Shown here: positions 1 through 64,000 of the stretch, one piece after another
Numbering within the stretch: position 1 is the stretch's first letter
How the letters are laid out: every line of letters starts with the position of its first letter
Assembly (NCBI RefSeq): GCF_056712565.1
Contig: NZ_CM160072.1
Length of the DNA stretch: 64,000 nucleotides
Direction: 5' to 3' (one strand)
The notes under the pieces: generated by a model
Told to the model about the DNA's origin: nothing
The model's input: only the letters and a program-made list of their open reading frames with translations
Databases searched by the model: none
Position numbers and translations under genes: made by a program

Positions 1-1022
1 GCTTCTGCAGTAATCACCGCGTTGCCGCCTACCGCCAGAATATTGGTCAGTTTCGACGGCAATACGGCATCCGCCGCGCCGCGTTTTTGCACCACCAGAT
101 GGCAATCGCCCATCTTCAGCAGTGCGGGTAAAGCGTCATACGATTGCAGCGGGAAGAATTGCATGTTGCGCAGTCCACGCTGTTGCGCCATTTTTTCCAG
201 TCGCGCTTTGCCGCCGCCCTGCCCGACAATGGCAAAAATCAGCGGTTCATCACGCAGGCGTTCGGCAGCTTCAATAACGTTTTCCAGCCCCTGCTTTTCA
301 CCAATATTGCCGGAGTAAAGAATGATTTTTTTGTTATCCGGCAGGCCAAGCTGGTTACGAAGGGCATCAACATCGACATCTGCGACATGCTGAAAACGGG
401 CAATTTCTGACCAGTTGGGGAAGAAGATGACGTTTTCTGCCGCCACGCCTTTTTCGATGGCTTTATTCATCATCGAACGCGAAATCGTGGAGACGTTATC
501 GACGTTATGCAGTCCGCTACGTTCGAACGCCGTTGCCAGCTGTGCCACTTTGCCGCCTTTGCCTTTTCCGGCAAGGCCCAGCCCCAGCATGGCGTCCACT
601 TCGTAATCCTGAATATGCAGCACGGTACGCGCGCCAGAGAGTTTCGCCAGCAGGCGCATTCCCGGCGTGCAAAACAGCGTTGGCACTACGCCGATAATGC
701 GATCCGGCTTCCAGCGACGTTGCGCCATCAACGGGAAAAAACTGCTGGCGGCAAAACTGCCGAGATGCAACAGGCGTTTCAGGGTGCTCGGCTGTTTTGG
801 CACGTACAGCGGGCAGCGCCACACCGTGGCGGCCCCCTCTTCTCGTTTGTACCGCCAGGCGGAATAGTTCTCGCCCACCTGCCATTGCGGGTAGTAAGGC
901 GGTGCGGTAATAACCCGCACCTCATGACCTTGTGCCGCCAGCCATTCCACCATCTCTCCGGTGTATTTGCCGATACCGGTTAACTCCGGCGAGTAGTTAA
1001 TGCCGTAGACCAGTATTTTCAT
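1..1022 (-). CDS. wcaI: Colanic acid biosynthesis glycosyltransferase WcaI, partial (N-terminal ~340 aa; 3' end lies beyond window start)
   Basis: Minus-strand frame open from ATG at 1022..1020 to window edge; hand translation begins [35 protein letters not shown]; start overlaps gmm stop (ATGA); not in ORF track because no in-window stop. Confidence 0.85.
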
Positions 1023-1501
1023 AATCCGGGTACTCCGGCACGCTTCTCAGCGAGAAAATAGGCGCGGCTGTTAGCGTGAACATTGTCACTGGCGAGCAGT
1101 GCGTCCGGGGTCAGCCAGCGGTAATCGTCATGCTGCTCATCCGGCAGTAACAGATCTTCTTCAGCGACTCTGAAGCGAAAACCGAGCACCACATAGTGAG
1201 TGGTGAAATCCGTGCCGGAGAAGTTATCGTCATAAAAGTGCTGCCAGACACCGTAAAACTGGCCTACTGTTATCGGTAGACGCAGCCCCAGTTCCGCCAT
1301 CGTCAGCCGCTCAAATGCGGCTTCCAGCATTTCGTCTTTCTGCACGCGCCCTCCCGGCACAAACCAGTAACCCTGTGCCGGGCGGTTGGTTCTTTTGCCA
1401 AGCAGAAACTCGCCGCGACTGTTCTCGACAATAAAGTCGAGAGAGACAAGCGGTGTGGAGCGCACTACCGTGGCAAAGTCTTCCTGACGTAAAAACATCA
1501 T
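1019..1501 (-). CDS. gmm: GDP-mannose mannosyl hydrolase (Nudix), WcaH; true start may be the second Met (1498)
   Basis: 160-aa [35 protein letters not shown], Nudix-like; position between fcl and wcaI. Confidence 0.9.
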
Positions 1502-2466
1502 TACCCCCGAAAGCGGTCTTGATTCTCAAGGAACCACTGGTAAGTGCTGGCAAGCCCCGCTTCCAGTGAGATTTCGTGATACCAGCCAAGCTGATGCAGG
1601 CGCGTCACATCCAGCAGTTTGCGCGGCGTACCATCCGGTTTACTGGCATCAAAAACCACCCGACCTTTGTAACCCACCACTTTGGCGATGGTTTGCGCCA
1701 GCTCGCGGATAGTGCAGTCAACGCCCGTGCCGACGTTAATGTGCGACAGCATCGGCTGGGTGTTCTCCAGCCAGACTTCGTGCGCCAGCTCCATCACATG
1801 AATGCTTGCCGCCGCCATATCATCGACATGCAGAAATTCACGCATCGGTGTACCGCTCCCCCACACCACCACGTCAGGCGCATTCTGTGCCGTCGCCTCG
1901 TGGAAGCGACGCAGCAATGCTGGGATCACATGCGAGTTACTCGGATGGAAGTTGTCGTGCGGCCCGTACAGGTTGGTCGGCATGACCGAGCGGTAATCGC
2001 GTCCGTACTGGCGGTTGTAAGATTCGCACAGTTTGATCCCGGCGATTTTGGCAATGGCATAAGGTTCGTTGGTCGGCTCCAGCGTGCCCTGCAACAACTC
2101 GCTTTCTGCCATCGGCTGTTTTGCCAGTTTCGGGTAGATGCAGGACGATCCGAGAAACAGCAGTTTGTTCACGTCGTTCTGATGCGCAGCGTGAATGATA
2201 TTGCTCTCAATCATCATGTTCTGGTAGATGAAATCCGCCGGATAGGTGTTGTTGGCAACAATGCCGCCCACTTTCGCCGCCGCCAGATAGACCTGGTCAA
2301 TACGTTCGCTGGCAAAGAAATCATGCACGGCGCGGCTGTCCAGCAGGTTCAGCTCGTCGCGGGTGCGTAATACCAGTTCCACATCACCGCGCTGTTCGAG
2401 CTGACGCCTGATGGCGGAACCAACCATCCCACGATGGCCAGCGATAAAGATTCGTTGTTTACGCAT
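1501..2466 (-). CDS. fcl: GDP-L-fucose synthase (WcaG)
   Basis: 321-aa [27 protein letters not shown]-type N-terminus; follows gmd. Confidence 0.92.
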
Positions 2467-2468
2467 GT

Positions 2469-3590
2469 TTATGACTCCAGCGCGATCGCCACGTCGTAGC
2501 CGTGAGATTTCAGCAGAGAGTGTTTTTTCGCCGCTTCGAGGTCATTAGCCACCATTTCAGACACCATCTCTCTGAGGGTGATTTCCGGTTTCCAGCCCAG
2601 TTTTTCGTGCGCTTTGGTCGGGTCGCCGAGCAGCGTTTCAACTTCTGCCGGGCGGAAGTAACGCGGGTCAACGGCGATAATCACATCGCCCGGTTTAACG
2701 CCCGGCGCATCATGCCCGGTGACGGAAACCACAATGCCCTTCTCTTCAACGCCCGTGCCTTCAAAGCGCAGTTTGATACCCAACTGTGCCGCCGCCATTT
2801 CTACGAACTGACGCACGGAGTACTGAACGCCGGTAGCAATTACGAAATCTTCCGGCTGTTCCTGTTGCAGCATCATCCACTGCATTTTTACGTAGTCTTT
2901 GGCATGGCCCCAGTCACGCAGGGAATCCATATTGCCGAGGTACAGGCACGACTCCAGCCCCTGGGCGATGTTGGCGATTGCGCGGGTGATTTTGCGGGTA
3001 ACGAAGGTTTCGCCGCGGCGCGGGGATTCATGGTTGAAGAGAATACCGTTACAGGCGTACATGCCGTAGGATTCGCGGTAGTTAACGGTGATCCAGTAGG
3101 CGTACAGTTTGGCGACCGCATACGGAGATCGCGGGTAGAACGGCGTGGTCTCTTTCTGCGGAATTTCCTGCACCAGACCGTACAGTTCAGAGGTGGAAGC
3201 CTGATAGAAACGGGTTTTCTTTTCCAGACCGAGGAAGCGGATCGCCTCCAGCAGGCGTAGCGTACCCATCGCATCGACGTCTGCGGTATATTCCGGTGAC
3301 TCAAAAGAAACCGCAACGTGGCTCATTGCGCCCAGGTTGTACACTTCATCCGGCTGCACTTCACGCAAAATACGCGTCAGGTTGGAGGTATCACTCAGGT
3401 CGCCATAATGCAGATGGAATTTCGGGTTGCAGGTGTGCGGATCCTGATAAATGTGATCCACGCGCTCGGTGTTGAATGACGATGCACGACGCTTAATACC
3501 ATGCACCTCGTAACCTTTTTCCAGCAGAAACTCTGCCAGGTAAGAACCGTCTTGTCCGGTTACACCGGTGATGAGAGCAACTTTTGACAT
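2469..3590 (-). CDS. gmd: GDP-mannose 4,6-dehydratase
   Basis: 373-aa [34 protein letters not shown], classic Gmd N-terminus. Confidence 0.95.
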
Positions 3591-3616
3591 GTCTTATTCC
3601 TCTGTATTTTTTGAAT

Positions 3617-4165
3617 TTATTCAGTTTCAACGCGTTCGCGTATCACCACTGCGGGATTCCCCCGGCAAACCACATTTGCCGGAAGCGATTTAAAAACACT
3701 GCTTCGCGCACCCACGACGGTGCCGTCGCCGATCGTGACGCCAGGGGCAACAAAAACATCTGTCGCCAGCCAGCATTTCTCGCCAATCACAATAGGCGTG
3801 GCGTTAATGGTGAAATGTTGACTTGCATGGTCGTGGCTCCCGGTGCATAAATAACTTTTTTGCGATATCACCGAATGTGCGCCAATGGTTATTTCACCGA
3901 GGGTATATAAATTGACGTCATCGCCGACCCACGCGTAATCACCTAAGGTTAATTTCCACGGATAGGTAATTTTTACTGACGGACGAATAACTACGTTTTT
4001 TCCTATTTTTGCGCCGAATAAACGTAATAAAAATGCCCGCCAGCGATACAATACTTGTGGCGACCAGGCAAATATTGTTGCCTGTACTGCCCACCACAAT
4101 TGCACTTTAATAGCGTTGCCACCCCGGAACCCTTTCGGCACCGAGAATCCACTTAAATCCTGCAT
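3617..4165 (-). CDS. wcaF: Colanic acid acetyltransferase WcaF (hexapeptide-repeat)
   Basis: 182-aa ORF; cluster position. Confidence 0.85.
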   Translation of the reverse strand: MQDLSGFSVPKGFRGGNAIKVQLWWAVQATIFAWSPQVLYRWRAFLLRLFGAKIGKNVVIRPSVKITYPWKLTLGDYAWVGDDVNLYTLGEITIGAHSVISQKSYLCTGSHDHASQHFTINATPIVIGEKCWLATDVFVAPGVTIGDGTVVGARSSVFKSLPANVVCRGNPAVVIRERVETE

Positions 4166-4180
4166 CGTTTTCCCTTATAT

Positions 4181-4936
4181 TCAGCTTTTGTTATATAAGG
4201 CTTTCGTCTTTGAGGTAGTACGTTGGCGTAAATGCCAGGATAATTCAGCCCAAAAGCCAGGCACGTGCAATATCTGCCGTTGGACTTTTTTGGCGTCAGC
4301 ACACAATTCCATATTATTGGTGGTAGATACCCCACCCATGGAAAATTCAGACACCAGACCATTGAGTTTTTTAAATGCATAACCGGCTTTATACATTTTG
4401 GCCGCCAGCGCGTAGTCGGACGAAACTTTATATTCCAGGTCATAACGCCATTTTTTCAAGCCGGATACCGGGAAAAATATCGCCTGATGACTGGCGGGCA
4501 GGCTGTGATAAATATACCAGCCCGGTTTGGCGCTACGTTTAATTTTATGCCCGTCGCCAAAATCCAGCAGCGCATCGCCAGTGATCATCACGTTATCTTT
4601 TTGTACTTTTAACTTACGGACAAAATTTGCGGCATCCTGATGAAAAATATCACCTGAGTTGAGAAACAACGCGAACTTGCCTTGTGCCATCGCAATGCCT
4701 TTGTTCATGGCGTCGTAGATACCGTTATCTGGCTCGCTGACAAAGCGTAGGTTATAGATACCCTTGAGATTTTCCAGGTACTCACAGGTGCCGTCATTGG
4801 AACCGCCATCGACAACAATCCATTCGAAGCTGATATCGTCCGCCTGCGCCAGATGCGCCAGATGCGCCAGCGAGGCGTGTGTTTTGACTATCCCTGCGAG
4901 GTTACGAAACGCGACAGTGATTATGCTAAGCAACAT
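4181..4936 (-). CDS. wcaE: Colanic acid glycosyltransferase WcaE (GT2)
   Basis: 251-aa [15 protein letters not shown]...DGGSNDGT; cluster position. Confidence 0.85.
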
Positions 4937-4946
4937 GTTCTTATTC

Positions 4947-6164
4947 TTACCTCGTAATATTTAACGCTTTTCGCAAAATAAACGGACAGACGATTAAAAA
5001 TGCATATTCCGGGCTAAATATCGAACCGGTAAAAAACAGCGATACCGGAGTAAAAAGATATAATTGCACGCGAAAATTGCGGTTATCACCAAAAGCGTTG
5101 ATCATCATTTTTATCACTTTCCCCATGTACCACAGCGATAAAAACACTGCGAACCAGGAAAAATAAATAATCAGCAGATACAAACCATTGTCTATGGTTT
5201 TTCCGACATCCGCACCGTTAAATATTCCGAATGATGCGACATATTCATAAAGTGAGCCAAATCTGACTACACCGTCAATATGGGTCAAAGAATAACCGAC
5301 CATCACCAGCGGACCGACAATACGATAATACGATGACGATCCTTCCGTGCCTAAATCACCCAGACGGGTGGAAATATAAGGAAATGCAATTACCACACCA
5401 ACCAGGAATACAGCCAGAGAAATCAATGCTAACGGTAACTTTTTCTTAATCGCCTCTTTATTCAGATATTGAAATGCCCACTCCAGCAAATAAAACAGGA
5501 TAAAGGTCATAACCCCTGAAAACGATCCGGATAATATTATCCCTGCGAGAATCATAGCATCGGTTTTAGGCGTTTTGATACCAAACTGTTTGATGCTGAG
5601 CCAAATTGAGATTAATGCCAGAGCGAAAAATGCCGGTTCGAAATAAAGTGCTGTCGTGCGCTTGCCGCCGAATTTGATGAAATTCAGCACATAGCTGTTG
5701 CTGTAAATCAGATATTTCGAAATCGATTCCATAATACTGCTGCCGCCGGTGAGGATAATTTGCGCCATCTCCACCGCCGCCAGCGCCACCACCAACCCGA
5801 CCACCAGATAAAAAAAGCGTAATATCTTGCGGTGGTTGTGGGGCGAAATCGTTTTAAAGCGAATACTCCACACCATGCCAATAATGATCACAATATAGAC
5901 AAACAGCATGGTTGAAGTGACGTATTTACTGGCATCCAACGACTGACCAAACAGGTAGTTAAACGCCGTGAGTCCCGCGCCAATCCCCAGGGCAATCATT
6001 AATTTTTTAACGCTGATGCGCTCTAAAAACAGCAGTAACAAGACAGGTAAAAAAGTGACGATGGTGATGGGGAAACTTTCACCAAGCTGGGCGATTTTGA
6101 CGTTAACCAGCAGGTAGATCAGCGGCAGCAGCAGGTAGCTACAGATTCTGATAGAAGTTGACAT
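4947..6164 (-). CDS. wcaD: Colanic acid polymerase WcaD (multi-pass membrane protein)
   Basis: ORF 4947..6236; start trimmed to internal Met ([15 protein letters not shown]) to give ~405 aa and relieve overlap with wcaC; many TM segments. Confidence 0.8.
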
Positions 6165-7356
6165 ACTCCTCCAGCATCTGTTGTCCACTGTAGGCGGCAC
6201 GGCTGCGCTGGCTGAACTCAGCCAGCGTGGTACCAAATACCGCCTGCGCGATTTCCGGTTTGCTTAACTGGACCAGTTGCAGCACGTCTTCTTCACTGAC
6301 GGTTTTACCGCCGGATTTTTGCAGCACTTCCCGCGCCGCGTCGCTATGGGTGGCAATCACCGGCACGCCAATCGATAGCGCCTCACACAAAATTAGCGGG
6401 TAGTTATCGACGCGAGAACTGAATACCAGCGCATCCATCTGATTGAGCGCGCTCATCAACTTGCGCTTGTCAGTTTCAAAGCCGTGATTAACCACGTTGC
6501 CAGCGGTGAACGGCGAGAACTTACCAAAGGTATGCAGTTCGATTTTGTCGCCCAGCGCCATCATCTCGCGTACCAGTTGCTGGTTAGTTTTGCCGTCGTA
6601 ACGCAGGTCATGCGCTACCACCGCGATTTTCGGCTTGCCCTGAGTTTCGCGCACCGGAGGCAAGTCCGCCAGAATCGCTTCGGTTGCCATATCAATGCCA
6701 TTATTGATAATCCGGCAACGCCCTGGACCGTACAGACTATTGAAAGCATCAGCCACATGCTGGCTGGGGGAAATAAACTGACAGCCCAGCGCCAGCATCT
6801 CACGGAATAACTGGCGTTTGCCCGCCACCAGCTGGTGTGCGCGATCAATCTTCACCGGCGGATAATTATTTAAGGTCGGGCATTTCTGGCAGCCCGTTTT
6901 CCAGCCTTCGCAACCGTCGGTAAAGGCGCAGCGTCCGGTAACGCTCCAGTGATCGTGCAGCGTCCAGACCAGAGTGACATCCGGTTTGTGGTTTTTCACC
7001 TTTTCGCAAAAGCGCACCACGCTCTTAAGATTTAGCCAGTAGCTGTGCAGCACATGAAAATGCAGAACCACCGGGCCCGGTGTGCGAGTAATGGTGCGAT
7101 ATAACTCATTGAAATTGCCAAACAGATCGCGATTAAACAGACGAAACAGGGCAATGTTCGCCATCGCGGTCATCTGCGGCGTATGTTTGATGACCTGCGG
7201 ATAGTTTTGATTGCTGACGCTCTCTTTGCCGCCTTTGCCGTAGCCGTAGACAAAATGTGACGCCAGCCCCTGTTGCAGCGCACGCTGGTGGAGATCTAAC
7301 GCCACACCTGCCGCCCCGCCTTCCGCCAGTCGCACATTAAATTGCAAAATATTCAT
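6139..7356 (-). CDS. wcaC: Colanic acid glycosyltransferase WcaC (GT1/GT4-like)
   Basis: 405-aa ORF MNILQFNVRLAEGGAAGVALDLH; cluster position. Confidence 0.85.
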   Translation of the reverse strand: MNILQFNVRLAEGGAAGVALDLHQRALQQGLASHFVYGYGKGGKESVSNQNYPQVIKHTPQMTAMANIALFRLFNRDLFGNFNELYRTITRTPGPVVLHFHVLHSYWLNLKSVVRFCEKVKNHKPDVTLVWTLHDHWSVTGRCAFTDGCEGWKTGCQKCPTLNNYPPVKIDRAHQLVAGKRQLFREMLALGCQFISPSQHVADAFNSLYGPGRCRIINNGIDMATEAILADLPPVRETQGKPKIAVVAHDLRYDGKTNQQLVREMMALGDKIELHTFGKFSPFTAGNVVNHGFETDKRKLMSALNQMDALVFSSRVDNYPLILCEALSIGVPVIATHSDAAREVLQKSGGKTVSEEDVLQLVQLSKPEIAQAVFGTTLAEFSQRSRAAYSGQQMLEEYVNFYQNL

Positions 7357-7841
7357 TTAATTACCTTCACTCGCGCTTTTTCTCCCACCACCAGCGCGTT
7401 GTCCGGGACAGAGTCGAGCACCACGCTGCCCGCGCCCACGGTGACGTTGTTACCAATCGTGATATCACCAAGAATAATGACGTTGGCACCGAGTTCGACA
7501 CCGTTACCAATGTGTGGACATGCCATGTTATCGGCCCCCCGATTGCCGATAGTGACGCCGTGGCGAATGGTGAAATCATCCCCCGCTACCACGTTTTTAT
7601 TGATCACTACGGCGTAACCGTGATGGATAGTGAAACGGCGGCCAATGGTCGCAGCGGCCTGGATTTCATAACCGAAAAAGCCTTCGGTGATAATGCGATA
7701 CAGCACCAGCAGCGGAGCCGCCCACAGATTGTTGAGAACGTTCTTTTTGCGCCACACTGAACAAAAATGGGCGACGCGATAGGCAAGCACCATGCAGCAC
7801 GGGCGTAAACTCCAGCTGTTGGCGCGCAGATCTTCCAGCAT
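7353..7841 (-). CDS. wcaB: Colanic acid acetyltransferase WcaB (serine acetyltransferase-like)
   Basis: 162-aa ORF with hexapeptide repeats; 4-nt overlap with wcaC. Confidence 0.85.
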   Translation of the reverse strand: MLEDLRANSWSLRPCCMVLAYRVAHFCSVWRKKNVLNNLWAAPLLVLYRIITEGFFGYEIQAAATIGRRFTIHHGYAVVINKNVVAGDDFTIRHGVTIGNRGADNMACPHIGNGVELGANVIILGDITIGNNVTVGAGSVVLDSVPDNALVVGEKARVKVIK

Positions 7842-7843
7842 CC

Positions 7844-8683
7844 TTAACGCCCCCGTATTCCTTCAGCCAGACGTTTGCCGTTACGCACCGATAGCAGCGT
7901 CAACAACGTCCGCCAGGTCATGCGTTTATTGCGGATCTGGTAGAGGGTAAACAGCTGATATTTTTTGCTGGCACGGTCGAATTTGTCTTTGTGCTTGCGG
8001 TAAAAGTGGAAGTATCCGGAGAATTTTTTCGGTGACGAGGTGATCTGCATTTCACCGTGATTGATATGCAGGATCTGCGTCGCCTCTTCCACTTTCCACG
8101 GTTCGCCGTACTCCACCACCATCCGCAGGAAAATGTCGTAATCCTGTGCCGCTTTCAGTTCGGTATCGAACAAACACTCTTTGAAACGCCACGCCCAGGT
8201 AAAGACCTGATTGCCAATGATATTGCGTTTGTAGAACAGGCGGCGTGAATACGGCGATTTGGGATACAGCGGCAAACTTGCCGGTTGGGAATAGACTTCG
8301 CCCTGGCAAACGTAGTCGTTAGCGTACAAAAAGGCGTGTGTGACCAGTTGCTGTTTATGGGCGAGGAAGACGCTCAGGCGGTTGGGTGTCCATTCATCAT
8401 CATCATCGATCCCGGTGATGTATTCCCCTTGCGCCAGCATAATCGCCTGGTTACGTACCGCGCACGCCCCGCTGTTAATGTCGTTGTGAATGTAGGTAAT
8501 ACGCGGGTCGTTGAGGGCTGTAACGTACTGTTGCAGCTGTTCCCAGGAGGTGGAGCAATCATCCACGATGATCATCTCCCAGTTACTGTAGTCCTGGCGC
8601 AGGACCGATTTTATCGCCCGAATCGCCAGTTGTTGGCGGTTCCAGGTCGGCATATAGATTGAGATCAGCGGATTGTCTTTCAT
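7844..8683 (-). CDS. wcaA: Colanic acid glycosyltransferase WcaA (GT2)
   Basis: 279-aa ORF MKDNPLISIYMPTWNRQQLAIRAIKSVLRQDY. Confidence 0.85.
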   Translation of the reverse strand: MKDNPLISIYMPTWNRQQLAIRAIKSVLRQDYSNWEMIIVDDCSTSWEQLQQYVTALNDPRITYIHNDINSGACAVRNQAIMLAQGEYITGIDDDDEWTPNRLSVFLAHKQQLVTHAFLYANDYVCQGEVYSQPASLPLYPKSPYSRRLFYKRNIIGNQVFTWAWRFKECLFDTELKAAQDYDIFLRMVVEYGEPWKVEEATQILHINHGEMQITSSPKKFSGYFHFYRKHKDKFDRASKKYQLFTLYQIRNKRMTWRTLLTLLSVRNGKRLAEGIRGR

Positions 8684-8811
8684 AGGTTGTTCTCCCGGAG
8701 TGTCGAGATGTTCTGCCGGTTTATAAGCTTGTTTACGGCTTCTGTTGCCGGATGCGGCGCGAACGGAGGTCGGATAAGATGCGTCAGCATCGCATCCGAC
8801 AGCGGATCTCG

Positions 8812-10974
8812 TTATTTCGCGTCCGACTTATATTCGTATTCGTAATAGCCATAATCCTGATACGCGCTGGCGCGGCGGAAGATGGAGTTCAGAATCACCC
8901 CTTTCACCGGAATACCGTTTTGCTCAAAGCGGCTCAGACTGGTTTCCACTTCTTTCAATGTGTTGACCGCATAACGCGCCACCATTAACGTGGTTCCGAC
9001 ATGACGACCAACAATTGCGGCATCGGTCACTGCCAGAATCGGCGGCGTATCAATCAACACCAGGTCGTAGTTTTTACTCGCCCAGTTCACCAGTTCGGCA
9101 AAGCGTTCGCTCATCAACAGTTCAGAAGGATTTGGCGGTACCTGACCGCGCGGGATCAGGTCAAATTTGGCAATAGAGGTCGGTTTAGCCGCGGTAGTAA
9201 TATCGCCCTGACCAATCAGAATTTCCGACAGGCCATTAACGTTATTGGTGCCCAACAGCTCGTGGGTATAACCTTTGCGCATATCGCAGTCGATCAACAA
9301 CACCCGTTTATTGGTCTGACTGATCACCGCCGCCAGGTTGGCGCAGACAAAGGTTTTACCGATTGACGGGCTAACCCCGGTCATCATCAACACATTGTTC
9401 TGCGCCTGCATCATCGCGAAGTGCAGACTGGTACGCAGACTGCGGATGGCTTCAATCGCCAGATCGGTTGGATTCCCCACCGCCAGTAGCTGGCTCTGTT
9501 TATAGCGTTTAATCCCTTTGATGGTTTTGACGCTATCGCGCGCTTTCTGCCATTCCGACAACGGGATGCTGGCATAGACGCTGATACCGTGTTCTTCCAG
9601 CACCTGCGGGCTTTCGATGCCACGATTAAACAACGAGCGCAGCAGTACACCCACGATAGAGAGCATCAGGCCAAGGATAATCGCGCCGAGGATAATCAGC
9701 CCTTTCTTCGGTTTCAGTACACCTGGCTGGGTGATTGCCGGGTCAACAATGCGCACATCGCCGACGGTGCTGGCTTCGGTGATTTTCAGCTCCTGCTCTT
9801 TATTCAGCAGCTGCATATAGACCTGCTGACCAGACTCGACATCGCGGGTCAGACGGACAATCTCCTGCTGGGTTTTCGGCATCGCCGTTACGCGACCATT
9901 AAGTTTGGCTTTTTCGTCTTCCAGCGCCTGCCGTTTCTCCAGCAGCGTGCGATACGCCGGGTGAACTTTGGTGTACAGCTTGGAGATTTCCGCTTCTTTA
10001 AAGGTCAGTTCGTTCAATTGTGCGTCGATGTTCACCATCGAATCGAGCACCGCTTTCGCTTCCAGCGGCAGATCAACAGAATCTTTATCCTGACGGAAGG
10101 CATTCAATTTATTTTCGGCAACATCAAGGCGGCTACGTACTTCCGGTAACTGTTGCGCGAGGAAGGCGAGGCTTTTCGACGCTTCCGCGGATTTGCGCTC
10201 AATATTTTGTTCCTGATAGTTACGGGCGATGCTGTTAAGAATGTCGCGGATCTGTTCGCGATCTTCACCGGTATAAGTCAGGCTCAGTACGCCTGCGTCT
10301 TTGCCGTTCTCCGTTACCGTCAGGCTGTTTTGCAGTTGATTGATCATCCCCAGCGTGGAGTATTTGGTGACGGTAAACTCACTGCCCGGGCGGGCGTGAA
10401 TGGCTTCAACCATCAGCGTGACGCCTTCTTTTTTCAGCATCTGGCCCGCTTGCCCACGGGCGCTAAAGCCGCCATCGCTGCTCAGAGTGTAGTTTTTATC
10501 GTCCAGCACATTAAGCGTAAACACCTGATCCGCCATCTCTTTCGGGCGGTTAAAGGTGGTCACTTTTACCGTCTCGTTCTGGCGTCCCATCAGGCGATCC
10601 CAGCCCGCACCGAAAATCGGGAACGTGTTTTTGCTCACTGCAATATCGAGGTCGAGATCGTCCACCGTTTTACCAAGCACCAGACGCGAACGAATCAACT
10701 GGATCTCGGCGTCCGATGCTGGCGGTTTGTTGGCTAATGCCGAACCAATGTCCTGCACTAACGAATTGCCGCTGTTTTGCTCGATTTGTACCAGTGCGTC
10801 GGCACTATAAATCGGCGTGGCGAAGAAGGTGTAAACCACGGCACAGAGGGCAAATACGGCGGTGATGCCAATTACCCACCAGCGCGCTTCAATGACGGTG
10901 CCGACCAGGCGACCAATATCGATTTCATCACTGCCCGTTACCGGAGCGGCATGTTGTTTTACTTTTTCTGTCAT
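8812..10974 (-). CDS. wzc: Tyrosine autokinase / polysaccharide co-polymerase Wzc
   Basis: ORF 8812..11010; start set at MTEKVKQHAAPVTGSDEIDIGRL (~720 aa); Walker A GVSPSIGKT; C-terminal Tyr-rich tail YQDYGYYEYEYKSDAK. Confidence 0.9.
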   Translation of the reverse strand: MTEKVKQHAAPVTGSDEIDIGRLVGTVIEARWWVIGITAVFALCAVVYTFFATPIYSADALVQIEQNSGNSLVQDIGSALANKPPASDAEIQLIRSRLVLGKTVDDLDLDIAVSKNTFPIFGAGWDRLMGRQNETVKVTTFNRPKEMADQVFTLNVLDDKNYTLSSDGGFSARGQAGQMLKKEGVTLMVEAIHARPGSEFTVTKYSTLGMINQLQNSLTVTENGKDAGVLSLTYTGEDREQIRDILNSIARNYQEQNIERKSAEASKSLAFLAQQLPEVRSRLDVAENKLNAFRQDKDSVDLPLEAKAVLDSMVNIDAQLNELTFKEAEISKLYTKVHPAYRTLLEKRQALEDEKAKLNGRVTAMPKTQQEIVRLTRDVESGQQVYMQLLNKEQELKITEASTVGDVRIVDPAITQPGVLKPKKGLIILGAIILGLMLSIVGVLLRSLFNRGIESPQVLEEHGISVYASIPLSEWQKARDSVKTIKGIKRYKQSQLLAVGNPTDLAIEAIRSLRTSLHFAMMQAQNNVLMMTGVSPSIGKTFVCANLAAVISQTNKRVLLIDCDMRKGYTHELLGTNNVNGLSEILIGQGDITTAAKPTSIAKFDLIPRGQVPPNPSELLMSERFAELVNWASKNYDLVLIDTPPILAVTDAAIVGRHVGTTLMVARYAVNTLKEVETSLSRFEQNGIPVKGVILNSIFRRASAYQDYGYYEYEYKSDAK

Positions 10975-10976
10975 TC

Positions 10977-11420
10977 TTATACCTGCTCTGCGTTCAATGC
11001 CTGCGCCCACTGGCGGGCAGACCGTTCAAGTAATGTGTACACCGCTGCAAACGTTTCCCGGCTTTTGCGATACGGATCGGGGATTTCACATTCGTTATCC
11101 CAGTGACCAAACAGCATCACTTTGCCGCGCATCTCGGGTGCCATCTCGCATAAGCGTTCGATATGGCGATTTTCCATGGTCAAAATCAGGTCGTAGTTGC
11201 GACACAGACGGCGGCTGATTTGCCGTGCACAGTGACCTTCCAGAGACAGTTGATGTTCTGCGGCGACGCTGATAGCAGTAGGGTCAGCGCCCTTACCGAC
11301 CAGCGCGCCGAGTCCAGCGGACTCCACTTTCAGCTCCGGGTGATAACGTTGCAGTAAGCGTTCCGCCGTCGGGGAGCGGCAAATATTGCCGACACAGACA
11401 ACTAAGATGTTGTTAAACAT
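10977..11420 (-). CDS. wzb: Low-molecular-weight protein-tyrosine phosphatase Wzb
   Basis: 147-aa ORF with CVGNICRSP P-loop motif. Confidence 0.92.
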   Translation of the reverse strand: MFNNILVVCVGNICRSPTAERLLQRYHPELKVESAGLGALVGKGADPTAISVAAEHQLSLEGHCARQISRRLCRNYDLILTMENRHIERLCEMAPEMRGKVMLFGHWDNECEIPDPYRKSRETFAAVYTLLERSARQWAQALNAEQV

Positions 11421-11425
11421 GACGA

Positions 11426-12565
11426 TTACCAGTTATGAATGTCGCTGGCTGTATCCGTCATGTAACGGACACCGCTAATAGTTGGCAGCAACTGATTGAT
11501 CAGACGGTTCCAGCGGGAAACCGGGGCGGTGGTGACATACACCACGTCATAAGGTTGCAGGCGGAATTCTGTCGCCATCACCAGCGACGTGGCATCGGAC
11601 ATATCCAGCTGGTAGATATTGGCAATCTTGCCATTACGCCCGCCCTCGCCTTTCAGCGGACGAATGACAAAGATGCCGCTGGCGTTGGAGGTGGTCATGT
11701 CGATGCCTTCAGCATTGCCCAGGGCTTCAGTCAGGGTCATGCCGCTAAAGTCCATTTTCAGGGTGCTCTGTTTCTTCACTTCACCCATCACAAATACTTT
11801 CAGATCATCATTACGCGGCACGTAAAGAATATCGCCGGGGTAAAGCAGTCGGTTCTGATTGAGGTCGCCGTTTTGCATCAGCGCCTGCAAAGAAATGCGC
11901 TCTTCACGACCATTGTGTGTTAGCACCACGTTGCGCCAGTCAGCGGTATCAGTCAGGCCACCCGCGGCGTTGATGGCATCGAGAATGGTCAGTGGCACGT
12001 TGGTGATCGCCTGTTGGCCGGATTTATTCACCTGTCCGGAGATATAGGCCTTTTGTGAGCGGAAGGCGGCGATATTAACGTCCACCTGCGGGTCAGCGAT
12101 GTACGTCGCTAAGCGCCCGGTAATATCACTGCGGATTTCAGCGAGCGTTTTCCCCACGACGTGAACCTTGCCGATATACGGGTAGAACATGGTGCCGTCA
12201 GGCTGTACCCAGTTGCCGGTGTCGCTGGAGCTGCGGTACTGACCAGCTGGCGTGGTGAGTTCCGGGTGATCCCAGACGGTGACATTAAGAACGTCCCCCG
12301 GCCCGACGCGATACTGATAATTCGCGATCTCACTTTCCAGCGTCATATTGGGGCGCGCTACGTTGGGGCGTGGGCGTAATTGATCAATCAGGCGCGGGGT
12401 CAGCGGATAAACATTCACCATTTTGTCGAGATCGAAATCAGCGTCCTGCTGTTTGATGACGTCTTTCCCCATCGTCGACATATTGCTGCCCGGAAGTACT
12501 GTGCAACCGCTTATCAAGGTTACTGACACCAATAATGGCATCAATTTCATTTTGGATTTCATCAT
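11426..12565 (-). CDS. wza: Outer-membrane polysaccharide export lipoprotein Wza
   Basis: 379-aa ORF; lipoprotein signal LISGC; first gene of the capsule operon. Confidence 0.92.
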
Positions 12566-12743
12566 TGTTTATTTATCACTTTGGCAGAGTAATTATCCTG
12601 TGCACTATTAATAGCAATGTCGCCATGCACATTTACCTTGCAGTTAATTGAATAAAAATTTAACTGGCATCAGTCCTAAAAAAATTGATTTCATCCGCAG
12701 GCTATTGACAGAATAATTCAGACTGGTCTTTCAGGCATCCAGA

Positions 12744-12755
12744 CACGCTACCGCC
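12744..12755 (-). promoter_or_regulatory. ops element (GGCGGTAGCGTG) within JUMPstart, RfaH-dependent antitermination site in the wza leader
   Basis: Plus strand reads cacgctaccgcc at 12744..12755, i.e. GGCGGTAGCGTG on the wza strand, ~180 nt upstream of the wza start. Confidence 0.75.
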
Positions 12756-12968
12756 CCTGGCTTTTTAGCTACCAATACACTGATTTAGCTTAATTTTTAA
12801 AACCCTCTCAACATACAGTCGTTGATGAGAAAGGGTTATTGCGGAAATTAACTTCCGAATATAAGGTGACATTATGGTAATTGAATATTGGCTCTCCAAT
12901 AATGCAGGAGGAAGTGTTACAGCTAACGGAATAGCAGGCAAGGTAACAATTCGGCAATTGGCTATTTT

Positions 12969-12982
12969 TAAGAATTATATTA
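12969..12982. promoter_or_regulatory. Possible RcsAB-box-like sequence upstream of wza (taagaattatatta)
   Basis: Loose resemblance to the RcsAB box consensus as I recall it; location in capsule promoter region. Confidence 0.25.
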
Positions 12983-13223
12983 AGTGTCATTCAATATGGT
13001 TTTTAGGAGTTTCTTTAGGTTGACAATATTTAATATAGTGTCTCCACATGCGATATTTCTTAAATAATGTTTTATTATTACCACTTTTAATTCAGGGATA
13101 ATGTGAGGTTATTACCCTCAAATAATATGAGATAAATAGTGCTGCAACATTGCATTTTTGCCCCGATTTATCCATGATCGAATTGTGACATTTGTCATAC
13201 AACGAATAGGTTTTGTACTTACT

Positions 13224-14807
13224 ATGGAATGGATTGCCGATCCGTCTATCTGGGCCGGGTTAATCACGCTGATTGTGATCGAACTGGTCCTCGGCATTGA
13301 TAACCTGGTCTTTATTGCCATCCTCGCCGAAAAACTACCGCCGAAGCAGCGCGACCGCGCACGGGTTACCGGGCTGCTGCTGGCGATGTTAATGCGCCTG
13401 TTACTGCTGGCGTCAATCTCCTGGCTGGTCACCCTGACTCAACCGCTGTTCAGCTTCCGCTCGTTTACCTTTAGCGCCCGCGATTTAATCATGCTGTTTG
13501 GTGGTTTCTTCCTGCTGTTCAAAGCCACGATGGAGCTGAACGAACGGCTGGAGGGGAAAGACAGCAATAACCCCACACAACGCAAAGGTGCGAAGTTCTG
13601 GGGGGTGGTGACACAAATTGTGGTACTGGACGCCATCTTCTCACTCGACTCGGTGATTACCGCCGTCGGGATGGTCGACCATTTACTGGTCATGATGGCC
13701 GCCGTCGTTATCGCTATCAGCCTGATGTTGATGGCCAGCAAGCCATTAACGCAATTTGTTAACAGTCACCCGACGATCGTTATTCTCTGCTTAAGCTTCC
13801 TGTTGATGATTGGCTTTAGCCTGGTGGCAGAAGGTTTCGGCTTCGTCATTCCGAAAGGCTACCTGTACGCTGCTATTGGTTTCTCGGTGATGATCGAGGC
13901 GCTCAATCAGTTGGCTATCTTTAACCGGCGACGTTTTCTTTCCGCTAACCAGACGCTGCGCCAGCGGACTACCGAAGCGGTAATGCGCCTGCTTAGCGGG
14001 CAAAAAGAAGATGCGGAACTGGACGCCGAAACCGCGTCTATGCTGGTGGATCATGGTAACCAGCAAATCTTTAATCCGCAGGAACGGCGGATGATTGAGC
14101 GGGTACTTAATCTTAACCAGCGCACCGTCAGCAGCATTATGACGTCGCGCCACGATATTGAGCATATCGATCTCAACGCACCGGAAGAAGAAATCCGCCA
14201 GTTGCTGGAGCGAAATCAGCATACGCGGCTGGTGGTTACCGACGGTGATGACGCAGAAGATTTGCTCGGTGTTGTTCACGTTATCGACCTGCTACAACAG
14301 TCTCTGCGCGGCGAACCGCTCAACCTGCGGGTGTTGATTCGCCAGCCGCTGGTGTTCCCGGAAACCTTGCCGTTGTTACCTGCCCTGGAGCAGTTCCGTA
14401 ATGCCCGCACGCACTTTGCTTTTGTAGTGGATGAGTTTGGCTCGGTGGAAGGAATTGTGACATTAAGTGACGTCACTGAAACCATTGCCGGTAACTTACC
14501 GAACGAAGTGGAAGAGATCGACGCCCGCCATGATATTCAGAAAAATGCGGACGGTTCCTGGACGGCGAATGGTCATATGCCGCTGGAGGATCTGGTGCAA
14601 TATGTGCCGCTGCCGCTGGATGAAAAACGTGAATATCACACCATTGCCGGGCTATTGATGGAATATTTGCAGCGTATTCCAAAACCTGGCGAAGAAGTTC
14701 AGGTGGGGGATTATTTGCTTAAAACGTTGCAGGTGGAAAGCCATCGCGTGCAGAAGGTGCAAATTATTCCGCTACGTAAGGATGGCGAGATGGAGTACGA
14801 AGTGTGA
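13224..14807 (+). CDS. yegH: Inner-membrane TerC-family / CBS-CorC-domain protein YegH
   Basis: ORF 13158..14807; start set at [34 protein letters not shown]; TM N-terminus, CBS-like C-terminus. Confidence 0.85.
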
Positions 14808-14881
14808 TAAAACATCAAATGCGCAGGTTCAAACTGCGCATTTGATTTATACAAAATTTAGTATAATCTAAGGATGGAGTA

Positions 14882-15220
14882 ATGAGAAAAAAGCTGGCTT
14901 TTCTTGATACCAGTCTTGACGATTTACGCGCATTTCCAGAATCGTCTCGACAGGAAATTGGCTATCAACTCGACAGGATCCAACAAGGGTTAAACCCATA
15001 CGACTGGAAACCTTTTTCAACTATCGGCCCTGGTGTGCGAGAGATTCGTACTCGCGATGCTGATGGGATCTATCGCGTCATGTATATCGCAAAATTTGAA
15101 GAAGCGGTTTACGTATTGCATTGTTTTCAAAAGAAAACACAGACTACCAGTCAATCGGATATTGATTTAGACAAACGACGCTATAAAGAACTTGTTCAGG
15201 AGCGGAAAAATGAAAATTGA
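14882..15220 (+). CDS. Type II toxin, RelE/ParE superfamily (HigB / Gp49-like)
   Basis: 112-aa ORF with ...GIYRVMYIAKFEEAVYVLHCFQKKTQTTSQSDIDLDKRRYKEL, typical of Gp49-like RelE/HigB toxins; immediately followed by an HTH antitoxin gene. Confidence 0.7.
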   Translation: MRKKLAFLDTSLDDLRAFPESSRQEIGYQLDRIQQGLNPYDWKPFSTIGPGVREIRTRDADGIYRVMYIAKFEEAVYVLHCFQKKTQTTSQSDIDLDKRRYKELVQERKNEN

Positions 15221-15500
15221 AACCTTTGATAGTGTGTGGGATGCGGTGAGTGACACCCCTGAACAAGCGGAAAATATGCGGATCCGTGCCGAACTTGTAA
15301 CGATCATTAATAACTGGATTGAACAACAAGGGTTTAGCCAGGCTCAGGCAGCGTCTGCTTTAGGGGTCACTCAACCTCGCATATCTGAACTTGCCAGAGG
15401 TAAGATCCAGATCTTTAGTATCGATAAATTGATCACCATGATGGCTCATGCAGGATTGCATATTCAACGTATTGAAATTCAATATCCACATGCTGCTTAG
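15210..15500 (+). CDS. XRE-family HTH antitoxin (HigA-like)
   Basis: Start chosen at MKIETFDSVWDAVSDTPEQAENMRIRAEL with GGAG Shine-Dalgarno; HTH motif QAQAASALGVTQPRISELARGK; overlaps toxin 3' end by 11 nt. Confidence 0.7.
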   Translation: MKIETFDSVWDAVSDTPEQAENMRIRAELVTIINNWIEQQGFSQAQAASALGVTQPRISELARGKIQIFSIDKLITMMAHAGLHIQRIEIQYPHAA

Positions 15501-15552
15501 TGCTATAAATACAGATGGCGACAAATTGACGCCGCCATCTGCATAACTTGTC

Positions 15553-17406
15553 TTACATCTTCTCCAGCAACTTCTTCACATCTTTGCCATTGCGGGAATC
15601 TTTATTCCGCTCGGCCCAGTCATTCAGGCGACGTTTCGCTTCGTCCTGTAGATGTTTGCGCAGTAACTGATCCACTTGCAGGCTGTAATTGAGTTGCTGC
15701 CAGTTGCCATAAACCCGCAGCGGTACTGGCGTTTCTTTGAGGAAATCAATCAGTTTGCTTTCTCCGTTCCAGCCACCAATCACACGAATGTCAAACTGGG
15801 TGTCGCAGGTTTGATCTGCCAGATTCAACATGCCTTCCCCTGTCAGCGCCAGCACTGGCGATTGACCTTGCATGTCGTTTAACGTCACGACGCCATCCTT
15901 CAACGTCAAATCGGTGGTAAAGCGGTCAAGACGCGTCACGTTATCAAAGTTTTCAGCGGCCTTCACATCACCACCATTACGTTCTACCGCTTGCTGAATC
16001 ATCTGCTGGAAGTTCATCCCTTCCATGCGTGTGTCGGTCATTTCGACATGTGCCTGTCCTTGCCAGTTGTGGCGGAATGCGTCGGCATCTATGTCAGCAC
16101 CGGAGAAATCACCAGCCAGTGACATCTTTCCGGTCAACGAAATCGGATAGTTAAACGCCTTCAGAATGGTACCAATCTCAACGTTTTCCAGCCGTGGCTG
16201 GAAGTTTATCCGCGGATTTATTGATGTCGCGTCCAGCGTGCCCGGCAGCGAAACCTGTCCACCGTTAAGCTTGCCCTGCAGTTGAGTAATTTCCAGCAAA
16301 CCCGACTTGTTGGTCATTTGCGTGGCAACGTCTGTAAAATTCATTCCGCGCCAGCGCACGTTACTGGCCTGCAACAAAATATCAGCCGTAAAGCCATGCA
16401 ATCCCTGATAGGCCGGTTCATCAATACGCGAAGAAATGACCGGGCGCGGCAACGTGGATTGGCTCTGCCCTTGCTGCGCGGCACCGTTTTCACCGTTCGC
16501 TGTTTCTTTAAGCGGGATGAGGTTGTCAAGATTCAGTTGCGGGAATTGCAGTCTCAGCTGCCATTCCGGTTTCTCTGTCAACGTGACCTGTGCTTGCCCG
16601 CTCAGCGTACTGTCATTGGCGGTCAAACTAATTTGGTTAAATGAAAGGCGTTTATGTGACTCCTGCCACTGGGCCTGGAAACTCCCCTGCCCCTGAATAC
16701 CTTGTTTTGGTAAATCGGCACCCTGCAACTGCCAGTTAATTTGTTCAATAGCCGCCGTTAAATCATGCGGATAATCAGAAGCATCTACCGTACCGTTAAG
16801 GGATATCGTGAGGTCGCGCTGATCGCGATTAACCCGCCCGGAGAACTCAAATGAGCCACGATGTTGGGGATCTTGTTCCATTTGCAGGCGGATATTGCGG
16901 ATTGTCACCTGCTCGTCATCTTCATGCTGGAACACCAGCACGCTGTCCGCCATCTTAAGACTGGATATATCAAACGACCATCCGCGATCGTCTGACAGAT
17001 CCGGCAAGGTATTGTCGCGCGGTGCAACCGGAGCGTCTTCACTGCGCACCGCTTCCGTCTGCGGCGTCAGTTGGATCACAGCCCCTTTTAGCATCACCTG
17101 CTTAACGCTCAGTTGATGACTCAGTAGTGGTAAAAGCGCCACGTCCAGACGCATGTTGTCGGCGCGAACCAGTGGCTGGCTCGCGCCCTGGGCGGTGAGA
17201 GACATTCGCCCGGAGAGGATACTAAGCTGCGGCCAGACGTGCCAACGCAGTGGCCCGTCGAGCTGCAATTGATAACCGCTACGTGCAGCAACTTGCTTGA
17301 CCATATAGTCGCGGAAATCATTCGGATTCACCAGCAACACTAACGCAGATAACCCGGCCACCAGCACGACCAGGAGTATCATCAGCGTCGTCAGAAATCG
17401 TCTCAT
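15553..17406 (-). CDS. asmA: Outer-membrane assembly protein AsmA
   Basis: 617-aa ORF MRRFLTTLMILLVVLVAGLSALVLLVNPNDFRDYMVKQ. Confidence 0.9.
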   Translation of the reverse strand: MRRFLTTLMILLVVLVAGLSALVLLVNPNDFRDYMVKQVAARSGYQLQLDGPLRWHVWPQLSILSGRMSLTAQGASQPLVRADNMRLDVALLPLLSHQLSVKQVMLKGAVIQLTPQTEAVRSEDAPVAPRDNTLPDLSDDRGWSFDISSLKMADSVLVFQHEDDEQVTIRNIRLQMEQDPQHRGSFEFSGRVNRDQRDLTISLNGTVDASDYPHDLTAAIEQINWQLQGADLPKQGIQGQGSFQAQWQESHKRLSFNQISLTANDSTLSGQAQVTLTEKPEWQLRLQFPQLNLDNLIPLKETANGENGAAQQGQSQSTLPRPVISSRIDEPAYQGLHGFTADILLQASNVRWRGMNFTDVATQMTNKSGLLEITQLQGKLNGGQVSLPGTLDATSINPRINFQPRLENVEIGTILKAFNYPISLTGKMSLAGDFSGADIDADAFRHNWQGQAHVEMTDTRMEGMNFQQMIQQAVERNGGDVKAAENFDNVTRLDRFTTDLTLKDGVVTLNDMQGQSPVLALTGEGMLNLADQTCDTQFDIRVIGGWNGESKLIDFLKETPVPLRVYGNWQQLNYSLQVDQLLRKHLQDEAKRRLNDWAERNKDSRNGKDVKKLLEKM

Positions 17407-17427
17407 GGTATCCTCAATGGGCCTGAA

Positions 17428-18009
17428 TTAGTCTTTATCGATTCGGCTAGCTACCGCGCCCTGCTGGTTGCGATATTTCGCATCTTCACGGCGGTTGTAA
17501 GGTCGCGCCGCCGGGCCGGAAAGCGGCTCAAAGCTCAGCGCACCAATTAACATGCCCGGACGCAGCGCCAGCGGCAGCTTACCGGAGTTGTAGAACTCCA
17601 GCACAATGCAGCCAGACCAGCCCGGATCGATGCGGTGCGCGGTGACGTGCACCATCAGCCCCAGACGCGCCAGTGAAGAACGCCCGTCCAGCCAGCCCAC
17701 CAGATCGGCTGGCAGCGTCACCGACTCCAGCGTCACCGCCAGCGCCAGCTCTCCTGGGTGAAGATAGAACGCCTCGCTTTCATCGAGAACGATCTCATCG
17801 CTCATCACGCGGTCAAGCGCGGCGCTCACTTCATCTTTGGGACCGCTCAGATCGATAAACGCTGCCGTGTGACCACGGAAGGTACGAAATTTATTGCCCA
17901 GGCGCACATCCACCGTCGCGCCGTTAATACGCTCCACTGGCGGACGTGGGTTGATCGACAAACGGCCTTCATCAAGCCAGGCTTCAATATCTCGGTCACA
18001 CAGACGCAT
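17428..18009 (-). CDS. dcd: dCTP deaminase
   Basis: 193-aa [26 protein letters not shown]. Confidence 0.95.
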
Positions 18010-18100
18010 GGCATTTTCTCCTTTCGCGCATCACTCCCTTAACGCCAATTACGTCAAGGGCATACCAGGTTATCACTGAACGGTACACAATTTATCAAGC

Positions 18101-18742
18101 TTATTCAAAGAACTGACTTATTTTCGCTTTCAATATATCGATGGCGATGCGGTTTTTCCCGCCGCGCGGCACGATAATGTCCGCATATTGTTTAGAAGGC
18201 TCAATGAATTGCAGAAACATCGGGCGCACGGTTTTTTGATATTGCGCCATCACTGAATCCATTGAACGCCCACGCTCGTTAACGTCACGCTTGATGCGGC
18301 GCATCAGGCAGATATCCAGCGGGGTATCAACGAAAATTGAGAAGTTAAGTTCGTCACGCAAACGCGCATCCGTTAGCAGCAAAATGCCTTCGAGAATGAT
18401 GACTTTCTTCGGCTCAACCGTCACCGTTTCTTTCATACGCGTATGTTCAACATAGCTGTAAACCGGCAGGTCAATTGCCGAGCCGCGTTTCAATGCTTGT
18501 AAATGCTCAAGCAGCAGGCTGTGATCCATCGCGCTGGGATGGTCGTAGTTGGTCTTAACGCGTTCTTCCATCGACAGATGGCTTTGATCTTTGTAATAGC
18601 AGTCTTCGGGAATTACGCCGATGTGTTCATCACCGACTTGCTCACGTAATTCACGATAAAGGGTACTGGCAATAAGACTCTTGCCGGAAGCCGATGCGCC
18701 AGCGATACCGATAATGACGCACTGATGAGACTGATCAGTCAT
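18101..18742 (-). CDS. udk: Uridine/cytidine kinase
   Basis: ORF 18101..18805; start set at [23 protein letters not shown] (P-loop). Confidence 0.93.
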
Positions 18743-19059
18743 ATATTTAGCGACCTGATTAACCTGGATGTTAGGAAGGGGGCGACGAAGCGCCAAACGC
18801 GGCAATTATAGGGATTTCATCCGCCTGATACCAGTCGAATAGCGTTGCCGCGCGCTCAGAGTTAATTGTTGACGAAGAATTCCCGGTGGCAAATTACGTT
18901 GATCAGTTTTATACAAGGTAAAAATTGTTATACACAGTTGCGCAAATTATCCGCCTTTACGTCACTTTATGAGCAATTCGCATATAAAATGTAAAACTTT
19001 TGTACTAGCATAAACACAGAAACGAATACTGGCGACCTGGTCTTGCGGATAAAGCGGTA

Positions 19060-22000
19060 ATGAGCAAACAATCACAGCATGTATTAATTGCCCTGCCCCA
19101 CCCGCTGCTTCACCTGGTCAGTTTAGGTTTAGTCTCGTTTATCTTCACCCTTTTCTCACTTGAGCTTTCGCAGTTTGGCACCCAACTCGCCCCACTGTGG
19201 TTCCCGACGTCCATCATGATGGTGGCGTTTTATCGCCATGCCGGGCGCATGTGGCCGGGGATTGCGCTGAGCTGCTCGCTGGGAAATATCGCCGCATCCA
19301 TCCTGCTTTTTTCCACCAGCTCGCTGAACATGACCTGGACGACCATCAATATTGTTGAAGCCGTGGTCGGGGCAGTGCTACTGCGTAAATTGCTGCCGTG
19401 GTATAACCCATTGCAAAATCTGGCTGACTGGCTGCGTCTAGCACTCGGCAGCGCCATTGTTCCACCTCTGTTAGGGGGTGTTCTGGTTATCCTGCTGACG
19501 CCCGGAGACGATCCTCTCAGGGCATTTTTGATATGGGTACTGTCAGAATCCATCGGCGCACTGGCACTGGTGCCGCTGGGATTGTTATTTAAACCACACT
19601 ATCTGCTGCGCCATCGCAACCCACGGTTGCTTTTTGAGTCGCTGCTCACGTTAGCCATCACACTGACGTTAAGCTGGCTTTCGATGCTGTATCTGCCGTG
19701 GCCTTTTACTTTCATTATTGTGCTGTTGATGTGGAGCGCCGTGCGCCTGCCACGAATGGAAGCCTTTTTGATCTTCCTTACCACGGTGATGATGGTGTCA
19801 CTGATGATGGCCGCTGATCCCTCCCTGCTTGCTACGCCGCGTACATACCTGATGAGCCATATGCCGTGGCTACCGTTTTTGCTGATCCTGCTGCCCGCCA
19901 ACATCATGACCATGGTGATGTATGCCTTTCGTGCGGAACGCAAACACATTTCCGAAAGCGAAACCCGTTTTCGTAACGCCATGGAATATTCCGCCATCGG
20001 CATGGCATTAGTGGGCACCGAGGGGCAATGGCTGCAATCCAACAAAGCACTCTGCCAGTTTCTCGGTTACAGTCAGGAAGAGCTGCGCGGACTCACCTTT
20101 CAGCAACTGACCTGGCCGGAGGATCTCAATAAAGATCTCCAACAGGTTGAAAAGCTGATCAGCGGTGAAATAAACACCTATTCAATGGAAAAACGCTACT
20201 ACAACCGCAATGGCGATGTTGTCTGGGCGTTGCTTGCCGTCTCACTGGTGCGCCACACGGATGGCACGCCGCTCTATTTTATCGCTCAGATTGAAGACAT
20301 TAACGAGCTAAAACGCACCGAACAGGTGAATCAGCAACTGATGGAGCGCATCACGCTGGCTAACGAAGCGGGCGGGATTGGCATCTGGGAGTGGGAGCTG
20401 AAGCCGAATATTTTTAGCTGGGATAAGCGGATGTTCGAGCTGTATGAAATTCCTCCGCATATCAAACCGAACTGGCAGGTGTGGTACGAGTGCGTGCTGC
20501 CGGAAGATCGCCAACACGCCGAAAAAGTGATTCGTGATTCGTTGCAATCACGCTCGCCCTTTAAACTGGAATTTCGCATTACCGTGAAAGACGGCATTCG
20601 CCATATCCGCGCCCTCGCTAACCGGGTACTGAATAAAGAAGGCGAAGTCGAACGCCTGCTCGGCATTAATATGGATATGACCGAAGTGAAACAGCTTAAC
20701 GAGGCATTGTTTCAGGAAAAAGAGCGCCTGCACATAACGCTGGATTCCATCGGCGAAGCCGTGGTCTGTATTGATATGGCAATGAAAATTACCTTTATGA
20801 ATCCGGTGGCGGAGAAGATGAGCGGCTGGACGCAGGAAGAAGCGTTAGGTGTTCCGCTCCTGACGGTGTTGCATATTACTTTTGGCGACAACGGACCATT
20901 AATGGAGAACATTTACAGTGCCGACACCTCACGTTCCGCGATTGAACAAGATGTGGTGTTGCACTGCCGAAGCGGCGGCAGCTACGACGTGCATTACAGT
21001 ATTACGCCGTTAAGTACTCTGGACGGCAGCAATATAGGCTCGGTTCTGGTGATTCAGGACGTCACCGAATCACGCAAAATGCTGCGCCAGCTGAGCTACA
21101 GCGCCTCCCATGATGCACTGACGCATCTCGCCAATCGCGCCAGTTTTGAGAAGCAACTACGCATCCTGCTGCAAACGGTAAACAGTACGCATCAGCGACA
21201 TGCCCTGGTGTTTATCGATCTTGATCGCTTTAAAGCGGTGAATGACAGCGCCGGGCATGCGGCGGGCGACGCTTTACTGCGCGAACTGGCGTCGTTGATG
21301 CTGAGTATGCTGCGCTCCAGCGACGTGCTGGCGCGACTCGGTGGCGATGAATTTGGTCTGCTGCTGCCAGATTGTAATGTCGAAAGTGCGCGTTTTATCG
21401 CTACACGCATTATCAGCGCCGTGAATGACTATCACTTTATCTGGGAAGGACGTGTACATCGGGTAGGTGCCAGTGCCGGGATTACCTTGATTGATGACAA
21501 CAATCATCAGGCGGCTGAAGTGATGTCGCAGGCTGATATCGCCTGTTATGCCTCCAAAAATGGTGGACGGGGCCGGGTGACGGTTTACGAACCGCAGCAA
21601 GCTGCCGCACATAGCGAACGGGCGGCGATATCGCTTGATGAACAGAGGCGGATGATTAAAGAGAATCAGTTGATGATGATCGCCCACGGTGTCGCTTCGC
21701 CGCGGATCCCGCAAGCGCGTAATTTGTGGCTGATTTCACTTAAGCTCTGGAGTTGCGAAGGCGAGATTATTGATGAACAAACATTTCGTCGTAGCTTCAG
21801 CGATCCGGCACTTAGCCATGCTCTTGACCGACGGGTATTCCACGATTTTTTCCAGCAGGCCGCAAAAGCGATTGCCAGTAAAGGCTTAAGCATCGCCCTC
21901 CCCCTTTCCGTTGCCGGTTTGAGTAGCGCCACGCTGGTGAATGAACTAATTGAGCAGCTGGAAAATAGCCCTCTACCACCACGGTTATTACATCTGATTA

Positions 22001-22377
22001 TTCCGGCAGACGCGATTTTAGATCACGCAGCAAGCGTGCAAAAACTGCGGCTGGCGGGATGTCGGATCGTATTCAGTCAGGTGGGCCGCGATCTGCAAAT
22101 CTTCAACTCGCTGAAAGCAAATATGGCAGATTACCTGCTACTTGATGGTGAGTTATGCGCCAGCGTGCAGGGTAATTTGATGGATGAGATGCTGATTACG
22201 ATTATTCAGGGGCATGCTCAGCGACTCGGGATGAAAACCATCGCCGGGCCAGTCGTTTTACCCTTAGTGATGGATACGCTTTCGGGCATCGGCGTCGATC
22301 TGATTTATGGCGATGTGATTGTCGATGCCCAACCGCTGGATTTGCTGGTGAATAGCAGTTATTTCGCGATTAACTGA
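19060..22377 (+). CDS. dgcE: Diguanylate cyclase DgcE (YegE): membrane sensor N-terminus, PAS repeats, GGDEF, C-terminal EAL-like region
   Basis: 1105-aa ORF; hydrophobic N-terminus; RLGGDEFGLLL GGDEF motif. Confidence 0.9.
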   Translation: MSKQSQHVLIALPHPLLHLVSLGLVSFIFTLFSLELSQFGTQLAPLWFPTSIMMVAFYRHAGRMWPGIALSCSLGNIAASILLFSTSSLNMTWTTINIVEAVVGAVLLRKLLPWYNPLQNLADWLRLALGSAIVPPLLGGVLVILLTPGDDPLRAFLIWVLSESIGALALVPLGLLFKPHYLLRHRNPRLLFESLLTLAITLTLSWLSMLYLPWPFTFIIVLLMWSAVRLPRMEAFLIFLTTVMMVSLMMAADPSLLATPRTYLMSHMPWLPFLLILLPANIMTMVMYAFRAERKHISESETRFRNAMEYSAIGMALVGTEGQWLQSNKALCQFLGYSQEELRGLTFQQLTWPEDLNKDLQQVEKLISGEINTYSMEKRYYNRNGDVVWALLAVSLVRHTDGTPLYFIAQIEDINELKRTEQVNQQLMERITLANEAGGIGIWEWELKPNIFSWDKRMFELYEIPPHIKPNWQVWYECVLPEDRQHAEKVIRDSLQSRSPFKLEFRITVKDGIRHIRALANRVLNKEGEVERLLGINMDMTEVKQLNEALFQEKERLHITLDSIGEAVVCIDMAMKITFMNPVAEKMSGWTQEEALGVPLLTVLHITFGDNGPLMENIYSADTSRSAIEQDVVLHCRSGGSYDVHYSITPLSTLDGSNIGSVLVIQDVTESRKMLRQLSYSASHDALTHLANRASFEKQLRILLQTVNSTHQRHALVFIDLDRFKAVNDSAGHAAGDALLRELASLMLSMLRSSDVLARLGGDEFGLLLPDCNVESARFIATRIISAVNDYHFIWEGRVHRVGASAGITLIDDNNHQAAEVMSQADIACYASKNGGRGRVTVYEPQQAAAHSERAAISLDEQRRMIKENQLMMIAHGVASPRIPQARNLWLISLKLWSCEGEIIDEQTFRRSFSDPALSHALDRRVFHDFFQQAAKAIASKGLSIALPLSVAGLSSATLVNELIEQLENSPLPPRLLHLIIPADAILDHAASVQKLRLAGCRIVFSQVGRDLQIFNSLKANMADYLLLDGELCASVQGNLMDEMLITIIQGHAQRLGMKTIAGPVVLPLVMDTLSGIGVDLIYGDVIVDAQPLDLLVNSSYFAIN

Positions 22378-22487
22378 GGGAGCGTTTGCCCCATTGCCTG
22401 ATGCGACGCTAACGCGTCTTATCATGCCTACAAATCGCTCATTCCCCAGGCCGGATAAGGCGCTCGCACCGCATCCGGCGACCAACG

Positions 22488-23336
22488 TCATGCTTCGTCT
22501 GGTTGCCAGCCTTCCGTATACCAGATATGCAACAACGCATAAGAACGCCAAGGTTTCCAGCGCTCGGCATAACGGCGGATTTGTGCCGGTGTCATTCCCG
22601 GAAATCGCTGTTTAATCAGATAATCATCCGGCAGAAAAACATCTTTCGCCTGCCAGCCGCGCAAGGCGAAATAATTCGCCGTCCAGCGCCCGATCCCCGG
22701 AAAAGTTTGCAGTTTTTTCATCGCTTGTTCTACGTCGCCCGGTATTGTCATTGGTAAGGTGCCCTCCAGCGCCGCATTTGCCAGATGAATCAGTGCCTCT
22801 GCCCGTTTCAACGGCATACCTAACGCTTTTAATGCCTGCGGGTCGGCTGCAGCCAGCCGCTGAGGCGTGGGGAAGCAGACATAATCCGGAAAATCATCCA
22901 GCCGTTCGCCATAAAGCTGTGCCACTCTGGCGGTCAATTTTGCCGCCATCGCCACGCTCACCAGTTGGCCTAAAATCGCCCGCACGCCCTGCTCAAAAGC
23001 ATCAACACTGCCGGGTAAACGCAATCCGGGCCGCGCCGCGCCTAACTTGCCCAACGCACCGTTAACAATCTGCGGGTTACATTGCAGATCAAACAGGCAG
23101 CTCATTTTCGCCAGACACTCAGCGGCAACAGGTTCTAAACCTGCACTTAAATTTATGTGCAGAGTATGGCGGGCTATATCCGGAATAGCAGTCACCACGC
23201 CGCGATATTCGCCTACCGCCAGACTACAGGCATAATAACTGTCCGCGCCCGTTTCCACGCTGCTCACCGCACGGGCGGCGAGAAATCCCAACATCCACGA
23301 CCAGTCATACGGCGGCTGCCAGTTCAGGGTATACAT
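22488..23336 (-). CDS. alkA: 3-methyladenine DNA glycosylase II
   Basis: 282-aa ORF MYTLNWQPPYDWSWMLGFLAARAVSSVE. Confidence 0.9.
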   Translation of the reverse strand: MYTLNWQPPYDWSWMLGFLAARAVSSVETGADSYYACSLAVGEYRGVVTAIPDIARHTLHINLSAGLEPVAAECLAKMSCLFDLQCNPQIVNGALGKLGAARPGLRLPGSVDAFEQGVRAILGQLVSVAMAAKLTARVAQLYGERLDDFPDYVCFPTPQRLAAADPQALKALGMPLKRAEALIHLANAALEGTLPMTIPGDVEQAMKKLQTFPGIGRWTANYFALRGWQAKDVFLPDDYLIKQRFPGMTPAQIRRYAERWKPWRSYALLHIWYTEGWQPDEA

Positions 23337-23469
23337 CGCATCTCCTTGTTAATCCGCTTTCAGCATAAACGTTATTCAGACGCTGCGCTTTGCTTTCATA
23401 TTCCGGTTGTCGCGACGGCAACATTTCGCTAAAGTCACGCCCCTTCTTCACCGGCATGGGGATTATTTC

Positions 23470-24822
23470 GTGTTTATTGGTTTTGATTACGGTACAGCAA
23501 ACTGTTCAGTGGCGGTCATGCGCGACGGTAAACCGCATTTGCTAAAAATGGAAAACGACAGCACGCTGCTGCCTTCAATGCTTTGCGCGCCAACGCGTGA
23601 AGCGGTAAGCGAATGGCTGTACCGCCATCATGACGTTCCGGCAGACGACGATGAAACGCAGGCGCTGCTGCGTCGGGCGATTCGTTATAACCGCGAAGAA
23701 GATATCGATGTTACGGCGAAAAGCGTGCAGTTCGGTCTTTCCTCACTGGCACAGTACATTGATGATCCAGAAGAGGTGTGGTTTGTGAAATCACCAAAAT
23801 CGTTCCTCGGTGCCAGCGGCTTAAAACCGCAGCAGGTAGCGCTGTTTGAGGATCTGGTCTGCGCAATGATGTTGCACATTCGCCAGCAGGCGCAGGCTCA
23901 ACTGCCGGAGGCAATTACTCAGGCAGTGATTGGTCGCCCGATCAACTTCCAGGGGCTGGGCAGCGATGAAGCAAACACCCAGGCGCAAGGGATTCTGGAA
24001 CGCGCGGCGAAGCGTGCCGGGTTTAAGGATGTGGTATTCCAGTACGAGCCGGTCGCGGCTGGGCTGGATTACGAAGCCACCTTGCAGGAAGAAAAACGGG
24101 TGCTGGTGGTGGATATCGGCGGTGGTACGACTGACTGTTCTTTACTGCTAATGGGGCCACAGTGGCGTTCGCGCCTCGATCGTGAAGCCAGCCTGCTGGG
24201 TCACAGTGGTTGCCGTATTGGCGGTAACGATCTGGATATCGCACTGGCGTTTAAAAACCTGATGCCGTTACTGGGCATGGGTGGCGAAACCGAAAAAGGC
24301 ATCGCGCTGCCGATTCTGCCGTGGTGGAATGCGGTTGCCATCAACGACGTCCCTGCGCAAAGTGATTTCTACAGTAGTGCCAATGGTCGTCTGCTTAACG
24401 ATCTGGTACGCGATGCCCGCGAACCGGAAAAAGTGGCCCTGTTACAGAAAGTCTGGCGTCAGCGTTTAAGCTATCGCCTGGTACGTAGCGCAGAAGAGAG
24501 CAAAATTGCGCTTTCAAGCGTAGCGGAAACCCGCGCCTCACTGCCGTTTATCAGCGATGAACTGGCTACGCTGATTAGCCAGCAAGGGCTGGAAAGCGCC
24601 CTCAACCAGCCACTGGCGCGAATTCTGGAACAGGTGCAACTGGCGCTGGATAACGCCCAGGAAAAACCGGATGTCATCTATCTGACTGGTGGTAGCGCCC
24701 GATCGCCGCTGATTAAAAAAGCGCTGGCAGAACAGTTGCCGGGCATTCCGATTGCAGGCGGCGATGACTTTGGCTCCGTCACCGCCGGGCTGGCACGCTG
24801 GGCGGAAGTGGTGTTTCGTTAA
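23470..24822 (+). CDS. yegD: Hsp70/actin-fold ATPase YegD
   Basis: ORF 23407..24822; start set at GTG (VFIGFDYGTANCSVAVMRDG) to give ~450 aa. Confidence 0.85.
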   Translation: MFIGFDYGTANCSVAVMRDGKPHLLKMENDSTLLPSMLCAPTREAVSEWLYRHHDVPADDDETQALLRRAIRYNREEDIDVTAKSVQFGLSSLAQYIDDPEEVWFVKSPKSFLGASGLKPQQVALFEDLVCAMMLHIRQQAQAQLPEAITQAVIGRPINFQGLGSDEANTQAQGILERAAKRAGFKDVVFQYEPVAAGLDYEATLQEEKRVLVVDIGGGTTDCSLLLMGPQWRSRLDREASLLGHSGCRIGGNDLDIALAFKNLMPLLGMGGETEKGIALPILPWWNAVAINDVPAQSDFYSSANGRLLNDLVRDAREPEKVALLQKVWRQRLSYRLVRSAEESKIALSSVAETRASLPFISDELATLISQQGLESALNQPLARILEQVQLALDNAQEKPDVIYLTGGSARSPLIKKALAEQLPGIPIAGGDDFGSVTAGLARWAEVVFR

Positions 24823-24834
24823 TTGAAAAATGGC

Positions 24835-26784
24835 TCAGCAGCGGCTTAAATCAGCCTTCGCCTGAGCCAGTTTTTCTGCCGCCTGACGTAGCGGCTCCAT
24901 CAACGGCATGGTCCGTGCTGGAGCATGAAGGCGGAATCGCTGCAACTCTGTCGCACCGACAGTCAACGCCGATTCCAGCCGATGTCGTTTGGCGGTCATT
25001 TTCGCCATTACCGCTTGTCTGTCTGCTGGCGTTACCGCTTCATTCGGCCTGAACACAAAACGGCGTTCGCAACTCGCTTTCCAGTCGATAACCGCCTGGG
25101 TCAGATGATCACCAAAACCTTTTACTTGCTTAACGCTCCGTCGGGTAACGTCTGCCGCCGTTTCAATACCAAAGGACCGTAACGCCGCTTTACGCGCAGG
25201 GCCAACGCCGGGAATAGAGGCAACATCAATAAAAAATCCCTCCAGAAACTTCTGCTTCTGCCGTTCCCTTGCGGTGTCCTGAAGTGCTGCCAGATCGCGC
25301 TTTTCTTCTTCCGGTAACCCAAGAATTTCGTCCTTCATTTTTTCGAGCCTCGCCCGTTTGGCGATAAAACCTTCCAGCCCGCCCAACTGCTGGATCTGGC
25401 TGACTAAATGGTCATAGTCCATTTTCGCGCGATTAAACGCCTCACGGCGTTGCTGGATTTCTGCTTTGTACGCTTTGCTTGTCAGGCTGCCAATAATCCA
25501 GATAGCCGCCAGCACAGGAATCAAAATAATATAACTCGGTTCTGCCTGAAGGCCGCAAAACAACAGCGATAACGCTGACAGTGCGATCTCAATCAGAATG
25601 ATGTATTCGCGCCGTAACAGGCCTAAAGGAAGCGACCTGCCAGTCGGTTGGAAATGATCGGGTAATGGCAATTGCAATGCTGGCGGTGCTACTGATGCCA
25701 TCACCATCGCCCAGACTCTCGCCAGCACAAAATCACCGCCGGTGGTAATGACCTCTTCACCGAGATCAATAAAATAGATAACGCCTTGATTATCCAGCGC
25801 ACACCACGGGCAGTCAGTCAAATGAGCGGGGTAAACATGCATTGCCGAAACGGTACATTTCTTTAACTGTTGGCGTAGTAAATCAAGTGCCGCTACCCAC
25901 GCTTTTGCCGTCGGACGCCCGGTTGCCACGCCACTTTCCGTGAATGCCTGCTGAAACATGGCTTCAACATCGCCCGGTAACATCGACAGCGGAATCGATC
26001 GTGGCGGCGGTTTTAAACCACGTCGCTGATTATCTGAGGCGTAGGCATAACGGAAATGGGCAATATCCGTCTCCAGCGCATTACCTGCATCAGAGATAAG
26101 CGGTACACCGGAATAAGGATGCCGCCCACCAAACAAGATGTGAAATATCAGCAACGCAAGGCCAAAATTATCGTGATTTTCTGTGCGTTCAAAGCCGACA
26201 AATGATGGCATGGTTTGCAGCTCTGGCGGCGTAAAATGCGACACGCCGACTTCGCATAAATGCAGTGTACCATTGGCATTAATCTGAAAGGAGTCGCTAT
26301 CAATCAACACCACTTTGCTGTCGCGACCTACCATAAAGCTGTTCTGGTTTACGTCACCCACGACGTGCCCGTGCTCATGAACAGTAGCAAAAGATGAAGC
26401 AATATTGCGCGCAACATAGAGTAGAAAATCCCACGCACAATGAGGGTAACTCTGGCGACGATGTGCCGGGCTATAGATCATATGAATCGGTTCTTTACCA
26501 GAAACTTTTGGCATCATAAAACCGATAACTTTTCCGCCTCGTCCACCGTGAAGCGTTGCCTGCGGCCAGGCGACATAATTCAACAACTGCGCGTCAGCTG
26601 TCGCAGCCATAAAGGCAAGTTTGTCCTGTTTTAAGGCGGGTGGCGGCGTGTGATAAATCTTGGCGACGCTATCGACAAACTCCTCGATATCATAAACCGC
26701 ACCTTCGCCGCCTTTGCCCAGTTCACGGCCAGGCGTAACGCACTCACCAGTAGCAGTATATAAAGTGGGTTTCATGGTAACCAC
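24835..26784 (-). CDS. yegI: Ser/Thr protein kinase-like protein YegI
   Basis: 649-aa ORF; kinase-like N-terminal half, predicted TM segment, C-terminal helix-hairpin-helix-like region; start may be MKPTLYT. Confidence 0.85.
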   Translation of the reverse strand: MVTMKPTLYTATGECVTPGRELGKGGEGAVYDIEEFVDSVAKIYHTPPPALKQDKLAFMAATADAQLLNYVAWPQATLHGGRGGKVIGFMMPKVSGKEPIHMIYSPAHRRQSYPHCAWDFLLYVARNIASSFATVHEHGHVVGDVNQNSFMVGRDSKVVLIDSDSFQINANGTLHLCEVGVSHFTPPELQTMPSFVGFERTENHDNFGLALLIFHILFGGRHPYSGVPLISDAGNALETDIAHFRYAYASDNQRRGLKPPPRSIPLSMLPGDVEAMFQQAFTESGVATGRPTAKAWVAALDLLRQQLKKCTVSAMHVYPAHLTDCPWCALDNQGVIYFIDLGEEVITTGGDFVLARVWAMVMASVAPPALQLPLPDHFQPTGRSLPLGLLRREYIILIEIALSALSLLFCGLQAEPSYIILIPVLAAIWIIGSLTSKAYKAEIQQRREAFNRAKMDYDHLVSQIQQLGGLEGFIAKRARLEKMKDEILGLPEEEKRDLAALQDTARERQKQKFLEGFFIDVASIPGVGPARKAALRSFGIETAADVTRRSVKQVKGFGDHLTQAVIDWKASCERRFVFRPNEAVTPADRQAVMAKMTAKRHRLESALTVGATELQRFRLHAPARTMPLMEPLRQAAEKLAQAKADLSRC

Positions 26785-27533
26785 AGCGCCAGTGCCAACG
26801 TTTTATCATCATCCGTACGCTCGTTTACCGCCGGGCTGGACAAAAACTGCTTTAACAATTCAGGTAATAAATCGAGTTGTTCCTGCGTTGCTGACGCCAG
26901 TCCATTGAAAAACGGGGTAAAGAAAGGCACATGCGGAGAATTATCCAGCATATTTAACGCCAGTCGCTGAATACCATCCGTAAATGCTGCAACTTTGTGC
27001 GCACGCTCAGTGCTGGTGAAAGTTTCCAGTCTGGAAACGGCATCTTCATCGGTAATGAAGTGCGTCATATTGGTATATTCACCCACCATCGGCGTGAGCG
27101 GCAGTTGCAAACCGTGCCCCAAATCTACCACCACGCCGCCATCGCCAATCTGCATAATCAAGGTGCCATTAGCTGATGAAATCAATCCCAAAAACGTGCA
27201 GGCAAAATCGCGAACCGCTAATTCTTTGGCTTCCGCCTCGGCAAAAAGTCGCTGACGAATGGTCAGCACAATGTCCGTTGCGAGGACATCATTAAGCCCC
27301 AATTCCCCGCCCTGCATTTTTTGCGACATATAAGCCATCGCTTCATTGACGGCGAGCATCGCACCTTCGCCACCCTGCGAGACGCTGCCTGCGCCATCAG
27401 CGACAAATACCGACAATAATGGCTGCTGGTCATTTAGCCAGGCAACCTGCATCTGGCAGGCATCCTGGCAAGGCAAATCAGCGCTAATATGCGACGTTCC
27501 AACGGCTGATGCATAGACCAGTCGCCAGCTCAC
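26772..27533 (-). CDS. pphC: PP2C-family Ser/Thr phosphatase PphC (YegK)
   Basis: 253-aa [29 protein letters not shown]; overlaps yegI start and yegL stop. Confidence 0.85.
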
Positions 27534-28189
27534 ACTGACGTCCAGCCTTTTGGCGCTTCCAGCACAACTTCCGTTCCCGGCGTGGAGCGGGAAACCGAAC
27601 GCAGCGAACTGGATAACCAGCTAAACAGTTCACGGAATTGTAATCCCTGCAGAGACAAAGGCTGACGGACGCTGATTTGGGCCAGCGTCTTCATATCCGC
27701 CCCCTGAACACCGATGGTAAAGAAGGCAAACTTCTTATCTTCTTCCCCCTGAAACACTTTGTTGGCGGCAGCCTGCCACTCATCGGTTGGTGCGCCATCG
27801 GTGATCAGGAAAATCCACGGACGATAATAGGAAATACCATTGGCACGATATTCACGTTTCCGCTCCTCAACCATATCCAGGGCTTTGGTAATGGCAGCGC
27901 CCATTGGTGTATCGCCCTGGGCAAACAGGATGGGCGGGAAAAAATTAGCGGCGCTGGTAAAGGGTTGTTCCACATGCACCGGGCCGAACGTCACAATGCC
28001 GAGTTCCACTCTTTTTAAGGCCAGCGAATCGGCAAGCAGCTCATCGCGAAAGGTAACCAATCCGGTGTTAAGTTCATTAATGGGTCTGCCGCTCATCGAG
28101 CCAGAAACATCCAGCAGCAAAATGCAGGGGCAACGTGGTTCCGGGTTACTGGCAAAATCGCTGGTGGCAAACGTGATTTGTTCGCTCAT
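27530..28189 (-). CDS. yegL: von Willebrand factor A domain protein YegL
   Basis: 219-aa ORF with vWA MIDAS-like motif DVSGSMSG. Confidence 0.8.
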
Positions 28190-28362
28190 AAGAAATCCTT
28201 TCTTAGAGAATTATTGAGGTCCGGTATCATACCGATTGCAATAATGAAATAAGAGCAAACGAAGAAACTTTCAGAATTAGGCCCGGCGGCGCAGAAAATT
28301 TTGCTATTCGCCTCGCAAGAACGGAGAGCCGTCGATTGACACTAAGGGCGGAGTGACATAAT

Positions 28363-28513
28363 TTCAGGAGTGAGGGTAGAGCGGGGTTTCCCCCGCCCTG
28401 GTAGTCTTAGTAAGCTGGCCAGCTAATGACTAAGAGCACCACGATGATGAGTAGCTTCATCATGACCCTTTCCTTATTTAAGGCCCCTTCCTCGGGAGGG
28501 GCTTTCCCGTTTC
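28363..28513 (+). ncRNA. sibA: Sib antisense sRNA, copy 1 (approximate ends)
   Basis: Plus-strand transcript antisense to the ibs ORF, ending at the GC hairpin ggcccc...gggaggggc followed by a short T-run (28481..28513). Confidence 0.45.
28407..28463 (-). CDS. ibsA: Ibs-family type I toxin, 18 aa (MMKLLIIVVLLVISWPAY)
   Basis: Minus-strand ATGATGAAGCTACTCATCATCGTGGTGCTCTTAGTCATTAGCTGGCCAGCTTACTAA, read by hand; too short for the ORF track; A/B assignment is by position only. Confidence 0.7.
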   Translation of the reverse strand: MMKLLIIVVLLVISWPAY

Positions 28514-28690
28514 AGCGTCCCGCTGAAATCTTCGGCTTACCTCCTTTCGCCCTGTATGCAGTCTATCGCTGACTTGCGGATAAAATAGTTTCAAGTGTGA
28601 TTATTGCGTAACGACTCGCAAAGAATATTTGCTGGCAGGATCGCAGACTGCAAAGTCTGCGGATTGACAATTGGACCGTGAAGGCATACT

Positions 28691-28841
28691 TTCAGGAGTG
28701 AGGGTAGAGCGGGGTTTCCCCCGCCCTGGTAGTCTTAGTATGCTGGGTAGCTAATGACTAAGAGCACCACGATGATGAGTATCTTCATCATGACCCTTTC
28801 CTTATTTAAGGCCCCTTCCTCGGGAGGGGCTTTTCCGTTTC
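28691..28841 (+). ncRNA. sibB: Sib antisense sRNA, copy 2 (approximate ends)
   Basis: Second repeat unit; same hairpin terminator at 28809..28841. Confidence 0.45.
28735..28791 (-). CDS. ibsB: Ibs-family type I toxin, 18 aa (MMKILIIVVLLVISYPAY)
   Basis: Minus-strand small ORF within second repeat unit, read by hand. Confidence 0.7.
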   Translation of the reverse strand: MMKILIIVVLLVISYPAY

Positions 28842-28998
28842 AGCGTCCCGCTGAAATCGTCGGCTTATCTCCTTTCGCCATGCAAGCAGTCTATCGCTAA
28901 CGCGTAGATAAAATAGTTTCATGTGTTATTACTGGATGCGTGCTCGCAAATGTGCCCGTCATTCAGACGATTCCCGACAGTGTTTCATAATTCCTCCA

Positions 28999-29016
28999 TT
29001 TTTCTCCCTTATTGGC
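28999..29016 (+). promoter_or_regulatory. BaeR box upstream of mdtA (tttttctcccttattggc)
   Basis: Matches the BaeR consensus TTTTTCTCCATDATTGGC as I recall it, ~55 nt upstream of the mdtA start. Confidence 0.6.
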
Positions 29017-29069
29017 TGGCTACACTAGTATCATTCCGCGAAACGTTTCAGGAAGAGAAACTCTTAACG

Positions 29070-30317
29070 ATGAAAGGCAGTTATAAATCCCGTTGGGTAA
29101 TCGTAATCGTGGTGGTTATCGCCGCCATCGCCGCATTCTGGTTCTGGCAAGGCCGCAATGACTCCCAGAGTGCAGCCCCTGGGGCGACGAAACAAGCGCA
29201 GCAATCGCCAGCGGGTGGTCGCCGTGGTATGCGTGCCGGCCCATTAGCTCCGGTTCAGGCGGCGACCGCAGTAGAACAGGCTGTTCCGCGTTACCTCACC
29301 GGGCTTGGCACCATTACCGCCGCTAATACTGTTACGGTGCGCAGCCGCGTGGACGGTCAACTGATGGCGTTACATTTCCAGGAAGGCCAGCAGGTCAAAG
29401 CAGGCGATTTACTGGCAGAAATTGACCCAAGTCAGTTCAAAGTTGCATTAGCACAAGCCCAGGGCCAACTGGCAAAAGATAAAGCCACGCTCGCCAACGC
29501 CCGCCGTGACCTGTCGCGTTATCAACAACTGGCAAAAACCAATCTCGTATCTCGTCAGGAACTGGATGCCCAACAAGCGCTGGTCAGTGAAACCGAAGGT
29601 ACCATTAAGGCTGATGAAGCAAGCGTCGCCAGCGCGCAATTGCAACTCGACTGGAGCCGTATCACCGCACCAGTTGATGGTCGCGTTGGTCTCAAGCAGG
29701 TTGATGTTGGTAACCAAATCTCCAGTGGCGACACCACCGGGATTGTGGTGATCACCCAAACACATCCTATCGATCTGGTCTTTACTCTGCCGGAAAGCGA
29801 TATCGCCACCGTTGTACAGGCGCAAAAAGCCGGAAAACCGCTGGTGGTAGAAGCCTGGGATCGCACCAACTCGAAGAAGTTAAGTGAAGGCACGCTGTTA
29901 AGTCTCGATAACCAAATCGATGCCACTACCGGTACGATTAAAGTGAAAGCTCGCTTTAATAATCAGGATGATGCGCTTTTCCCTAATCAGTTTGTTAACG
30001 CTCGCATGTTAGTCGATACCGAACAAAACGCCGTGGTGATCCCCACCGCCGCACTGCAAATGGGCAACGAAGGCCATTTTGTCTGGGTACTGAATAGCGA
30101 AAACAAAGTCAGCAAACATCTGGTGACACCGGGCATTCAGGACAGTCAGAAAGTGGTGATCCGCGCAGGTATTTCTGCGGGCGATCGCGTAGTGACGGAC
30201 GGCATTGATCGCCTGACCGAAGGGGCGAAAGTGGAAGTGGTGGAAGCCCAGAGCACCACTACTCCGGAAGAGAAAGCCACCAGCCGCGAATACGCGAAAA
30301 AAGGAGCGCGCTCCTGA
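29070..30317 (+). CDS. mdtA: Multidrug efflux membrane-fusion (periplasmic adaptor) protein MdtA
   Basis: ORF 28923..30317; start set at [28 protein letters not shown]. Confidence 0.93.
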
Positions 30318-33300
30318 TGCAGGTGTTACCTCCGAGCAGCACAGGCGGCCCGTCGCGCCTGTTTATTATGCGTCCTGTCGCCACCACGCTGCTGATGGTG
30401 GCGATCTTACTCGCCGGGATTATCGGTTATCGCGCCCTGCCCGTTTCGGCACTGCCGGAAGTGGATTATCCGACCATTCAGGTGGTCACGCTCTACCCAG
30501 GTGCAAGCCCGGATGTCATGACCTCTGCCGTTACCGCGCCGCTCGAACGCCAGTTTGGGCAGATGTCCGGCCTGAAACAAATGTCGTCGCAAAGTTCCGG
30601 CGGTGCGTCAGTTATCACTTTACAGTTCCAGCTAACCTTACCGCTGGATGTCGCCGAGCAGGAAGTGCAGGCCGCGATTAACGCTGCCACTAACCTGTTG
30701 CCGAGCGATCTGCCTAACCCGCCGGTTTACAGCAAAGTGAACCCGGCAGATCCGCCGATCATGACGCTCGCCGTCACCTCAACCGCCATGCCGATGACCC
30801 AGGTGGAAGATATGGTGGAAACCCGCGTCGCGCAGAAAATCTCGCAGATTTCCGGCGTAGGGCTGGTCACGCTTTCCGGCGGCCAGCGTCCGGCTGTTCG
30901 CGTCAAACTTAACGCTCAGGCGATTGCCGCCCTCGGTCTGACCAGCGAAACCGTGCGCACCGCTATTACCGGCGCTAACGTTAACTCGGCAAAAGGGAGC
31001 CTCGACGGCCCTTCCCGCGCGGTCACGCTTTCCGCGAACGACCAGATGCAATCCGCCGAAGAGTATCGCCAGCTAATCATCGCCTACCAGAACGGCGCAC
31101 CGATTCGTCTGGGCGATGTCGCAACCGTAGAGCAAGGAGCAGAAAACAGCTGGCTCGGCGCGTGGGCGAACAAAGAACAGGCCATTGTGATGAATGTCCA
31201 GCGCCAGCCCGGTGCTAACATTATCTCCACCGCCGACAGCATCCGGCAGATGCTACCACAGCTCACCGAGAGTCTGCCGAAATCGGTGAAGGTGACGGTA
31301 CTTTCTGACCGTACCACCAATATCCGCGCATCGGTCGACGATACCCAGTTTGAGCTGATGATGGCTATCGCGCTGGTAGTCATGATTATCTACCTGTTTT
31401 TGCGCAATATTCCGGCGACCATCATTCCCGGCGTCGCAGTGCCGCTGTCGTTAATCGGCACCTTCGCGGTCATGGTGTTTCTCGATTTTTCAATCAATAA
31501 CCTGACGCTGATGGCGTTAACTATCGCCACCGGATTTGTGGTCGATGACGCCATCGTGGTGATCGAAAACATTTCCCGCTATATCGAAAAAGGCGAAAAA
31601 CCGCTGGCGGCGGCGCTCAAGGGCGCGGGTGAAATCGGCTTTACCATTATCTCGCTGACCTTCTCGCTGATTGCGGTGTTGATCCCCCTGCTGTTTATGG
31701 GCGATATCGTCGGGCGACTGTTCCGCGAATTTGCTATTACCCTGGCAGTCGCGATTTTGATCTCAGCGGTGGTGTCGCTAACCCTGACACCGATGATGTG
31801 CGCACGGATGCTCAGCCAGGAGTCGCTGCGTAAACAGAACCGCTTCTCCCGTGCCTCGGAGAAAATGTTCGACAGGATAATCGCCGCCTATGGTCGTGGA
31901 CTGGCGAAAGTGCTGAATCATCCGTGGCTGACCTTAAGCGTGGCGCTCAGCACGCTGCTGCTTAGCGTGCTGCTGTGGGTGTTCATTCCGAAAGGTTTCT
32001 TCCCGGTGCAGGACAACGGCATTATTCAGGGCACTTTGCAGGCACCGCAATCCAGCTCCTTTGCCAATATGGCCCAGCGGCAACGCCAGGTCGCGGACGT
32101 GATTTTGCAGGATCCGGCAGTGCAAAGTTTGACCTCATTTGTTGGCGTTGATGGCACTAACCCGTCGCTGAACAGTGCGCGTTTACAGATCAATCTCAAA
32201 CCACTGGATGAACGAGATGACCGGGTGCAAAAAGTCATCGCCCGTCTGCAAACGGCGGTGGATAAAGTGCCGGGCGTCGATCTCTTCCTGCAACCAACGC
32301 AGGACCTGACTATTGATACTCAGGTCAGCCGCACCCAGTACCAGTTTACCTTGCAGGCCACGTCACTGGATGCGCTCAGTACCTGGGTGCCACAGTTGAT
32401 GGAAAAACTCCAGCAGCTGCCACAGCTTTCTGATGTCTCCAGCGACTGGCAGGACAAAGGGCTGGTGGCGTATGTCAATGTCGACAGGGACAGCGCCAGC
32501 CGTCTGGGGATCAGCATGGCGGATGTCGATAACGCCCTGTACAACGCGTTTGGTCAGCGACTGATTTCCACTATTTATACTCAGGCTAACCAGTATCGCG
32601 TGGTACTGGAACACAACACCGAAAATACCCCAGGCCTCGCGGCGCTGGATACCATTCGCCTGACCAGCAGCGACGGTGGCGTGGTGCCGTTAAGCTCAAT
32701 TGCCAAAATTGAGCAGCGTTTTGCGCCGCTTTCCATCAACCATCTGGATCAGTTCCCGGTAACGACTATCTCCTTTAACGTGCCGGATAACTATTCGCTG
32801 GGCGATGCGGTGCAAGCGATTATGGACACAGAGAAGACGCTGAATCTGCCGGTGGATATCACCACGCAGTTCCAGGGCAGCACCCTCGCCTTCCAGTCAG
32901 CGCTGGGCAGCACTGTCTGGCTGATTGTCGCGGCGGTGGTGGCGATGTATATCGTGCTCGGCATTCTGTACGAGAGCTTTATTCACCCGATCACCATTCT
33001 CTCGACGCTACCCACCGCAGGGGTCGGCGCGCTGCTGGCGTTAATGATTGCCGGTAGCGAACTGGATGTGATTGCCATTATCGGCATTATTTTGCTGATC
33101 GGTATCGTGAAGAAGAACGCCATCATGATGATCGACTTCGCGCTGGCTGCTGAGCGCGAGCAAGGCATGTCGCCGCGCGAAGCTATTTACCAGGCTTGTC
33201 TGTTGCGTTTTCGTCCGATCCTGATGACCACTCTGGCGGCTCTGCTTGGTGCGCTGCCGCTGATGTTGAGTACCGGGGTCGGCGCGGAACTGCGTCGTCC

Positions 33301-33439
33301 GTTAGGTATCGGCATGGTCGGCGGTCTGATTGTCAGCCAGGTGCTGACGCTGTTTACCACGCCGGTGATTTATCTGCTGTTCGACCGTCTGGCATTGTGG
33401 ACCAAAAGCCGCTTTGCCCGTCATGAAGAGGAGGCGTAA
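30317..33439 (+). CDS. mdtB: RND multidrug efflux transporter MdtB
   Basis: 1040-aa ORF with 12-TM RND architecture. Confidence 0.95.
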
Positions 33440-36400
33440 GTGAAGTTTTTTGCCCTCTTCATTTACCGCCCGGTGGCGACGATTTTACTGTCGGTCGCCA
33501 TTACCCTGTGCGGCATACTGGGTTTCCGTATGCTGCCAGTCGCCCCGCTGCCGCAGGTCGATTTTCCGGTGATCATGGTCAGCGCCTCGCTGCCCGGTGC
33601 GTCACCAGAAACAATGGCGTCTTCCGTTGCCACGCCGCTGGAGCGCTCACTTGGGCGCATTGCCGGAGTCAGCGAAATGACCTCCAGCAGTTCGCTCGGC
33701 AGCACGCGCATTATTTTGCAGTTTGATTTTGACCGGGATATCAACGGCGCAGCGCGCGATGTGCAGGCGGCGATCAACGCCGCGCAAAGTCTGCTACCCA
33801 GCGGGATGCCCAGCCGTCCGACCTATCGCAAAGCGAACCCGTCGGATGCGCCAATTATGATCCTCACGCTGACATCCGATACTTATTCGCAGGGTGAACT
33901 GTACGATTTCGCCTCGACACAGCTGGCTCCGACGATTTCGCAAATCGACGGTGTCGGTGATGTCGATGTTGGCGGCAGCTCGCTGCCCGCCGTACGCGTC
34001 GGGCTGAATCCGCAGGCGCTGTTTAATCAGGGCGTCTCGCTGGACGACGTACGCACCGCCATCAGCAATGCCAACGTGCGTAAACCGCAGGGGGCGCTGG
34101 AAGATGGTACTCACCGCTGGCAGATCCAGACTAACGATGAACTGAAAACCGCCGCTGAATATCAGCCACTGATTATTCATTACAACAACGGCGGCGCGGT
34201 TCGTCTGGGCGATGTGGCGACGGTGACCGACTCAGTACAGGATGTGCGCAACGCCGGGATGACCAACGCCAAACCGGCTATTTTGCTGATGATCCGCAAG
34301 CTGCCGGAAGCCAACATTATCCAGACGGTAGACAGCATCCGCGCCCGTCTGCCGGAATTACAATCCACCATCCCGGCAGCAATTGATCTGCAAATTGCCC
34401 AGGATCGCTCCCCTACTATCCGCGCGTCGCTGGAAGAGGTTGAGCAGACGCTGATTATCTCGGTGGCGCTGGTGATTCTGGTGGTGTTTTTGTTCCTGCG
34501 TTCGGGTCGCGCCACCATTATTCCCGCCGTTGCGGTGCCGGTTTCGCTGATTGGTACGTTTGCGGCGATGTACCTGTGTGGTTTCAGTCTCAATAATCTT
34601 TCGTTAATGGCGCTCACCATCGCCACTGGCTTTGTGGTGGATGACGCCATCGTGGTGCTGGAAAACATTGCCCGTCATCTGGAGGCGGGGATGAAACCGC
34701 TACAGGCCGCGCTGCAAGGTACTCGCGAAGTCGGCTTTACGGTGCTGTCGATGAGTCTGTCACTGGTGGCGGTGTTCCTGCCGCTGCTGTTGATGGGCGG
34801 ATTGCCGGGTCGCCTGTTACGCGAGTTTGCCGTGACGCTTTCTGTCGCCATTGGTATTTCGCTGCTGGTTTCCCTGACGTTAACGCCGATGATGTGCGGC
34901 TGGATGCTAAAAGCCAGCAAGCCGCGCGAGCAAAAGCGACTGCGTGGCTTTGGTCGCATGTTGGTAGCCCTGCAACAAGGCTATGGCAAGTCGCTGAAAT
35001 GGGTGCTCAATCATACCCGTCTGGTGGGCGTGGTGCTGCTTGGCACCATTGCGCTGAATATCTGGCTGTATATCTCGATCCCGAAAACCTTCTTCCCGGA
35101 GCAGGACACCGGCGTACTGATGGGCGGGATACAGGCTGACCAGAGTATTTCGTTTCAGGCGATGCGCGGTAAGTTGCAGGACTTCATGAAAATTATCCGT
35201 GACGATCCGGCGGTGGATAATGTCACCGGCTTTACCGGCGGTTCACGGGTGAACAGTGGAATGATGTTTATCACCCTTAAACCACGCGGCGAGCGGAGCG
35301 AAACGGCCCAACAGATTATCGATCGCTTGCGTAAAAAACTGGCGAAAGAACCGGGAGCGAATCTGTTCCTGATGGCGGTACAGGATATTCGCGTTGGCGG
35401 ACGTCAGGCTAACGCCAGTTACCAGTACACGTTGTTATCCGACGACCTGGCGGCACTGCGCGAATGGGAGCCGAAAATCCGCAAAAAACTGGCGACATTG
35501 CCAGAGCTGGCTGATGTTAACTCCGATCAGGAAGATAATGGCGCGGAGATGAACCTTATTTACGATCGCGACACCATGGCGCGATTGGGAATTGACGTGC
35601 AAGCCGCCAACAGCCTGTTAAATAACGCCTTCGGTCAGCGGCAAATCTCGACCATTTACCAGCCGATGAACCAGTACAAAGTGGTGATGGAAGTTGATCC
35701 GCGCTATACCCAGGACATCAGTGCACTGGAAAAAATGTTCGTTATCAATAACGAAGGAAAAGCGATCCCGCTGTCGTATTTCGCTAAATGGCAACCGGCG
35801 AACGCTCCACTGTCGGTGAATCATCAGGGATTATCGGCGGCCTCGACCATTTCGTTCAACCTGCCGACCGGGAAATCGCTCTCGGACGCCAGTGCGGCGA
35901 TCGATCGCGCAATGACCCAGCTTGGTGTGCCTTCGACGGTGCGCGGCAGTTTTGCCGGAACAGCGCAAGTGTTCCAGGAGACGATGAACTCACAGGTGAT
36001 CCTGATTATCGCCGCCATCGCCACGGTATATATCGTACTGGGTATCCTTTACGAGAGTTATGTGCATCCACTGACGATTCTCTCCACCCTACCCTCGGCG
36101 GGCGTCGGAGCGCTGTTGGCGCTGCAGCTGTTCAATGCCCCGTTCAGCCTAATTGCGCTGATAGGGATCATGTTATTAATCGGCATCGTGAAGAAAAACG
36201 CCATTATGATGGTCTATTTTGCGCTTGAAGCCCAACGGCACGGTAACCTGACGCCGCAGGAAGCTATTTTCCAGGCCTGTCTGCTGCGTTTTCGCCCGAT
36301 TATGATGACTACCCTGGCGGCGCTGTTTGGTGCGCTGCCGCTGGTATTGTCGGGCGGTGACGGCTCGGAGTTGCGGCAACCATTGGGGATCACCATTGTC

Positions 36401-36517
36401 GGCGGTCTGGTCATGAGCCAGCTTCTGACGCTGTATACCACGCCGGTGGTGTATCTCTTTTTCGACCGTCTGCGGCTGCGTTTTTCGCGTAAACCTAAAC
36501 AAGCGGTAACCGAGTAA
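33440..36517 (+). CDS. mdtC: RND multidrug efflux transporter MdtC
   Basis: 1025-aa [32 protein letters not shown]. Confidence 0.95.
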
Positions 36518-37933
36518 ATGACAGATCTTCCCGACAGCACCCGCTGGCAATTGTGGATTGTGGCTTTCGGCTTCTTTATGCAGTCGCTGGACACCACCAT
36601 CGTTAACACCGCGCTTCCCTCAATGGCGCAAAGCCTCGGGGAAAGTCCGTTGCATATGCACATGGTCATTGTCTCTTATGTACTGACCGTGGCGGTGATG
36701 CTGCCCGCCAGCGGCTGGCTGGCGGACAAAGTCGGCGTGCGCAATATTTTCTTTACCGCCATCGTGCTGTTTACTCTCGGTTCACTGTTTTGCGCGCTTT
36801 CCGGCACGCTGAACGAACTGTTGCTGGCACGCGCGCTACAGGGCGTTGGCGGCGCGATGATGGTGCCGGTCGGCAGGTTGACGGTGATGAAAATCGTACC
36901 ACGCGAGCAATATATGGCGGCGATGACCTTTGTCACGCTGCCCGGTCAGGTCGGGCCGCTGCTTGGCCCGGCGCTCGGAGGTCTGCTGGTGGAGTACGCA
37001 TCGTGGCACTGGATCTTTTTGATCAACATTCCGGTGGGGATTATTGGCGCGATCGCCACACTGATGTTAATGCCGAACTACACCATGCAGACGCGGCGCT
37101 TTGATCTCTCCGGCTTTCTGTTGCTGGCGGTTGGCATGGCAGTCTTAACCCTGGCGCTGGACGGCAGTAAAGGTACAGGTTTCTCGCCGCTGGCGATTGC
37201 TGGCCTGGTCGCAGTTGGCGTGGTAGCACTGGTGCTTTATCTGCTGCACGCCCAAAATAACAACCGCGCCCTGTTCAGTCTGAAACTGTTCCGCACTCGT
37301 ACCTTTTCGCTGGGCCTGGCGGGGAGCTTTGCCGGACGTATTGGCAGTGGCATGTTGCCCTTTATGACACCGGTTTTCCTGCAAATTGGTCTCGGTTTCT
37401 CGCCGTTTCATGCCGGACTGATGATGATCCCGATGGTACTCGGCAGCATGGGAATGAAGCGAATTGTGGTACAGGTAGTGAATCGCTTTGGTTATCGTCG
37501 GGTACTGGTGGCGACCACGCTGGGCCTGTCGCTGGTCACCCTGTTGTTTATGACTACCGCTCTGCTGGGCTGGTACTACGTTTTGCCGTTCGTCCTGTTT
37601 TTACAAGGAATGGTCAACTCGACGCGTTTCTCCTCCATGAACACCCTGACGCTGAAAGATCTCCCGGACAACCTGGCGAGCAGCGGCAACAGTCTGCTGT
37701 CGATGATTATGCAATTGTCGATGAGTATTGGCGTCACCATCGCCGGGCTGTTGCTGGGACTTTTTGGTTCGCAGCATGTCAGCGTCGACAGCGGCACCAC
37801 ACAAACCGTCTTTATGTACACCTGGCTTAGCATGGCGTTTATCATCGCCCTTCCGGCGTTTGTCTTTGCCAGAGTGCCGAGCGATACGCATCAAAATGTG
37901 GCTATTTCACGGCGAAAAAGGAGCGCGCAATGA
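36518..37933 (+). CDS. mdtD: MFS transporter MdtD
   Basis: 471-aa ORF with 14-TM MFS pattern. Confidence 0.93.
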
Positions 37934-39333
37934 AGTTCTGGCGACCCGGTATTACCGGCAAACTGTTTCTGGCGATTTTCGCCACCTGCATTGTCTTATT
38001 GATCACGATGCACTGGGCGGTACGTATCAGTTTTGAGCGCGGCTTTATCGATTACATCAAGCATGGTAATGAACAACGGCTGCAAATGCTCGGCGATGCG
38101 CTTGGTGAGCAGTACGCCCAGCACGGGAACTGGCGCTTCCTGCGTAATAACGATCGCTTTGTATTTCAGATCCTACGTTCACTGGAGCATGATAACAACG
38201 AAGATAAGCCCGGCCCCGGTATGCCACCACACGGCTGGCGCACGCAATTTTGGGTGGTTGATCAAAATAATAAAGTGCTGGTTGGCCCGCGAGCACCGGT
38301 TCCACCCGACGGCACACGGCGGCCCATTATGGTCAATGGTGCGGAAGTTGGCGCGGTGATCGCCTCCCCTGTTGAACGACTGACCCGTAATACTGATATC
38401 AATTTTGACAGACAACAGCGGCAAACCAGTTGGCTGATTGTGGCTTTATCTACCTTATTAGCGGCGCTGGCGACATTCCCACTGGCGCGCGGTTTGCTGG
38501 CTCCGGTAAAACGACTGGTGGATGGCACGCACAAACTGGCAGCGGGTGATTTCACTACTCGCGTAGCCCCCACCAGCGAAGATGAGTTGGGCAGACTGGC
38601 AGAGGATTTCAATCAACTCGCCAGCACACTGGAGAAAAACCAGCAGATGCGCCGCGATTTTATGGCCGATATTTCTCATGAACTGCGCACGCCTTTAGCA
38701 GTACTGCGCGGCGAACTGGAAGCCATTCAGGATGGTGTGCGTAAATTCACGCCGGAGACGCTGGCTTCTTTACAGGCAGAAGTCGGAACACTGACAAAAC
38801 TGGTTGACGATCTCCATCAATTGTCTATGTCTGATGAAGGCGCTCTCGCCTATCAAAAAGCACCGGTAGATTTGATCCCACTGCTGGAAGTGGCGGGAGG
38901 CGCATTTCGCGAACGATTCGCCAGCCGTGGCCTGAAATTGCAATTTTCCCTGCCAGACAGTATTACCGTATTTGGCGATCGCGATCGTTTAATGCAGTTG
39001 TTCAATAACTTACTGGAAAACAGCCTGCGCTACACTGACAGCGGCGGCAGCCTGAAAATCTCTGCCGAACAGCACGACAAAACGGTGCGCCTGACCTTTG
39101 CCGACAGTGCGCCGGGTGTCAGTGACGATCAGCTACAAAAATTGTTTGAACGTTTTTATCGCACCGAAGGTTCCCGCAACCGCGCCAGCGGTGGTTCCGG
39201 GCTGGGGCTGGCGATTTGCCTGAACATTGTTGAAGCACATAACGGCCGCATTATTGCCGCCCATTCGCCTTTTGGCGGGCTTAGCATTACAGTAGAGTTA
39301 CCGCTGGAACGGGATTTACAGAGAGAAGTATGA
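37930..39333 (+). CDS. baeS: Envelope-stress sensor histidine kinase BaeS
   Basis: 467-aa ORF; H-box ISHELRTPL; HAMP and ATPase motifs. Confidence 0.93.
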
Positions 39334-40052
39334 CCGAGTTACCAATCGACGAAAACACACCGCGTATTTTGATCGTGGAAGATGAACCGAAGCTGGGGCA
39401 GTTGCTCATTGATTATCTGCGTGCTGCGAGCTATGCGCCAACGTTGATTAGCCACGGCGATCAGGTACTGCCATATGTGCGCCAGACACCACCGGATCTG
39501 ATCCTGTTGGATCTGATGCTCCCTGGCACCGATGGCCTGACGCTGTGCCGGGAAATTCGTCGTTTTTCTGACATTCCGATCGTGATGGTGACGGCAAAAA
39601 TCGAAGAGATCGACCGCCTGCTGGGGTTGGAGATTGGCGCAGATGACTATATCTGCAAGCCGTACAGCCCACGGGAAGTGGTAGCGCGCGTCAAAACCAT
39701 TTTGCGCCGTTGCAAACCGCAGCGTGAGTTGCAGCAACAGGATGCTGAAAGCCCGTTGATTATCGACGAAGGTCGTTTTCAGGCTTCCTGGCGCGGTAAA
39801 ATGCTTGACCTGACGCCTGCAGAATTTCGTCTGCTGAAAACGCTCTCTCATGAACCAGGAAAAGTGTTCTCCCGCGAGCAGTTGCTGAACCATCTTTATG
39901 ACGACTACCGCGTGGTAACCGACCGTACCATCGACAGCCACATTAAAAACCTGCGCCGCAAGCTGGAATCTCTCGACGCCGAACAGTCATTTATCCGCGC
40001 CGTTTACGGCGTCGGTTACCGCTGGGAAGCCGACGCCTGCCGCATCGTTTAA
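39330..40052 (+). CDS. baeR: OmpR-family response regulator BaeR
   Basis: 240-aa ORF; receiver domain and winged-helix C-terminus. Confidence 0.95.
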
Positions 40053-40231
40053 CATTTTTACCTGCCGGAGATGGCCTTCAGACCAGATCCGGCAACATTA
40101 TCCCACGCATGGTCAGCAAACTGACATTATCTCTCCGCCCTGGCAGGCACCAGAAAATCGCTCATACTTTAATTGGCAAACAGTACCTTTAGATGCTGTT
40201 TTCGATACGCAATTTCAATCAAGGAGTCATT

Positions 40232-40564
40232 ATGGCTGGTTGGTTTGAACTCAGTAAGAGCAGTGATAATCAGTTCCGGTTTGTGCTAAAAGCGGGCAAT
40301 GGTGAGACTATCCTCACCAGCGAGCTGTATACCTCAAAAGCCTCTGCGGAAAAGGGCATCGCGTCGGTGCGTAGCAACAGCCCGCAAGAAGAACGCTATG
40401 AGAAAAAAACGGCAAGCAATGGCAAATTCTATTTCAATCTGAAAGCCGCCAATCATCAAATTATCGGCTCCAGCCAGATGTATGCCACCGCGCAATCTCG
40501 TGAAACCGGAATTGCCTCCGTTAAAGTAAATGGCACAAGCCAGACGGTGAAAGACAATACGTAA
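40232..40564 (+). CDS. yegP: YegP (UPF0339 / DUF1508 tandem-repeat small protein)
   Basis: ORF 40193..40564; start set at MAGWFELSKSSDNQFRFVLKAGNGE with AAGGAG Shine-Dalgarno; internally repeated motif. Confidence 0.85.
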   Translation: MAGWFELSKSSDNQFRFVLKAGNGETILTSELYTSKASAEKGIASVRSNSPQEERYEKKTASNGKFYFNLKAANHQIIGSSQMYATAQSRETGIASVKVNGTSQTVKDNT

Positions 40565-40571
40565 TTACGAT

Positions 40572-40606
40572 GCCGGGCGTAGGTTGTTGGCGTCCGGCTT
40601 TATATC
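40572..40606 (+). terminator. Putative intrinsic terminator after yegP
   Basis: Imperfect GC hairpin gccgggcg...cgtccggc followed by tttatatc. Confidence 0.4.
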
Positions 40607-40688
40607 AAAATAACGCTTATTTATTGATAATTAAGATTAACCTCCGTCATTAAAATAATGAGTAAATAAGTTTCAGTATCAGAATTTA

Positions 40689-41303
40689 TCACGCCCCACA
40701 ATCACCAATCTGATCCACCACCGTCAGATACCAGTCACTGTCATAACTGTAAAGTTGACTTAAATAAAATACCAGTCCATCGTTACTCTCTTCTGGCGCA
40801 GCGACCACACGCACGGCCCCGTATTCCATTCGACGCGCTGCGGCAATCTGCGCATCAGAAATAGTATTTTGCGGTGAACCAAACATCTGCGTGAAGACCA
40901 AACTACGGCTGACTTTATGGTGAACATCGCTATTGCTAATAAAATACCCCTGCTTATTCCAGCCACGTTCGCAGTTAAATTTCGGGATAGCTTTCTTATT
41001 AAATTCGTCATCTCGCGGAACATGTTCCCCTGCCGAGGGCCATGGGAAATACTCGGGAACAGGTTGCCTGAAATTAATTTGCTTAAGATTTTCAACATCC
41101 ATCGAAGCACCACGGTGGAAAAGAACATACAAACCCGTTTTTTTATCAATTAACGAGTTGATTAATTGGGCATCTTCTTGCTGAAAGCCCATAATCACCT
41201 TTCTGGCTGTTTCCTCCAGCGTACACCCGGCATTGGCGGGTAAAGAAAAGAATATCAGCCCCACCAGCATCATTCCTTTTTTTAACATCAGCATTGTTTG
41301 CAT
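40689..41303 (-). CDS. Accessory island gene A: secreted/periplasmic protein of unknown function (signal peptide, AXA-type cleavage site ANA-G)
   Basis: 204-aa ORF MQTMLMLKKGMMLVGLIFFSLPANAGC; last gene of a four-gene minus-strand operon; no family recognised. Confidence 0.55.
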   Translation of the reverse strand: MQTMLMLKKGMMLVGLIFFSLPANAGCTLEETARKVIMGFQQEDAQLINSLIDKKTGLYVLFHRGASMDVENLKQINFRQPVPEYFPWPSAGEHVPRDDEFNKKAIPKFNCERGWNKQGYFISNSDVHHKVSRSLVFTQMFGSPQNTISDAQIAAARRMEYGAVRVVAAPEESNDGLVFYLSQLYSYDSDWYLTVVDQIGDCGA

Positions 41304-41354
41304 CTTCTCATCATGGGGCTCATATTACACATTTAACAATTTTCAGGATAAACC

Positions 41355-43463
41355 TTACACCATACTGTTAACCTGGCCGGGTAATTCGCTAGCTGGAATA
41401 CGAAAGGTATACCAGGCATAACGACAGCGTTTCCACAGGCTGGAGAAATGGAGATGATAAAGGCAATCTGCAATAATTTCGTTATCTGGATATAAAGACT
41501 CGGCAAAATGTGTCCAGCGCGCACTGAGTTTCATGTTAAACAGTTTTTCATCTTCTTTGTTACCATACAGGCGCGACAAAGTAATCATTGCTTCGAGCGT
41601 ACCTTTATTCGCTTCTTCTTGTACCTGTTGGAGGTGCAAATGAGCAAGTGAGAGTTCTTTCACCTCAAAGATATTAAGTAAAAAAAGCCCCCATGCTTTT
41701 TCATGTCCAGCTTCATGAGCCAGAAATAAATTGTCAAGGAGATTTTTTTCATAAATAGCCCGTGTTTCTTTAGAAATTTCTTGTTTATTTAGTGCCTGGT
41801 AGCAGATAGCAATGCTAAAATAAATATTTTGTAGATCTTGTTGATGTTCGCTATAACCATAATTTTTTACCAGTGGATAAGATACCGAGCTATGGAAATT
41901 TAGGTCATCTTGAAGTATTTTAAGTGCCCGTCGAAAATACTCCAAAGCTGTAGATGGTTCATAAGGTAATTTTGTATTGTCTTCCTTATCCAAATATTCA
42001 AGAGCAACTAAATTTAATGCGGCAGGAATATTTCTTTGCTTACCAATTGTCGCAAGCGGAATGAAATAATCAGAAAGGTCAAACCAACTCAAATCTTTTA
42101 TTGCCGACCGCCAATTATGATTGTATTTAATGTCACTAGCTTTTTCCAGCCAAGCATCGCCCTGCCCTTCATCTTTTTCAAAACCCAAAATACCCTCTCG
42201 CTGGAAAAACCCCCTATAAATAACAGGTGTAGCATAAGTTGTATTCTGTGAATTTTGGCAGATAAAATTATATATCCAGAATGAATCTGGATAATAACTT
42301 AATGCAAATTTTATCGCGTACGCAGTGTAATAATTATTGAGCTTCATGTCTTCCATCACCGCTCGCTGTATACAGCACCACAACTTATCGTGATCGTTCT
42401 GCTTGTTATAGCAGGCAAGTAACCACTCTAGGGCATTATGGCGACATTCCTGAAATTGTGCGTACTGAGCAATATTCTCTGCTAAGTCGATTGCATATTG
42501 TTGCTCCTCGGGCGCAATGTCCTCAATGCTGACATCTCGGTAATCATCCCACCAAAGTAAGAGATCCATATAGTCATGTTCTTCGGTAGATAAGTGCTTA
42601 CAGGTTACTGAATCCAGCAATTCGGAAATTTCTTTATGCGACCCTCCCCAGCGTGGCATTCGAAATGGTATATATTCAACAAAAGGATAAAAAGTGTGAG
42701 GAAAAATAGTCAGGCAAACAGAAAGCCAATATTTTTGCCCACCATCATCATCATACTCAGGAAGTATATTGGGGCGAGGCAAAACGGGGCATATTGCATG
42801 CTCAAACGAAAGTCCGGAATACGCCATCAACGCTTCCACTTCTTGCGGGGAGCGGCGGTGATAATTTTTCAGTGCGATCATTAATGGTATTCCTGCGACA
42901 CTATCACCGTTAAGGTGTGCCGCCAGCCAGGCTGGCTGACCAAATACTTTTGAGTTGGTGCTGGTAAGTAATGCAGCCATCCATTGTCGTGGGTCACAAT
43001 CAATTGCTTTAAGTGTAGCGATGACCATTTGTTCATTACATGCACCAGCACAAAGCCACATTGCATGTGTGGTATCATTTGCCCAGCCATAACTGCGATA
43101 TAACCATGCACGGTGATTCCAGTATTGTGCTTCGGCAAGCCAGGCATGTGTAGAATGAGGTCTTGCTTGCTGCCAGGTTTTAATGAGTCTTAAACCTTCT
43201 GTTCCGGCATCAACTAGCGTGTTCATATCATAAAAATAGTTGCACATTTGGGTCCAGGATAAAAAATAGCGCTTTTCAGCCTGACGAGAAGTGAAACTCT
43301 CCTGTAATACCTGGTTATAAATTTCATCTAGTTCCTGATAACGTTTTTCTTGTAACATATAAGGAATATTTGCGATTTGCCATTTTCTCTCAAGAGTATT
43401 AAGTGGCATTTTTTGGTCACACATCTTTTGCATTGCACTGAGTAAACGAGCATCCTGTTCCAT
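41355..43463 (-). CDS. Accessory island gene B: large (~700 aa) Trp/Tyr-rich cytoplasmic protein of unknown function, possibly helical-repeat
   Basis: ORF 41355..43502; start set at MEQDARLLSAMQKM, which has an AAGGA Shine-Dalgarno and leaves a 10-nt gap after gene C; no family confidently recognised. Confidence 0.55.
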   Translation of the reverse strand: MEQDARLLSAMQKMCDQKMPLNTLERKWQIANIPYMLQEKRYQELDEIYNQVLQESFTSRQAEKRYFLSWTQMCNYFYDMNTLVDAGTEGLRLIKTWQQARPHSTHAWLAEAQYWNHRAWLYRSYGWANDTTHAMWLCAGACNEQMVIATLKAIDCDPRQWMAALLTSTNSKVFGQPAWLAAHLNGDSVAGIPLMIALKNYHRRSPQEVEALMAYSGLSFEHAICPVLPRPNILPEYDDDGGQKYWLSVCLTIFPHTFYPFVEYIPFRMPRWGGSHKEISELLDSVTCKHLSTEEHDYMDLLLWWDDYRDVSIEDIAPEEQQYAIDLAENIAQYAQFQECRHNALEWLLACYNKQNDHDKLWCCIQRAVMEDMKLNNYYTAYAIKFALSYYPDSFWIYNFICQNSQNTTYATPVIYRGFFQREGILGFEKDEGQGDAWLEKASDIKYNHNWRSAIKDLSWFDLSDYFIPLATIGKQRNIPAALNLVALEYLDKEDNTKLPYEPSTALEYFRRALKILQDDLNFHSSVSYPLVKNYGYSEHQQDLQNIYFSIAICYQALNKQEISKETRAIYEKNLLDNLFLAHEAGHEKAWGLFLLNIFEVKELSLAHLHLQQVQEEANKGTLEAMITLSRLYGNKEDEKLFNMKLSARWTHFAESLYPDNEIIADCLYHLHFSSLWKRCRYAWYTFRIPASELPGQVNSMV

Positions 43464-43473
43464 AGATATCCTT

Positions 43474-44190
43474 TTAATTAGGTTCAAAAATTTTAAATTC
43501 ATTCCACGGCAATTTTTTCCAGTTACTGGATGGATCTTTCAACCATGCAGTGACTTCCTTTAAATCACGGTTCGCAGTGGCGACGGGGGTATCGTATATC
43601 ATTAACCATTTTTGTCGGGCGCGAACATAAGCACTGGCATAATCTTCCCATGAAGCGAAACAATCTTGTGCTCTTTGAGCATTCAGTAATAACACTATCC
43701 AGGCCTGGTTTTCATCGCACCAGCCTAAACCGGCGATGCAACGAGTTAAAAAAGCAGTGCGCATACAGTCAAACGCCAGCCCATCCAGAACCTGGCCTTG
43801 TGCTGCCAGTTGTTCGTAAAAATCATGTGGAGAATTACCAAGCCCTGTAGCCCAGCGCTGTAATATAACGCCAATTTGTTGACGGAAATCTTCGTTGCTT
43901 TGGTAAGTTTCTGTTCCTAGCTCTTGTTTAACCTGTAGTGCAAGTTGTTGACGCTTATCATCAGTCAACTTTAAATCTAACGTGAAGCCATTTACTGACA
44001 GTCCATTACGACGAGCAACTATATCACCAATTGCTAATGCCCACTTACGTCTCTTTGTTGCTCGTCTTTTGTCCTTGATTAGATCCTTTTCTTTTTCTTT
44101 AGCAATAAAAGCATCGATTTGTGGTTTGTTTTTTTTGTATCTATAGATAAAAATAAATATTGCGACCAGGAGAACAATGATAAGACTCAT
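43474..44190 (-). CDS. Accessory island gene C: single-pass membrane-anchored protein of unknown function (possibly DUF1266-like, unverified)
   Basis: 238-aa ORF; N-terminal TM helix MSLIIVLLVAIFIFIY then soluble domain; start ATG shares one base with gene D stop (TAATG). Confidence 0.55.
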   Translation of the reverse strand: MSLIIVLLVAIFIFIYRYKKNKPQIDAFIAKEKEKDLIKDKRRATKRRKWALAIGDIVARRNGLSVNGFTLDLKLTDDKRQQLALQVKQELGTETYQSNEDFRQQIGVILQRWATGLGNSPHDFYEQLAAQGQVLDGLAFDCMRTAFLTRCIAGLGWCDENQAWIVLLLNAQRAQDCFASWEDYASAYVRARQKWLMIYDTPVATANRDLKEVTAWLKDPSSNWKKLPWNEFKIFEPN

Positions 44191-45404
44191 TATTTTTCAA
44201 CCTCTGACAGGGGTAAGTAATGAGATGTCTGTAATGTCAAACTCTCTATCTCAAAGGAAATGTTGCTGATATTTTGACCTGCAAATTGCGGATGCCACTC
44301 AGCGCCAGGGAATAACATTTCCGCAGAAGTAGCAACTATAGGGTCAATAGCATTAAGATAATGTAACTTATCAGGTGCGCTGTGTAACAGTAACCACTGC
44401 AACTCCACTGAAGGATTTGTAAAATGTTCTAATAAATGAAAGTTATTATGTAGTACGCTTAGTAAAAAACTGGTTTCGTATACTTCCGTTACATATTTCC
44501 ACCCCTGATATTCAGGTGTATTTTCATAAACAATACCCATACCTTCACAATCACTATGTCGAACTGCTTGTGGTGATAATAGTTGCAAAAGAGACAAAAC
44601 ATCGTCCGCATATTTTTTAACTGGATGACGATTTTGCTTACCTTTTATTTGATCAATTTCAAGTGAATCACCAACAACATTGAGAGCAATAGTAACATGA
44701 GGAATATTATTATTATCACGCAAACTGAATAACCGTAATTTATGTTGCTCAATTTGATTTGCATAATACTCACCATAACCACCGGTAAGATTTTTTCGAT
44801 CATCAAACTGGCCTACGCAATGTTGCATATGCCATGATTCATAAGCCATTTCACGACGAAGGTTCGAATGACTGGCATCAAACTCAACAATTTTTCCGTC
44901 TGGCACATCAAGTATTGACTTTACAGTATTTTGTTCACTCGGCTGCCACCCTTTCTCGCGTCGTTGAAGCATCTTTTCATGCTCTTCTTCACGCATTCTG
45001 AACGCAACGTAGCAGGTTATGCGCTGTAGTTTTGATTCCAGACGGGTACCACATTTCCTGGAAAGAAATTCCACCAACTCCCGTTCTTTGGTTAATATTT
45101 GTTGATGATCGGTTTCGATATAATAAAGTGTCGCAGTTGATACTGAGGCAGTATTAAACTTCGATACCAGCCATTCCGGGATTACATCATCATTTTTATT
45201 AAACAGTGAATATTCTGCAAGCGAGTTAATTTGTTGCACCATTGGAAAGTCACTAATTAGCCATCGATAAAAATGGTTGAGTAACCATTTTTGGATGGTC
45301 TCATTATCCTGGCGAAACAGACTTCTTTGCAAAATTGCTGTTTTTACTTCCGGGGCATTAATTACATCCCTTGCATTATAATTCTGGTGAATATTTCCAG
45401 TCAT
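44190..45404 (-). CDS. Accessory island gene D: 404-aa cytoplasmic protein of unknown function (possible PcfJ-like domain around WHMQHCVGQ; unverified)
   Basis: First gene of the operon; AT-rich codon usage; motif ESWHMQHCVGQFDDRKNLTGGYGEYYANQ. Confidence 0.55.
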   Translation of the reverse strand: MTGNIHQNYNARDVINAPEVKTAILQRSLFRQDNETIQKWLLNHFYRWLISDFPMVQQINSLAEYSLFNKNDDVIPEWLVSKFNTASVSTATLYYIETDHQQILTKERELVEFLSRKCGTRLESKLQRITCYVAFRMREEEHEKMLQRREKGWQPSEQNTVKSILDVPDGKIVEFDASHSNLRREMAYESWHMQHCVGQFDDRKNLTGGYGEYYANQIEQHKLRLFSLRDNNNIPHVTIALNVVGDSLEIDQIKGKQNRHPVKKYADDVLSLLQLLSPQAVRHSDCEGMGIVYENTPEYQGWKYVTEVYETSFLLSVLHNNFHLLEHFTNPSVELQWLLLHSAPDKLHYLNAIDPIVATSAEMLFPGAEWHPQFAGQNISNISFEIESLTLQTSHYLPLSEVEK

Positions 45405-45891
45405 AACATCCGCCCGTGTTTATTATATCACTCAAAGCAATAATTGTTGACTATAGATTTTTTATCTAAATCAGCATGGTTGCAGGTACATACTCAAGTA
45501 AGCCACTCAAGAAAATAACGTAAACTCAATAGTGGCAGCGTCACAAACTTTGGAAATTATGTCTTATATTTGCAGTTTATTTTAGTGAATAATTGAGATA
45601 AATGACATTATTTTACATCCTCAATAATTCAGGCTGTAAGAGGACGGCAAATACATTCATAATTATCAGGGGATGAACATTCAGGAAAGTAGTCAGTATC
45701 GTCAACTTTTTCTTTTATCACTACATGAAGATTTCGTGTAGATACTCCCATCTCTGCCACTTCTCCCCTCACATTTACACTGGAGCTAAACCCGCCGATT
45801 GCGCTACAATGCCCGCCCTTAAAGTGGGGGCACTCCCCTAACCGCTTCATCAGGTGAAGCGGCTCTGACCTGTCATCAGAACGAGAGAATT

Positions 45892-47253
45892 ATGTTTAAA
45901 CCGGAACTCCTTTCCCCGGCGGGAACGCTGAAAAATATGCGTTACGCTTTCGCTTATGGCGCAGATGCTGTTTATGCGGGCCAGCCGCGTTACTCCCTGC
46001 GTGTACGCAACAACGAATTCAACCACGAAAATCTTCAGCTCGGCATCAATGAAGCCCACGCGCTGGGGAAAAAGTTTTATGTCGTGGTCAACATTGCACC
46101 GCACAACGCCAAGCTGAAAACCTTTATCCGTGACCTGAAACCGGTGGTGGAAATGGGGCCGGATGCGCTGATTATGTCCGATCCAGGGCTGATTATGCTG
46201 GTGCGTGAACACTTCCCGGAAATGCCAATCCACCTCTCGGTACAGGCTAACGCCGTAAACTGGGCGACGGTGAAATTCTGGCAGCAAATGGGTCTGACCC
46301 GCGTGATCCTCTCTCGCGAACTGTCACTGGAAGAGATTGAAGAGATCCGCAATCAGGTGCCGGATATGGAGATCGAAATCTTCGTTCACGGCGCGCTGTG
46401 CATGGCCTACTCCGGTCGCTGCCTGCTCTCTGGCTATATCAACAAGCGCGACCCGAACCAGGGCACCTGCACCAACGCCTGCCGCTGGGAGTACAATGTC
46501 CAGGAAGGGAAAGAAGATGACGTCGGCAACATCGTACACAAGTACGAGCCGATTCCGGTGCAAAATGTTGAGCCGACGCTGGGTATCGGCGCGCCAACCG
46601 ACAAAGTGTTTATGATCGAAGAAGCCCAGCGTCCGGGCGAGTATATGACCGCGTTTGAAGATGAGCACGGCACTTACATCATGAACTCGAAAGATCTGCG
46701 CGCCATCGCCCATGTTGAACGCCTGACCAAAATGGGCGTGCATTCGCTGAAAATCGAAGGCCGTACCAAATCTTTCTACTATTGCGCACGCACCGCGCAG
46801 GTTTACCGTAAAGCTATCGATGACGCCGCTGCGGGCAAACCGTTCGATACCAGCCTGCTGGAAACGCTGGAAGGTCTGGCGCATCGTGGCTATACCGAAG
46901 GTTTCCTGCGTCGTCATACCCACGACGATTATCAGAACTACGAATACGGTTATTCGGTTTCTGACCGCCAGCAGTTTGTTGGTGAGTTTACCGGTGAGCG
47001 CAAGGGGGAGCTCGCGGCGGTAGCGGTGAAAAATAAATTCTCCGTTGGCGACAGCCTTGAGCTGATGACGCCGCAAGGCAACATTAACTTTACCCTTGAG
47101 CATATGGAAAACGCCAAAGGTGAAGCGATGCCGGTCGCACCAGGCGATGGTTATACTGTGTGGCTCCCGGTGCCGCAGGATCTTGAGCTAAATTACGCGC
47201 TGCTGATGCGTAATTTCTCCGGGGAAACCACGCGTAACCCCCACGGTAAGTGA
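45892..47253 (+). CDS. yegQ: Peptidase U32-family protein YegQ
   Basis: 453-aa ORF MFKPELLSPAGTLKNMRYAFAYGADAVYAGQPRYSLR. Confidence 0.9.
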   Translation: MFKPELLSPAGTLKNMRYAFAYGADAVYAGQPRYSLRVRNNEFNHENLQLGINEAHALGKKFYVVVNIAPHNAKLKTFIRDLKPVVEMGPDALIMSDPGLIMLVREHFPEMPIHLSVQANAVNWATVKFWQQMGLTRVILSRELSLEEIEEIRNQVPDMEIEIFVHGALCMAYSGRCLLSGYINKRDPNQGTCTNACRWEYNVQEGKEDDVGNIVHKYEPIPVQNVEPTLGIGAPTDKVFMIEEAQRPGEYMTAFEDEHGTYIMNSKDLRAIAHVERLTKMGVHSLKIEGRTKSFYYCARTAQVYRKAIDDAAAGKPFDTSLLETLEGLAHRGYTEGFLRRHTHDDYQNYEYGYSVSDRQQFVGEFTGERKGELAAVAVKNKFSVGDSLELMTPQGNINFTLEHMENAKGEAMPVAPGDGYTVWLPVPQDLELNYALLMRNFSGETTRNPHGK

Positions 47254-47397
47254 TTAATTTCGATTATTTTTCCCGGATGGAAAATTCTTAGAAACCGATC
47301 ACATACAGCTGCATTTATTAAGGTTATCATCCGTTTCGCTGAAAAACATAACCCATAAAATGCTAGCTGTACCAGGAACCACCTCCTTAGCCTGTGT

Positions 47398-47424
47398 AAT
47401 CTCCCTTACGCAGGCTTATTTTTT
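47398..47424. mobile_element. Probable P2-type att core at the prophage/host junction
   Basis: Reverse complement aaaaaataagcctgcgtaagggagatt matches the P2 att core as I recall it at 25 of 27 positions; lies between yegQ and ogr. Confidence 0.4.
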
Positions 47425-47487
47425 ACGCGTAACACAATGAAATAAAAGGATTTATTTCTGGTCACGTCCACACATTGACCACATCGA

Positions 47488-47520
47488 CAAAAAAGCCCCT
47501 CGACTGAGGGGCTTCCTGTT
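47488..47520 (-). terminator. Intrinsic terminator downstream of ogr
   Basis: Hairpin gcccctc-gact-gaggggc with a T-run on the minus strand (aaaaaa on plus at 47488..47494). Confidence 0.5.
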
Positions 47521-47525
47521 TGTAA

Positions 47526-47744
47526 TTACATCCACATAATTTGCTGCCCTGACGGCAACGGGTGCGGTCTTACGGCGTGGACTTCTCCCGGCTTCACGAT
47601 GTATCGCTGTACCGACTCATAAGTGATGAATGTGGCGCTGCAATTCACGTTCTGACACTGGTGATAACGCTCTTTTGTCGTGTCAGTGATATAGCGGCTT
47701 GTACGCGCATGTGCGGCATGCTGGCATAAAGGACAATGAAACAT
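47526..47744 (-). CDS. ogr: P2 Ogr-like zinc-finger late transcription activator
   Basis: ORF 47526..47807; start set at MFHCPLCQHAAHARTSRYITDTTKERYHQCQNVNCSATF (~72 aa, Cys4 motif). Confidence 0.85.
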   Translation of the reverse strand: MFHCPLCQHAAHARTSRYITDTTKERYHQCQNVNCSATFITYESVQRYIVKPGEVHAVRPHPLPSGQQIMWM

Positions 47745-47825
47745 CGCGAGCACCTCTTCCGGTTTTGTTGATGGTGCTATTTTAGTTAATTTATCCTTAT
47801 AAAACAAATAGATAAAATAAAAACA

Positions 47826-48989
47826 TCACTCATCATCTTCTGTTTCGTACTCCACATCAGAAAGCCTGACCTCAAGCTCCAAGGACGTCGTGAAGCCGCT
47901 ATTATTCAGAAAATGTGTCACCTTAGTGATTGTCCAGTCCTGCTCGTCTATGACGCGCTTAAAGCCTGACACTTTAACCGGTGTTTCCGTGTAAATATCT
48001 GCCCGACCGGTAGCCAGGCTGATGGAGAACTCCGCAACGCCCCGTTGCAGCTTATCCCACTTCGCCTGAGCGGCGCGCATGGCCTGCGCTTTCGTGGCAT
48101 ATACCGCGGTCAGGGCAAAAACATTGTCAGCCTCACCTGCCATGTATTCACCTTCGCGCGCTTCCGGTACTTTTGGCGCTTTCTTCTGCGTGACTGGTTT
48201 CGCTTTCGGGTGCTCCAGTGCGCGCAGGTGTTTCTCTTTCTTTTTGCGTTTCAGTTTTACCTTCTGCTTTTGTGGCTTCGGGTCTTTGGTGTGTAACCAC
48301 TTTGCCGTTACGCCGGTATAGGCTCCACGGTCAGCAATCGCAAAATGATGGCGGTCGCCGTCGCTGCGGGTGATGGTAATCTGCGGGATTTTTTTACCGC
48401 TGGCCGTCACCCCCTGCCCCGCCTTGAGAAACAACAGTTTTCCCATTTTTACCGACACCTCACCGCCGTTGCGTTCAGCAAGGCGGGTCAGGAATTTTGC
48501 ATCAGACTCCTGCGACTGGTCGATGTGCGGGATTTTAATTCCGGCCAGTGACGGAGCGACACTGGCTTCCAGCCTGTTACGGGAGGCTATCGCTTCAACA
48601 ATCGCACCGAGCGTGGTGTCATGCCAGGAGCCTTCACGGCGGGAATTGAGCGTCCCGCGAAAATCTGCACTCCGGGCGCGGATGGTGACCACATCCGGTG
48701 CGCCCCGGTGTTCAACCTCATCAACGGTAAATTTCCCTTTGCATACCAGGGCAAAACCTTTCCAGCCGATATACACCGTCAGGACAGCGCCACGAACCGG
48801 CAGCCCGACCTGCCCGTCGGCATCGTTCAGTTCAATATCAAGCTGGTCAGCCTCAAAGCCCCGGTTATCCGTCAGGGTCATGCTCATCAGACGGTCGCTG
48901 ATATTGCCGGTAATATCCCTGTTGTCGAGCATCAGCATGTAATCCGGCGTCAGCGTACTGCCTGCATCAAATGTCAGTGCATCCAGCAT
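47826..48989 (-). CDS. D: P2 gpD-like late control / tail protein
   Basis: 387-aa ORF MLDALTFDAGSTLTPDYMLMLDNRDITGNISDRL. Confidence 0.9.
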   Translation of the reverse strand: MLDALTFDAGSTLTPDYMLMLDNRDITGNISDRLMSMTLTDNRGFEADQLDIELNDADGQVGLPVRGAVLTVYIGWKGFALVCKGKFTVDEVEHRGAPDVVTIRARSADFRGTLNSRREGSWHDTTLGAIVEAIASRNRLEASVAPSLAGIKIPHIDQSQESDAKFLTRLAERNGGEVSVKMGKLLFLKAGQGVTASGKKIPQITITRSDGDRHHFAIADRGAYTGVTAKWLHTKDPKPQKQKVKLKRKKKEKHLRALEHPKAKPVTQKKAPKVPEAREGEYMAGEADNVFALTAVYATKAQAMRAAQAKWDKLQRGVAEFSISLATGRADIYTETPVKVSGFKRVIDEQDWTITKVTHFLNNSGFTTSLELEVRLSDVEYETEDDE

Positions 48990-49468
48990 TATCCCGCCCC
49001 CGTCATATCCGTGAATTTAGTCGCCATACTGCCAGCCTTACCGATGAGCGATTCTGCCTGTTTACCGATATCGCCATAAAGCGCGGCCAGTGATTCATCA
49101 ACGCGGGTGAGCGACAGCGTAAAATCAATTTTCCGGGGTGTGCCGTCTGCAAAGAAAATACTCCCTGTTTCACTCACCCTGCTGATGACATACATGCCGT
49201 AAATCATGCCGGTGCCATCCAGCAACGGCCACGCCCGGCCTTCCTCAGCCATCAGCCTGAGCGTGGTCATCGTCAGCTTGCCGCCGGTCAGTTCGGGATA
49301 AAGCACACCGGCAAGCGTGATATTTTCCTCGCCAACACCGAGAAACTGAAAGGCATCCCGTTTGCCGATACGGGAATTTGACGCCCAGCGATAATCTGAT
49401 TCACGCTGCATGGTCTGGTGTGGCAGCGTCTGGCGCATAAAAACAAACATACCTAACGCGAGCATCAT
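48989..49468 (-). CDS. U: P2 gpU-like tail protein
   Basis: 159-aa ORF MMLALGMFVFMRQTLPHQTMQRESDYRWASNSRIGKRDAFQF. Confidence 0.9.
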   Translation of the reverse strand: MMLALGMFVFMRQTLPHQTMQRESDYRWASNSRIGKRDAFQFLGVGEENITLAGVLYPELTGGKLTMTTLRLMAEEGRAWPLLDGTGMIYGMYVISRVSETGSIFFADGTPRKIDFTLSLTRVDESLAALYGDIGKQAESLIGKAGSMATKFTDMTGAG

Positions 49469-49482
49469 TTTTCGTCACCTCC

Positions 49483-51930
49483 TTAACCGTCATGCATCAT
49501 GCTGGCACGGGCGCGCGCACGTTTATCCCGCTCGTATTTTTCGAGCGCATCCTGTAACTGGCGGTCAAGCTGTGTCCCCGGCGCAGTACCACCCGTCAGG
49601 CTGATGTGATATTCGTTTTTACTCTGGTCCACATAAGAGCGGCCAGCCGGTGCCGTGACCGGCTGATAAGCCTGATAGCCTGCATAAGAGCTGGTCGCCG
49701 GAATATAACCACCGGTGCCATACGTGGCGGCATGAGTTCTGGCGGCGGTCTGGTCAAGTGTGTCTGACTCTTTGTTGATAACACCGAGTTTTTCCAGTAC
49801 CCAGTCAATACCGCTGCGCAGTTTGTTGAACGCATTAAGCGGCAGCATCAGCGCGTCAGCCAGTGCCTGCCCGAACATGACGCCCGTGTCACGGCAACGG
49901 TTCAGGGTGTCCCGGGTGGCTTTAACCGGAGCAATCAGGTTTGTAAACCACTGCCACGCGGCCTGTAACTTTTCGCCCAGCCAGTCAAACACCGGCTTAA
50001 GTGGCGTGAACAGCTCCCCCACCGGCGCAAATGCCGCTTTCAGCCCTTCAACCACACCGCCAAAGAATGCGCTGACAGGCTCCCAGTATTTACGGATAAG
50101 CAACGCCCCGGCGACAATGGCAGCCACCACGGCCACAACCGGCCAGCTAATCGCCCCGATGGCCGTCATAACAGCACTGCCAACCGTCGTGAAGATTGCC
50201 CCCATTGCGCCTGCTGCCGCGATAATAGCATTGATGCCGGTGATAACCGGCCAGGCTACGAGGCCAATGGCACCAATGATGCCAGTCAGCGCCAGTGCAC
50301 CACCGGCAATTAGGCCAATGGTTAACGCCAGTGATTTGTTTTTCTGGATCCAGCCGTCGAGTTTTAACACATACTTTGTGGCCGTCTGCGTGAGCTTACG
50401 CAGTGCGCCTTCCTGCTGGTCAAACAGGTCAGTCCCCACCGCCTCATAAGCGGACTGAAACTCCTTAAAGTCACCGCCGAGGTTGTCCTGCATGATATTT
50501 ACCAGTTCTGCGGTCTTTCCGTCTGAGGCTTTAAACGCAGCGGTCAGTTTGTCCAGCTTTCCGGTTGAGGCGGCAGTCATCAGCACGGCGGCGGCTGAAC
50601 TGGCCTCCTCCCCGAAAATGGTTTTCATGTATTCAGCCTGCTGGGCAGTACCGAGCCGGTTTTTCTCAAAACTGGCCTGCATTTCTTTCAGAATGGTAAA
50701 TACTGGTCGGGTGTTTCCCTTACTGTCTGAGGTTTTCACACCAAGCTCTTTGAGTGCATCCCATGCTTTTCCCGTCGGTGCCTGCAGGCGGCTTAACACG
50801 GCACGGCTTCCCGTTCCCGCCATTGAACCGGTAATTTTTGCATCATGCAGCGCCCCGACCATTGCGGCTGTTTCTTCAATGCTGACACCGGCATTTTTTG
50901 CCACAGGTGCGGCATAGGTCAGCGCATCGCTCATACCGTCAAAATCGGCGGCGGTTTTGTTCATCGTCATGGAGAGAACATCCCCGATATGAGCGACCTT
51001 ATCGTTTGAAAGCTGAAAGGCGGATTTCATCCCCATCAGCAGGGCGGCGTTTTCTTCCATCGTGCGGCGGTTCGCCAGCGCCATATTCAGCGTGACCGGC
51101 GTTGCCGCCTGAATGGCATCAACATCCCCACCGGCTTTCGCAATGATAATCTGCGCACCGGCAGCATCATCCGCCGAGGCGGCTGTGTTGTCGCCGAGCT
51201 GGCGCGCCTGTTTGCGTAGCGCGGCCATTTCGGCAGAATCTTTTGCCACACCGAGCACGGCCTGTAATTCTGAGTTTTTCTGCGCAAACTCATAACCGGG
51301 CATCAGCAGCTTAACACCGGCCATCGTTCCCGCCGCCGCAATCCCCACACCGGCAGCGCCCACTGAGGCCATATTTCCGGCCAGTTCCTTTCCGGCCTGA
51401 TAACGCTGTTTGACTGCGTTAAGTTTTGCCTGTTGCGCACTGACACGCGCCAGCGCGTCACGCTGCCGGTTAAGCTGGGCGGTGGTTTCACTGATACGGT
51501 TTTTCAGTCCCTGCTCATCATGTGCAAGATTGCGGGTATTAATTCCCACAGCGGCCAGTTCCCGCTGCTGGCGTTTAACGGAATCTGTCAGGCGGTTATA
51601 TTTCGCCTGTAAGTCCTCCGCCGCACGCTTTGCGGATTCCAGCACTTTCGCCTGAGCACGGGTCGGGCGTTCGGTGTTTTTAAACTGTGTGGCAAGGGCT
51701 TCGGCCTGCTGCCGTGCCTTTTCAAGTGCATGACCAGTCACGGCGAGCTGTGCACTGGTCTTGCGGAATCCCTCAATACGGGATGCGTGACCGTTCAGCT
51801 CGCGCAGTGATTTTTGTGTTTCCCGGATATCCCCCGACAGCAACTTACTCGCTGTGCGGATGGATTTAAACGGGCGGGACGCCTGGTCAACAGCCCTGAG
51901 CAATACCTGTAATTTTACATTGTTACTCAT
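49483..51930 (-). CDS. T: P2 gpT-like tail tape measure protein
   Basis: 815-aa ORF, coiled-coil N-terminal half, Gly/Ala-rich hydrophobic segment. Confidence 0.9.
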   Translation of the reverse strand: MSNNVKLQVLLRAVDQASRPFKSIRTASKLLSGDIRETQKSLRELNGHASRIEGFRKTSAQLAVTGHALEKARQQAEALATQFKNTERPTRAQAKVLESAKRAAEDLQAKYNRLTDSVKRQQRELAAVGINTRNLAHDEQGLKNRISETTAQLNRQRDALARVSAQQAKLNAVKQRYQAGKELAGNMASVGAAGVGIAAAGTMAGVKLLMPGYEFAQKNSELQAVLGVAKDSAEMAALRKQARQLGDNTAASADDAAGAQIIIAKAGGDVDAIQAATPVTLNMALANRRTMEENAALLMGMKSAFQLSNDKVAHIGDVLSMTMNKTAADFDGMSDALTYAAPVAKNAGVSIEETAAMVGALHDAKITGSMAGTGSRAVLSRLQAPTGKAWDALKELGVKTSDSKGNTRPVFTILKEMQASFEKNRLGTAQQAEYMKTIFGEEASSAAAVLMTAASTGKLDKLTAAFKASDGKTAELVNIMQDNLGGDFKEFQSAYEAVGTDLFDQQEGALRKLTQTATKYVLKLDGWIQKNKSLALTIGLIAGGALALTGIIGAIGLVAWPVITGINAIIAAAGAMGAIFTTVGSAVMTAIGAISWPVVAVVAAIVAGALLIRKYWEPVSAFFGGVVEGLKAAFAPVGELFTPLKPVFDWLGEKLQAAWQWFTNLIAPVKATRDTLNRCRDTGVMFGQALADALMLPLNAFNKLRSGIDWVLEKLGVINKESDTLDQTAARTHAATYGTGGYIPATSSYAGYQAYQPVTAPAGRSYVDQSKNEYHISLTGGTAPGTQLDRQLQDALEKYERDKRARARASMMHDG

Positions 51931-52350
51931 TCGTGTTTCCGCTTCGCCTGAGCGCCTTTTCGCGCCATGTGATGAGTTCGGTCAGGCTCATGGGATACAG
52001 TTCTGATGGCGGCCAGTGAAATATCACTGCCACATCCGCCATCAGGTCATCGACCGACAGATTTTTCGGAAGCGTCACTGCACCGAGTTCGGCGACAAAA
52101 AACCGACCACCTTACCGGCCAGCGCCACAAGGTCAGGCAGTTCCAGCGCGGCGACTTCCTGCTCGGTCAGCATCGGTGCCGTCATGCGCGGCAGCACCTT
52201 AATCAGTGCATCGACTTCGGAGTTCGCGACCGCAGCCAGACTGACACCGCGCAGCGTCCCGGCATTAGGTTTCATCAGCGTGACCTGTTCGATAACCTGC
52301 TCACCACGCTTGACCGGATTGTCCAGGGTAATCACATTTTCTTTGTTCAT
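51923..52350 (-). CDS. E': P2 gpE+E' fusion made by programmed -1 frameshift at TTTTTTG (52102..52096)
   Basis: The -1 frame stays open for 58 codons past the slippery site (VAELGAVTLPKNL...SGNTNE) and stops at a TAA overlapping the T start (ATGAGTAA). Confidence 0.6.
52075..52350 (-). CDS. E: P2 gpE-like tail assembly chaperone
   Basis: 91-aa ORF MNKENVITLDNPVKRGEQVIEQV; ends just after a TTTTTTG slippery run. Confidence 0.85.
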   Translation of the reverse strand: MNKENVITLDNPVKRGEQVIEQVTLMKPNAGTLRGVSLAAVANSEVDALIKVLPRMTAPMLTEQEVAALELPDLVALAGKVVGFLSPNSVQ

Positions 52351-52406
52351 GGTTTTCTCACTTCTGAATCGGGGTTAACCGGTCAGCCAGGCTGACCGGA
52401 TGAAAA

Positions 52407-52925
52407 TCACAGGCCGATATTGCGGCGGTGTTGCTCCAGCCGGTCGACGCCGTTCACCTTCTCAATCATGTTGATGGTGTCGATTTCGACCAGCTCCTTA
52501 CCGTCCATCGTCAGCCGGAAATAGGTGCAGACCACGGAGATTTTCGACTCGGTGTCTTCTCCCTGTTTGCCCTCGCCGGTGTCGATTTCTTTCTGACGTC
52601 CACGCATGACCACCTCGACGGCCACCGTTTCGCCGGTATCGTCGCGCTGGTAAGAGCCTGCAAAACGAATCGGTACGGAATCCACACCGGTTGCGGCGTA
52701 AAGCTCCCAGATAACCGAATCCGGGAAGCCACCGAGCGACCACTCCATTGACAGCGCATCGTCATCAAGGCCGAGGTCTACCGGTGCGCTGCCGTTCATC
52801 CCCGCACCGCGATAGTTTTCGAGCTTACGGGTCAGTTTTGGTAGCGTGACGGACTTCGCGACGCCCTGATAGCTGTAGCCGTTCAGAAAGACGTTCATTA
52901 ACTTGAGTTTGCGCGGCATTGCCAT
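52407..52925 (-). CDS. FII: P2 gpFII-like tail tube protein
   Basis: 172-aa ORF MAMPRKLKLMNVFLNGYSYQGVAKSV. Confidence 0.9.
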   Translation of the reverse strand: MAMPRKLKLMNVFLNGYSYQGVAKSVTLPKLTRKLENYRGAGMNGSAPVDLGLDDDALSMEWSLGGFPDSVIWELYAATGVDSVPIRFAGSYQRDDTGETVAVEVVMRGRQKEIDTGEGKQGEDTESKISVVCTYFRLTMDGKELVEIDTINMIEKVNGVDRLEQHRRNIGL

Positions 52926-54130
52926 CGGTCAGGCTCCTTATAATTGCTGTTAACCGAGGTGACCAGATTTGCCAGGTATTTATCGGTAATACGCTGGCGC
53001 AGGGTCAGGTTTTCAAGAGGAGGCACCGGTGTATAGTCGTAGTCGATATACAGTTTTCCGGCCTTGAGGGTTTCCGCATCGTTGGATTCTTCGCTGAACC
53101 AGCAGGTCGCATCCACGATATAGCCGTTTGTTTTCAGCTCACGGAATTTGGCATTGATGCCGTCAACGATGTCGCGAATCAGCGTTGCGGTGATGGGCTT
53201 GTCCACCGCCCACATGTGCGCCTCAGCCATCGTGTCAGCCAGTACCTGCGCGGTGCGGGTGTAGTTTTCAAAGAGGAACAGCGGGTCATCAGAGCAGGTA
53301 CGGTTACCCCAGAATCGGAAACCGTCGCGGCGAATCAGCGTAGTGACGCCTGACTCGTTAAGCAGGTCAGCATCGGTGCCGGACTCCTGCAAATCCCAGA
53401 ATACAGATGCGCTGATGCCGGTAACACCGTTTACCCCGACGTTGGACAGCGTTTTATGCCAGCCCTGCTCCTGGTCGATTTTAGCGCGCAGACCCAGCGC
53501 ACGGGCGGTGGCATACGCGGTAGCGGTGGTACTGGTGACCGTATCCCATGCGAGGAAATCCGGCCAGATGACCATCAGCTCACGCTGGCTGAAATTCTGG
53601 CGGTAGGCTTTCACCTCGGAAATGGTCTTACAGCCCCATGCGCTGATATATCCGAAAGCGCGCAGCTTCTGACAGACGGATGCCAGTGCAACAGCCACCT
53701 CTTTGGTATCCAGTCCCGGCACACCGAGAATACGCGGTTTAACACCGGTTACCGACTCCGCCGCCAGCAGGGCTTTTAGTCCGGTGTACTGACCGTTTTC
53801 GTCGGTGGTGCCGATGATATTGGAAACGGTCTGCGCGAGTTTCGTTTCCTCGTCATCACCGGTGCAGTCTTCCACGCGCACGACAACGGTGACCGGTTTT
53901 GACTGGTCAGCGATGGCCTGCAACGATGCCGCCAGCGTGCCTTTTTTACCGGCCTTTGCAATTGCGCTTTGCACATTGGTAATCAGCACCGGTTTATTGA
54001 GGGGGAAGGTTTCCGCATCCGCATCGCTGGCCGTGCAGACCATGCCGACAATGGCAGTGGATACGGTGGAAATGACGCGGGTGCCGTCGTTAATCTCCAG
54101 CACCTGCACGCCATGATGATAGTCACTCAT
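52898..54130 (-). CDS. FI: P2 gpFI-like tail sheath protein
   Basis: 410-aa ORF MSDYHHGVQVLEINDGTRVISTVSTAIVGMV. Confidence 0.9.
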   Translation of the reverse strand: MSDYHHGVQVLEINDGTRVISTVSTAIVGMVCTASDADAETFPLNKPVLITNVQSAIAKAGKKGTLAASLQAIADQSKPVTVVVRVEDCTGDDEETKLAQTVSNIIGTTDENGQYTGLKALLAAESVTGVKPRILGVPGLDTKEVAVALASVCQKLRAFGYISAWGCKTISEVKAYRQNFSQRELMVIWPDFLAWDTVTSTTATAYATARALGLRAKIDQEQGWHKTLSNVGVNGVTGISASVFWDLQESGTDADLLNESGVTTLIRRDGFRFWGNRTCSDDPLFLFENYTRTAQVLADTMAEAHMWAVDKPITATLIRDIVDGINAKFRELKTNGYIVDATCWFSEESNDAETLKAGKLYIDYDYTPVPPLENLTLRQRITDKYLANLVTSVNSNYKEPDRWQCRANSS

Positions 54131-54220
54131 CCGTTTAACTCCGTGGTTAATGGGTACAACTATTTTCTGTTGTGCAGAGCATAAGACGCTATTTGACCTG
54201 GCTGGTCAGTGGATGAAACA

Positions 54221-54253
54221 ACAGATAAAGAAAAGGCGGGCAATTCGCCCGCC
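54221..54253 (-). terminator. Intrinsic terminator on the minus strand, upstream of the FI promoter region
   Basis: Hairpin ggcgggc-aatt-cgcccgcc with a T-rich tract on the minus strand (ttttctttatctg). Confidence 0.55.
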
Positions 54254-54316
54254 TGTCCTGATTTGTACTCACTCATTTTCCGCCTGACAATTTACATAGC
54301 CCAAATGCTATCAAAC

Positions 54317-54334
54317 CTGACAGTCTGCTTTGAG
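54317..54334 (+). repeat. Copy 1 of ~16-bp motif CTGACAGTCTGSTYTG (ctgacagtctgctttgag)
   Basis: Shares a 13-mer with copy 3 and an 11-mer with copy 2. Confidence 0.7.
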
Positions 54335-54460
54335 CGAAAAGTGGACATTAGAGTTACAAAAGCAAGTTTAAATCATCCAAAATATTACAATGTCCTTATC
54401 TATCTGATATCGTTATGATAAAAAGCTCCTGAATATAATCGATAGTAGGTGGTTATTTCC

Positions 54461-54838
54461 ATGAAATCAATTTTAGAGGTCTTTACTCAAGGAAATACTA
54501 AAGAAAAACTGGCTGTTATCGCCGATCTCACAACCATTGCGGGAATATCGATTGCAACTATTATTGCTGGTTTGTTAACCCTAGTTGCAAAAACAGATAA
54601 ACTAGATGTTGGAAATCTGTTTGGAGTTGTCATAATATCTCTGCTCGGATTGGCTGGTGTTTGCTGTTTTGTGGCCTTATTTATTTGGGTTATAACCCAA
54701 ATGTCTAAACCATGGGGAACACCTCGGGGGGTTCAGCCCTTAGTTAAGTGTGCTATTTCCCTTATCTTTATCTGTATGTTTTTGCTGGCTGTCTTTACAT
54801 TTTATGAGTTTATTTCTTCGATGAGCATACGCTATTGA
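54461..54838 (+). CDS. Small three-TM-helix membrane protein of unknown function (prophage cargo)
   Basis: ORF 54449..54838; ATG at 54461 (MKSILEVFTQGN); three hydrophobic helices; AT-rich; convergent with the recombinase gene. Confidence 0.5.
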   Translation: MKSILEVFTQGNTKEKLAVIADLTTIAGISIATIIAGLLTLVAKTDKLDVGNLFGVVIISLLGLAGVCCFVALFIWVITQMSKPWGTPRGVQPLVKCAISLIFICMFLLAVFTFYEFISSMSIRY

Positions 54839-54860
54839 ATATAAAATCAGCCCCCATAAC

Positions 54861-55547
54861 TTAAAAGAGACCTTCTATATCGACTTCAATGCCCAAATAA
54901 CGGACTGTGCTTTCCAGTTTCTTATGGCCCAACAGAAGTTGGATCACCCGGAGACTCTTGGTTTTCTTGTAGATTAAGTAAGGTTTTGTTCTTCTCATGG
55001 AATGTGTGCTGTACAGCGAATCTTCGAGACCAAGCTTTTCTACCCACCCATGAAAAATTCGGTTGTATTGCCGGGTTGATATATGGTGGTTAGTTCCGAC
55101 CCGAGAGCGGAACAGGAAGCCTTTACTATGCCAGTTGCCGAGCTTTATCAATGCAGTAACCGCTTCCCTTGTCCCTTTGGTTATCTCAAATTGGACAGGG
55201 CTGCCGGTTTTCTGTTGCAACACCGTTGCTCTGCTTGAGACAGAACTGCCATATGCAGCATCTGATACTTTGAGTTTGACCAAATCACAGCCCCGTAGCT
55301 TAGTGTCCAAAGCCATGTTGAACAGAGCTAGATCGCGTGTTTTACCTTCCAACTCAAGTCTAATCCGGATCCCCCAGATATGAAATATCTGAAGTGGCCT
55401 TTTTTGACCGATGGTACGGTCTTTATTCCACGGTGACGTTTTCATATTCAAATCTCCTGCAATGTGGGAGATTTGAGTATGGTTGTCTCTCAAGAGCGAA
55501 AATAAGTCAACTATCACTAGTTGTTGCGCATGTACGTATTCTGTCAA
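54861..55547 (-). CDS. Short tyrosine-type site-specific recombinase (catalytic domain with only ~50-aa N-terminal extension)
   Basis: 228-aa ORF with the tyrosine-recombinase motif series: R in DTKLRGCDL, HSMRRT (H-x-x-R), LLGH, Y in TVRYLG; starts 4 nt after the stop of the upstream 280-aa gene. Confidence 0.6.
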   Translation of the reverse strand: MTEYVHAQQLVIVDLFSLLRDNHTQISHIAGDLNMKTSPWNKDRTIGQKRPLQIFHIWGIRIRLELEGKTRDLALFNMALDTKLRGCDLVKLKVSDAAYGSSVSSRATVLQQKTGSPVQFEITKGTREAVTALIKLGNWHSKGFLFRSRVGTNHHISTRQYNRIFHGWVEKLGLEDSLYSTHSMRRTKPYLIYKKTKSLRVIQLLLGHKKLESTVRYLGIEVDIEGLF

Positions 55548-56291
55548 TTAATTATTGACAATCATCAATTCTGGAATGATCAAAATCATCATATCGAATT
55601 ATAGTCTGGTTGACTGTATCTATTGTTGGTGTCATTTCTGTTATAATATCCTGATAACCTAAAGAGTTAAATACATTTACTAAGGCCTCACACCGAAGGG
55701 CCGTAGCAATTACAAAATTATAAATTGCCAGCCGTTTATTTTCTTGTTTAACTGCAAGAATGAATTCGATAGCAGTATTTTCATCACTTTGGATTGCATT
55801 ATATAGAGATACTATATTTACCATATCATCAGAGAATGTATGTATTGAATCACAAAGGGGAACGTAATGGGCATGATAGTGTGTTTCCCAGCCAATTAAT
55901 TCAAAAAGTCTTCTGGTTCCTGGATATTCAGGTGTATTTGGCCACAATCTATTAAATAGATCAGTTAGTTCTTTTCCCATGCGAATCCTTTCATTTGCTG
56001 CTGGATTAGTCATTCCTTTGGATTTTAAACACTCCAGCCACCGTTTTCCATTACTATGAACTAATTTCTTACTAGCCTTGAGTAATGCTTGTGCATTTTC
56101 GCCATCATCTATTGCTATATAAAATTGATTGGCAGCCTGTTCTATTATAACCCTAGCTAATACTTCCGATGCTGAAAAGGCTCCTATATTCAAAGAAGAG
56201 ATAGCCTGATTACTAAGTTCATTCAGTACATTAAAGTACTGTAAGACCATCAATTTTTGTTCCACACCCTTTAGGTTGTCTGGATTTGCCC

Positions 56292-57197
56292 CTATATTTC
56301 CAGACACCTGTTATCACTTAACCCATTACTGGCTTGCTGCCGTAGATATTCCCGTGGCGAGCGATAACCCAGTGCACTATGCGGATGCCATTCGTTATAA
56401 TGCTCGAACGCCTCTGCAAGGTTCTTTGCTGCCGTTAACCCGTCTGGTTTGGGCATGACACTGATGTAGTCACGCTTTATCGTTTTCACGAAGCTCTCTG
56501 CTATGCCGTTACTCTCCGGACTCCGCACCGCCGTGCTCTTCGGTTCAAGCCCCAACATCCGGGCAAACTGCCGTGTTTCATTAGCCCGGTAGCATGAACC
56601 ATTATCCGTCAGCCACTCTACTGGAGACGCCGGAAGCTCGTTGCCGAAGCGGCGTTCCACCGCTCCCAGCATGACGTCCTGTACTGTTTCACTGTTGAAG
56701 CCGCCCGTAGTGACCGCCCAGTGCAGTGCCTCACGGTCACAGCAGTCCAGCGCGAACGTGACTCGCAGTTTTTCTCCGTTATCACAGCGGAACTCGAACC
56801 CGTCAGAGCACCATCGCTGATTACTTTCTTTCACAGCCACTCTGCCTGTATGTGCCCGTTTCGATGGCGGTACAGCAGGTTTTCGCTCAAGCAACAGCGC
56901 ATTCTGGCGCATGATCCGGTAAACACGTTTGGCATTGATCGCAGGCATACCATCAAGTTCTGCCTGTCTGCGAAGCAGCGCCCATACCCGACGATAACCA
57001 TACGTGGGCAGCTCTCCGATAACATGGTGTATACGGAGAAGCACATCCGTATCATCAGTGTGACGACTGCGGCGGCCATCCATCCAGTCATCGGTTCGTC
57101 TGAGAATGACGTGCAACTGCGCACGCGACACCCGGAGACAACGGCTGACTAAGCTTACTCCCCATCCCCGGGCAATAAGGGCGCGTGCGCTATCCAC
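56292..57197 (-). CDS. insD: IS2 transposase OrfB (InsD, DDE catalytic domain)
   Basis: 301-aa [41 protein letters not shown]. Confidence 0.9.
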
Positions 57198-57520
57198 TTT
57201 TTTGCCCGTCCATATTCAACGGCTTCTTTGAGGAGTTCATTTTCCATCGTTTTCTTGCCGAGCAGGCGCTGGAGTTCTTTAATCTGCTTCATGGCGGCAG
57301 CAAGTTCAGAGGCAGGAACAACCTGTTCTCCGGCGGCGACAGCAGTAAGACTTCCTTCCTGGTATTGCTTACGCCAGAGAAATAACTGGCTGGCTGCTAC
57401 ACCATGTTGCCGGGCAACGAGGGAGACCGTCATCCCTGGTTCAAAGCTCTGCTGAACAATTGCGATCTTTTCCTGTGTGGTACGCCGTCTGCGTTTCTCC
57501 GGTCCTAAGACATCAATCAT
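57155..57520 (-). CDS. insC: IS2 OrfA (InsC, HTH); fused to OrfB by -1 frameshift in the 57155..57197 overlap
   Basis: ORF 57155..57565; start set at [26 protein letters not shown]. Confidence 0.85.
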
Positions 57521-57768
57521 CTGCTCTCCAATGACTAGTCTAAAAACTAGTATTAAGACTATCACTTAAATAAGTGATATTGGTTGTCTGGAGATTCAGG
57601 GGGCCAGTCTATTGTCTATTTTATTTTTATGCTCCTCAAATTTTGCATGGATATATTTATTTATCGCGGCTATTTTTTTTACATCTTCGTCAAGATCAAA
57701 CGGGCAACGTCCAAACAATTCTTTTTTCATATATTTCTCCTGTTGTACAAGCTTCCATAAGTTGGCAG

Positions 57769-57774
57769 ATTATA
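57769..57774 (-). promoter_or_regulatory. Candidate sigma70 -10 hexamer (TATAAT) ~40 nt upstream of the 280-aa gene start
   Basis: Plus-strand attata at 57769..57774; no clear -35 identified. Confidence 0.3.
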
Positions 57775-57962
57775 CACTGAAGATTACCTATAAATAGCTG
57801 TGCGGGATAGCAGATCAGTGCAAGAAGTACAACCAAGTGAACTGTGCGTATTCAGATACCTGGCCTAACGTTCGCGATAGCCGTCCCCTGCACGAAGCCA
57901 TATATTAGATGTATTAGCTCAGACCTTATCTGACAGGTTGAGTAGGTAGAATCTAATCAAAG

Positions 57963-57980
57963 CTGACAGTCTGGTTTGGA
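57963..57980 (+). repeat. Copy 2 of the motif (ctgacagtctggtttgga), same orientation as copy 1
   Basis: Direct repeat of copy 1; together they bracket the whole cargo module. Confidence 0.7.
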
Positions 57981-58080
57981 CTGTGAGTTCAACCGATGGA
58001 TGCAACACACAGCGATCTACGGACATTACTAGCATAGCTGTGTATTAATCATCGGGAAGCAGGTCAGTCCGCTCCTAGCA

Positions 58081-58096
58081 CAGAGCAGACTGTCAG
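58081..58096 (-). repeat. Copy 3 of the motif, inverted (minus strand reads ctgacagtctgctctg)
   Basis: Inverted relative to copies 1 and 2; 102 bp from copy 2; sits in the loop of a 10-bp perfect stem (58076..58085 with 58108..58117). Confidence 0.7.
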
Positions 58097-58151
58097 ATTA
58101 GGCTTTACTCTGTGCTATAGATACGTTAGCTCACTCCAGAGATCATACAAC

Positions 58152-58679
58152 TTATTGCGGCATTTCCGGCCATTCAGGATTTGCAGGATCCACACGGCTG
58201 ACCAGAACACTGTAGCGTTCCCATGCTTCCAGTCGGCTACGCTCCTCATCTGTTGCCATATTCAGTCTGACAGAGCGTTCCAGTGGCTGAATGATAGTTT
58301 CAGCTTCGGAAAGCAAAGCTGACTTCTGTAATTCCGCCAGTTGCAGCTGTTCGTCTGCCGTATAAATCCGCTTAATCACGGCACCATCCTTAAACATCCA
58401 TTTACCTGAGTCATCAGCACGTCGGTTGGCGGTAATATCAGGAACCTCGACAACGCTAAAACCTTCAGGGTTGAGCGTTGAAGCATCTCTGGTGATGCCG
58501 ACAATTATATTATTCTCATCGTAAACAATCTTTATCGTGTCTTCCTGAAAATTACTTACTTCCTCATACCAGTTTTTTCCCTCTTCGGACCATAACCAGA
58601 TAACATCAAAATTTTTTGTCAGTTGATATTGGGCAACAGTTTTTGGATTACCCGCAGTAATATTTTTTAAATGCTGCAT
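58152..58679 (-). CDS. G: P2 gpG-like tail fibre assembly protein
   Basis: 175-aa ORF immediately downstream of the tail fibre gene. Confidence 0.85.
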
Positions 58680-58682
58680 AAA

Positions 58683-61412
58683 TTACACCTGTGCGACGTT
58701 ATACCATGTGCCATTGATGTATTTTTGTATTGGTCTGAATACTGCGGGGTCATCACCATCGACTTCACCGACAATACCAAGCCCGGTAATTACGTGCCCT
58801 GCTTTCTCATACATCACCCCTTTCTGCATGGTCTGGACAACACGTGTGCCAAGTCTGACATCTCTCACATAGCGGGAATCAAAGTTACCGTAATCCGAGG
58901 GATTAACACGCCCCGTAATATTTATGGTTTTATTACTTTGAACGCTTCCGGAGACAAAGCGCATAACATGGACGCTATTAGCATAAACATCCAGATTACC
59001 ATCACCATTTTGTTTAAAGCCCGTGTCATTATCACCCAAAACAATCGAATTACCGCCAAGAGCACTGGATGTTCCTATACCCAGAGCACCATTCAATTGA
59101 CCACCAGATAACGGCAGTGCACCGACATCTCCCGCTGTAGGTTTTCGCGTTGTGGTATAAAACTCAGACCAGTCAGCCTCGAATCCGTAACCGTCACGAG
59201 CAGAACGATAAAAAATACCACCGTTCTTATAATTAACGCGAAACTGGGCGGCGGGACAACTTCCTTCCCCGATATTAAAATGAAGAATTAACGTTGATGC
59301 CCCACCAATAGTTGCGTTATAGGCTCCGCTACTCCAGTTCCATCCAACGGCTTTATCATTCGCAACGGTGTCTCCTGTTTTTCCTGAAGCAAATGCACCA
59401 ATATTTTTCGGCGTCAGGTTAATATCTGATGTTCCATCAAACGAAACGTTATTAATTTTACGGGCTGTTTTCAGCTTTGTTGCTGTCGCCGCATTGCCGG
59501 ACAGTTCACCAGAAAGGCCAGCACTGAATGTCTGTTTCGCGCCCCATGTCTGGGCTTCGTCGATAATTGGCACACGTCTTGTCGTGATCGTGCGGCTTCC
59601 CGGATTTCCTGAAATACGCACCATAAAAAAGCGGTAGTTGGCTTTACTTACAGTGCTGCGCCATACATGCATTGAGCGTCCCGAACCAGAATCATCACTC
59701 GGACCGACTGAGATGTTTATCAGGTTGCCATCAATGACGCCCCAGTCCATACCGTCGGGAATATTGGTCATGTTATCCAGCCGAACGGTTATCAGACTGC
59801 CCGGCACAAAATCGTATGTCTGCCAGTCCAGGCTGGTGAGTTTTGCCACTGCGCCACCGATACCCAACTCTAACGGCAAAGAGTTTGAGTTATAAATCTG
59901 TCGCCACTCCCCCCACGCGTTAAATGAGCCACCAAGAAACACTCGCTCATATAAACGGTCTTTTGTAGCTGCGCTGGTTCCTGTGGTCGTGTAACGTTGC
60001 AAAACATAGACACCATCCTTGCGCCTGATGACTTCCAGAAAACCAGACTGCCCCTGGATTGGGGTGTGGGTCGCTTTGCCTGTCACACTGTAAATACCTG
60101 GAGACATCAAATCATCCAGGTCATCCTCATAGAAGGTACTACTGGTCTGATAACCAATTTGGATCCAGTCTTCCCACTGTGGATTTTCTGCATCCCATTT
60201 GGCTGTCAGGCCGCGAATATACATAGTCCCGTTACGGGTTGTATAACGCTGTGTGCGTCCATATAGCCCACCTTCGAAAATTTCCAGAATGCCCTGCGCG
60301 TCTCCTCCCTGCTCGGGGTAATGTCGTTCAAAAGAAGCTATTGCTGAACTGCTGTTTCTCCATAGACCTAAATGTTCTGCGCCACCGAGAGAGTTAAGGT
60401 CAATGGTCGTACTTAGAGCTCGCGTTACAGCCTGAACATGGCGCCATGCTCCCCATGGTCCATCATTACCATTCCATGTTCCAATGAGTTTGCGGATATA
60501 CAAATTTCCGTCACGTGTGGTATAGCGTTGCGTGCCTGCAAAATTGCCGCCAGTAAAAACCTCAAGCACACCGACAGCATTATCTTCAGGGAAGTTTTTC
60601 TCCAGTGTTGCGTTGGTGGACGTTGCTTTAGACCAGATACCTGAATAAGCCTTAACAGAACCAAACGTATTCAGATCAGCATCAACCGGCATTTCGCCAT
60701 TGTTTTTCATAAACGTCAGGCTGGTAACGCCAACATTGTCCAGAAAAGCTGATTTATCCTGGATATCTGCACCATTCTGATTTTTCGCCAGACGTGAATT
60801 TGCGTTGTCATTTGCTGCCTTGACCGCTTTTGGCGTTGCTGCCAATGACTCACTGGTGCTGTTTGTTGCACTGCTTAACTGAGTAAAACCTTTTTCTGTC
60901 AGCGTGGCGTCAGGATGGCGGCGGGACTGCTCATGCTCTGCGATTTTGTCATCGACGTAATCCTGCGTCGCCATCACTGTGCTGGCATCAATACTCAGCT
61001 CAACGGACGCCACGTTACTGACAATAATAACCATGCGGCAGGTCTGCGCACGCCCGGAGCCTTCAGCCAGTTCTGGCTTATAGCTTTCAGCCATGTTGGA
61101 TACCGCAATCAGTGTTCCGGCATCGTCATACAGACCAAGCTCACGCATCCAGAAGCCGCCCACTTCGGGCGGTACAACCAGTTCAGCCACGATATAGTTT
61201 TTATTCTTGTTATCCACGCTGACTTTATTCAGAGCGTGACGCCAGACCTCATGCACCAGTTTCGTCTGACCGGCATCCGGCACCGGCAATTTGCCATTAC
61301 CGTCACCCACGGCCATTGCAGACAGGGTTACTTTTTTCCCGCCGGGGACAGTGGCGGCTGCCAGCTTTGCGGCTCCGGCAGTAGTGATAACGGTTTTAAA
61401 TTTCGTGCTCAT
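58683..61412 (-). CDS. H: P2 gpH-like tail fibre protein (long variant, 909 aa)
   Basis: N-terminus MSTKFKTVITTAGAAKLAAATVPGGKKVTLSAMAVGDGNG is P2 H-like; extended Gly/Thr/Ser-rich distal region. Confidence 0.85.
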   Translation of the reverse strand: MSTKFKTVITTAGAAKLAAATVPGGKKVTLSAMAVGDGNGKLPVPDAGQTKLVHEVWRHALNKVSVDNKNKNYIVAELVVPPEVGGFWMRELGLYDDAGTLIAVSNMAESYKPELAEGSGRAQTCRMVIIVSNVASVELSIDASTVMATQDYVDDKIAEHEQSRRHPDATLTEKGFTQLSSATNSTSESLAATPKAVKAANDNANSRLAKNQNGADIQDKSAFLDNVGVTSLTFMKNNGEMPVDADLNTFGSVKAYSGIWSKATSTNATLEKNFPEDNAVGVLEVFTGGNFAGTQRYTTRDGNLYIRKLIGTWNGNDGPWGAWRHVQAVTRALSTTIDLNSLGGAEHLGLWRNSSSAIASFERHYPEQGGDAQGILEIFEGGLYGRTQRYTTRNGTMYIRGLTAKWDAENPQWEDWIQIGYQTSSTFYEDDLDDLMSPGIYSVTGKATHTPIQGQSGFLEVIRRKDGVYVLQRYTTTGTSAATKDRLYERVFLGGSFNAWGEWRQIYNSNSLPLELGIGGAVAKLTSLDWQTYDFVPGSLITVRLDNMTNIPDGMDWGVIDGNLINISVGPSDDSGSGRSMHVWRSTVSKANYRFFMVRISGNPGSRTITTRRVPIIDEAQTWGAKQTFSAGLSGELSGNAATATKLKTARKINNVSFDGTSDINLTPKNIGAFASGKTGDTVANDKAVGWNWSSGAYNATIGGASTLILHFNIGEGSCPAAQFRVNYKNGGIFYRSARDGYGFEADWSEFYTTTRKPTAGDVGALPLSGGQLNGALGIGTSSALGGNSIVLGDNDTGFKQNGDGNLDVYANSVHVMRFVSGSVQSNKTINITGRVNPSDYGNFDSRYVRDVRLGTRVVQTMQKGVMYEKAGHVITGLGIVGEVDGDDPAVFRPIQKYINGTWYNVAQV

Positions 61413-61422
61413 TGTTTCTCAC

Positions 61423-61953
61423 TTATCCGGGATAAACAGTAATAACATCACCATCACAGACCACACCGCCTGTATACAGACAGCCGGGAATGTCCTGGAT
61501 AATGTTCAGACCGATAAGGTGGCGACTTGCGGGTTTGGCATCGGCAATAAGCCGTTCCATTTCCAGATACATCTCCTCCGTGATGCCGCTTTCCAGCACA
61601 CCGATATCAAGGCGAAAGGTTCCGGGCGGGTCGTTTGTCTCCCACCATTCCTTTACGTTAATGAGATAGCCGAGCGGCTCCACCACACGCCGGATTGCGC
61701 CTATAGTGCCCTTATGGCAGTGAATGAAATACGCATCGCGGATAACGGCGCGTTTTGTTGCTTCCGGCCACTTTTCATCCCACCTGTCAACAGAAAACGC
61801 CCACGCCAGCCACGGCAGCAGATTTGCCGGACAGGTGTCCGGGTTCCACAGCTCACGAATACTGACCGGCGTTTTTTCAATTTCCGCACAGGCTTTTGCG
61901 GCGGCAACTTCAAGCGGTGATGAGCCGGTCGGCAGCAGGCGCGAATCACTCAT
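61423..61953 (-). CDS. I: P2 gpI-like baseplate protein
   Basis: 176-aa ORF; position between J and H. Confidence 0.88.
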   Translation of the reverse strand: MSDSRLLPTGSSPLEVAAAKACAEIEKTPVSIRELWNPDTCPANLLPWLAWAFSVDRWDEKWPEATKRAVIRDAYFIHCHKGTIGAIRRVVEPLGYLINVKEWWETNDPPGTFRLDIGVLESGITEEMYLEMERLIADAKPASRHLIGLNIIQDIPGCLYTGGVVCDGDVITVYPG

Positions 61954-62854
61954 CAGAGCCTCCGGTCACGACGCGGTATTCGGTACAGAAAGACGCCTGC
62001 GTACTGTTGAGCACGATGTCGGCCAGCGGTGCAGTCAGTTCGACACGCTGCACGCCTTCCACATGCAAAGCGGCATAAATGGCAGACAGACGGATGTCGC
62101 GCCCCAGCCGGTGCTGTGCCGTGATATACGCTTCCAGTTTTTTTACTGCGGCCGCGCGGATGGGTTCGCTTTCGGGACCAGGGTAAAGGTAAAGCGTGGC
62201 GTTTATCTGGTATTCAACGATGGCGGCAGACTGCACGGTCACGCGGTCAGCCACCGGCCTGACATCCTCGCCATTAAGGGCGTTACGTACCACCGCCAGC
62301 AGGTCTTCGGATGCCACACCGTTATTCTCACGTGACAGCACAGAGATGGTGACGCAGGCCGGAGACGGACTGGTGACAGAGATATCCGCGACACGCCCGT
62401 CGGCACTGCGGCCATGATACTGATAGGCACCCACCGACCCGGCGACGCTTAAGCCTTCAAACGCCTGCTGAATACGCAGCCGGTAATCGGTGTCAGACTC
62501 CATCACTGCCGGTGTCGGCGGGATAGTCGAATCATCTGCCGGGGTGATAATCAGGCGCGTGGTGTTGTAATTGGCACCAATCACATCAAGGTCATTACCG
62601 GCAGCACAGGCCAGCATCACCGCCCGTGCGGCCTCATTCACACGCTGACGCCAGATAAGTTCACGATAAGCATTTTCCTCCAGCAGTTTGACGAGAGGCT
62701 CGGATTCCAGCGTCAGGGTACGGGCGACCGCCTCCTGCTGGTCTTCCGGGTAAAGGGAAATCAGTGTCGCCTTGCGTTCGGCAAGAATGGTTTCAAAGTC
62801 CAGCTCCTCGACCACATCCGGTGCGGGTAGCTGGTTCAGGTCGATAATCGGCAT
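61946..62854 (-). CDS. J: P2 gpJ-like baseplate protein
   Basis: 302-aa ORF MPIIDLNQLPAPDVVEELDFETILAERKA. Confidence 0.9.
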   Translation of the reverse strand: MPIIDLNQLPAPDVVEELDFETILAERKATLISLYPEDQQEAVARTLTLESEPLVKLLEENAYRELIWRQRVNEAARAVMLACAAGNDLDVIGANYNTTRLIITPADDSTIPPTPAVMESDTDYRLRIQQAFEGLSVAGSVGAYQYHGRSADGRVADISVTSPSPACVTISVLSRENNGVASEDLLAVVRNALNGEDVRPVADRVTVQSAAIVEYQINATLYLYPGPESEPIRAAAVKKLEAYITAQHRLGRDIRLSAIYAALHVEGVQRVELTAPLADIVLNSTQASFCTEYRVVTGGSDE

Positions 62855-62858
62855 GGTT

Positions 62859-63206
62859 TCAACTCACAGGGATGGTTAACGAAAGTGGCTGGCCGGTGTC
62901 GTTGTGCTGACCGGTTAACGTGACCGTCATTCGCCCGTCAAAACTGCGCTCAGTGGTGACGGATGACAGGGTGACGCGGGGTTCCCATTTCAGCACCGCC
63001 ATGTAACAGGCGACCTTAATCTGCAACTCAAGCGCCGGAGTCTGCGGCTGGTCAATCATTGACGCCAGCAACGAGCCGTAATCACGACGCATCACCCGCG
63101 AGCCGACCGGTGTGCGCAGGATATCGCCGATACTCTGGCTGATATGCTCAAGGTCAGTGACAGTCAGGCCATCACTGCGATTCATTCCGAGATAACGCGC
63201 AGTCAT
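62859..63206 (-). CDS. W: P2 gpW-like baseplate wedge protein
   Basis: 115-aa ORF MTARYLGMNRSDGLTVTDLEHISQSIGDIL. Confidence 0.9.
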   Translation of the reverse strand: MTARYLGMNRSDGLTVTDLEHISQSIGDILRTPVGSRVMRRDYGSLLASMIDQPQTPALELQIKVACYMAVLKWEPRVTLSSVTTERSFDGRMTVTLTGQHNDTGQPLSLTIPVS

Positions 63207-63838
63207 AGAGGTCCTCCGGTTGTGCCGCCGCTGTCGCCGGGGTGTTTATGGGTATGCAGTACCTTACCGTTTGATGAGAGTTCACCGCCGGTGTGTTCAA
63301 TGTTGCCGCGCATCGTCCCGCCCTTCTGCACTTCCAGCGTGCCGGTAATCAGCCTGTTGGTGCAGACCACCTCCGGTGTGTCCAGGGTGACGCGGGTTGA
63401 TGCTTTCACCATGACCACCGGCACCGTGGCAGTAACAGAATCAGAAGCCGTCACGCTGGCCGTTTTAATTCCGCTTGCCGTGAGCGCACTGGTTTCGGGT
63501 TCATACTCAATCACCGCCCCGTCAGGGAAACGGATGTACAGGGCATCCGCCGACGCAGACGGCGCGGGGTTATCACCGGAATAAATCCCCGGCAGAACGA
63601 ACGCCGTGTCGAGTTCACCGCCCACGGCCAGAATCAGCACCTGTTCCCCCTCGGAAGGTGCCCACCACGTGCGCGAACGTCCGGCGCGATGGGTCAGCCA
63701 CTGAAGCCAGTCGGTGCACATGCCGCCGGTCTGCACACGGCAGCGACCGGCGTTAAGGTCGGTTTCGACGATAATGCCGGTGCGGATCATGTTGCGCAGT
63801 GCGCGCGCGAGTTCCTGAATATTTGCGAGAGTGTTCAT
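63203..63838 (-). CDS. V: P2 gpV-like baseplate spike/assembly protein
   Basis: 211-aa ORF MNTLANIQELARALRNMIRTGIIVETDLNAGRCRVQ. Confidence 0.9.
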   Translation of the reverse strand: MNTLANIQELARALRNMIRTGIIVETDLNAGRCRVQTGGMCTDWLQWLTHRAGRSRTWWAPSEGEQVLILAVGGELDTAFVLPGIYSGDNPAPSASADALYIRFPDGAVIEYEPETSALTASGIKTASVTASDSVTATVPVVMVKASTRVTLDTPEVVCTNRLITGTLEVQKGGTMRGNIEHTGGELSSNGKVLHTHKHPGDSGGTTGGPL

Positions 63839-63904
63839 AACGGGAAGGATGCCGTCGGGTCATACCGGCGGCAATGTGACGATGAGGTGTCGGGAATGGC
63901 ACAA

Positions 63905-64000
63905 CTAACGGTCGAGGTGAGCCAGGATAATCTCTTCAATCATCTGCACATCCTCACCGGTAAAGCCGAGCAGAGGACGCGCCGGATAATCAATTTTCTT
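63905..64000 (-). CDS. Partial CDS, 3' end only (31 codons + TAG); possibly the P2 S-like tail completion gene
   Basis: Minus-strand frame open from the window edge (KKIDYPARPLLGFTGEDVQMIEEIILAHLDR stop); identity inferred only from P2 gene order. Confidence 0.35.
   Translation of the reverse strand, partial: KKIDYPARPLLGFTGEDVQMIEEIILAHLDR

Follow-up and report, generated by a model that had tools for sequence, protein, structure and literature searches.

A putative cassette-exchange locus with two heterospecific sites and probable anti-phage cargo in a P2-like prophage

The interval between the tail-fibre assembly gene G and the sheath gene FI of a P2-like prophage, located in a 64,000-nucleotide stretch of contig NZ_CM160072.1 (RefSeq assembly GCF_056712565.1; hereinafter the window), is best read as a platform for natural cassette exchange, equipped with two heterospecific sites and carrying two probable single-gene defence cassettes as cargo. 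We assign this reading, in which recombination is deduced from sequence comparisons, a probability of about 0.55. The cargo consists of two independent genes with the gene for a small, widespread tyrosine recombinase between them, rather than of one three-gene system, and the flanking sites, termed L and R, look like machinery by which phage and island hotspots would gain and lose anti-phage genes. More tentatively, and at slightly under even odds, we propose that the ~200-aa recombinase together with the L and R sites constitutes an unrecognized cassette-exchange system of Gammaproteobacteria, integron-like yet distinct, which would be the missing mechanism of swapping defence genes (and, in marine bacteria, modules for metal resistance or eptA-type lipid A modification) at the P2 Z/fun hotspot, in lambdoid prophages, in 'integrase-only' islands and on plasmids.

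The genes G (58152-58679) and FI (start at 54130), both on the minus strand, flank the interval, whose GC content of 0.35-0.42, as opposed to ~0.56 in the flanks, bears out the AT-rich cargo described at this position in an earlier reading of the DNA without database searches (the sequence-only reading). P2 itself carries the accessory gene Z/fun at this locus. DNA similarity to P2-type phages is confined to the flanking repeats, and an intrinsic terminator recovered by a terminator/promoter scan (54234..54254, minus strand) marks the end of the locus before the FI late promoter. Reading the interval as foreign cargo at the accessory position that Z/fun occupies in P2 is supported.

The first cargo gene, on the minus strand, encodes a 280-aa protein and is split by an IS2 element of exactly 1331 bp (56281..57611, minus strand), which ends in terminal inverted repeats (I2) and is flanked by 5 bp of duplicated target (GACAA; 56276-56280 and 57612-57616). 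As the sequence-only reading had anticipated, in silico removal of IS2 joins the N-terminal part (57612..57730) to the C-terminal part with the stop codon (55552..56280), restoring an ORF that runs from an ATG at 57730 to a stop at 55552-55554; the intact homologue (WP_000711883) is named a DUF5677 domain-containing protein in RefSeq. The ORF is unbroken and 100% identical in ATCC 11775, the type strain of E. coli, and the IS2 allele occurs in 0 of 5426 complete E. coli genomes. The gene has the expression signals of its own that had been claimed for it, namely a Shine-Dalgarno GGAG (57738-57741, minus strand) 8 nt upstream of the ATG and a candidate extended -10, TGTATAAT (57769-57776, minus strand), read from the sequence and missed by a simple promoter scan.

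The reconstructed protein matches Pfam PF18928 (DUF5677; E 2e-9, residues 50-194) and phrog_4167 (E 2e-202). Its AlphaFold2 model is all-helical (pLDDT 95), and it resembles the helical bundles of HEPN Abi-type proteins (AbiU2-like, LA2681-like and Apea-like), with which DUF5677 also shares a prophage and defence-island context. The profile search yielded a family and the structure search a possibly HEPN-like fold; DUF5677 has no sequence-level match to the HEPN abortive-infection proteins and lacks the Rx4-6H motif. Among the residues invariant in its homologues (R81, E85, Y173 and H185), R81 and H185 lie on different helices, and no conserved R is found 5-7 residues before H185. The protein had not been recognized as Z/fun, and a tblastn search against 50,697 phage records, P2 included, returned no match. 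In PADLOC-DB 2.0 no family was recovered at E values up to 1 for this protein, the recombinase or the second cargo protein, and no NCBIfam model recognized either cargo protein. In the accessible text of a study of serine-recombinase-associated defence (10.1101/2025.10.07.681051), DUF5677 is statistically enriched beside serine recombinases in Bacillota, and one such gene, of Enterococcus or related lactic-acid bacterial origin, falls outside the five candidates active against a six-phage panel. DUF5677 is most likely an Abi-type effector, possibly a nuclease, and the view that the cargo is probably defence-related and inactivated here by IS2 holds.

The second cargo gene, convergent with the others as had been described, encodes a 125-aa membrane protein with three TM segments (3-TM; 54461..54838, plus strand), which matches phrog_4155 (E 8e-83) and is annotated in RefSeq relatives. 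It is most likely a membrane exclusion or effector protein, and we infer that both cargo genes most likely provide single-gene anti-phage or exclusion functions. The IS2-free arrangement of DUF5677, recombinase and 3-TM genes is present in 35 of the 5426 complete E. coli genomes, at no less than 99.7% DNA identity. This adjacency could point to a single defence or exclusion system in which the recombinase regulates or cooperates with the other two proteins, as could the recurrence of the DUF5677-recombinase pair at ~89% DNA identity in a lambdoid prophage and the above-mentioned enrichment beside serine recombinases, the latter as far as that text is accessible. Yet the lambdoid copy has no 3-TM gene and its recombinase carries a 74-nt deletion. 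The 3-TM gene occurs in 63 genomes as against the 35 with the full arrangement, and in another P2 Z locus (L019) it is paired instead with a DUF6650 gene, without DUF5677 or the recombinase and with a junction element between the two cassettes. The R site bounds the 3-TM cassette that the window and L019 share. DUF5677 homologues of greater divergence (41-54% identity) are solitary in other prophages and at chromosomal sites, and the neighbors of the recombinase differ in every context examined. Moreover, there is no translational coupling: the start of the recombinase 4 nt after the DUF5677 stop, given in the sequence-only reading, exists only as a TTG-extended ORF, whereas the RefSeq start is an ATG at 55445, 106 nt downstream of the DUF5677 gene. 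We therefore regard a three-gene functional module, as had been suggested, as very unlikely; co-occurrence in the 35 genomes is linkage inside one prophage lineage and not evidence for joint function.

The recombinase gene (54861..55445, minus strand) encodes a 194-aa protein with a match to Pfam PF00589 (E 1.2e-17, residues 35-184), in which the catalytic residues R51, K79, H148, R151, H174 and Y183, read from the sequence, are all intact. Xer proteins, Cre and integrases typically have an N-terminal core-binding domain of ~100 aa; only ~34 residues precede the catalytic domain here, and such a domain was not found. The length is constant at 194-200 aa across thousands of homologues. All the NCBIfam models tried on the protein score far below their cut-offs, be they those of XerC (43.1 bits; cut-off 335), XerD (25.6; 330) and XerA (49.2; 220) or of the integron integrases (NF011946, 18.3; 435; TIGR02249, 18.2; 265). 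As a ~700-bp conserved core the gene is present in 868 of the 5426 complete E. coli genomes, and it is spread across Gammaproteobacteria. The unit comprises the gene together with ~53-55 nt ahead of its ATG and ~40 nt beyond its stop. Its identity across at least six contexts is 88-95%, whereas the DNA to either side of it is unrelated; at the 5' end it is bordered by an R site, inside whose centre the border falls, and at the 3' end by an L site. In the window the 5' border is a degenerate R-type site (GTTGAC-TTATTT-TCGCTC-TTGA-GAGAC; 55485..55511, minus strand), recognized by alignment with the R sites of five other contexts, and DNA conservation starts in its TCGCTC centre. On the gene side of this site, a hairpin with a 15-bp stem (55443..55481, minus strand; inverted repeat I9) covers the Shine-Dalgarno and start codon (RNA fold -19.2 kcal/mol, z -3.2); in the alignment 83.6% of its cells are paired, compared to ~40% in slid controls, and five pairs are altered on both sides. 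At its 3' end the unit forms a fusion with the 3-TM cassette: at 54878..54879 (minus strand; homology breakpoints) homology to the unit stops in all contexts, and that to the 3-TM cassette of L019 begins at the same base. Here the recombinase lacks its own L site and the 3-TM cassette its first ~330 nt, and comparison with the 200-aa form indicates that the native C-terminal ~11 residues are replaced. The window copy is accordingly decayed, with DUF5677 split by IS2 and the recombinase deprived of its native C-terminus and L site.

The R and L sites conform to the consensus sequences GTCCGC-TYY-TCGCTC-ANA-GCGGAC and GTCCGC-TYT-GTGCCA-RGA-GCGGAC, respectively, i.e. they have in common the dyad arms GTCCGC...GCGGAC and differ in their 6-bp centres (TCGCTC versus GTGCCA). 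The palindrome is perfect in one L site, with a 12-8-12 layout (DNA fold z -4.6). HMM scans of P2, lambdoid, island, plasmid, Proteus and Idiomarina loci revealed the order backbone-L-cargo-(R-18 nt-L)-cargo-R-recombinase-L-cargo-R-backbone, in which the cargo is always ordered L-cargo-R and the recombinase gene lies between an R and an L site in every context examined. In the window the locus is bounded on the G side by an L-type site, GTCTGCTCTGTGCTAGGAGCGGAC (58067..58091, minus strand; nhmmer score 23), where homology with other P2 phages stops, and on the FI side by an R-type site, GTCCACTTTTCGCTCAAAGCAGAC (54323..54346, minus strand; nhmmer score 20). In alignments, the former is the core of the left inverted repeat annotated in P2-EC30, P2-EC46 and P2-EC58, and the latter that of the annotated right inverted repeats (AJ512676, AJ512680 and AJ512683 being used for these alignments). 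Both repeats lie at the borders of the foreign DNA, and, by sequence, the P2 left and right inverted repeats of Nilsson et al. (2004) are one L and one R site. Next to the L-type site, a conserved block of ~45 nt leads into the left half of an R site (GTCCGTAGATCGCT; 58011..58066, minus strand); the block precedes R sites elsewhere and matches positions 2912-2968 of L015 and 7055-7100 of L018, both directly upstream of junction elements, and this segment looks like an empty or collapsed cassette. Another repeat resembling the right inverted repeat, 'Site B' (57930..57987, minus strand), is a direct repeat of 54284-54332 (71% identity) and goes with the DUF5677 gene, upstream of which it is kept in a lambdoid prophage.

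All 69 scored sites (39 R and 30 L) point in the same direction as the recombinase gene. This bears on a further alternative, that the recombinase is a Fim-type DNA invertase flipping the segment between the P2 inverted repeats for phase-variable expression of the cargo, a phase-variable module being one of the arrangements considered in the sequence-only reading. The enzyme is of the size of FimB/FimE and weakly matches the NCBIfam Fim/tyrosine-type invertase model (22.9 bits, E 5e-5), and sequences annotated as inverted repeats lie on both flanks of the locus. That score is nevertheless far under the curated cut-off of 222 bits, the asymmetric L and R centres are unequal, the sites are all in direct orientation, and in 35 of 35 genomes the module has one orientation and aligns as a single piece, with no inverted copy among them; inversion is hence extremely improbable.

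In recombinase-bearing arrays of P2 and lambdoid prophages, genomic islands, a plasmid and other Gammaproteobacteria, the cargo around the recombinase gene differs in every context examined. Among lambdoid prophages, three share one backbone and differ completely in their arrays, and homology between them breaks and resumes exactly inside L and R sites; a pooled breakpoint analysis gave only a ~5-fold enrichment near sites (9% vs 1.8%). Known or candidate anti-phage proteins account for 12 of the 30 cargo proteins tested, namely PD-T7-1, PD-T7-5, HEC-08, the DS11 CBS protein, Old and PtuA/PtuB, as well as bSEFIR, WYL, PDC-S32, PDC-S06 and PDC-M01B-like proteins.

How, then, might cargo be exchanged? 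On the reading that we prefer, the recombinase would bind the arms common to L and R, and strand exchange would occur in the 6-bp centre. With centres that are unlike in L and R, recombination would be confined to L x L and R x R pairs; two such events would swap cargo between any two L...R loci, whereas a single one inside an array would excise a circle of R-linker-L plus cargo, which could re-insert. Such events would account for the turnover of defence genes in P2 hotspots whose phage backbone remains constant. The hairpin, by hiding the ribosome-binding site of the recombinase, would block translation of read-through transcripts. The recombinase is absent within 7 kb of most P2 Z loci and so would either act in trans or leave exchange there to another enzyme. 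Also weighing against this reading are the near lack of an N-terminal DNA-binding domain, the pooled breakpoint enrichment of only ~5-fold, the non-native C-terminus and missing L site of the window copy and, for the cargo, the lack of Rx4-6H in DUF5677 and the Enterococcus-type gene that fell outside the active candidates. On the other view, the L and R repeats may be real boundaries and the small recombinase a hitch-hiker or relic, with exchange performed by short-homology recombination between the conserved repeats of 24-66 bp, through RecA or phage Red/RecET-type enzymes, or else by a different recombinase, XerCD or a phage integrase for example. Its rarity near the vast majority of P2 Z loci and its absence within 7 kb of five of the six junction elements found independently by their own sequence agree with this alternative, as does the Xer-like arm-centre-arm layout of the sites, and lambdoid hosts carry recombination functions of their own. 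Conversely, the R-gene-L linker position holds the recombinase as its only gene in every context examined, the recombinase and all 69 sites share one orientation, and identical arms with different centres suit a site-specific enzyme and are needless for homologous recombination; the sites are, moreover, not known to resemble E. coli dif. We accordingly consider a relic recombinase rather unlikely.

Defence genes of P2/P4 hotspots and 'integrase-only' islands turn over extremely fast by a mechanism that has been called unknown (PMC10121019; 10.64898/2026.02.27.708500). The locus offers a concrete, testable candidate for such swapping in the form of one small enzyme and two 24-bp sites. If correct, this would explain the P2 inverted repeats known since 2004, make the L and R sites a signature for finding new defence cassettes, as attC is for integrons, and provide a natural cassette-exchange tool in the heterospecific L/R pair. 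Independently of the swap, DUF5677 and the 3-TM protein are prioritized single-gene defence candidates, with an intact DUF5677 allele at hand in ATCC 11775.

Site-specific recombination at P2 Z/fun was proposed earlier (Nilsson, Karlsson and Haggard-Ljungquist, 2004, Mol Biol Evol 21:1; summarised in PMC8987985). As far as the accessible text of that work goes, its locus and repeats are identical to ours, and in the literature accessible in part we found no enzyme assigned to these repeats; beyond it, we split the repeats into two site classes and tie them to a recombinase gene found well beyond P2. The serine-recombinase-associated systems (10.1101/2025.10.07.681051) are similar in that a recombinase marks neighboring defence genes, with DUF5677 among the enriched domains, but involve another recombinase superfamily and another host phylum; their accessible description gives neither a site grammar nor an exchange mechanism. 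With pdif modules (XerCD-dif elements) the arrays share cargo that lies between short sites of arm-centre-arm type whose centre measures 6 bp, presence in many replicons and a recombinase that may act in trans; unlike them, they embed a dedicated recombinase gene and have two sites plus a linker between modules rather than a single site. The parallels to integrons are a tyrosine recombinase with ordered, one-orientation arrays of short cassettes of one to few genes each, separation of cassettes by imperfectly palindromic elements of ~60-70 bp made of two simple sites, many arrays without a recombinase, as in CALINs, and cargo that is often anti-phage defence. In contrast to integrons, the recombinase is of ~200 aa with almost no N-terminal domain and reaches 18 bits on integrase models (cut-offs 265 and 435), its gene lies inside an inter-cassette junction rather than at the array head beside attI, the cassettes have their own promoters and may face either direction, and the sites fall into two heterospecific types instead of a single one. 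The R and L boxes of the attC consensus are not known to have a counterpart in the sites described here. Finally, engineered cassette exchange with heterospecific lox or FRT sites likewise combines the same protein-binding arms with incompatible central regions; such sites flank the cargo, and double recombination therefore swaps it with the backbone undisturbed. Those systems are man-made, whereas the putative L/R system would be a natural counterpart.

The prophage tail end in the window lies on the minus strand, with tail fibre gene H at 58683-61412, tail fibre assembly gene G at 58152-58679 and the sheath gene FI starting at 54130, all belonging to a P2-like prophage. This prophage, whose last large ORF is 47826-48989, is confined to the right-hand ~16 kb: positions 1-47800 are chromosomal, with large ORFs (464, 1040, 1025, 471, 467 and 240 aa) on one strand at 28923-40052. 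The G-FI interval spans ~4 kb and is AT-rich (GC 0.35-0.42 versus ~0.56 in its surroundings). The sequence-only reading, in which a 280-aa gene of this interval is split by IS2, was borne out: the element at 56281-57611 is exactly 1331 bp long, has terminal inverted repeats and is flanked on either side by the 5-bp duplication GACAA, and its in silico removal with one GACAA copy regains the ORF. In E. coli ATCC 11775 the ORF is uninterrupted and 100% identical, and RefSeq names its product, WP_000711883, a DUF5677 domain-containing protein. A tyrosine recombinase gene lies 3' of it, followed on the opposite strand by a gene (the 3-TM gene) whose 125-aa product, WP_000836023, has three hydrophobic spans. 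Among 5426 complete E. coli genomes, 35 carry the IS2-free arrangement and none the IS2 allele.

The same reading had taken the three genes as a single system, with the recombinase starting 4 nt past the DUF5677 stop; neither claim held. That start is a TTG, and we place the true start at the ATG at 55445 (194 aa), since the RefSeq annotation and the onset of cross-context conservation both agree on it; at 106 nt downstream of the stop, it led us to reject translational coupling. Moreover, each of the three genes occurs without the others. The 3-TM gene is present in 63 genomes, and in strain SaT040 it sits in a P2 Z locus beside a DUF6650 gene, and both DUF5677 and the recombinase are missing there. 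DUF5677 homologues of 41-54% identity are solitary; some lie behind the replication genes of other prophages, others at chromosomal positions. The recombinase gene, in turn, is found in 868 of the 5426 genomes at 80-95% DNA identity, with different neighbours in each context examined. A lambdoid prophage does combine an 86%-identical DUF5677 gene with the recombinase (~89% DNA identity across 1.8 kb), without the 3-TM gene; this recombinase has a 74-nt internal deletion, and an IS3-family element lies immediately upstream of the copy (L006, 3483-4696 and 5949-6433). Both known DUF5677-linked copies are thus damaged. The finding is real, yet it is not the proposed three-gene system: the locus consists of two probable single-gene defence cassettes and one copy, now decayed, of a small recombinase with a wide distribution.

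Only ~700 bp, from ~55 nt 5' of the recombinase ATG to ~40 nt 3' of its stop, are common to the P2 copy and to the copies in a lambdoid prophage, in a plasmid and in two islands of the chromosome. At the 5' border conservation starts within a 24-bp dyad element (variable left arm, TCGCTC, right arm), and at the 3' border a second dyad element with the centre GTGCCA closes the conserved part. The consensus of the former, the R site, is GTCCGC-TYY-TCGCTC-ANA-GCGGAC and that of the latter, the L site, is GTCCGC-TYT-GTGCCA-RGA-GCGGAC; the two share identical arms and differ in their 6-bp centres. When HMMs of both elements were run on all fetched loci and only sites scoring at least 14 were counted, 39 of 39 R and 30 of 30 L sites were oriented as the recombinase gene; invertase action or phase variation was rejected on account of this uniformly direct orientation. 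Joined by an 18-nt linker, R and L form a ~66-bp junction element that separates adjacent genes, and all scanned loci follow one grammar: backbone, L, cargo, repeated units of (R-18 nt-L) plus cargo, R-recombinase-L, cargo, R, backbone. Cargo is always placed L...R, and the recombinase is the one gene found R...L, where the linker otherwise lies. ATCC 25922 has an L site that forms a perfect 12-8-12 palindrome. Folded as single-strand DNA, the junction element is unremarkable (z ~ -1.6) and gives no basis for attC-like folded substrates.

Two further conserved stretches adjoin the sites. About 30 nt left of the L site (GCACAGRGTARAGC...) are conserved in P2 and lambdoid backbones (window 58091-58125 and comparison loci L015 1755-1780 and L022 22-46) and are able to base-pair with the centre of the L site (GCACAGAG / CTCTGTGC), possibly representing either an accessory arm or a folded state of it. 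A ~45-nt block, GACCTGCT.CC.G.TGATTAA.ACACAG...TAGTAATGTCCGT, lies directly 5' of R sites in unrelated cassettes (window 58011-58066, L015 2912-2968 and L018 7055-7100).

Read from G to FI, the window holds an L site (58067-58091), the 45-nt block with half an R site (58011-58066), which looks like an emptied cassette, a 'site B' repeat that accompanies DUF5677, the DUF5677 gene itself, a degenerate R site, then the recombinase, an abrupt join to the 3-TM cassette at 54878/54879, an R site (54323-54346) and a terminator. At this join the homology to the recombinase of all other contexts stops at an identical base, and it is there that the match to the SaT040 3-TM cassette sets in; therefore, a deletion cost the recombinase its L site and its last ~11 codons and removed ~330 nt from the cassette that follows. 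In two P2-like viral contigs whose G is 100% identical to that of the window (L035 6001-6327 and L048 6001-6105), the recombinase match ends past residues 109 and 35, respectively, which suggests additional independent truncations or insertions of the P2-borne recombinase. The annotated 'left' and 'right inverted repeats' of the P2-EC30, P2-EC46 and P2-EC58 Z-region records, which stem from the 2004 study by Nilsson, Karlsson and Haggard-Ljungquist, include one L and one R site, and the window shares both. Judged by its site content, the P2 Z locus is one L/R cassette array. An additional L-type site between both 'lysogenic conversion' ORFs of P2-EC46 (L003 1611-1634) indicates two cassettes in this classic record too.

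Curated comparisons place homology breakpoints at these sites. Three lambdoid prophages share one backbone and bear wholly distinct arrays: on the left, homology stops directly past the L site, and on the right it returns within the R-site centre TCGCTC, with the left arm varying by phage. Likewise, the 3-TM cassettes of two P2 phages are common as far as the R site and then diverge. A pooled count gave a much weaker signal than these comparisons, with 9% of breakpoints near sites against 1.8% at random (~5-fold enrichment), because phage-backbone mosaicism dominates it; accordingly, we based the argument on the curated cases.

The recombinase itself almost lacks the N-terminal DNA-binding domain, a weak point of the proposed mechanism. 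Its 200-aa form is represented by, for example, WP_023147793 and WP_001305361. It matched recombinase models of NCBIfam at sub-threshold levels only, on which ground membership of the integron, Xer and Fim families was rejected, and a PDB sequence search returned nothing useful. A 15-9-15 inverted repeat at its start was considered as a lox-like site and rejected in favour of an anti-Shine-Dalgarno hairpin, because distant homologues preserve its pairing rather than its sequence. Its 15-bp stem spans both the start codon and the Shine-Dalgarno sequence of the recombinase, with a fold energy of -19.2 kcal/mol (z -3.2). Counting the specified hairpin, 83.6% of cells are paired in distant homologues as against ~40% in slid controls, with five pairs altered on both sides; this was clearer than RNAalifold, which recovered only 3 pairs. 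The hairpin probably stops translation of read-through transcripts, and some insertion sequences block read-through translation in a comparable manner.

We scanned 30 cargo proteins of these arrays, and 12 of them match anti-phage proteins, known or candidate: PD-T7-1, PD-T7-5, HEC-08, Old, Septu PtuA and PtuB, bSEFIR, a WYL protein, PDC-S32, PDC-S06, a PDC-M01B-like protein and the DS11 CBS-domain anti-phage protein, which scored 405 bits (cut-off 260). The DUF5677 and 3-TM proteins are single-gene defence candidates by association. PADLOC and NCBIfam gave no match for either. For DUF5677, a profile search of PDB sequences returned nothing useful, Foldseek of the predicted model against the PDB gave no match at E up to 0.001, hhalign found its profile unrelated to two cargo proteins, YaaC of Proteus and HEC-08, and tblastn against phage records found no match despite an existing PHROG family. 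The canonical Rx4-6H motif is missing, and R81, E85, Y173 and H185 are invariant among 46 homologues. A recent preprint assayed a DUF5677 gene of Enterococcus or a related lactic-acid bacterium against six Enterococcus phages, and its list of five active candidates does not name this gene (10.1101/2025.10.07.681051).

At E 1e-10 or better the recombinase family numbers at least 8000 clusters; the closest among the matches listed are 77-95% identical and come from Providencia, Proteus, Pantoea, Erwinia, Pectobacterium, Sodalis, Idiomarina, Pseudoalteromonas, Cycloclasticus and others. The Proteus copy occupies an island at icd and has an L site on its upstream side and an R site on its downstream side. 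In Idiomarina (L053 8001-15534) the recombinase and L precede a 6.9-kb module, which contains genes for a two-component pair and an EptA-type phosphoethanolamine transferase, and R comes last. Cycloclasticus-type marine contigs (L055-L057, ~8001) carry arsenic and copper/cus resistance modules either side of the recombinase. Cargo is therefore not limited to defence, and the cassette platform may move resistance genes too.

Junction elements found by their own sequence in E. coli (L058-L063, element ~7001-7070) have the recombinase within 7 kb in only one of six cases. The cargo genes that they keep apart belong to a tRNA-Leu island with restriction endonucleases, an ICE-like island at tRNA-Thr (AAA ATPase + HNH / DUF4297), a P2 Z locus (hypothetical gene / DUF3800) and an e14-like prophage, there past pinE, as well as to other loci. 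The majority of P2 Z loci likewise lack the recombinase, implying that it acts in trans or that a different enzyme is responsible. Recombination of L with L and R with R between two loci would swap cargo without altering either backbone; one R x R or L x L event inside an array would release a circle of R-linker-L plus cargo, and its re-insertion would regenerate the observed junction structure. No products of such events were observed. The mobilisation mechanism of such hotspots and of 'integrase-only' islands has been stated to be unknown (PMC10121019; 10.64898/2026.02.27.708500). Our literature search found no description of this recombinase or of the L/R grammar, which in itself does not prove novelty. 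For the swapping of cassettes, both at the P2 Z/fun hotspot and in other loci, the site architecture of the recombinase provides a candidate mechanism that is specific and testable. Its proposed logic, with shared arms and two incompatible centres, is that of recombinase-mediated cassette exchange, and the recombinase-free arrays find a parallel in integron-less attC clusters, which are served by a recombinase in trans.

Follow-up and report, generated by a model that had tools for sequence, protein, structure and literature searches.

A small three-pass membrane protein gene of family phrog_4155 as cargo of the Z/fun slot in a P2-like prophage, and a tentative anti-phage candidate

The stretch of DNA that we analysed (the window: 64,000 nucleotides of contig NZ_CM160072.1, RefSeq assembly GCF_056712565.1) contains a small open reading frame of 125 codons at 54461-54838 on the plus strand. 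It begins with ATG, and a Shine-Dalgarno sequence, AGGTGG (54447-54452), lies 8 nt 5' of this start codon. An identical coding sequence is found in E. coli ATCC 11775, with its product listed in RefSeq as a hypothetical protein (WP_000836023.1). The original prediction, made from the letters of the window, described the gene as AT-rich and convergent with a recombinase gene. Both points hold: the GC content is 38%, compared with 51% across the window and 56% in the sheath gene, and the recombinase stop codon (54861-54863) lies on the opposite strand, 22 nt past the stop of the small gene. Other loci used for comparison are given below by number (L001, L002 and so on).

The small gene lies between the P2-type tail sheath gene FI (52898-54130, minus strand), the left flank of the slot, and the tail-fibre assembly gene G (58152-58679, minus strand), the right flank, on the strand opposite to the late operons. 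From these flanking genes, the interval can be identified as the Z/fun slot of P2-like phages. The AT-rich gene in this slot fits the earlier view of it as prophage cargo with no role in the tail. Besides the small gene, the slot of the window holds a short recombinase gene, a DUF5677 gene and an IS2 element. At the left flank there is also a strong intrinsic terminator (54234-54254, minus strand), conserved, with a 9-bp GC-rich stem and a T run; since it points toward FI, it would halt cargo transcription before the promoter region of the sheath operon.

As for the wider surroundings, the D-U-T tail genes of the prophage start near 47.8 kb, and the region from about 28900 to 47700 has the look of host chromosome, with an mdtABCD-baeSR-like operon, judged by ORF sizes, and then a yegQ-like region. 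This order suggests that the prophage sits, as we presume, at the classic P2 site, where K-12 keeps an ogrK remnant.

The Z/fun position holds fun in P2, and defence genes have been reported there (PMC8987985). It was described as the second defence-enriched locus of P2, with fun in P2 itself and three new systems (Vassallo et al. 2022). The P2 record has one unrelated gene in the slot, and other isolates carry different genes between annotated inverted repeats. The record AJ512683 has annotations for the inverted repeats of the Z region.

The window has such repeats too. The left inverted repeat of the slot, here called the 'a' hairpin (54317-54346, plus strand, folding at -11.8 kcal/mol), reads CTGACA-GTCTGCTTT-GAGCGA-AAAGTGGAC, with 9-bp arms and a 6-nt centre. 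Its inverted partner, the right or 'b' hairpin (58067-58099, minus strand, folding at -18.9 kcal/mol), has the centre GTGCTA. Homology with eight other loci begins inside the 'a' hairpin, at 54313-54339. The 'a' hairpin forms the left boundary of the small-gene cassette and the 'b' hairpin the right boundary of the cargo.

The same type of site is present at the ends of cassettes in L002, L010, L014, L019, L020, L025 and L026. In P2 slots, in a Qin-like prophage and in chromosomal islets, each cargo unit has a left 'a' and an inverted right 'b' hairpin, as checked in L002, L014, L019, L020, L025, L026 and the window. The 'a' sites have arms of 9-11 bp around the centre GAGCGA, and the 'b' sites have the centre GTGCCA or GTGCTA; in L002 the sites are at 4047, 4902, 4944 and 5825. 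Inner junctions of cargo arrays have the order b, 18 nt, a, with ATCTGACAG in inverted orientation at the outermost ends. Breakpoints of homology between loci fall within the a/b sites. The difference between the 'a' and 'b' centres suggests exchange of like with like, which may lead to cassette swapping, and a widespread 200-aa recombinase is a candidate enzyme for these sites. The a/b sites correspond to the published inverted repeats of P2 Z/fun, as these are summarised in a review (PMC8987985, citing Nilsson et al.).

Directly upstream of the small gene, the region 54390-54460 (plus strand), presumed to carry a promoter or operator along with the ribosome-binding site, contains a near-invariant block, TCCTTATCTnTCTGATnTnGTTATGATAA, when nine loci are aligned. 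From -71 to -1, identity to the window is 61-94%, against about 50% at synonymous sites in the most distant pairs. Conservation is clearly above that of synonymous sites and about equal to that of the coding sequence; an initial impression that it was higher than in the coding sequence proved overstated on comparison. A scan for sigma-70 promoters upstream of the gene gave no convincing consensus, with manually chosen candidates too weak, so that expression in a lysogen is an assumption. RNAalifold found no conserved structure in the upstream region on either strand and Rfam gave nothing in 53900-58300. With both searches empty, an antisense RNA or type I toxin arrangement was dropped.

Downstream, hairpin folding and locus comparison identify 54861-54879 (plus strand) as a stub of the bidirectional terminator of the small gene. 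The left arm, TTAAAAGAGACC, and the loop, TTCTATA, are retained, and the right arm is gone. The same terminator is intact in L002, L007, L008, L010, L014 and L019, with folding energies of -13 to -19 kcal/mol, compared with 0 kcal/mol in the window. A recombination junction lies inside the terminator loop, at 54879/54880: homology with L019 stops at 54879 and the recombinase module begins at 54879. Aligned with the DNA of other loci, the mobile unit around the small gene extends from 54313/54323 to 54877/54879. Taken by its layout, the small gene appears to be a self-contained cargo unit, with its own upstream control region, its ORF and, originally, its own terminator.

From 54879 on, DNA comparison finds a different module, that of the recombinase, with 89-91% identity to its copies in other loci. 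The recombinase gene (54861-55445, minus strand; 194 aa in RefSeq) encodes a short tyrosine recombinase composed of the catalytic domain only (PF00589, E = 1.5e-17). Its native C-terminus is missing: five codons of the terminator stub, IEGLF, end the gene instead, and the catalytic Tyr is kept. Outside this C-terminus, the protein shares 91-92% identity with the 200-aa recombinases of L008 and L014. The DUF5677 gene (55552-57730, minus strand; PF18928, phrog_4167) would encode 280 aa if intact, and is split into 55552-56280 and 57612-57730. An IS2 element (56281-57611, target site duplication TTGTC of 5 bp, boundaries mapped against L001) breaks it after approximately codon 38. The "280-aa gene" of the original prediction is thus not intact in the window; an intact copy is found in L001.

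A functional link of the small gene with the recombinase and the 280-aa gene had been implied earlier, and a co-occurrence analysis had been proposed. When run, it separated them into independent modules: of 5426 complete E. coli genomes, 844 contain the recombinase DNA and 63 the small gene. The Qin-like prophage of FORC 064 has recombinase and DUF5677, beside an AAA ATPase and HNH pair, and lacks the small gene, and two other P2-slot variants carry the small gene without either of them. On the separate distributions and the junction inside the terminator loop, the implied link fails, and the adjacency of small gene and recombinase is a chance product of DNA rearrangement.

Some further observations concern these neighbours. 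In L025, L026, L027 and L036, the four loci checked for this, the recombinase is part of a small variable islet or of a prophage cargo region. A promoter switch of the FimB type, operated by the short recombinase, was considered and dropped: there are no suitable inverted repeats around the upstream region, and the recombinase is an unrelated module. According to a 2025 preprint, DUF5677 is among the domains enriched beside serine recombinases in Bacillota; a DUF5677 ORF tested there was not one of the five that conferred phage resistance.

In terms of the protein, ORF, profile, hydropathy and AlphaFold2 together describe the product of 54461-54838 as a three-pass inner-membrane protein of 125 aa. 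The claim of three transmembrane segments is supported twice. Kyte-Doolittle hydropathy gives three hydrophobic stretches, at residues 17-43, 52-80 and 93-117 approximately, all above the usual transmembrane threshold. The AlphaFold2 model, built on a 37-sequence alignment (mean pLDDT 85), places its long helices at 13-44, 50-81 and 91-120, preceded by a short N-terminal one.

Averaged over the family, the K+R count is 3.6 in the N-terminus and 2.6 in loop 2, compared with 0.8 in loop 1 and 1.0 in the C-tail, which has a mean length of 8 residues. Under the positive-inside rule, this distribution predicts an N-in/C-out topology, with the N-terminus and the basic loop 2 in the cytoplasm and the C-terminus in the periplasm, and it would place the conserved N-terminal motif on the cytoplasmic side. 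In the 56-cluster profile set, conservation is centred on the N-terminal 30 residues, with the helices kept throughout. The consensus is ERLAIxADxxSIxGVSxA; G28 is invariant in this set, and L17, D22 and S30 come close to it. The only strongly conserved sequence is therefore this amphipathic N-terminal segment, predicted to be cytoplasmic, as it enters helix 1. A small-xxx-small packing motif (G28/A32/A36) in helix 1 hints at association between helices; we infer that the protein may oligomerise.

The protein matches the phrog_4155 profile with E = 8.3e-83, residues 1-125 aligning to positions 5-129 of 129, and this PHROGs family has no annotated function. All 37 distant relatives in the alignment (A2) match phrog_4155 alone. 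There was no match for the small protein in Pfam, NCBIfam or PADLOC; in PADLOC-DB v2, with a threshold of E <= 0.1, the recombinase and DUF5677 gave nothing either. Sequence and fold searches against the solved structures of the PDB and against viral structures returned generic helical matches only, and a literature search on the accessions of the small protein, the hairpin sequences and "Sll1717" returned nothing.

The family is rare. A word-indexed search found 21 clusters, all of them in Enterobacterales, and a HMMER profile search of 1.84 billion representatives found only 56. Cluster lengths range from 69 to 183 aa, most being 112-135 aa; nearly all cover practically the whole profile, with the few shorter ones covering part of it. 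Searching with tblastn gave no match to the family in 50,697 deposited phage genomes and 72,556 plasmids, so the small gene is not a common phage gene. None was found in a scan of 100,044 species-representative genomes.

Homologues keep a length of approximately 125 aa throughout, at 57-99% identity, and comparison with eight loci of other genera gives pairwise dN/dS values of 0.15-0.4. These values show that the small gene is a genuine gene under purifying selection and not a chance ORF. Between two E. coli variants, dN/dS is 0.56, calculated from about 13 differences. Such a value is compatible with constraint having relaxed after loss of the ATPase gene described below.

We found the small family in at least eight different sets of neighbours. 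The Yersinia homologue adjoins a DUF2971-like protein and DUF4145, the Klebsiella homologue adjoins HEPN_AbiV, and in Pectobacterium two small proteins accompany it beside a recombinase trio. The Rahnella homologue, 62% identical, occupies the interval from the portal gene to gpA, which is the other P2 hotspot, and has FRG and HEPN RiboL-PSP genes on its flanks. A RelA/SpoT-like gene stands beside a homologue in the region from tail fibre to integrase of a prophage, and a STAND-like ATPase gene is next to some copies. L030-L032 have a same-strand gene run with an aadA-like gene, possibly an integron-type cassette array. The convergent neighbours (recombinase, ATPase, DUF2971-like protein, a 136-aa protein and a TolA C-terminal domain lipoprotein) were considered for a common toxin domain, and this was rejected, as they are mutually unrelated. 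What these contexts have in common is no single partner but a variable accessory setting of defence type on mobile elements.

One of these neighbours deserves a separate description. In L016 (6465-6845, minus strand), and also in L017 and L018, the homologue is convergent with a predicted lipoprotein of 126 aa that consists of the TolA C-terminal domain, in a locus inserted beside the hyc operon. The lipoprotein may possibly act as a periplasmic TolA decoy against Tol-dependent phages or colicins.

The neighbour with the closest association is an ATPase. A convergent gene of 556 aa comes after the small gene in Serratia, Enterobacter, Klebsiella and two metagenomic contexts (6506-8176 in L007, 6505-8175 in L008, 6507-8177 in L014 and 6504-8174 in L035). 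NCBI names the product a P-loop ATPase of the Sll1717 family, and the Pfam nSTAND1 profile scores 27.3 bits against a cutoff of 27.1. Small gene and ATPase gene have one bidirectional terminator in common and make up a 2.48-kb block, with one hairpin per end, in five different surroundings. Their divergence matches: examples of the small gene/ATPase values are 0.907/0.942, 0.947/0.959 and 1.000/0.998.

In the case of E. coli, the small gene came in with such a cassette and every copy has lost the ATPase: none of the 63 genomes carrying the small gene has it. The terminator and roughly the final 180 nt of the ATPase gene survive in two E. coli variants, B (L002) and C (L019), which have in common a 1.6-kb deletion reaching the right hairpin. 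The small gene of variant C is the only intact gene in its P2 slot, beside the short ATPase remnant. Variant A, that of the window, is 97.9% identical to C up to 54879 and diverges beyond. By this pattern, variant A derives from a C-like ancestor whose ATPase remnant was replaced by the unrelated recombinase-DUF5677 module from the terminator loop onward. Between B and C, identity is 96.8% in the small ORF and 92.7% in the ATPase remnant, which hints modestly at continued constraint on the small ORF in E. coli.

Looking from the side of the ATPase, a profile search of all ORFs at 80 ATPase-family loci, taken from species-representative genomes of many phyla, found the small family in none, with seven control loci all recovered at E <= 2e-31. 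An Edwardsiella ATPase, 96% identical, has no small gene with it. The small family, in turn, is found without the ATPase in Yersinia, Pectobacterium, Rahnella, a lambdoid prophage, the same-strand array L030-L032 and a small integrative element. Considered as a possible two-gene system, small gene and ATPase do not co-occur consistently; they are co-inherited in five close contexts.

The Sll1717-family ATPase is itself broad and uncharacterised, with more than 987 clusters in many phyla. It usually stands alone in variable regions, and its PADLOC matches are weak (PDC-M28C and mad8 only). Taken by itself, it is a plausible candidate for a defence system of one gene.

The small gene is an uncharacterised hotspot cargo gene that belongs to no characterised family. 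For its function we favour, with a probability of roughly 40%, a stand-alone inner-membrane protein that is made in the lysogen and guards the host-prophage pair against other phages. The small protein would be expressed from the prophage in the lysogen and would act alone at the inner membrane. The more probable mode would be a block of genome entry, of the superinfection-exclusion type; membrane collapse upon infection, of the abortive type, is less likely. The preference comes from the self-sufficient anatomy of the cargo, the conserved cytoplasmic face, the exchangeable and defence-rich slots, and the persistence of an intact gene after loss of its neighbour. On the other side, no characterised exclusion or defence protein is homologous to the small protein, and guilt by association in hotspots is weak evidence for an anti-phage role. 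A wider statement is held more tentatively: phrog_4155 might be a new family of stand-alone membrane anti-phage proteins, with a cytoplasmic motif that senses or blocks a phage component, carried in a hairpin-bounded cassette and active without the ATPase. With the same reserve, this cassette might be shuttled among P2 hotspots, lambdoid prophages, integrative elements and chromosomal islets.

In kind, the small gene is like other cargo of the Z/fun slot and like the small membrane exclusion proteins that phages encode. Small inner-membrane superinfection-exclusion proteins such as T4 Imm, P22 SieA and HK97 gp15 are multi-pass, come from accessory genes of phages and act alone. The small protein is like them as a small multi-pass inner-membrane protein from an accessory gene, but has no detectable homology to them, and phrog_4155 is also present in non-phage elements. 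P2 Fun(Z) blocks T5. We take the hypothetical protein in the Z/fun slot of the P2 record to be fun(Z), by its position and not by the label in the record. This cargo has the same G-FI slot, the same inverted repeats and the same character of AT-rich foreign DNA as the small gene; the two products, however, have no sequence similarity, one being a small membrane protein and the other a soluble-looking protein of about 300 aa.

The association with the ATPase leads to the main rival explanation, in which the small protein is the membrane part (effector, anchor or regulator) of a pair formed with the 556-aa ATPase, and the E. coli copies are orphaned, near-inert relics. RexB, with RexA, is the membrane partner in an NTPase-based abortive-infection system, and a likeness to this type lies in the co-inheritance of the small gene with a STAND-like P-loop ATPase in several Enterobacterales. 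The block bounded by a/b sites in five contexts with matching divergence, the common terminator, the ATPase remnant in variants B and C and the somewhat raised dN/dS between E. coli variants all favour such a pair, and inheritance as one block in the five non-E. coli contexts means that the small gene may not be fully autonomous. However, the genes are convergent and not in an operon as in the Rex type, and convergent transcription from separate promoters would be unusual in an obligate pair. The families are not co-distributed, given the 80 ATPase loci without the small family and the many contexts with the reverse situation, and in E. coli, where the ATPase is absent, the small ORF is intact and better conserved than the remnant. 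We consider an orphaned partner unlikely. A role as a membrane toxin or as an addiction factor stabilising the cassette, or else as a neutral hitch-hiker, is quite unlikely. Small hydrophobic proteins in mobile cassettes could be of this kind, L014 is set among SymE, HicB and CbtA/CbeA toxin-antitoxin genes, and the conserved upstream block could serve as an operator for tight control. Neutrality, though, disagrees with purifying selection across genera, and a toxin disagrees with the lack of an antitoxin-like partner or of an antisense RNA signal in Rfam and RNAalifold. Moreover, 125 aa is far larger than typical type I toxins, and the small gene persists alone in cassettes such as that of L019.

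Two resemblances to other small membrane proteins also have to be weighed. Genes for pore-forming colicins and their immunity proteins are convergent, with a common bidirectional terminator, and the E1-type immunity proteins have three helices in about 100-115 aa. The small protein is alike in size, three helices and predicted N-in/C-out topology, its gene faces a neighbour across a common bidirectional terminator, and polymorphic-toxin genes are found a few kb off in L007 and L011. It could in this way be an orphan immunity-type protein that guards against a toxin acting on the membrane, for instance a pore-forming bacteriocin, a contact-dependent effector or a T6SS effector. Such a role is very unlikely: the neighbours have no colicin or pore-forming domain, no Pfam immunity family is matched, no colicin gene is nearby, none of the 72,556 plasmids carries the small gene, and unrelated genes lie between it and the toxin loci of L007 and L011. 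In favour of a lysis role, as a holin or otherwise, the size of the protein and its three hydrophobic helices recall class I holins (lambda S, P2 Y), which have about 100-130 aa and three TM helices. Class I holins are N-out/C-in with a charged cytoplasmic C-terminal domain, whereas the small protein is predicted to have the opposite topology, with a periplasmic C-tail of 8 residues and about one basic residue. There is no match to a holin or lysis family (Pfam, PHROG-lysis, NCBIfam) and no lysis cassette, the gene being in the G-FI interval on the strand opposite to the late operons, and homologues are found in non-phage elements too. On context, predicted topology, missing charged C-terminal domain and missing homology, the holin reading is effectively refuted. 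With neither lysis homology nor a lysis cassette, and with the small gene conserved, the original prediction of an exclusion or abortive-infection protein keeps its footing here.

Lastly, if phage exclusion is true, a compact single-gene membrane mechanism would be added to the cargo of the second P2 hotspot, which is less studied than the tin/old hotspot, and D22, G28 and S30 would be tractable targets. If there is no phenotype, the gene would be one more hypothetical cargo gene. Adjacency inside P2 hotspots can be a scar of rearrangement and not an operon, so candidate "systems" should be delimited by the a/b hairpins, not by proximity.

Follow-up and report, generated by a model that had tools for sequence, protein, structure and literature searches.

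The locus analysed here lies in a 64,000-nucleotide stretch of DNA (hereafter, the window) and has P2-type flanks, corresponding to the G/FI "Z/fun" accessory hot spot of a P2-like prophage. The P2 backbone is represented by the tail sheath gene FI (52898–54130, minus strand) on one side and the tail-fibre assembly gene G (58152–58679, minus strand) on the other. Read on the minus strand, the cargo between them consists of a DUF5677 gene interrupted by IS2, a tyrosine recombinase gene (YR), and a convergent gene for a small membrane protein. The DUF5677 gene (55552–57730, minus strand; 280 aa if intact) is split into 55552–56281 and 57618–57730 by the IS2 insertion (56282–57611, minus strand; inverted repeat I2). 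The small membrane protein gene (54461–54838, plus strand) encodes 125 aa and belongs to phrog_4155, and its cassette is the sole hot-spot occupant in other P2 prophages. At least 25 complete E. coli genomes carry the locus at 99.8–100% identity, all of them collinear and all without IS2; the IS2-interrupted form was not found among the records of that search. This G/FI locus is not the P2 hot spot described by Rousset et al. 2022, which adjoins cos.

The earlier note had described the minus-strand ORF at 54861–55547 (228 aa from a TTG codon) as an unusually short tyrosine recombinase with a complete catalytic motif set, and our analysis confirmed this description. The motifs DTKLRGCDL, HSMRRT, LLGH, and VRYLG are all present, and the ORF matched Pfam PF00589 with an E-value of 1.5e-17 and 64.4 bits (cut-off 27.1) over profile positions 21–166 of 172, which places it in the tyrosine recombinase superfamily. 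The ORF itself is real, but its start had been placed too far upstream: the true gene is 54861–55445 (minus strand), which encodes 194 aa from an ATG at 55445. This start was adopted because the RefSeq annotation, the homologue N-termini, and the non-coding features upstream agree. In RefSeq, the identical gene of E. coli ATCC 11775 begins at this ATG (WP_001447266.1, "tyrosine-type recombinase/integrase"); the homologues all start with M-x-x-S-P-W-N-K at this position; and a GGAG Shine-Dalgarno sequence stands just before it. In the true numbering, R51 is the catalytic Arg, the PF00589 match spans residues 35–184, and the catalytic domain begins about 20–35 residues from the N-terminus, not about 50 as first read.

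Alignment of the family (n = 21 sequences) revealed that R51, K79, H148, R151, H174, and Y183 are invariant; neither the nucleophilic Tyr nor the catalytic Arg, nor any other catalytic residue, is substituted. The family profile placed R51, H148, R151, H174, and Y183 opposite the XerD catalytic residues R148, H244, R247, H270, and Y279. When the family profile was compared with solved structures, the only matches were the catalytic domains of XerD (E = 7e-6), XerA, and XerC; a single-sequence search of the solved structures returned no match, and an AlphaFold2 model built from the family alignment was poor (pLDDT 55, pTM 0.42).

The 5' part of the ORF as first read (55446–55547, minus strand; 102 nt) is a non-coding leader, as indicated by the RefSeq start, the family N-termini, and its conserved features, namely a hairpin and a recombination site. 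The hairpin is a conserved palindrome, ACTCAAATCTCC...GGAGATTTGA (55443–55481, minus strand; inverted repeat I9), which pairs the Shine-Dalgarno and start codon region. In the Providencia and ICE versions, compensatory changes preserve it; it has a predicted RNA fold of -19.2 kcal/mol (z = -3.2) and probably either throttles YR translation or serves as an operator.

Comparison of at least 15 unrelated flanking contexts revealed that the family gene resides in a unit of approximately 720 bp between two 24-bp core sites. The settings of the family include SXT/R391-like ICE hot spots adjoining ars, mer, and integron cargo, tmRNA islands of Providencia, an E. coli Nissle island, a Qin-like prophage, a plasmid, and the ypjA island, as well as metagenomic and viral contigs. 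The conserved DNA starts at TCGCTC, approximately 55 nt before the ATG, and ends at GTGCCA, approximately 35 nt past the stop codon and just beyond a small hairpin. Directly outside the unit lie semi-conserved GTCYGC / GCRGAC arms, and the DNA beyond them is unrelated. Loci that match on one side of the YR gene differ wholly on the other, and this is true of each side independently. Each boundary has the layout of a classical core site, a 6-bp spacer between 9-bp inverted arms with the consensus GTCYGCTYY. The spacer is TCGCTC in site A, upstream of the gene, and GTGCCA in site B, downstream of it; the inner arms beside the recombinase gene fit the consensus poorly.

In loci selected by their recombinase, nearly every match to the arm pattern (dozens in total) had the spacer of A or B, and when these loci were oriented on the recombinase, all 33 of 33 distinct strict sites were co-oriented with the gene. 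A homologue with only 58% identity keeps a hairpin and a B-like site (variant spacer CGGCCA) in the same position after the stop codon, with a second site of the same spacer nearby. The gene is invariably found at a junction, A -> gene -> B, and never in the place of a cassette, B -> cargo -> A. It stands where an 18-nt linker would otherwise be and where, in P2, the whole phage backbone stands.

Within the window, the pattern GTCYGC-N12-GCRGAC with at most one mismatch occurred six times, against 0.58 expected. Site A on the FI side (54323–54346, minus strand) reads GTCTGCTTT-GAGCGA-AAAGTGGAC, and P2 backbone homology ends at 54349–54355, 3–9 bp beyond it. Site B on the G side (58067–58090, minus strand) reads GTCCGCTCC-TAGCAC-AGAGCAGAC, with a spacer one base off the consensus TGGCAC (= GTGCCA), and P2 backbone homology begins at 58067. 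A further site, A' (55485–55511, minus strand), lies upstream of YR. Its inner arm is GTCTCTCAA and its spacer is GAGCGA, which reads TCGCTC on the gene strand; the outer arm, AAATAAGTCAAC at 55500–55511, is degenerate. The spacer and inner arm lie together with the hairpin within 55443–55499.

The 16-bp motif CTGACAGTCTG, which has three copies in the window, proved to consist of P2-type flank plus outer arm. Its third copy (57930–57987) is a degenerate A-like site with a 49-nt diverged copy of the FI-side flank; it lies inside the DUF5677 cassette and is also present in E2348/69. The earlier note had suggested that the enzyme might act on these motifs. They are indeed part of genuine recombination sites, and the suggestion, now much better defined, is plausible; the enzyme is linked to those sites by association. 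As the enzyme's own exact site, CTGACAGTCTG was rejected, as it was absent from 11 of the 11 homologous loci compared; what such loci share is the spacer together with the shorter arm GTCYGC, whereas CTGACA belongs to the P2-type flank.

Four phages possess the same two P2 hot-spot sites with unrelated cargo between them. Phages P2_4C9 and 12474II carry unrelated cargo between the same sites, and P2 itself has degenerate versions of the sites. The sopE moron of Salmonella phage SopEPhi was considered as related cargo and set aside: although it is inserted at the same point between G and FI, neither an A nor a B site was found there within four mismatches. According to a review's account of Nilsson, Karlsson and Haggard-Ljungquist (2004, Mol Biol Evol 21:1), inverted repeats flanking P2 Z/fun were linked to site-specific recombination; going by that account, the P2 repeats were already known. 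The locus, between G and FI, is the same, and the repeats are very probably the sites at 54323–54346 and 58067–58090. Our literature search found no recombinase named for the P2 Z/fun repeats, and in the words of a 2026 preprint on P2/P4 hot-spot swapping, the recombination processes "still need to be elucidated".

Two P2 prophages document a cassette insertion. Prophage L055 carries only the membrane-protein cassette, and its attB-like site reads GTCTGCTTT-GAGCGA-AAAGTGGAC. Prophage L054 has flanks 94–96% identical to those of L055 and an additional 897 bp, consisting of a DUF6650 gene and a B-18 nt-A junction. This insert is bounded by GTCTGCTTT-GAGCGA-TGAACGGAC and GTCCGCTGT-GAGCGA-AAAGTGGAC, so that the arms are swapped as in attL and attR. 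Such an attB/attL/attR pattern is what a crossover in or beside the spacer with a circular cassette is expected to give. The DUF6650 cassette also recurs in four unrelated backbones. Its copies in the P2 hot spot, in an O111:H8 island, and beside paoD share 96–97% identity, and a CP4-like island holds one of 83% identity; in each backbone, the cassette homology breaks off precisely where the outer ends of A and B lie.

The composite junction TCGCTC-N3-GCRGAC-N18-GTCYGC-N3-GTGCCA, for which we estimate fewer than 0.01 matches by chance, was found in 79 viral contigs and in 99 genome stretches drawn from one-genome-per-species collections. All but one of the genome stretches (98/99) carry Enterobacterales names, including Rahnella, Pantoea, Citrobacter, Klebsiella, Serratia, Yersinia, and Erwinia; the exception is a contig labelled uncultured Veillonella. 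Across 167 distinct junctions, the outer arms were conserved although the search had left them unconstrained, and the flanks carried no information. Arrays reached up to four junctions; E. coli LS4 is one strain that carries such arrays. The 170 distinct B...A cassettes had a median interior of 1.4 kb and, in this small sample, encoded 141 protein clusters; nine cassette proteins were tested, of which one was a CBASS Cap2 (E1-E2), one was a DarG, and seven had no PADLOC match.

At the level of compared genomes, these loci demonstrate that recombination occurs at the A and B sites, that the crossover lies in or next to the spacer, and that cassettes insert together with a junction. We therefore regard A and B with considerable confidence as genuine cassette recombination sites.

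The enzyme that acts on these sites is, with fair probability, the 200-aa family itself, a link drawn from position and enrichment, and we infer that this recombinase is the best candidate for moving the cassettes. Loci selected by their junctions are enriched for the gene: a recombinase or its pseudogene was present in 7 of the 99 genome loci (795 kb in total) and 3 of the 79 viral loci. The principal alternative is that the recombinase is a mere passenger, either as cargo or as the partner of DUF5677 in an accessory or defence module, between sites used by host XerCD, a phage Int, or another enzyme. The distribution of the gene is compatible with such a role: no recombinase gene lay within approximately 7 kb in the other 92 genome loci and 76 viral loci. 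Because most arrays thus lack a nearby recombinase gene, action in trans must be assumed if the family is the enzyme. DUF5677 and the recombinase also travel together: the pair found in the P2 prophage recurs, at approximately 87–90% DNA identity, in a lambdoid prophage of EPEC E2348/69. There, the recombinase is a pseudogene, followed by an intact site B and then an AAA-ATPase/HNH pair. Homologues are present in only 941 of 5426 complete E. coli genomes. Many family copies are pseudogenes, as could be expected of a selfish enzyme and of a dispensable passenger alike.

Several observations nevertheless argue against the passenger explanation. In most contexts the neighbours of the recombinase are unrelated (AbiGi, ars/mer operons, GSHPx, and hypothetical proteins), and PADLOC matched neither the recombinase nor DUF5677, nor the small membrane protein. 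The invariable A->gene->B arrangement, co-oriented with the sites and never in the place of cargo, is not that of a cassette. The site arms do not resemble dif or cer, and no other recombinase recurs near the junctions beyond ordinary P4-type island integrases (9 of 178 loci). We consider it unlikely, on this evidence, that the recombinase is a passenger.

To place the protein among the tyrosine recombinases, we examined its homologues and compared it with curated models. A search of 5.8 billion proteins yielded approximately 8000 clusters (formed at 90% identity), nearly all of 200–203 aa and 72–92% identical; their source genera include Escherichia, Proteus, Providencia, Pantoea, and Idiomarina. 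The homologues overall (thousands) are 196–211 aa and consist of the catalytic domain only; WP_001305361 of E. coli Nissle is an example of a full-length member. An exhaustive profile search of 50%-identity representatives retrieved 1401 proteins at E <= 1e-30, the best 150 of which are 121–296 aa, with none of 350–400 aa. The family is thus almost certainly natively short (approximately 200 aa), without arm-binding or core-binding domains. The homologues therefore share the length class of the window protein, and its description as a catalytic-domain-only enzyme of FimB/FimE-like size was borne out as typical of a large family.

Against the models for FimB/FimE, XerC/XerD/XerA, and IntI, the protein remained below every curated cut-off. 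It scored 22.2 and 13.8 bits with the FimB/FimE models NF007371 and NF007370 (cut-offs 222 and 221) and 17.8 bits with the IntI models NF011946 and TIGR02249 (cut-offs 435 and 265). With the full-length XerC and XerD models it scored 42.7 and 25 bits (cut-offs 335 and 330), matching only their C-terminal half; across the XerC/XerD/XerA models, scores were 25–49 bits against cut-offs of 220–335. PHROG integrase profiles were likewise matched over the catalytic part only, and the uniform length of approximately 200 aa separates all homologues from arm-binding phage integrases of the lambda or P2 Int type, which have N-terminal arm-binding and core-binding domains and a total of approximately 330–400 aa.

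A second alternative, that the protein is a FimB/FimE-like invertase flipping a segment bounded by inverted repeats and thereby causing phase variation of neighbouring genes, draws on its size and domain make-up, which are those of FimB/FimE (approximately 200 aa, no separate DNA-binding domain), and on a match to the NCBIfam 'tyrosine-type DNA invertase' model; this match was weak (E = 8e-5), at 22 bits against a cut-off of 222. Site A and reverse-complemented B, whose spacers differ at 2 of 6 positions, do form imperfect inverted repeats, the P2 sites are called inverted repeats in the review cited above, and two same-spacer sites in inverted orientation, 2.1 kb apart, occur at the locus of one distant homologue (L038). 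In every E. coli-type locus, however, sites of the same spacer are direct, not inverted (33/33). No invertible segment of the FimB/FimE type, with identical inverted repeats found in both orientations, was detected: the near-identical E. coli loci, at least 25 in number, are all collinear, and the changes observed are cassette insertion and change of context, not inversion. The suggestion of a standalone invertase or resolvase found no support: the sites flanking family members have two different spacers, and the evidence points to insertion, excision, or exchange of cassettes. We regard inversion as very improbable.

That the gene is the C-terminal remnant of a phage or island integrase of 350–400 aa, as the earlier note had also considered, is refuted by the lengths of the homologues: the gene does lie in a prophage, has a truncated 3' end, and matches only the catalytic half of PHROG integrase profiles and XerD, but its homologues are uniformly approximately 200 aa with a conserved N-terminus, Shine-Dalgarno hairpin, and upstream site, and no longer relative occurred among the best 150 of the 1401 representatives.

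The truncation of the window gene concerns its last codons. Codons 1–189 are homologous to the family, and the last five codons and the stop (54861–54878, minus strand) are foreign to it: family homology stops after GIEVD, and the tail IEGLF* derives from the terminator half-hairpin of the neighbouring cassette. Comparison with L055 revealed that the membrane-protein cassette of the window is kept only as far as the loop of its terminator hairpin, AAAAGAGACCTT-CTAT-AAGGTCTCTTTT, and that recombinase codon 189 directly abuts this half-hairpin. The native family C-terminus, ...GIEVDDALEISESIEV, followed by a hairpin and site B, is missing from the window copy, and neither the hairpin right arm nor site B is present downstream of the gene. 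The 3' breakpoint is not a recombination site; it sits in the terminator hairpin loop of the membrane-protein cassette, which indicates an illegitimate deletion.

In the simplest reading, the ancestral array would have been FI-A-[membrane cassette]-B-recombinase-A'-[DUF5677 cassette]-B-G, from which a deletion would have removed the distal 325 bp of the membrane-protein cassette, site B, the downstream hairpin, and the last 12 codons of the recombinase, DDALEISESIEV. These codons are nearly invariant in the family. In other tyrosine recombinases, the C-terminal tail touches the neighbouring subunit. Because this tail is lost, the window copy may be inactive; it is probably inactive or impaired despite its intact catalytic residues, and that it still works appears doubtful.

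Taken together, the evidence moderately favours a reading in which the short recombinase family moves A/B-bounded cassettes, with the window copy as decaying hot-spot cargo. Under this reading, each cassette would have B at one end and A at the other and would reside in prophage hot spots, genomic islands, ICEs, or plasmids of Enterobacterales. Between neighbouring cassettes would lie A-18 nt-B, A-recombinase gene-B, or, in the case of P2, the entire phage backbone. Acting in cis or in trans, the 200-aa enzyme would catalyse A x A and B x B exchange, and these are the only reactions expected, because the A and B spacers differ. A reaction between neighbouring junctions would excise a circle of cargo plus junction, and a reaction between two molecules would result either in insertion of such a circle or in cassette exchange through one crossover per site.

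A broader proposal, which we put forward tentatively and hold at slightly less than even probability, is that Enterobacterales carry an unrecognised integron-like but mechanistically distinct cassette system run by the 200-aa recombinase on A and B. Accessory and anti-phage cassettes would then be excised, inserted, and exchanged, moving among plasmids, genomic islands, and the hot spots of ICEs and of P2-like and lambdoid prophages. The two-spacer sites, the composite junction, the arrays, and this family as their enzyme were not described in the literature we searched; as its coverage was incomplete, this silence is a weak argument for novelty.

At the hot spots of phages and islands, accessory and defence genes are swapped fast and with precision, and the proposal, if true, would supply the missing mobilisation function behind the rapid swapping of defence genes at phage hot spots. 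It consists of testable parts: two 24-bp sites, a 66-bp composite junction, a B...cargo...A cassette, and one candidate enzyme. Confirmation would make this system, alongside integrons, a second natural cassette platform and an example of natural two-site cassette exchange, with a compact recombinase that may be useful as a tool. The A and B sites also offer a practical marker for finding new accessory and defence genes.

Among known systems, XerC, XerD, and XerA are the best structural relatives of the protein by sequence, with catalytic residues that align with those of XerD; unlike them, it has no N-terminal core-binding domain, and its sites are not dif-like. The pdif modules of Acinetobacter plasmids are similarly discrete modules with short core-type sites on many backbones, and they use host XerC/XerD and alternately inverted sites. 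The A and B sites, in contrast, have different sequences, point the same way, and enclose a dedicated small recombinase gene. In engineered recombinase-mediated cassette exchange based on lox or FRT, two incompatible spacers flank the cassette, which matches the A/B layout. FimB and FimE are likewise catalytic-domain-only enzymes of approximately 200 aa, and the first catalytic Arg of FimB is near residue 50, as in the family described here. However, A and B are not the 9-bp inverted repeats of fimS, and no inversion was detected at the loci compared, where the apparent action is cassette insertion or exchange.

Judged from sequence, the protein and its sites fall outside the Integron, Fim, and Xer groups, and the nearest analogue among tyrosine-recombinase cassette systems is the integron. 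As in integrons, a tyrosine recombinase is tied to arrays of promiscuous, mostly single-operon cassettes, each cassette has its own composite recombination element and inserts at a resident site, and the cargo is very diverse, with the protein clusters counted above including CBASS Cap2 and DarG. The integron arrangement itself, with attI and an attC-bounded array, was not found; the cassettes are bounded by A and B, which are double-stranded 9-6-9 sites with two spacers, whereas attC sites are folded single-stranded hairpins. The enzyme is also shorter (approximately 200 aa, versus approximately 320–340 aa for IntI), and instead of a fixed platform with a Pc promoter, the arrays lie inside prophages, islands, and ICEs.

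Among the viral contigs that carry a composite junction, in which site A and site B of neighbouring cassettes are separated by 18 nt (L057-L135), the genes most commonly adjoining the junctions encoded lambdoid replication, nin-region, and lysis functions, and a single 343-aa family was found in 32 of these loci. Lambdoid prophages, and not P2 alone, therefore host arrays. In SXT/R391-like ICEs (L002-L007), the variable DNA upstream of traF, with a dfrA-type gene among its contents, is delimited by the B site of the recombinase and by an A site (L006 8640-10447, with the A site at 10424-10447). The cargo of ICE hot spots may use the same A/B site system. One 4.1-kb contig with three composite junctions (L167) is labelled uncultured Veillonella; all other matches came from Enterobacterales, and the label likely reflects mis-binning or contamination.

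Around the start of the recombinase gene lies a perfect 12-bp palindrome (window 55443-55481), found at the same position in L002-L053. In the mRNA of the recombinase, it folds the Shine-Dalgarno sequence and the region of the start codon into a paired structure (-19.2 kcal/mol, z = -3.2). Compensatory changes preserve this pairing in the Providencia and ICE versions, suggesting that the palindrome serves as a tight translational control element or an operator. The recombinase of the comparison locus L038 is only 58% identical, and its two sites (4630-4660 and 6700-6723) comprise a B-like site with the spacer CGGCCA and a full site that shares this spacer and lies 2.1 kb away in inverted orientation. 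Recombinases of this branch may perform DNA inversion instead of cassette movement.

The cargo gene adjoining the recombinase encodes a DUF5677 protein of unknown function (phrog_4167; window 55552-57730, L056 2553-3395), for which PADLOC gave no match. A 2025 preprint reported an enrichment of DUF5677 near defence loci marked by serine recombinases and selected it for testing. In the window, IS2 (56282-57611) interrupts the gene 113 nt in, with a target duplication of 5-6 bp; this interrupted form was absent from every record of the E. coli collection, and the insertion is therefore recent and strain-specific. In the tail sheath gene FI, a TA insertion (window 52939-52940) compared with E. 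coli ATCC 11775 removes the stop codon, so that the ORF reads on into the start region of FII and encodes 410 aa instead of 396. Either the insertion is genuine and reflects decay of the prophage, or it stems from an error in sequencing.

Just downstream of the tail-fibre assembly gene G, an inverted repeat, AGCACAGAG...CTCTGTGCT (window 58076-58118), overlaps site B. The repeat is probably the terminator of the G operon, and site B and the terminator would therefore have sequence in common. The sfx repeats of the R64 shufflon have the core GTGCCAA, which resembles the site B spacer GTGCCA(R), as at window 58076-58081 and at 5498-5503 in the comparison locus L018. The sfx arms are unlike those of site B, and the resemblance between spacer and core may be coincidental.

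Follow-up and report, generated by a model that had tools for sequence, protein, structure and literature searches.

The insertion sequence IS2 is delimited by imperfect terminal inverted repeats of 41/42 bp and transposes by a copy-out-paste-in route via a minicircle (PMC3299598). Its right end provides only a -35 element, and the strong promoter at the minicircle junction needs a -10 element, which is joined via a one-bp spacer at a distance of exactly 17 bp (PMC3299598). An annotated copy, IS2A of E. coli K-12 MG1655 (NC_000913 381260-382590), resides inside yaiX, has a length of 1331 bp and is itself located between two copies of a 5-bp duplication, ATTAC. Accessory genes of P2-like prophages are found, among other variable positions, at the Z/fun slot between G (tail-fibre assembly) and FI (tail sheath). 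This slot is occupied by fun(Z) in P2, by a SMEK-domain gene in phage 12474III and by orf44 in Wphi. According to a 2026 preprint on the P2/P4 hotspots, transposable elements occur infrequently in prophages, only about 2% of P2-like prophage pseudogenes are similar to defence genes, and swapping of cargo is favoured over decay in place (10.64898/2026.02.27.708500). Disruption by an IS element would therefore represent the less common route for a cargo gene.

Here we describe such a case in a 64-kb window, i.e. the whole stretch of DNA that was analysed. The data are best explained by a recent, strain-specific IS2 insertion, which represents a simple knock-out of a DUF5677 accessory gene in a P2-like prophage (estimated probability about 97%). 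It is a textbook IS2 knock-out of an uncharacterised prophage cargo gene and as such an ordinary event.

Position of the cargo within the P2-like prophage

According to the annotated relatives DSM 30083 and SF-468, the P2-like prophage adjoins yegQ and ogrK, and its genes follow the order D, U, T, E, FII, FI, three cargo genes, G, H, I, J, W, V. The cargo consists of the interrupted DUF5677 gene and two further genes:

54449..54838, + strand: small predicted membrane protein (125-129 aa, phrog_4155), third cargo gene
54861..55445, - strand: tyrosine recombinase of 194 aa comprising the catalytic domain only (Pfam PF00589, E 1.5e-17; WP_001447266.1)

P2 and other sequenced P2-like phages have only the G and FI flanks in common. 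Homology to P2 and phage 12474III ends at L001 8046-8052 and 10432-10433, with different cargo in between. The G+C content of the cargo (35-43%) is below that of the tail genes (52-59%) and of IS2 (about 55%). The locus shares with the Z/fun slot of P2 the position between G and FI, the conserved flanks and an unrelated AT-rich cargo, but harbors a DUF5677 gene, a small tyrosine recombinase and a membrane protein in place of fun(Z). This cargo was present in none of 50,697 phage records. The FI gene is served by an activator site and a pF promoter of its own, which lie in the conserved flank outside the cargo; the late genes of the phage should therefore be unaffected by IS2.

An IS2 copy splits the 280-aa reading frame

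The interrupted gene, the element and its target-site duplication are arranged as follows:

55552..56280, - strand: 3' fragment of the DUF5677 gene, codons 39-280 plus stop (rejoined product WP_000711883.1)
56276..56280, no strand assigned: first copy of the target-site duplication, TTGTC on the + strand (GACAA in the sense of the gene), read directly
56281..57611, - strand: complete IS2 (IS3 family), 1331 bp, matching K-12 IS2A without gaps
56292..57197, - strand: IS2 orfB (catalytic part of the transposase, frame of 301 aa), corresponding to insD1 of K-12 IS2A
57155..57520, - strand: IS2 orfA (InsA-like, 121 aa, ATG at 57520; by translation), corresponding to insC1 of K-12 IS2A
57612..57616, no strand assigned: second copy of the target-site duplication, TTGTC, read directly
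57617..57730, - strand: 5' fragment of the DUF5677 gene, codons 1-38, preceded by the ribosome-binding site AGGAGAAATATATG

A preceding inspection of the letters, the sequence-only reading, had claimed an exactly 1331-bp IS2 copy flanked by a clean 5-bp TTGTC duplication. Both copies of the pentamer were indeed read at 56276-56280 and 57612-57616, and they enclose exactly 1331 bp; all coordinates of the earlier claim thus proved right. The enclosed segment starts with TGGATTTGCCCCTATATTTCCAGAC and finishes, on the other strand, with TAGACTGGCCCCCTGAATCTCCAGAC. Its termini are the IS2 terminal repeats, TGGATTTGCCCC... and TAGACTGGCCCCC..., at opposite ends. Alignment with K-12 IS2A substantiated the assignment, yielding no gaps, 30 mismatches and 97.75% identity, with the first and the last ~40 bp being identical. 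Following ISfinder practice, an element is usually counted as an isoform when its nucleotide identity to the reference IS2 exceeds about 95%. With the left end (IRL) at 57611 and the right end (IRR) at 56281, the transposase genes are co-oriented with the interrupted gene. The frames of orfA and orfB are both open, and the AAAAAAG (A6G) frameshift site is intact (about 57197-57203; element position 409). In sum, length and termini, orfA and orfB with the A6G -1 frameshift motif, the 5-bp duplication and the degree of identity all agree with IS2. The window copy has these features in common with K-12 IS2A, but differs in its 30 substitutions and in its insertion site, at which IS2 was seen in none of 5,426 complete genomes. 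No second IS2 end motif occurs in the 64-kb window.

Copies that are 100% identical over the full 1331 bp, annotated as 'IS3 family transposase', were detected by megablast in many E. coli among the 5,426 complete genomes, in which IS2 occupies a median of 4 places per genome. The variant is common in E. coli strains such as SF-468, HS13-1, MS8345 and poultry isolates. [quoted passage not shown]

When IS2 and one TTGTC copy are removed, 57730..57617 (38 codons) is fused in frame to 56280..55552 (242 codons plus stop). The reconstructed ORF comprises 280 aa and is preceded by a good ribosome-binding site. Its product is identical to the DUF5677 protein WP_000711883.1, in agreement with the claim that IS2 splits a gene of this length. 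Many complete genomes, among them the type strain DSM 30083, SF-468 and several APEC O1/O2:K1:H7 strains, contain uninterrupted loci that match the reconstructed 1365 bp with 100% identity, and therefore chance is no explanation for the restored frame. A search for uninterrupted alleles, which had been proposed as a check, detected matches over at least 80% of the reconstructed length in 56 of the 5,426 complete E. coli genomes and the IS2-bearing form in none. The outcome that had been named as a refutation, the IS2-containing arrangement as the only form, was thus not observed. The uninterrupted loci are annotated as a 'DUF5677 domain-containing protein' adjoining a 'tyrosine-type recombinase/integrase'. 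A query spanning the junction of IS2 and the gene retrieved no match from the same 5,426 genomes, and IS2 was missing in all 34 complete genomes that cover the whole P2-type region of 3.6 kb. Moreover, positions 40000-64000 of the window, after subtraction of IS2 and one repeat, yield 22,665 bp with 0 mismatches to E. coli SF-468. Taken together, the empty-site alleles, the flank free of mismatches and the absence of the junction from the complete genomes indicate that the insertion is real, recent and strain-specific; its recent date had been suggested before from the intact duplication.

The program-made list of open reading frames contains an ORF of 251 aa at this position. It starts with a GTG at 56307 inside the right end of IS2, encodes MSGNIGANP and then rejoins the gene. 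The earlier view that this ORF is an artefact starting within IS2 was thus correct. In exact-protein look-ups, no record was found for the 251-aa artefact, for the 44-aa N-terminal peptide encoded by the 5' fragment or for a 237-aa version with a GTG start. The look-up of a 232-aa version retrieved only intact loci, for which the gene caller had picked a later start.

Consequences of the insertion for the cargo genes

In the most plausible scenario, IS2 transposed into codons 39-40 of the 280-aa DUF5677 gene, whereby the 5-bp target GACAA was duplicated; an identical copy from another place in this E. coli lineage is a plausible source. Promoter, ribosome-binding site and the first 38 codons now lie 1.3 kb apart from the other 242 codons, which hold every invariant residue of the protein. 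The 5' piece runs into the left end of IS2, where a stop codon ends at 57596, and is capable of producing the 44-aa peptide only. The 3' piece is left with the GTG inside the IS2 end, lacking a ribosome-binding site, as its sole start signal. This arrangement predicts loss of DUF5677 function. Some N-terminally truncated protein could in principle be made from the in-frame GTG at 56307 or by read-through of the co-oriented IS2 genes.

The reconstructed protein matches the Pfam family DUF5677 (PF18928) with 39.5 bits (gathering cut-off 27.1 bits, E 8e-10), and the same match was obtained for 47 of 47 aligned homologues. It also matches PHROG 4167, a family of unknown function. No match was obtained in NCBIfam, and a sequence search of the PDB retrieved no relative. 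The family is narrow, as a word-indexed search yielded 10 matches and an exhaustive search 51 representatives at E <= 1e-3. Alignment of 47 members identified R81, E85, Y173 and H185 as invariant and N89, S183, D190 and N193 as near-invariant; all of these residues are encoded in the 3' fragment. In NCTC9112, a pair of DUF5677 and recombinase genes with 89% identity is found directly behind the replication genes in an accessory position of a lambdoid prophage, and E2348/69 likewise contains the pair. We regard the DUF5677 protein as a prophage accessory protein that possibly has a role in conflicts between phages or mobile elements.

The insertion may, beyond the knock-out, alter expression of the downstream genes, either because an outward or hybrid promoter drives the 3' fragment and the recombinase gene, or because polarity silences the latter. 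This appears unlikely, although several features are compatible with it. IS2 is co-oriented with both the 3' fragment and the recombinase gene, and a terminator-like site was not found on that strand within the element; hence, read-through from an IS2 promoter is possible. The recombinase gene starts with an ATG at 55445, only 106 bp downstream of the DUF5677 stop codon and on the same strand, which makes co-transcription of the two genes in the intact allele plausible. However, the flank GACAACCT next to the right end of IS2 provides no -10 element, and a promoter scan detected no site at the right-end junction. Consequently, the promoter-out effect that had been considered earlier finds no basis in a hybrid promoter at this end. 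At other loci, unrelated or divergently oriented genes precede the recombinase unit, and a dependence of the recombinase on the promoter of the upstream DUF5677 cargo gene is therefore unlikely. In addition, its ribosome-binding site and ATG are buried in a conserved palindrome:

55442..55482, no strand assigned: near-perfect palindrome (15-9-15) containing the ribosome-binding site and ATG of the recombinase gene

The effects of IS2 on the downstream recombinase would be at most polar; polarity or read-through may affect this gene.

Somewhat less probable still is the idea that the knock-out was selected, because a costly DUF5677 protein, e.g. a toxin, an abortive-infection effector or an autoimmune defence, would favour cells or prophages that have lost it. 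The Z/fun slot of P2-like phages is known for defence and lysogenic-conversion genes, and its occupant in P2, fun(Z), blocks T5. Further, homologues with ~41% identity occupy accessory positions in lambdoid prophages by themselves, directly behind the replication genes and beside defence-like genes. The gene has also been inactivated independently, in two assemblies by an A8-to-A7 frameshift at codon 19-20 and in Shigella flexneri K-272 by a frameshift at the start codon. However, for a gene with hundreds of copies, one IS insertion and two or three frameshifts are in accordance with neutral decay. The 90%-identity protein cluster comprises 328 members, the gene was annotated as intact in the complete-genome loci that were inspected, and intact copies are far commoner than disrupted ones, so that tolerated loss fits better than selected loss. 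The earlier suggestion of a toxin or abortive-infection effector gained no ground either. The defence models of PADLOC-DB v2 matched neither the DUF5677 protein nor the recombinase or the membrane protein, structure comparison yielded no informative match and no toxin-like fold, and no antitoxin-like partner was recognised among the two cargo neighbours. The only experimental result that was found concerns a DUF5677 ORF from Bacillota, selected on the grounds that the domain is enriched beside serine recombinases. This ORF is missing from the five for which protection of E. faecalis against six phages was reported (10.1101/2025.10.07.681051).

Finally, IS2 is present in multiple copies in E. 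coli and repeats are a classic source of mis-joins, but placement of an IS2 repeat at this position by the assembler is highly improbable, as the exact 5-bp duplication, the exact IS2 ends and the perfect in-frame restoration of a known gene are a signature of transposition and unlike a mis-join.

The recombinase unit and the lox-like border sites

The existence of a recombinase gene downstream of the insertion had been recognised correctly. It encodes a protein of 194 aa starting at its own ATG at 55445, as annotated in the relatives, and does not correspond to the ORF of 228 aa with a TTG start. Residues R51, K79, H148, R151, H174 and Y183 are invariant in the recombinase family, and the R-K-H-R-H-Y set is thus complete. 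These residues align to the catalytic residues of XerD in the motifs LRVSE, GNKER, HVLRH, LLGH and QIY. An N-terminal core-binding (SAM-like) domain is absent; only ~35 residues precede the catalytic domain, and the match begins at residue 131 of XerD. Hence, the protein resembles FimB/FimE in its size of about 200 aa and in the lack of a separate core-binding domain, and XerD in its full catalytic set. In contrast to FimB/FimE and XerC/XerD, it scores far under every NCBIfam cut-off (invertase, E 5e-5; XerC, E 3e-11, 43 vs 335 bits), and there is no inversion polymorphism among the 34 genomes that fully cover the region.

The recombinase family retains 72-92% identity across Escherichia, Proteus, Providencia, Pantoea, Idiomarina and Cycloclasticus. 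Its gene is part of a unit of ~700 bp, which encodes a recombinase of 200 aa and is present next to varied cargo in many islands and prophages. The unit is 88-94% identical between E. coli loci with otherwise unrelated neighbours, among them a restriction endonuclease, an anti-phage dGTPase, a GIY-YIG protein, a CBS protein and ETEC_3214; elsewhere the unit is found next to arsenic and copper resistance modules. The unit starts sharply at CAACC followed by the 15-9-15 palindrome. This palindrome is conserved at all loci of the family; in Providencia, both of its arms carry changes. Its 3' end is likewise sharp and consists of a hairpin followed by TGCCAGGAGCGGAC. The copy in the window has lost this 3' end together with the conserved C-terminal tail of the protein.

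Three repeats are associated with the cargo:

54323..54346, + strand: site A, lox-like inverted repeat GTCTGCTT-TGAGCGAA-AAGTGGAC, at the FI-side border of the cargo
57960..57987, + strand: site B, related shortened repeat inside the cargo, upstream of the DUF5677 gene
58067..58090, - strand: site C, lox-like inverted repeat GTCTGCTC-TGTGCTAG-GAGCGGAC (given for the - strand), at the G-side border of the cargo

The lox-like inverted repeat reads GTCCGCTC-N8-GAGCGGAC with an 8-8-8 layout, which is extended to 12-8-12 in ATCC 25922. Hairpin sites of the form GTCYRC-N10-14-GYRGAC occur exactly twice in the 64-kb window, at 54323-54346 and 58067-58090, that is at both cargo borders, as compared to 0.3 sites on average in shuffled sequence. 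In P2-like prophages with different cargo, homology stops at these sites or a few bases from them, on both sides. The same site is found between single cargo genes of a lambdoid prophage in E. coli 042 and of a genomic island in ATCC 25922. In CP4-44-like islands of E. coli 536 and other strains, it is located where the variable region borders on the YeeP-like GTPase/Ag43 backbone. Its right half forms the sharp 3' end of the ~700-bp recombinase unit, and site B moves with the DUF5677-recombinase module into lambdoid prophages.

A simpler motif, CTGACAGTCTG, was also considered as a recombinase-linked site and was discarded, as it is absent as a 16-mer beside the related recombinases in 042 and ATCC 25922. 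An Rfam scan of the cargo and its borders detected no RNA family.

These observations tentatively suggest that the cargo hit by IS2 could belong to an undescribed site-specific cassette system, a reading to which we assign a low probability. By analogy, the arrangement would resemble the pdif modules of Acinetobacter plasmids and integron cassettes, in which single genes or small modules are bounded by short inverted-repeat sites and the modules recur in unrelated mobile elements. However, the 8-8-8 (up to 12-8-12) layout of the sites differs from the 11-6-11 of dif-like sites and from attC, the associated recombinase belongs neither to XerC/D nor to IntI, and recombination at the sites is putative. 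Although the border sites are inverted relative to each other, no inversion of the cargo was observed, its orientation being the same in all 34 fully covering genomes. In the literature covered by a search, no description of such a cassette system was found, which is no proof of novelty.

By itself, the insertion is of minor significance, as it adds one more allele to the known IS2 insertions. It does correct the annotation, in that the locus contains one 280-aa pseudogene split by IS2 and not a 251-aa gene, and it provides a strain marker in a lineage that is otherwise base-for-base like ST95-type strains in this region. On a small scale, it also runs counter to the reported pattern of P2 hotspot cargo being swapped rather than inactivated in place, and as a natural knock-out of the DUF5677 gene it is usable for studying the function of this family. 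The more interesting leads are the lox-like border sites and the highly conserved mini-recombinase unit. If the recombinase acts on these sites, this would constitute a mechanism by which accessory and defence genes are swapped between unrelated mobile elements that have no homology in common.

Lox-like sites at the borders of the cargo

The variable slot between genes G and FI of the P2-like prophage (P2 Z/fun) carries a DUF5677 gene, a tyrosine recombinase gene and a small membrane protein gene, and both borders of this cargo coincide exactly with lox-like inverted-repeat sites of the type GTCCGCTC-N8-GAGCGGAC, which extend up to 12-8-12. The sites and the third cargo gene are located as follows.

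54323-54346 (+): lox-like inverted-repeat site, one border of the cargo
58067-58090 (-): lox-like inverted-repeat site, other border of the cargo
57960-57987 (+): third, shortened border-repeat copy with the sequence ACAGTC-TGGTTTG-GACTGT, upstream of the DUF5677 gene
54449-54838 (opposite strand): third cargo gene, small predicted membrane protein of the function-unknown family phrog_4155
Comparison loci from other genomes: further lox-like sites in L002 (8548, 9764), L003 (3841, 4897, 8109), L013 (6434) and L015 (6012)

These two lox-like sites at the cargo borders are the only ones in the 64-kb window, at a chance expectation of 0.3. In a prophage of E. coli 042 and in an island of ATCC 25922, this site also lies between individual cargo genes; in CP4-44-like islands it is found where the variable region ends. 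The shortened repeat accompanies the DUF5677-recombinase pair when this enters lambdoid prophages, for example that of E. coli NCTC9112 (locus L011). Neither the module as it occurs in lambdoid prophages nor the IHE3034 variant contains the phrog_4155 gene.

Just beyond the prophage end, three genes encoding a hypothetical/DUF4034 protein, a DUF1266 protein and a PcfJ-domain protein lie between yegP and yegQ (40689-45404). This block looks like a separate small island.

The recombinase unit and its P2-borne copy

The recombinase gene resides in a unit of ~700 bp, which has sharp ends and unrelated neighbours.

54861-55482: recombinase unit; also around the recombinase gene in L002, L003, L012-L014 and L023-L032
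55442-55482: near-perfect 15-9-15 palindrome, including the recombinase RBS and start codon

The unit, for which the sources give no specific name, encodes a tyrosine recombinase of 200 aa comprising the catalytic domain only, and the protein shows 72-92% identity over a range that extends from E. coli as far as Idiomarina and Cycloclasticus. In E. coli the unit lies beside defence-like genes, and in marine bacteria beside metal-resistance modules. The palindrome is kept in all loci, with joint changes on both arms in Providencia, and could represent a translational hairpin, an operator or a recombination site.

In the P2-borne copy, the C-terminal tail DALEISESIEV, which is invariant in the recombinase family, is replaced by IEGLF (54861-54880), and the hairpin and half-site that close the unit elsewhere are missing. 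By these sequence features, the gene has been recombined at its 3' end. The catalytic Tyr is kept.

Variation in the DUF5677 gene and the module

Within the DUF5677 gene, a homopolymer tract lies at codons 17-20.

57673-57680: T8 on the + strand, reading A8 in the gene

Compared with the window, the tract has contracted to A7 in two further assemblies (L033, L034), frameshifting the gene, and in Shigella flexneri K-272 the gene is frameshifted at the start codon. These frameshifts could reflect slipped-strand on/off variation or simple decay.

In NCTC9112 (L011, 1309-3908), the DUF5677-recombinase pair, 89% identical, directly follows replication gene P of a lambdoid prophage. Its recombinase gene carries a frameshift and lies directly against an IS3 element, a further instance of IS activity at the DUF5677-recombinase module.

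Follow-up and report, generated by a model that had tools for sequence, protein, structure and literature searches.

Among the main reservoirs of anti-phage systems are the P2-like prophages, which carry them at two hotspots (Rousset 2022, PMC9122126). No mechanism has so far been given for the way in which near-identical phages gain dozens of cargos at nucleotide-precise junctions. The subject here is a non-coding tract between the tail gene G and a cargo gene in a 64,000-nucleotide stretch of DNA (the window). An initial annotation placed this tract at 57780..58151 and considered that it might be a structured 5' leader or sRNA, a cluster of recombination sites, or a decayed remnant of the ancestral Z/fun gene. 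Its statement that no ORF of at least 60 aa lies within these limits on either strand is correct: only ORFs of 38 aa and 44 aa are contained there, and a TTG-initiated ORF of 61 aa ends at 57797. However, the start had to be moved, and the true non-coding tract is 57731..58151 (421 bp), with a -10 box and a ribosome binding site (RBS) in 57731..57779. All local genes are on the minus strand, and the cargo gene (ATG at 57730) does lie downstream of the tract on this coding strand, as had been stated.

Lying after tail gene G, the tract forms the left junction of the cargo hotspot of P2 and consists of three parts: a P2-backbone repeat (58067..58151), a block of cassette-borne relics (57906..58066), and a promoter and 5' UTR (57731..57905). 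The initial annotation recorded neither the conserved P2 backbone that makes up the first 85 nt nor the IS2 element that splits the cargo gene. Listed along the minus strand, the features are as follows.

58152..58679, minus strand: tail-fibre assembly gene G, a 175-aa ORF and the last late gene before the cargo slot; context, outside the tract
58067..58151, minus strand: LIR (left inverted repeat) of the P2 Z/fun cargo slot, from P2-backbone homology and GenBank annotation
58067..58090, minus strand: G-type core GTCTGCTC-TGTGCTAG-GAGCGGAC (8-bp arm, 8-bp spacer, 8-bp arm; 24 bp), with 16/16 arm positions matching the consensus
58025..58066, minus strand: module A, a 42-nt cassette-end module recognised by motif match, set in inverted orientation between the arm of the LIR and the left arm that follows
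57969..58024, minus strand: variant or split C-type core, GTCCGTAG + ATCGCT, 32-nt module B (57979..58010), CA + AACCAGAC, from alignment with P2 RIR-type sites
57906..57968, minus strand: module C, a TGTCAG accessory block (TGTCAG, about 25 nt, CCTGTCAG, TGAGCTAATACATCTA) homologous to the sequence after the P2 right boundary site
57731..57905, minus strand: putative promoter and 5' UTR of the DUF5677 gene, with TATAAT at 57769..57774, the RBS GGAG at 57737..57740 and a 19-nt indel at 57891..57909

The LIR is 87-92% identical over 84-87 nt to P2 and 69 other P2-like phage records, and the GenBank feature underlying the match is a "left inverted repeat" (AJ512676-AJ512683; P2-EC46, P2-EC58 and others). 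It directly follows the stop of gene G (58152), as expected of the P2 Z/fun left repeat; gene G itself is annotated as tail fiber assembly protein in an identical prophage of E. coli ATCC 11775. Positions 58067..58151 are thus the element described by Nilsson, Karlsson & Haggård-Ljungquist (2004), in the same place after G. The repeats were annotated in GenBank as 113-nt and 91-nt features, without the core, and a role of the Z/fun inverted repeats in site-specific recombination had already been put forward (Nilsson 2004, according to the summary in PMC8987985). The inverted partner of the LIR lies before gene FI (54314-54346 against 58067-58099, 79% complementary), with variable cargo between the two. 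The right boundary comprises two features.

54262..54346, minus strand: RIR, from repeat search and junction alignment, with the C-type core GTCCACTT-TTCGCTCA-AAGCAGAC (54323..54346) and a TGTCAG accessory block; annotated "right inverted repeat" in AJ512680 and AJ512683 and located before gene FI
54234..54254, minus strand: intrinsic terminator between the RIR and the FI promoter region, found by scan and conserved in all P2-like records aligned

This terminator-like site of the operon (54254..54234) lies beyond the cargo. The G-type core is also present in P2, EC46, EC58, a Klebsiella plasmid and chromosomal arrays, and the tract contains one full and one variant copy of this 24-bp arm-spacer-arm palindrome. 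When six cargo types were compared, they diverged at the same nucleotide, directly after GAGCGGAC on the left and before GTCCGCTC on the right. In IMG/VR the 65 left boundaries have 43 distinct cargo ends and the 54 right boundaries have 38, always directly after the cargo-proximal arm.

Because the tract sits where P2 holds Z/fun, it was reasonable to ask whether it is what decay has left of that gene. However, tblastn with both P2 Z-locus proteins gives a best E of 29 in the tract and 2.2 in the whole slot, and the only match to P2 in blastn is the 85-nt backbone repeat. Moreover, the parts of the tract beyond the first 85 nt travel with DUF5677 into contexts other than P2-like phages, so the tract is not a Z/fun remnant; this origin is refuted at the sensitivity of the searches used, and we give it next to no chance.

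A lambdoid prophage of E2348/69 contains the sequence from 58066 onward, together with the DUF5677 gene and a downstream recombinase gene, at about 90% identity, and the same unit is near-identical in a Buttiauxella chromosomal array. Homology to the Buttiauxella copy starts inside the G-type core, where the right arm is identical and the left arm and spacer differ. The junctions between unrelated DNAs fall at or within core sites. Among E. coli genomes with this cargo, 53/53 have the same arrangement and no recombination event was seen.

The cargo and its surroundings comprise three further features.

55552..57730, minus strand: DUF5677 cargo gene, split by IS2 (Pfam PF18928, E = 8e-10)
55485..55508, minus strand: C-type core with its left arm replaced (GACTTATT-TTCGCTCT-TGAGAGAC), 63 nt upstream of the recombinase gene
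54861..55445, minus strand: small tyrosine recombinase of 194 aa, catalytic domain only (PF00589, E = 9.6e-18)

The IS2 copy, which inactivates the DUF5677 gene in the window, occupies 56281..57611 inside it and is flanked by a 5-bp target duplication (GACAA); an intact gene (280 aa) is present in E. coli ATCC 11775. The PF00589 match of the recombinase scores 65 bits (cutoff 27.1), the sequence shows the R...HxxR...H...Y motifs, and the RefSeq name is tyrosine-type recombinase/integrase. Every NCBIfam family compared with it stays below its cutoff, and its C-terminus is altered relative to 200-aa homologues, of which WP_001752951 is an example. Upstream of the DUF5677 gene, TATAAT and the RBS are unchanged in three cassette copies. 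The consensus -10 box, as the single promoter element recognised, suggests a putative promoter for this gene; a scan for a canonical -35 element found none. A retron, DRT or ToxIN-type ncRNA upstream of a defence gene was considered and dropped, as the cargo is DUF5677 plus a tyrosine recombinase and has no PADLOC match.

The roughly 160 nt between the LIR and the promoter (57906..58066) are relics of the same site family and part of the cargo cassette. The reverse complement of module A (ATTACTAGCATAGCTGTGTATTAAT...) matches a common cargo-end motif, RTTRNTAACAKC...TGTTAAT, that lies beside arms in IMG/VR loci. The module adjoins cores upstream of the recombinase in five loci (L020, L021, L025, L027 and L079) and also follows a RES-toxin gene in a Klebsiella plasmid. 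The inner C-type core can also be parsed as TTGAACTC-ACAGTCCA-AACCAGAC at 57969..57992; pKP187 and a P2 remnant also contain the TTGAACTC variant, again preceded by GTGTGTTGCATCCATCRG. Between cassette copies, conservation is highest in this region (94%). The inner variant core of the tract may be dead. Module C forms a 49-nt direct repeat, 71% identical, with 54284..54332; a motif search returned 2 matches against 0 expected, and copies are found in Klebsiella plasmids and an E. coli island.

The initial annotation described the tract as dense in hairpins, naming three inverted repeats, and this holds only in part. One of the three exceeds chance and is conserved.

58076..58117, minus strand: 10-bp stem with a 22-nt loop carrying CTGACA, from repeat search and shuffles

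This perfect stem (tagcacagag/ctctgtgcta) is found, as reported, at 58076..58085 and 58108..58117. It is unusual, since shuffles of the 421-nt tract contained a perfect stem of at least 10 bp with a loop of 3-40 nt in only 3/300 cases, the median stem being 6-7 bp. The perfect stem is kept in 30/65 IMG/VR copies from P2-like phages; the variants include one compensatory A-T/G-C position and several one-sided or breaking changes. Its minus-strand 3' arm consists of the last part of the G-type core's left arm and the spacer, and the stem as a whole is the G-type core spacer paired with a complementary copy 22 nt upstream. In contrast, the 6-bp stem acagtc/gactgt and the 7-bp attagat/atctaat repeat are at chance level. 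The 6-bp stem is lost in homologous copies elsewhere, and one arm of the 7-bp repeat lies inside the 19-nt indel segment (57891..57909) that is missing from the E2348/69 copy. The 10-bp stem was ruled out as an intrinsic terminator by its 22-nt loop and the lack of a following T-run, and a scan of the tract for intrinsic terminators (short GC-rich hairpin, 3-8 nt loop, T-run) found none.

Could the tract nevertheless be a structured 5' leader or sRNA that regulates the DUF5677 gene or acts in trans? Several observations would agree with this. The cargo gene follows the tract on the coding strand, and the RNA fold of the whole tract is mildly better than shuffles (z = -2.26; 3/100 shuffles equal it). 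Between two cassette lineages the block 58013..57912 is conserved (94%) about as strongly as codon positions 1 and 2, whereas third positions reach 88.6%, and several LIR stem variants are G-U compatible on the minus strand. However, the fold score is modest, and an Rfam 15 covariance-model scan of 54000..59000 gave no match in 57731..58151 even at E <= 10. The likely -10 box (57769..57774) is downstream of every hairpin, so that none of them would belong to the 5' UTR of the gene itself. The block with the strongest conservation is a DNA repeat, whose homologues precede an opposite-strand gene in three other replicons; the 6-bp stem is lost in those copies, and a long hairpin between modules A and B is absent wherever module B is missing. 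An RNA function of this kind, as first suggested, is therefore improbable.

A shorter unit recurs across these contexts. A 22-nt TGTCAG-flanked motif was rejected as the recombinase site, as it is absent near three plasmid recombinase homologues (90-94%); therefore the shorter arm-N8-arm core, which is present there, was preferred. We aligned 16 sites as one arm-N8-arm family, whose settings are P2 boundaries, the interior of multi-gene Z loci, plasmids of Klebsiella, E. coli and Kosakonia, and E. coli islands. Searches with the pattern GTCYGCTY-N8-RAGSRGAC returned 223 strand-hits in 828 kb of recombinase loci compared with 4 in shuffles, and the cores are strongly enriched in the recombinase loci of 30-odd Enterobacterales species. 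In 30 distinct Enterobacterales upstream sequences, conservation rises from 0.37 to 0.75-0.93, and the step falls exactly on a C-type core that lies 63 nt ahead of the recombinase ATG, so that this core forms the sharp upstream edge of the conserved recombinase unit in 30 distinct loci. Among 82 sites compared with the direction of the recombinase gene, 41 are C-forward, 34 G-forward, 1 C-reverse and 0 G-reverse. Where adjacent sites are less than 100 nt apart, the distance is 41-43 nt in 10/12 cases, which reveals composite C-linker-G junctions between cassettes of 0.5-4 kb. Such a junction reads GTCCGCTY-CTCGCTCA-CAGCGGAC, an 18-nt linker, and GTCCGCTC-YGTGCCAG-GAGCGGAC. Each cassette has a G-type site on the left and a C-type site on the right. 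Strains with arrays include Pseudocitrobacter, Rahnella, Salmonella diarizonae and E. coli ATCC 11775. In recombinase loci of the Marinobacter clade there is a boundary at ATGTYCGCTTTGCGAC, yet no arrays with either arm pattern were found.

These results fit the reading of the tract as a recombination-site cluster, the one of the three early suggestions that has stood: the palindromes bound the P2 cargo slot and also separate cassettes in recombinase-associated arrays. Judging by sequence, we consider it rather probable that the tract combines a recombination junction with a promoter downstream of it, and that the cores are crossover sites at which cassettes would be exchanged. The sites were compared with those of serine invertases (hix/gix/cix) and Xer recombinases (dif/cer), using their consensus sequences, and both were set aside on inspection, as half-site spacing and sequences differ.

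The same sites might instead mark a passive boundary of the hotspot, with cargo swapped by homologous recombination through G and FI, which can proceed without any recombinase, and with the palindromes forming hairpins of the REP/BIME kind between independently expressed morons, where they would insulate, terminate transcription or stabilise mRNA. The LIR and RIR are blocks of 85-110 nt conserved in P2-like phages and could provide homology arms. The cores, GC-rich 8-bp stems that enclose an 8-nt loop, are intergenic like REP elements and could act as RNA hairpins or insulators. In addition, the recombinase is present in only 2/120 IMG/VR loci bearing these boundaries (118/120 P2-like loci have sites without it), so it would usually have to act in trans, and no rearranged variants were seen. 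Several features are difficult to reconcile with such a boundary, however. Homology breaks at the same nucleotide across a P2-like phage, a lambdoid prophage, a plasmid and a chromosomal array, replicons without common flanking genes. The polarity of the sites follows the recombinase gene almost without exception (75 forward, 1 reverse), whereas terminators and REP elements would need none. A core coincides with the exact edge of the recombinase unit in the 30 contexts, and the hairpins have no T-run. We regard a purely passive boundary as unlikely, although it is the alternative to which we give most weight.

On the reading of the cores as crossover sites, they would probably be used by small tyrosine recombinases consisting of the catalytic domain only, one member of which is encoded 2 kb downstream in the same cargo. 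One recombinase subunit would bind each of the two inverted 8-bp arms, and strand exchange would take place in the 8-bp spacer, with staggered cuts of 6-8 bp predicted at its edges. Save for 2/8 positions, the spacers of G and C sites are reverse complements, and because of this mismatch the G and C sites that flank a cassette should not recombine together. Exchange of G with G and of C with C between molecules would swap a cassette, while exchange of G with G or C with C between neighbouring slots would excise a cassette as a circle. Site-specific exchange of this kind would explain near-identical P2 backbones with dozens of cargos and nucleotide-precise junctions.

A different use of the same enzyme would be a fimS-like switch, in which the recombinase flips the roughly 100-bp segment between the G-type core and the inner C-type core to control cargo expression. 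The two cores are mutually inverted and about 45-100 nt apart, and the recombinase is the size of FimB/FimE and weakly matches the NCBIfam family of tyrosine-type DNA invertases (22.9 bits, cutoff 222). However, neither the segment nor the whole cargo is inverted in any of 53 full-length E. coli copies, E2348/69 or Buttiauxella. The left half of the inner core is degenerate or split, the consensus -10 box is outside the segment, and the spacers of the two cores differ at the 2/8 positions noted above. An invertible switch is thus highly improbable.

Comparison with known systems places the arrays near several of them. As in integrons, a tyrosine recombinase gene stands beside a primary site where variable DNA joins, cassettes of 0.5-4 kb are separated by composite, imperfectly palindromic junctions of about 66 bp that are all co-oriented with the recombinase, and the cargo is rich in defence- or toxin-type genes. 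Unlike integron integrases, the recombinase is about 194-200 aa and has no IntI-specific features; against integron-integrase models it scores 18.3 bits (NF011946, cutoff 435) and 18.2 bits (TIGR02249, cutoff 265). The sites are 8-8-8 double-stranded palindromes rather than R''/L''-L'/R' attC hairpins, and inspection of array junctions revealed no attC-type cores (RYYYAAC/GTTRRRY). Moreover, the cassettes are bracketed by two different inverted site types and carry genes in either orientation with their own promoters, and the recombinase lies inside the array and is co-directional with it.

In recombinase-mediated cassette exchange (RMCE; Cre/lox, Flp/FRT), inverted heterospecific sites block excision and inversion and permit a double-crossover swap. 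The present cassettes would be alike in lying between inverted sites with partly mismatched spacers; they differ in belonging to a natural system, in which exchange is inferred. FimB/FimE and fimS are similar in the size of the recombinase (about 200 aa, catalytic domain only) and in having inverted short sites near a promoter, but differ in the sites and in the array organisation; no orientation variants were seen here, and the invertase match is far under its cutoff. In the pdif/dif modules of Acinetobacter plasmids, XerC/XerD sites flank discrete modules that are thought to be mobile by site-specific recombination (PMC12907356). Here, too, accessory modules lie between inverted short core sites in many replicons. 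However, the cores (GTCCGCTC-N8-GAGCGGAC) show no likeness to the 11-6-11 structure of dif, and the enzyme associated with them is a small recombinase of their own, not host XerCD.

The sites tie the P2 hotspot to a widespread cassette-array system with its own small recombinase that is apparently undescribed. In the searchable literature on site sequences and comparable systems, a scope to which the 2004 paper does not belong, we found no account of the arm-N8-arm core, the G and C spacer types, the link to the small recombinase or the chromosomal arrays. As a tentative and broader proposal, which we hold at somewhat less than an even chance, Enterobacterales may possess an integron- or RMCE-like cassette system not previously described. 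It would consist of a tyrosine recombinase of about 200 aa and heterospecific inverted 8-8-8 G and C sites that bracket cassettes, with 66-bp composite junctions in chromosomal arrays. It would move defence, toxin and other accessory cassettes between chromosomes, plasmids and prophages of the P2-like and lambdoid kinds, and would drive cargo turnover at the P2 hotspot. Should the small recombinase family act on the G and C cores, this turnover would be directly testable with one gene and two 24-bp sites. The cores would also be a simple sequence signature for cassette arrays, and hence for new defence and toxin genes, in Enterobacterales chromosomes and plasmids, and the system could offer a compact natural tool for cassette exchange. 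For annotation, the appropriate label for the tract is recombination junction plus promoter, rather than pseudogene or sRNA. A third match to the core pattern in the window, at 50432..50455, is a coincidence, as it lies in conserved coding sequence inside the tape-measure gene.

The locus is the variable-cargo site between genes G and FI of a P2-like prophage, known as the Z/fun slot. The minus strand is that of all relevant genes, and these are arranged in the order H, G, a cargo region of approximately 4 kb, sheath FI and tube FII.

58683..61412, minus strand, tail fibre H
58152..58679, minus strand, tail-fibre assembly G
57730 (start) to 55552 (end), minus strand, DUF5677 cargo gene, interrupted by IS2
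56281..57611, complete IS2 (1331 bp), with a 5-bp target duplication GACAA at 57612..57616 and 56276..56280
54861..55445, minus strand, tyrosine recombinase, 194 aa (PF00589)
54449..54838, plus strand, predicted membrane protein, 129 aa, between the recombinase gene and the right repeat
52898..54130, minus strand, sheath FI

The DUF5677 gene is inactivated in this prophage by IS2, which is inserted after codon 39. An identical prophage without IS2 is present in E. coli ATCC 11775, where the gene is intact and encodes 280 aa. Given this intact copy and the start at 57730, the non-coding tract is 57731..58151 (421 bp), which retains the right end proposed in the initial annotation and moves the left end from 57780 to 57731. 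As had been observed, no ORF of at least 60 aa occurs within it. The 129-aa membrane-protein ORF has no match in Pfam or PADLOC and is missing from the cassette copies in E2348/69 and Buttiauxella.

Three inverted repeats had been noted in the tract. The 10-bp perfect stem is present at 58076..58117 as described, and a perfect stem of this length arose in only three of 300 shuffles of the tract. The 6-bp and 7-bp repeats are unremarkable, because the median longest stem in the shuffles is 6–7 bp; moreover, the 6-bp stem is lost in homologous copies, and a 19-nt indel missing from a sister copy includes one arm of the 7-bp repeat. The whole tract folds slightly better than its shuffles (z = -2.26), and an Rfam scan, suggested as a check on a structured RNA, gave no match for the tract. 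The initial annotation had also considered a decayed remnant of Z/fun. A tblastn search with both P2 Z-locus proteins gave no match, and the evidence is against such a pseudogene because 58066..57731 (336 nt) moves with the cargo, recurring jointly with the DUF5677 and recombinase genes in three further contexts.

The left repeat, which forms the first 85 nt of the tract, is P2 backbone and already known. In blastn against phage records only query positions 1–85 (58151..58067) match, at 87–92% identity, to P2 itself and 69 other P2-like records. The equivalent sequence is annotated "left inverted repeat" in AJ512676-83, with a "right inverted repeat" before FI; its inverted partner in the window is located at 54314..54346. 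According to a review (PMC8987985), the original paper proposed that the P2 Z/fun repeats enable site-specific recombination. When six cargo types are aligned, all diverge at one common nucleotide on each side, directly after ...GAGCGGAC on the left and directly before GTCCGCTC... on the right. The sampled IMG/VR contigs show 43 distinct cargo ends at 65 left boundaries and 38 at 54 right boundaries, always directly after the arm. Each slot boundary can be divided into two 8-bp arms in inverted orientation and, between them, an 8-bp spacer.

58090..58067, minus strand, left boundary core, G-type: GTCTGCTC-TGTGCTAG-GAGCGGAC
54346..54323, minus strand, right boundary core, C-type: GTCCACTT-TTCGCTCA-AAGCAGAC

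The two kinds of spacer are here called G-type (YGTGCCAG) and C-type (YTCGCTCA); at six of eight positions the former is the same as the reverse complement of the latter. Read from G to FI, P2-like slots present the G-type core first and the C-type second, which is the polarity of the recombinase loci, and some have composite junctions inside. The 10-bp stem consists of the left-arm end and spacer (CTCTGTGCTA) paired with a complementary copy 22 nt upstream, and its loop contains CTGACA. Among P2-like contigs the stem is mostly conserved in sequence; its variants include a single A-T/G-C position that is compensated, some G-T intermediates and some changes that break the pairing, and so do not prove that the hairpin itself is under selection. 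The sequence at 50432..50455 (GTCCGCTTATGAGGCGGTGGGGAC) also fits the arm-N8-arm pattern but sits within the tape-measure gene; many P2-like phages share it as conserved coding sequence, so its resemblance to a core is a coincidence.

Homologues of the recombinase occur on plasmids at 90–94% (tblastn), and a scan of species-representative genomes yielded 80 loci. In 30 distinct contexts from Enterobacterales, in which the DNA further upstream is unrelated, conservation ahead of the gene stays at a background of 0.37 up to -66; at the C-type core at -63 it is 0.75 in the left arm, 0.85 in the spacer and 0.91 in the right arm, and 0.93 beyond. An arm-N8-arm scan of the recombinase loci (828 kb) gave 223 strand-hits versus four in shuffles. 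Taking the direction of the recombinase gene as forward, 41 C-type and 34 G-type sites are forward, one C-type site is reversed and no G-type site is. Ten of the 12 adjacent-site spacings below 100 nt are 41–43 nt, representing a composite junction of C-core, 18-nt linker and G-core, and the segments between such junctions are 0.5–4 kb long and contain one to three ORFs, which may face either way. Several Enterobacterales chromosomes (loci L024, L026, L038, L079 and others) contain arrays of one- to three-gene cassettes with 66-bp composite junctions, all co-oriented with the small recombinase gene and with a linker that often starts CTTCAG.

The unit comprising 58066..57731, DUF5677 and the recombinase is found in a lambdoid prophage of EPEC E2348/69 (L014) at approximately 90% identity, in a tRNA-Ser island (L015) where it is cut off by an IS, and, near-identical to the window, in a chromosomal array of a Buttiauxella MAG. 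Homology between the latter and the window starts within the G-type core, of which the right arm GAGCGGAC is identical and the left arm and spacer differ; a complete C-type core lies 16 nt upstream of the core in this position. The E2348/69 cassette (4440..8700 of L014) follows the lambdoid replication genes, has a frameshifted recombinase and is followed by an AAA ATPase and HNH endonuclease pair, an arrangement shared with the tRNA-Ser island. On K. pneumoniae pKSB2_6C_1 (L006), a 44-kb linear plasmid record, a G-type and a C-type core, each flanked by TGTCAG, lie on either side of a 1.5-kb segment with a single gene (1130..2669), in the architecture of the P2 slot.

The cores form a family of polar 24-bp palindromes that mark, to the nucleotide, where variable DNA is joined. 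The gene for a small tyrosine recombinase is associated and co-oriented with them, and one and the same cassette is located at such cores in three replicon kinds. The main rival explanation is a passive boundary at which the palindromes are REP-like hairpins; this leaves unexplained the strict polarity, why a core marks the edge of the recombinase unit and how replicons without flanking homology come to share junctions. In a recombination model, the recombinase would bind the arms and exchange strands within the spacer. Between neighbouring slots, G x G or C x C exchange would release the cassette as a circle with a composite junction, a logic similar to that of integrons. Between molecules, G x G exchange coupled with C x C exchange would swap cassettes, much as in engineered cassette exchange with heterospecific sites. 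An invertible switch has evidence against it, and the spacer difference at two of eight positions would block G x C inversion or loss. Neither the core architecture with its two spacer types nor the composite junctions, chromosomal arrays and recombinase association were found described in the searchable literature, which largely excludes subscription journals; their novelty is provisional, since the search covers few such journals and not the key 2004 paper on the repeats.

Sequence comparison places 58066..57731 within the cargo, with the following parts.

58066..58025, module A (42 nt), reverse complement ATTACTAGCATAGCTGTGTATTAAT...
58024..57969, inner C-type site: left arm GTCCGTAG and ATCGCT, 32 nt, then CA and right arm AACCAGAC
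57968..57906, TGTCAG accessory block, homologous to sequence beyond the P2 right boundary
57905..57731, minus strand, putative promoter and RBS stretch, with a consensus TATAAT at 57769..57774 and a GGAG RBS

The reverse complement of module A is a motif common beside the cargo-proximal arm in other cassettes. The module itself also adjoins cores ahead of the recombinase gene in five further genomes and occurs 3' of a RES-toxin gene on a Klebsiella plasmid. The inner site may alternatively be parsed as TTGAACTC-ACAGTCCA-AACCAGAC; this variant, with the same GTGTGTTGCATCCATCRG before it, is also present in plasmid pKP187 and a P2 remnant. Module A and the sites on either side of it, the G-type core and the inner C-type site, together resemble a nearly empty slot ahead of the DUF5677 unit; in this prophage the G-type core looks intact and the C-type site is probably a relic.

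A plasmid search with 57731..58066 returned 928 records (816 from Klebsiella), a count that may reflect one common plasmid backbone; matches to the tract are 45–100-nt pieces at 80–90% identity. Pieces of the block are also found in variable E. coli islands. At three dispersed plasmid or island loci such pieces are followed by a gene on the other strand, which argues against the structured 5' leader proposed initially, and the evidence is likewise against an sRNA. The TATAAT and GGAG elements are invariant across three cassette copies. We only infer a DUF5677 promoter, because a consensus scan gave no good match to a -35 box. Identity between the P2-like and lambdoid copies is 89.9% in non-coding sequence, 94% in the conserved block, 92.2% in coding sequence and 88.6% at third codon positions, a pattern that is weak evidence of constraint.

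The recombinase gene is present in only two of 120 IMG/VR loci, so in most phages the enzyme would have to act in trans. In Yersinia phage vB_YpM_50 (YpM50; L016 3900..3990) the right junction has a C-type core and then the leader hairpin of the recombinase gene with its first ~20 nt, joined directly to the terminator; this is a deletion relic of a recombinase formerly in that slot. In a Marinobacter clade (L084-L097, 56% recombinase identity) upstream conservation starts at a related but different boundary motif, ATGTYCGCTTTGCGACC; no cassette arrays were detected at these loci, which carry isolated palindromes GTTCGCTT-N8-AAGCGAAC. This hints that arms may co-vary with recombinase clade.

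The recombinase RBS and ATG lie inside a 15-bp hairpin at 55442..55482 (CATACTCAAATCTCC / GGAGATTTGAGTATG), whose conservation in approximately 30 Enterobacterales homologues suggests translational control. Homologues, which are 200 aa long, have the C-terminus ...GIEVDDALEISESIEV, with a GGGCTGC/GCAGCCC hairpin after it. In the window the 194-aa protein ends ...GIEVDIEGLF (54861..54900), and comparison indicates that the 3' end of the gene is rearranged.
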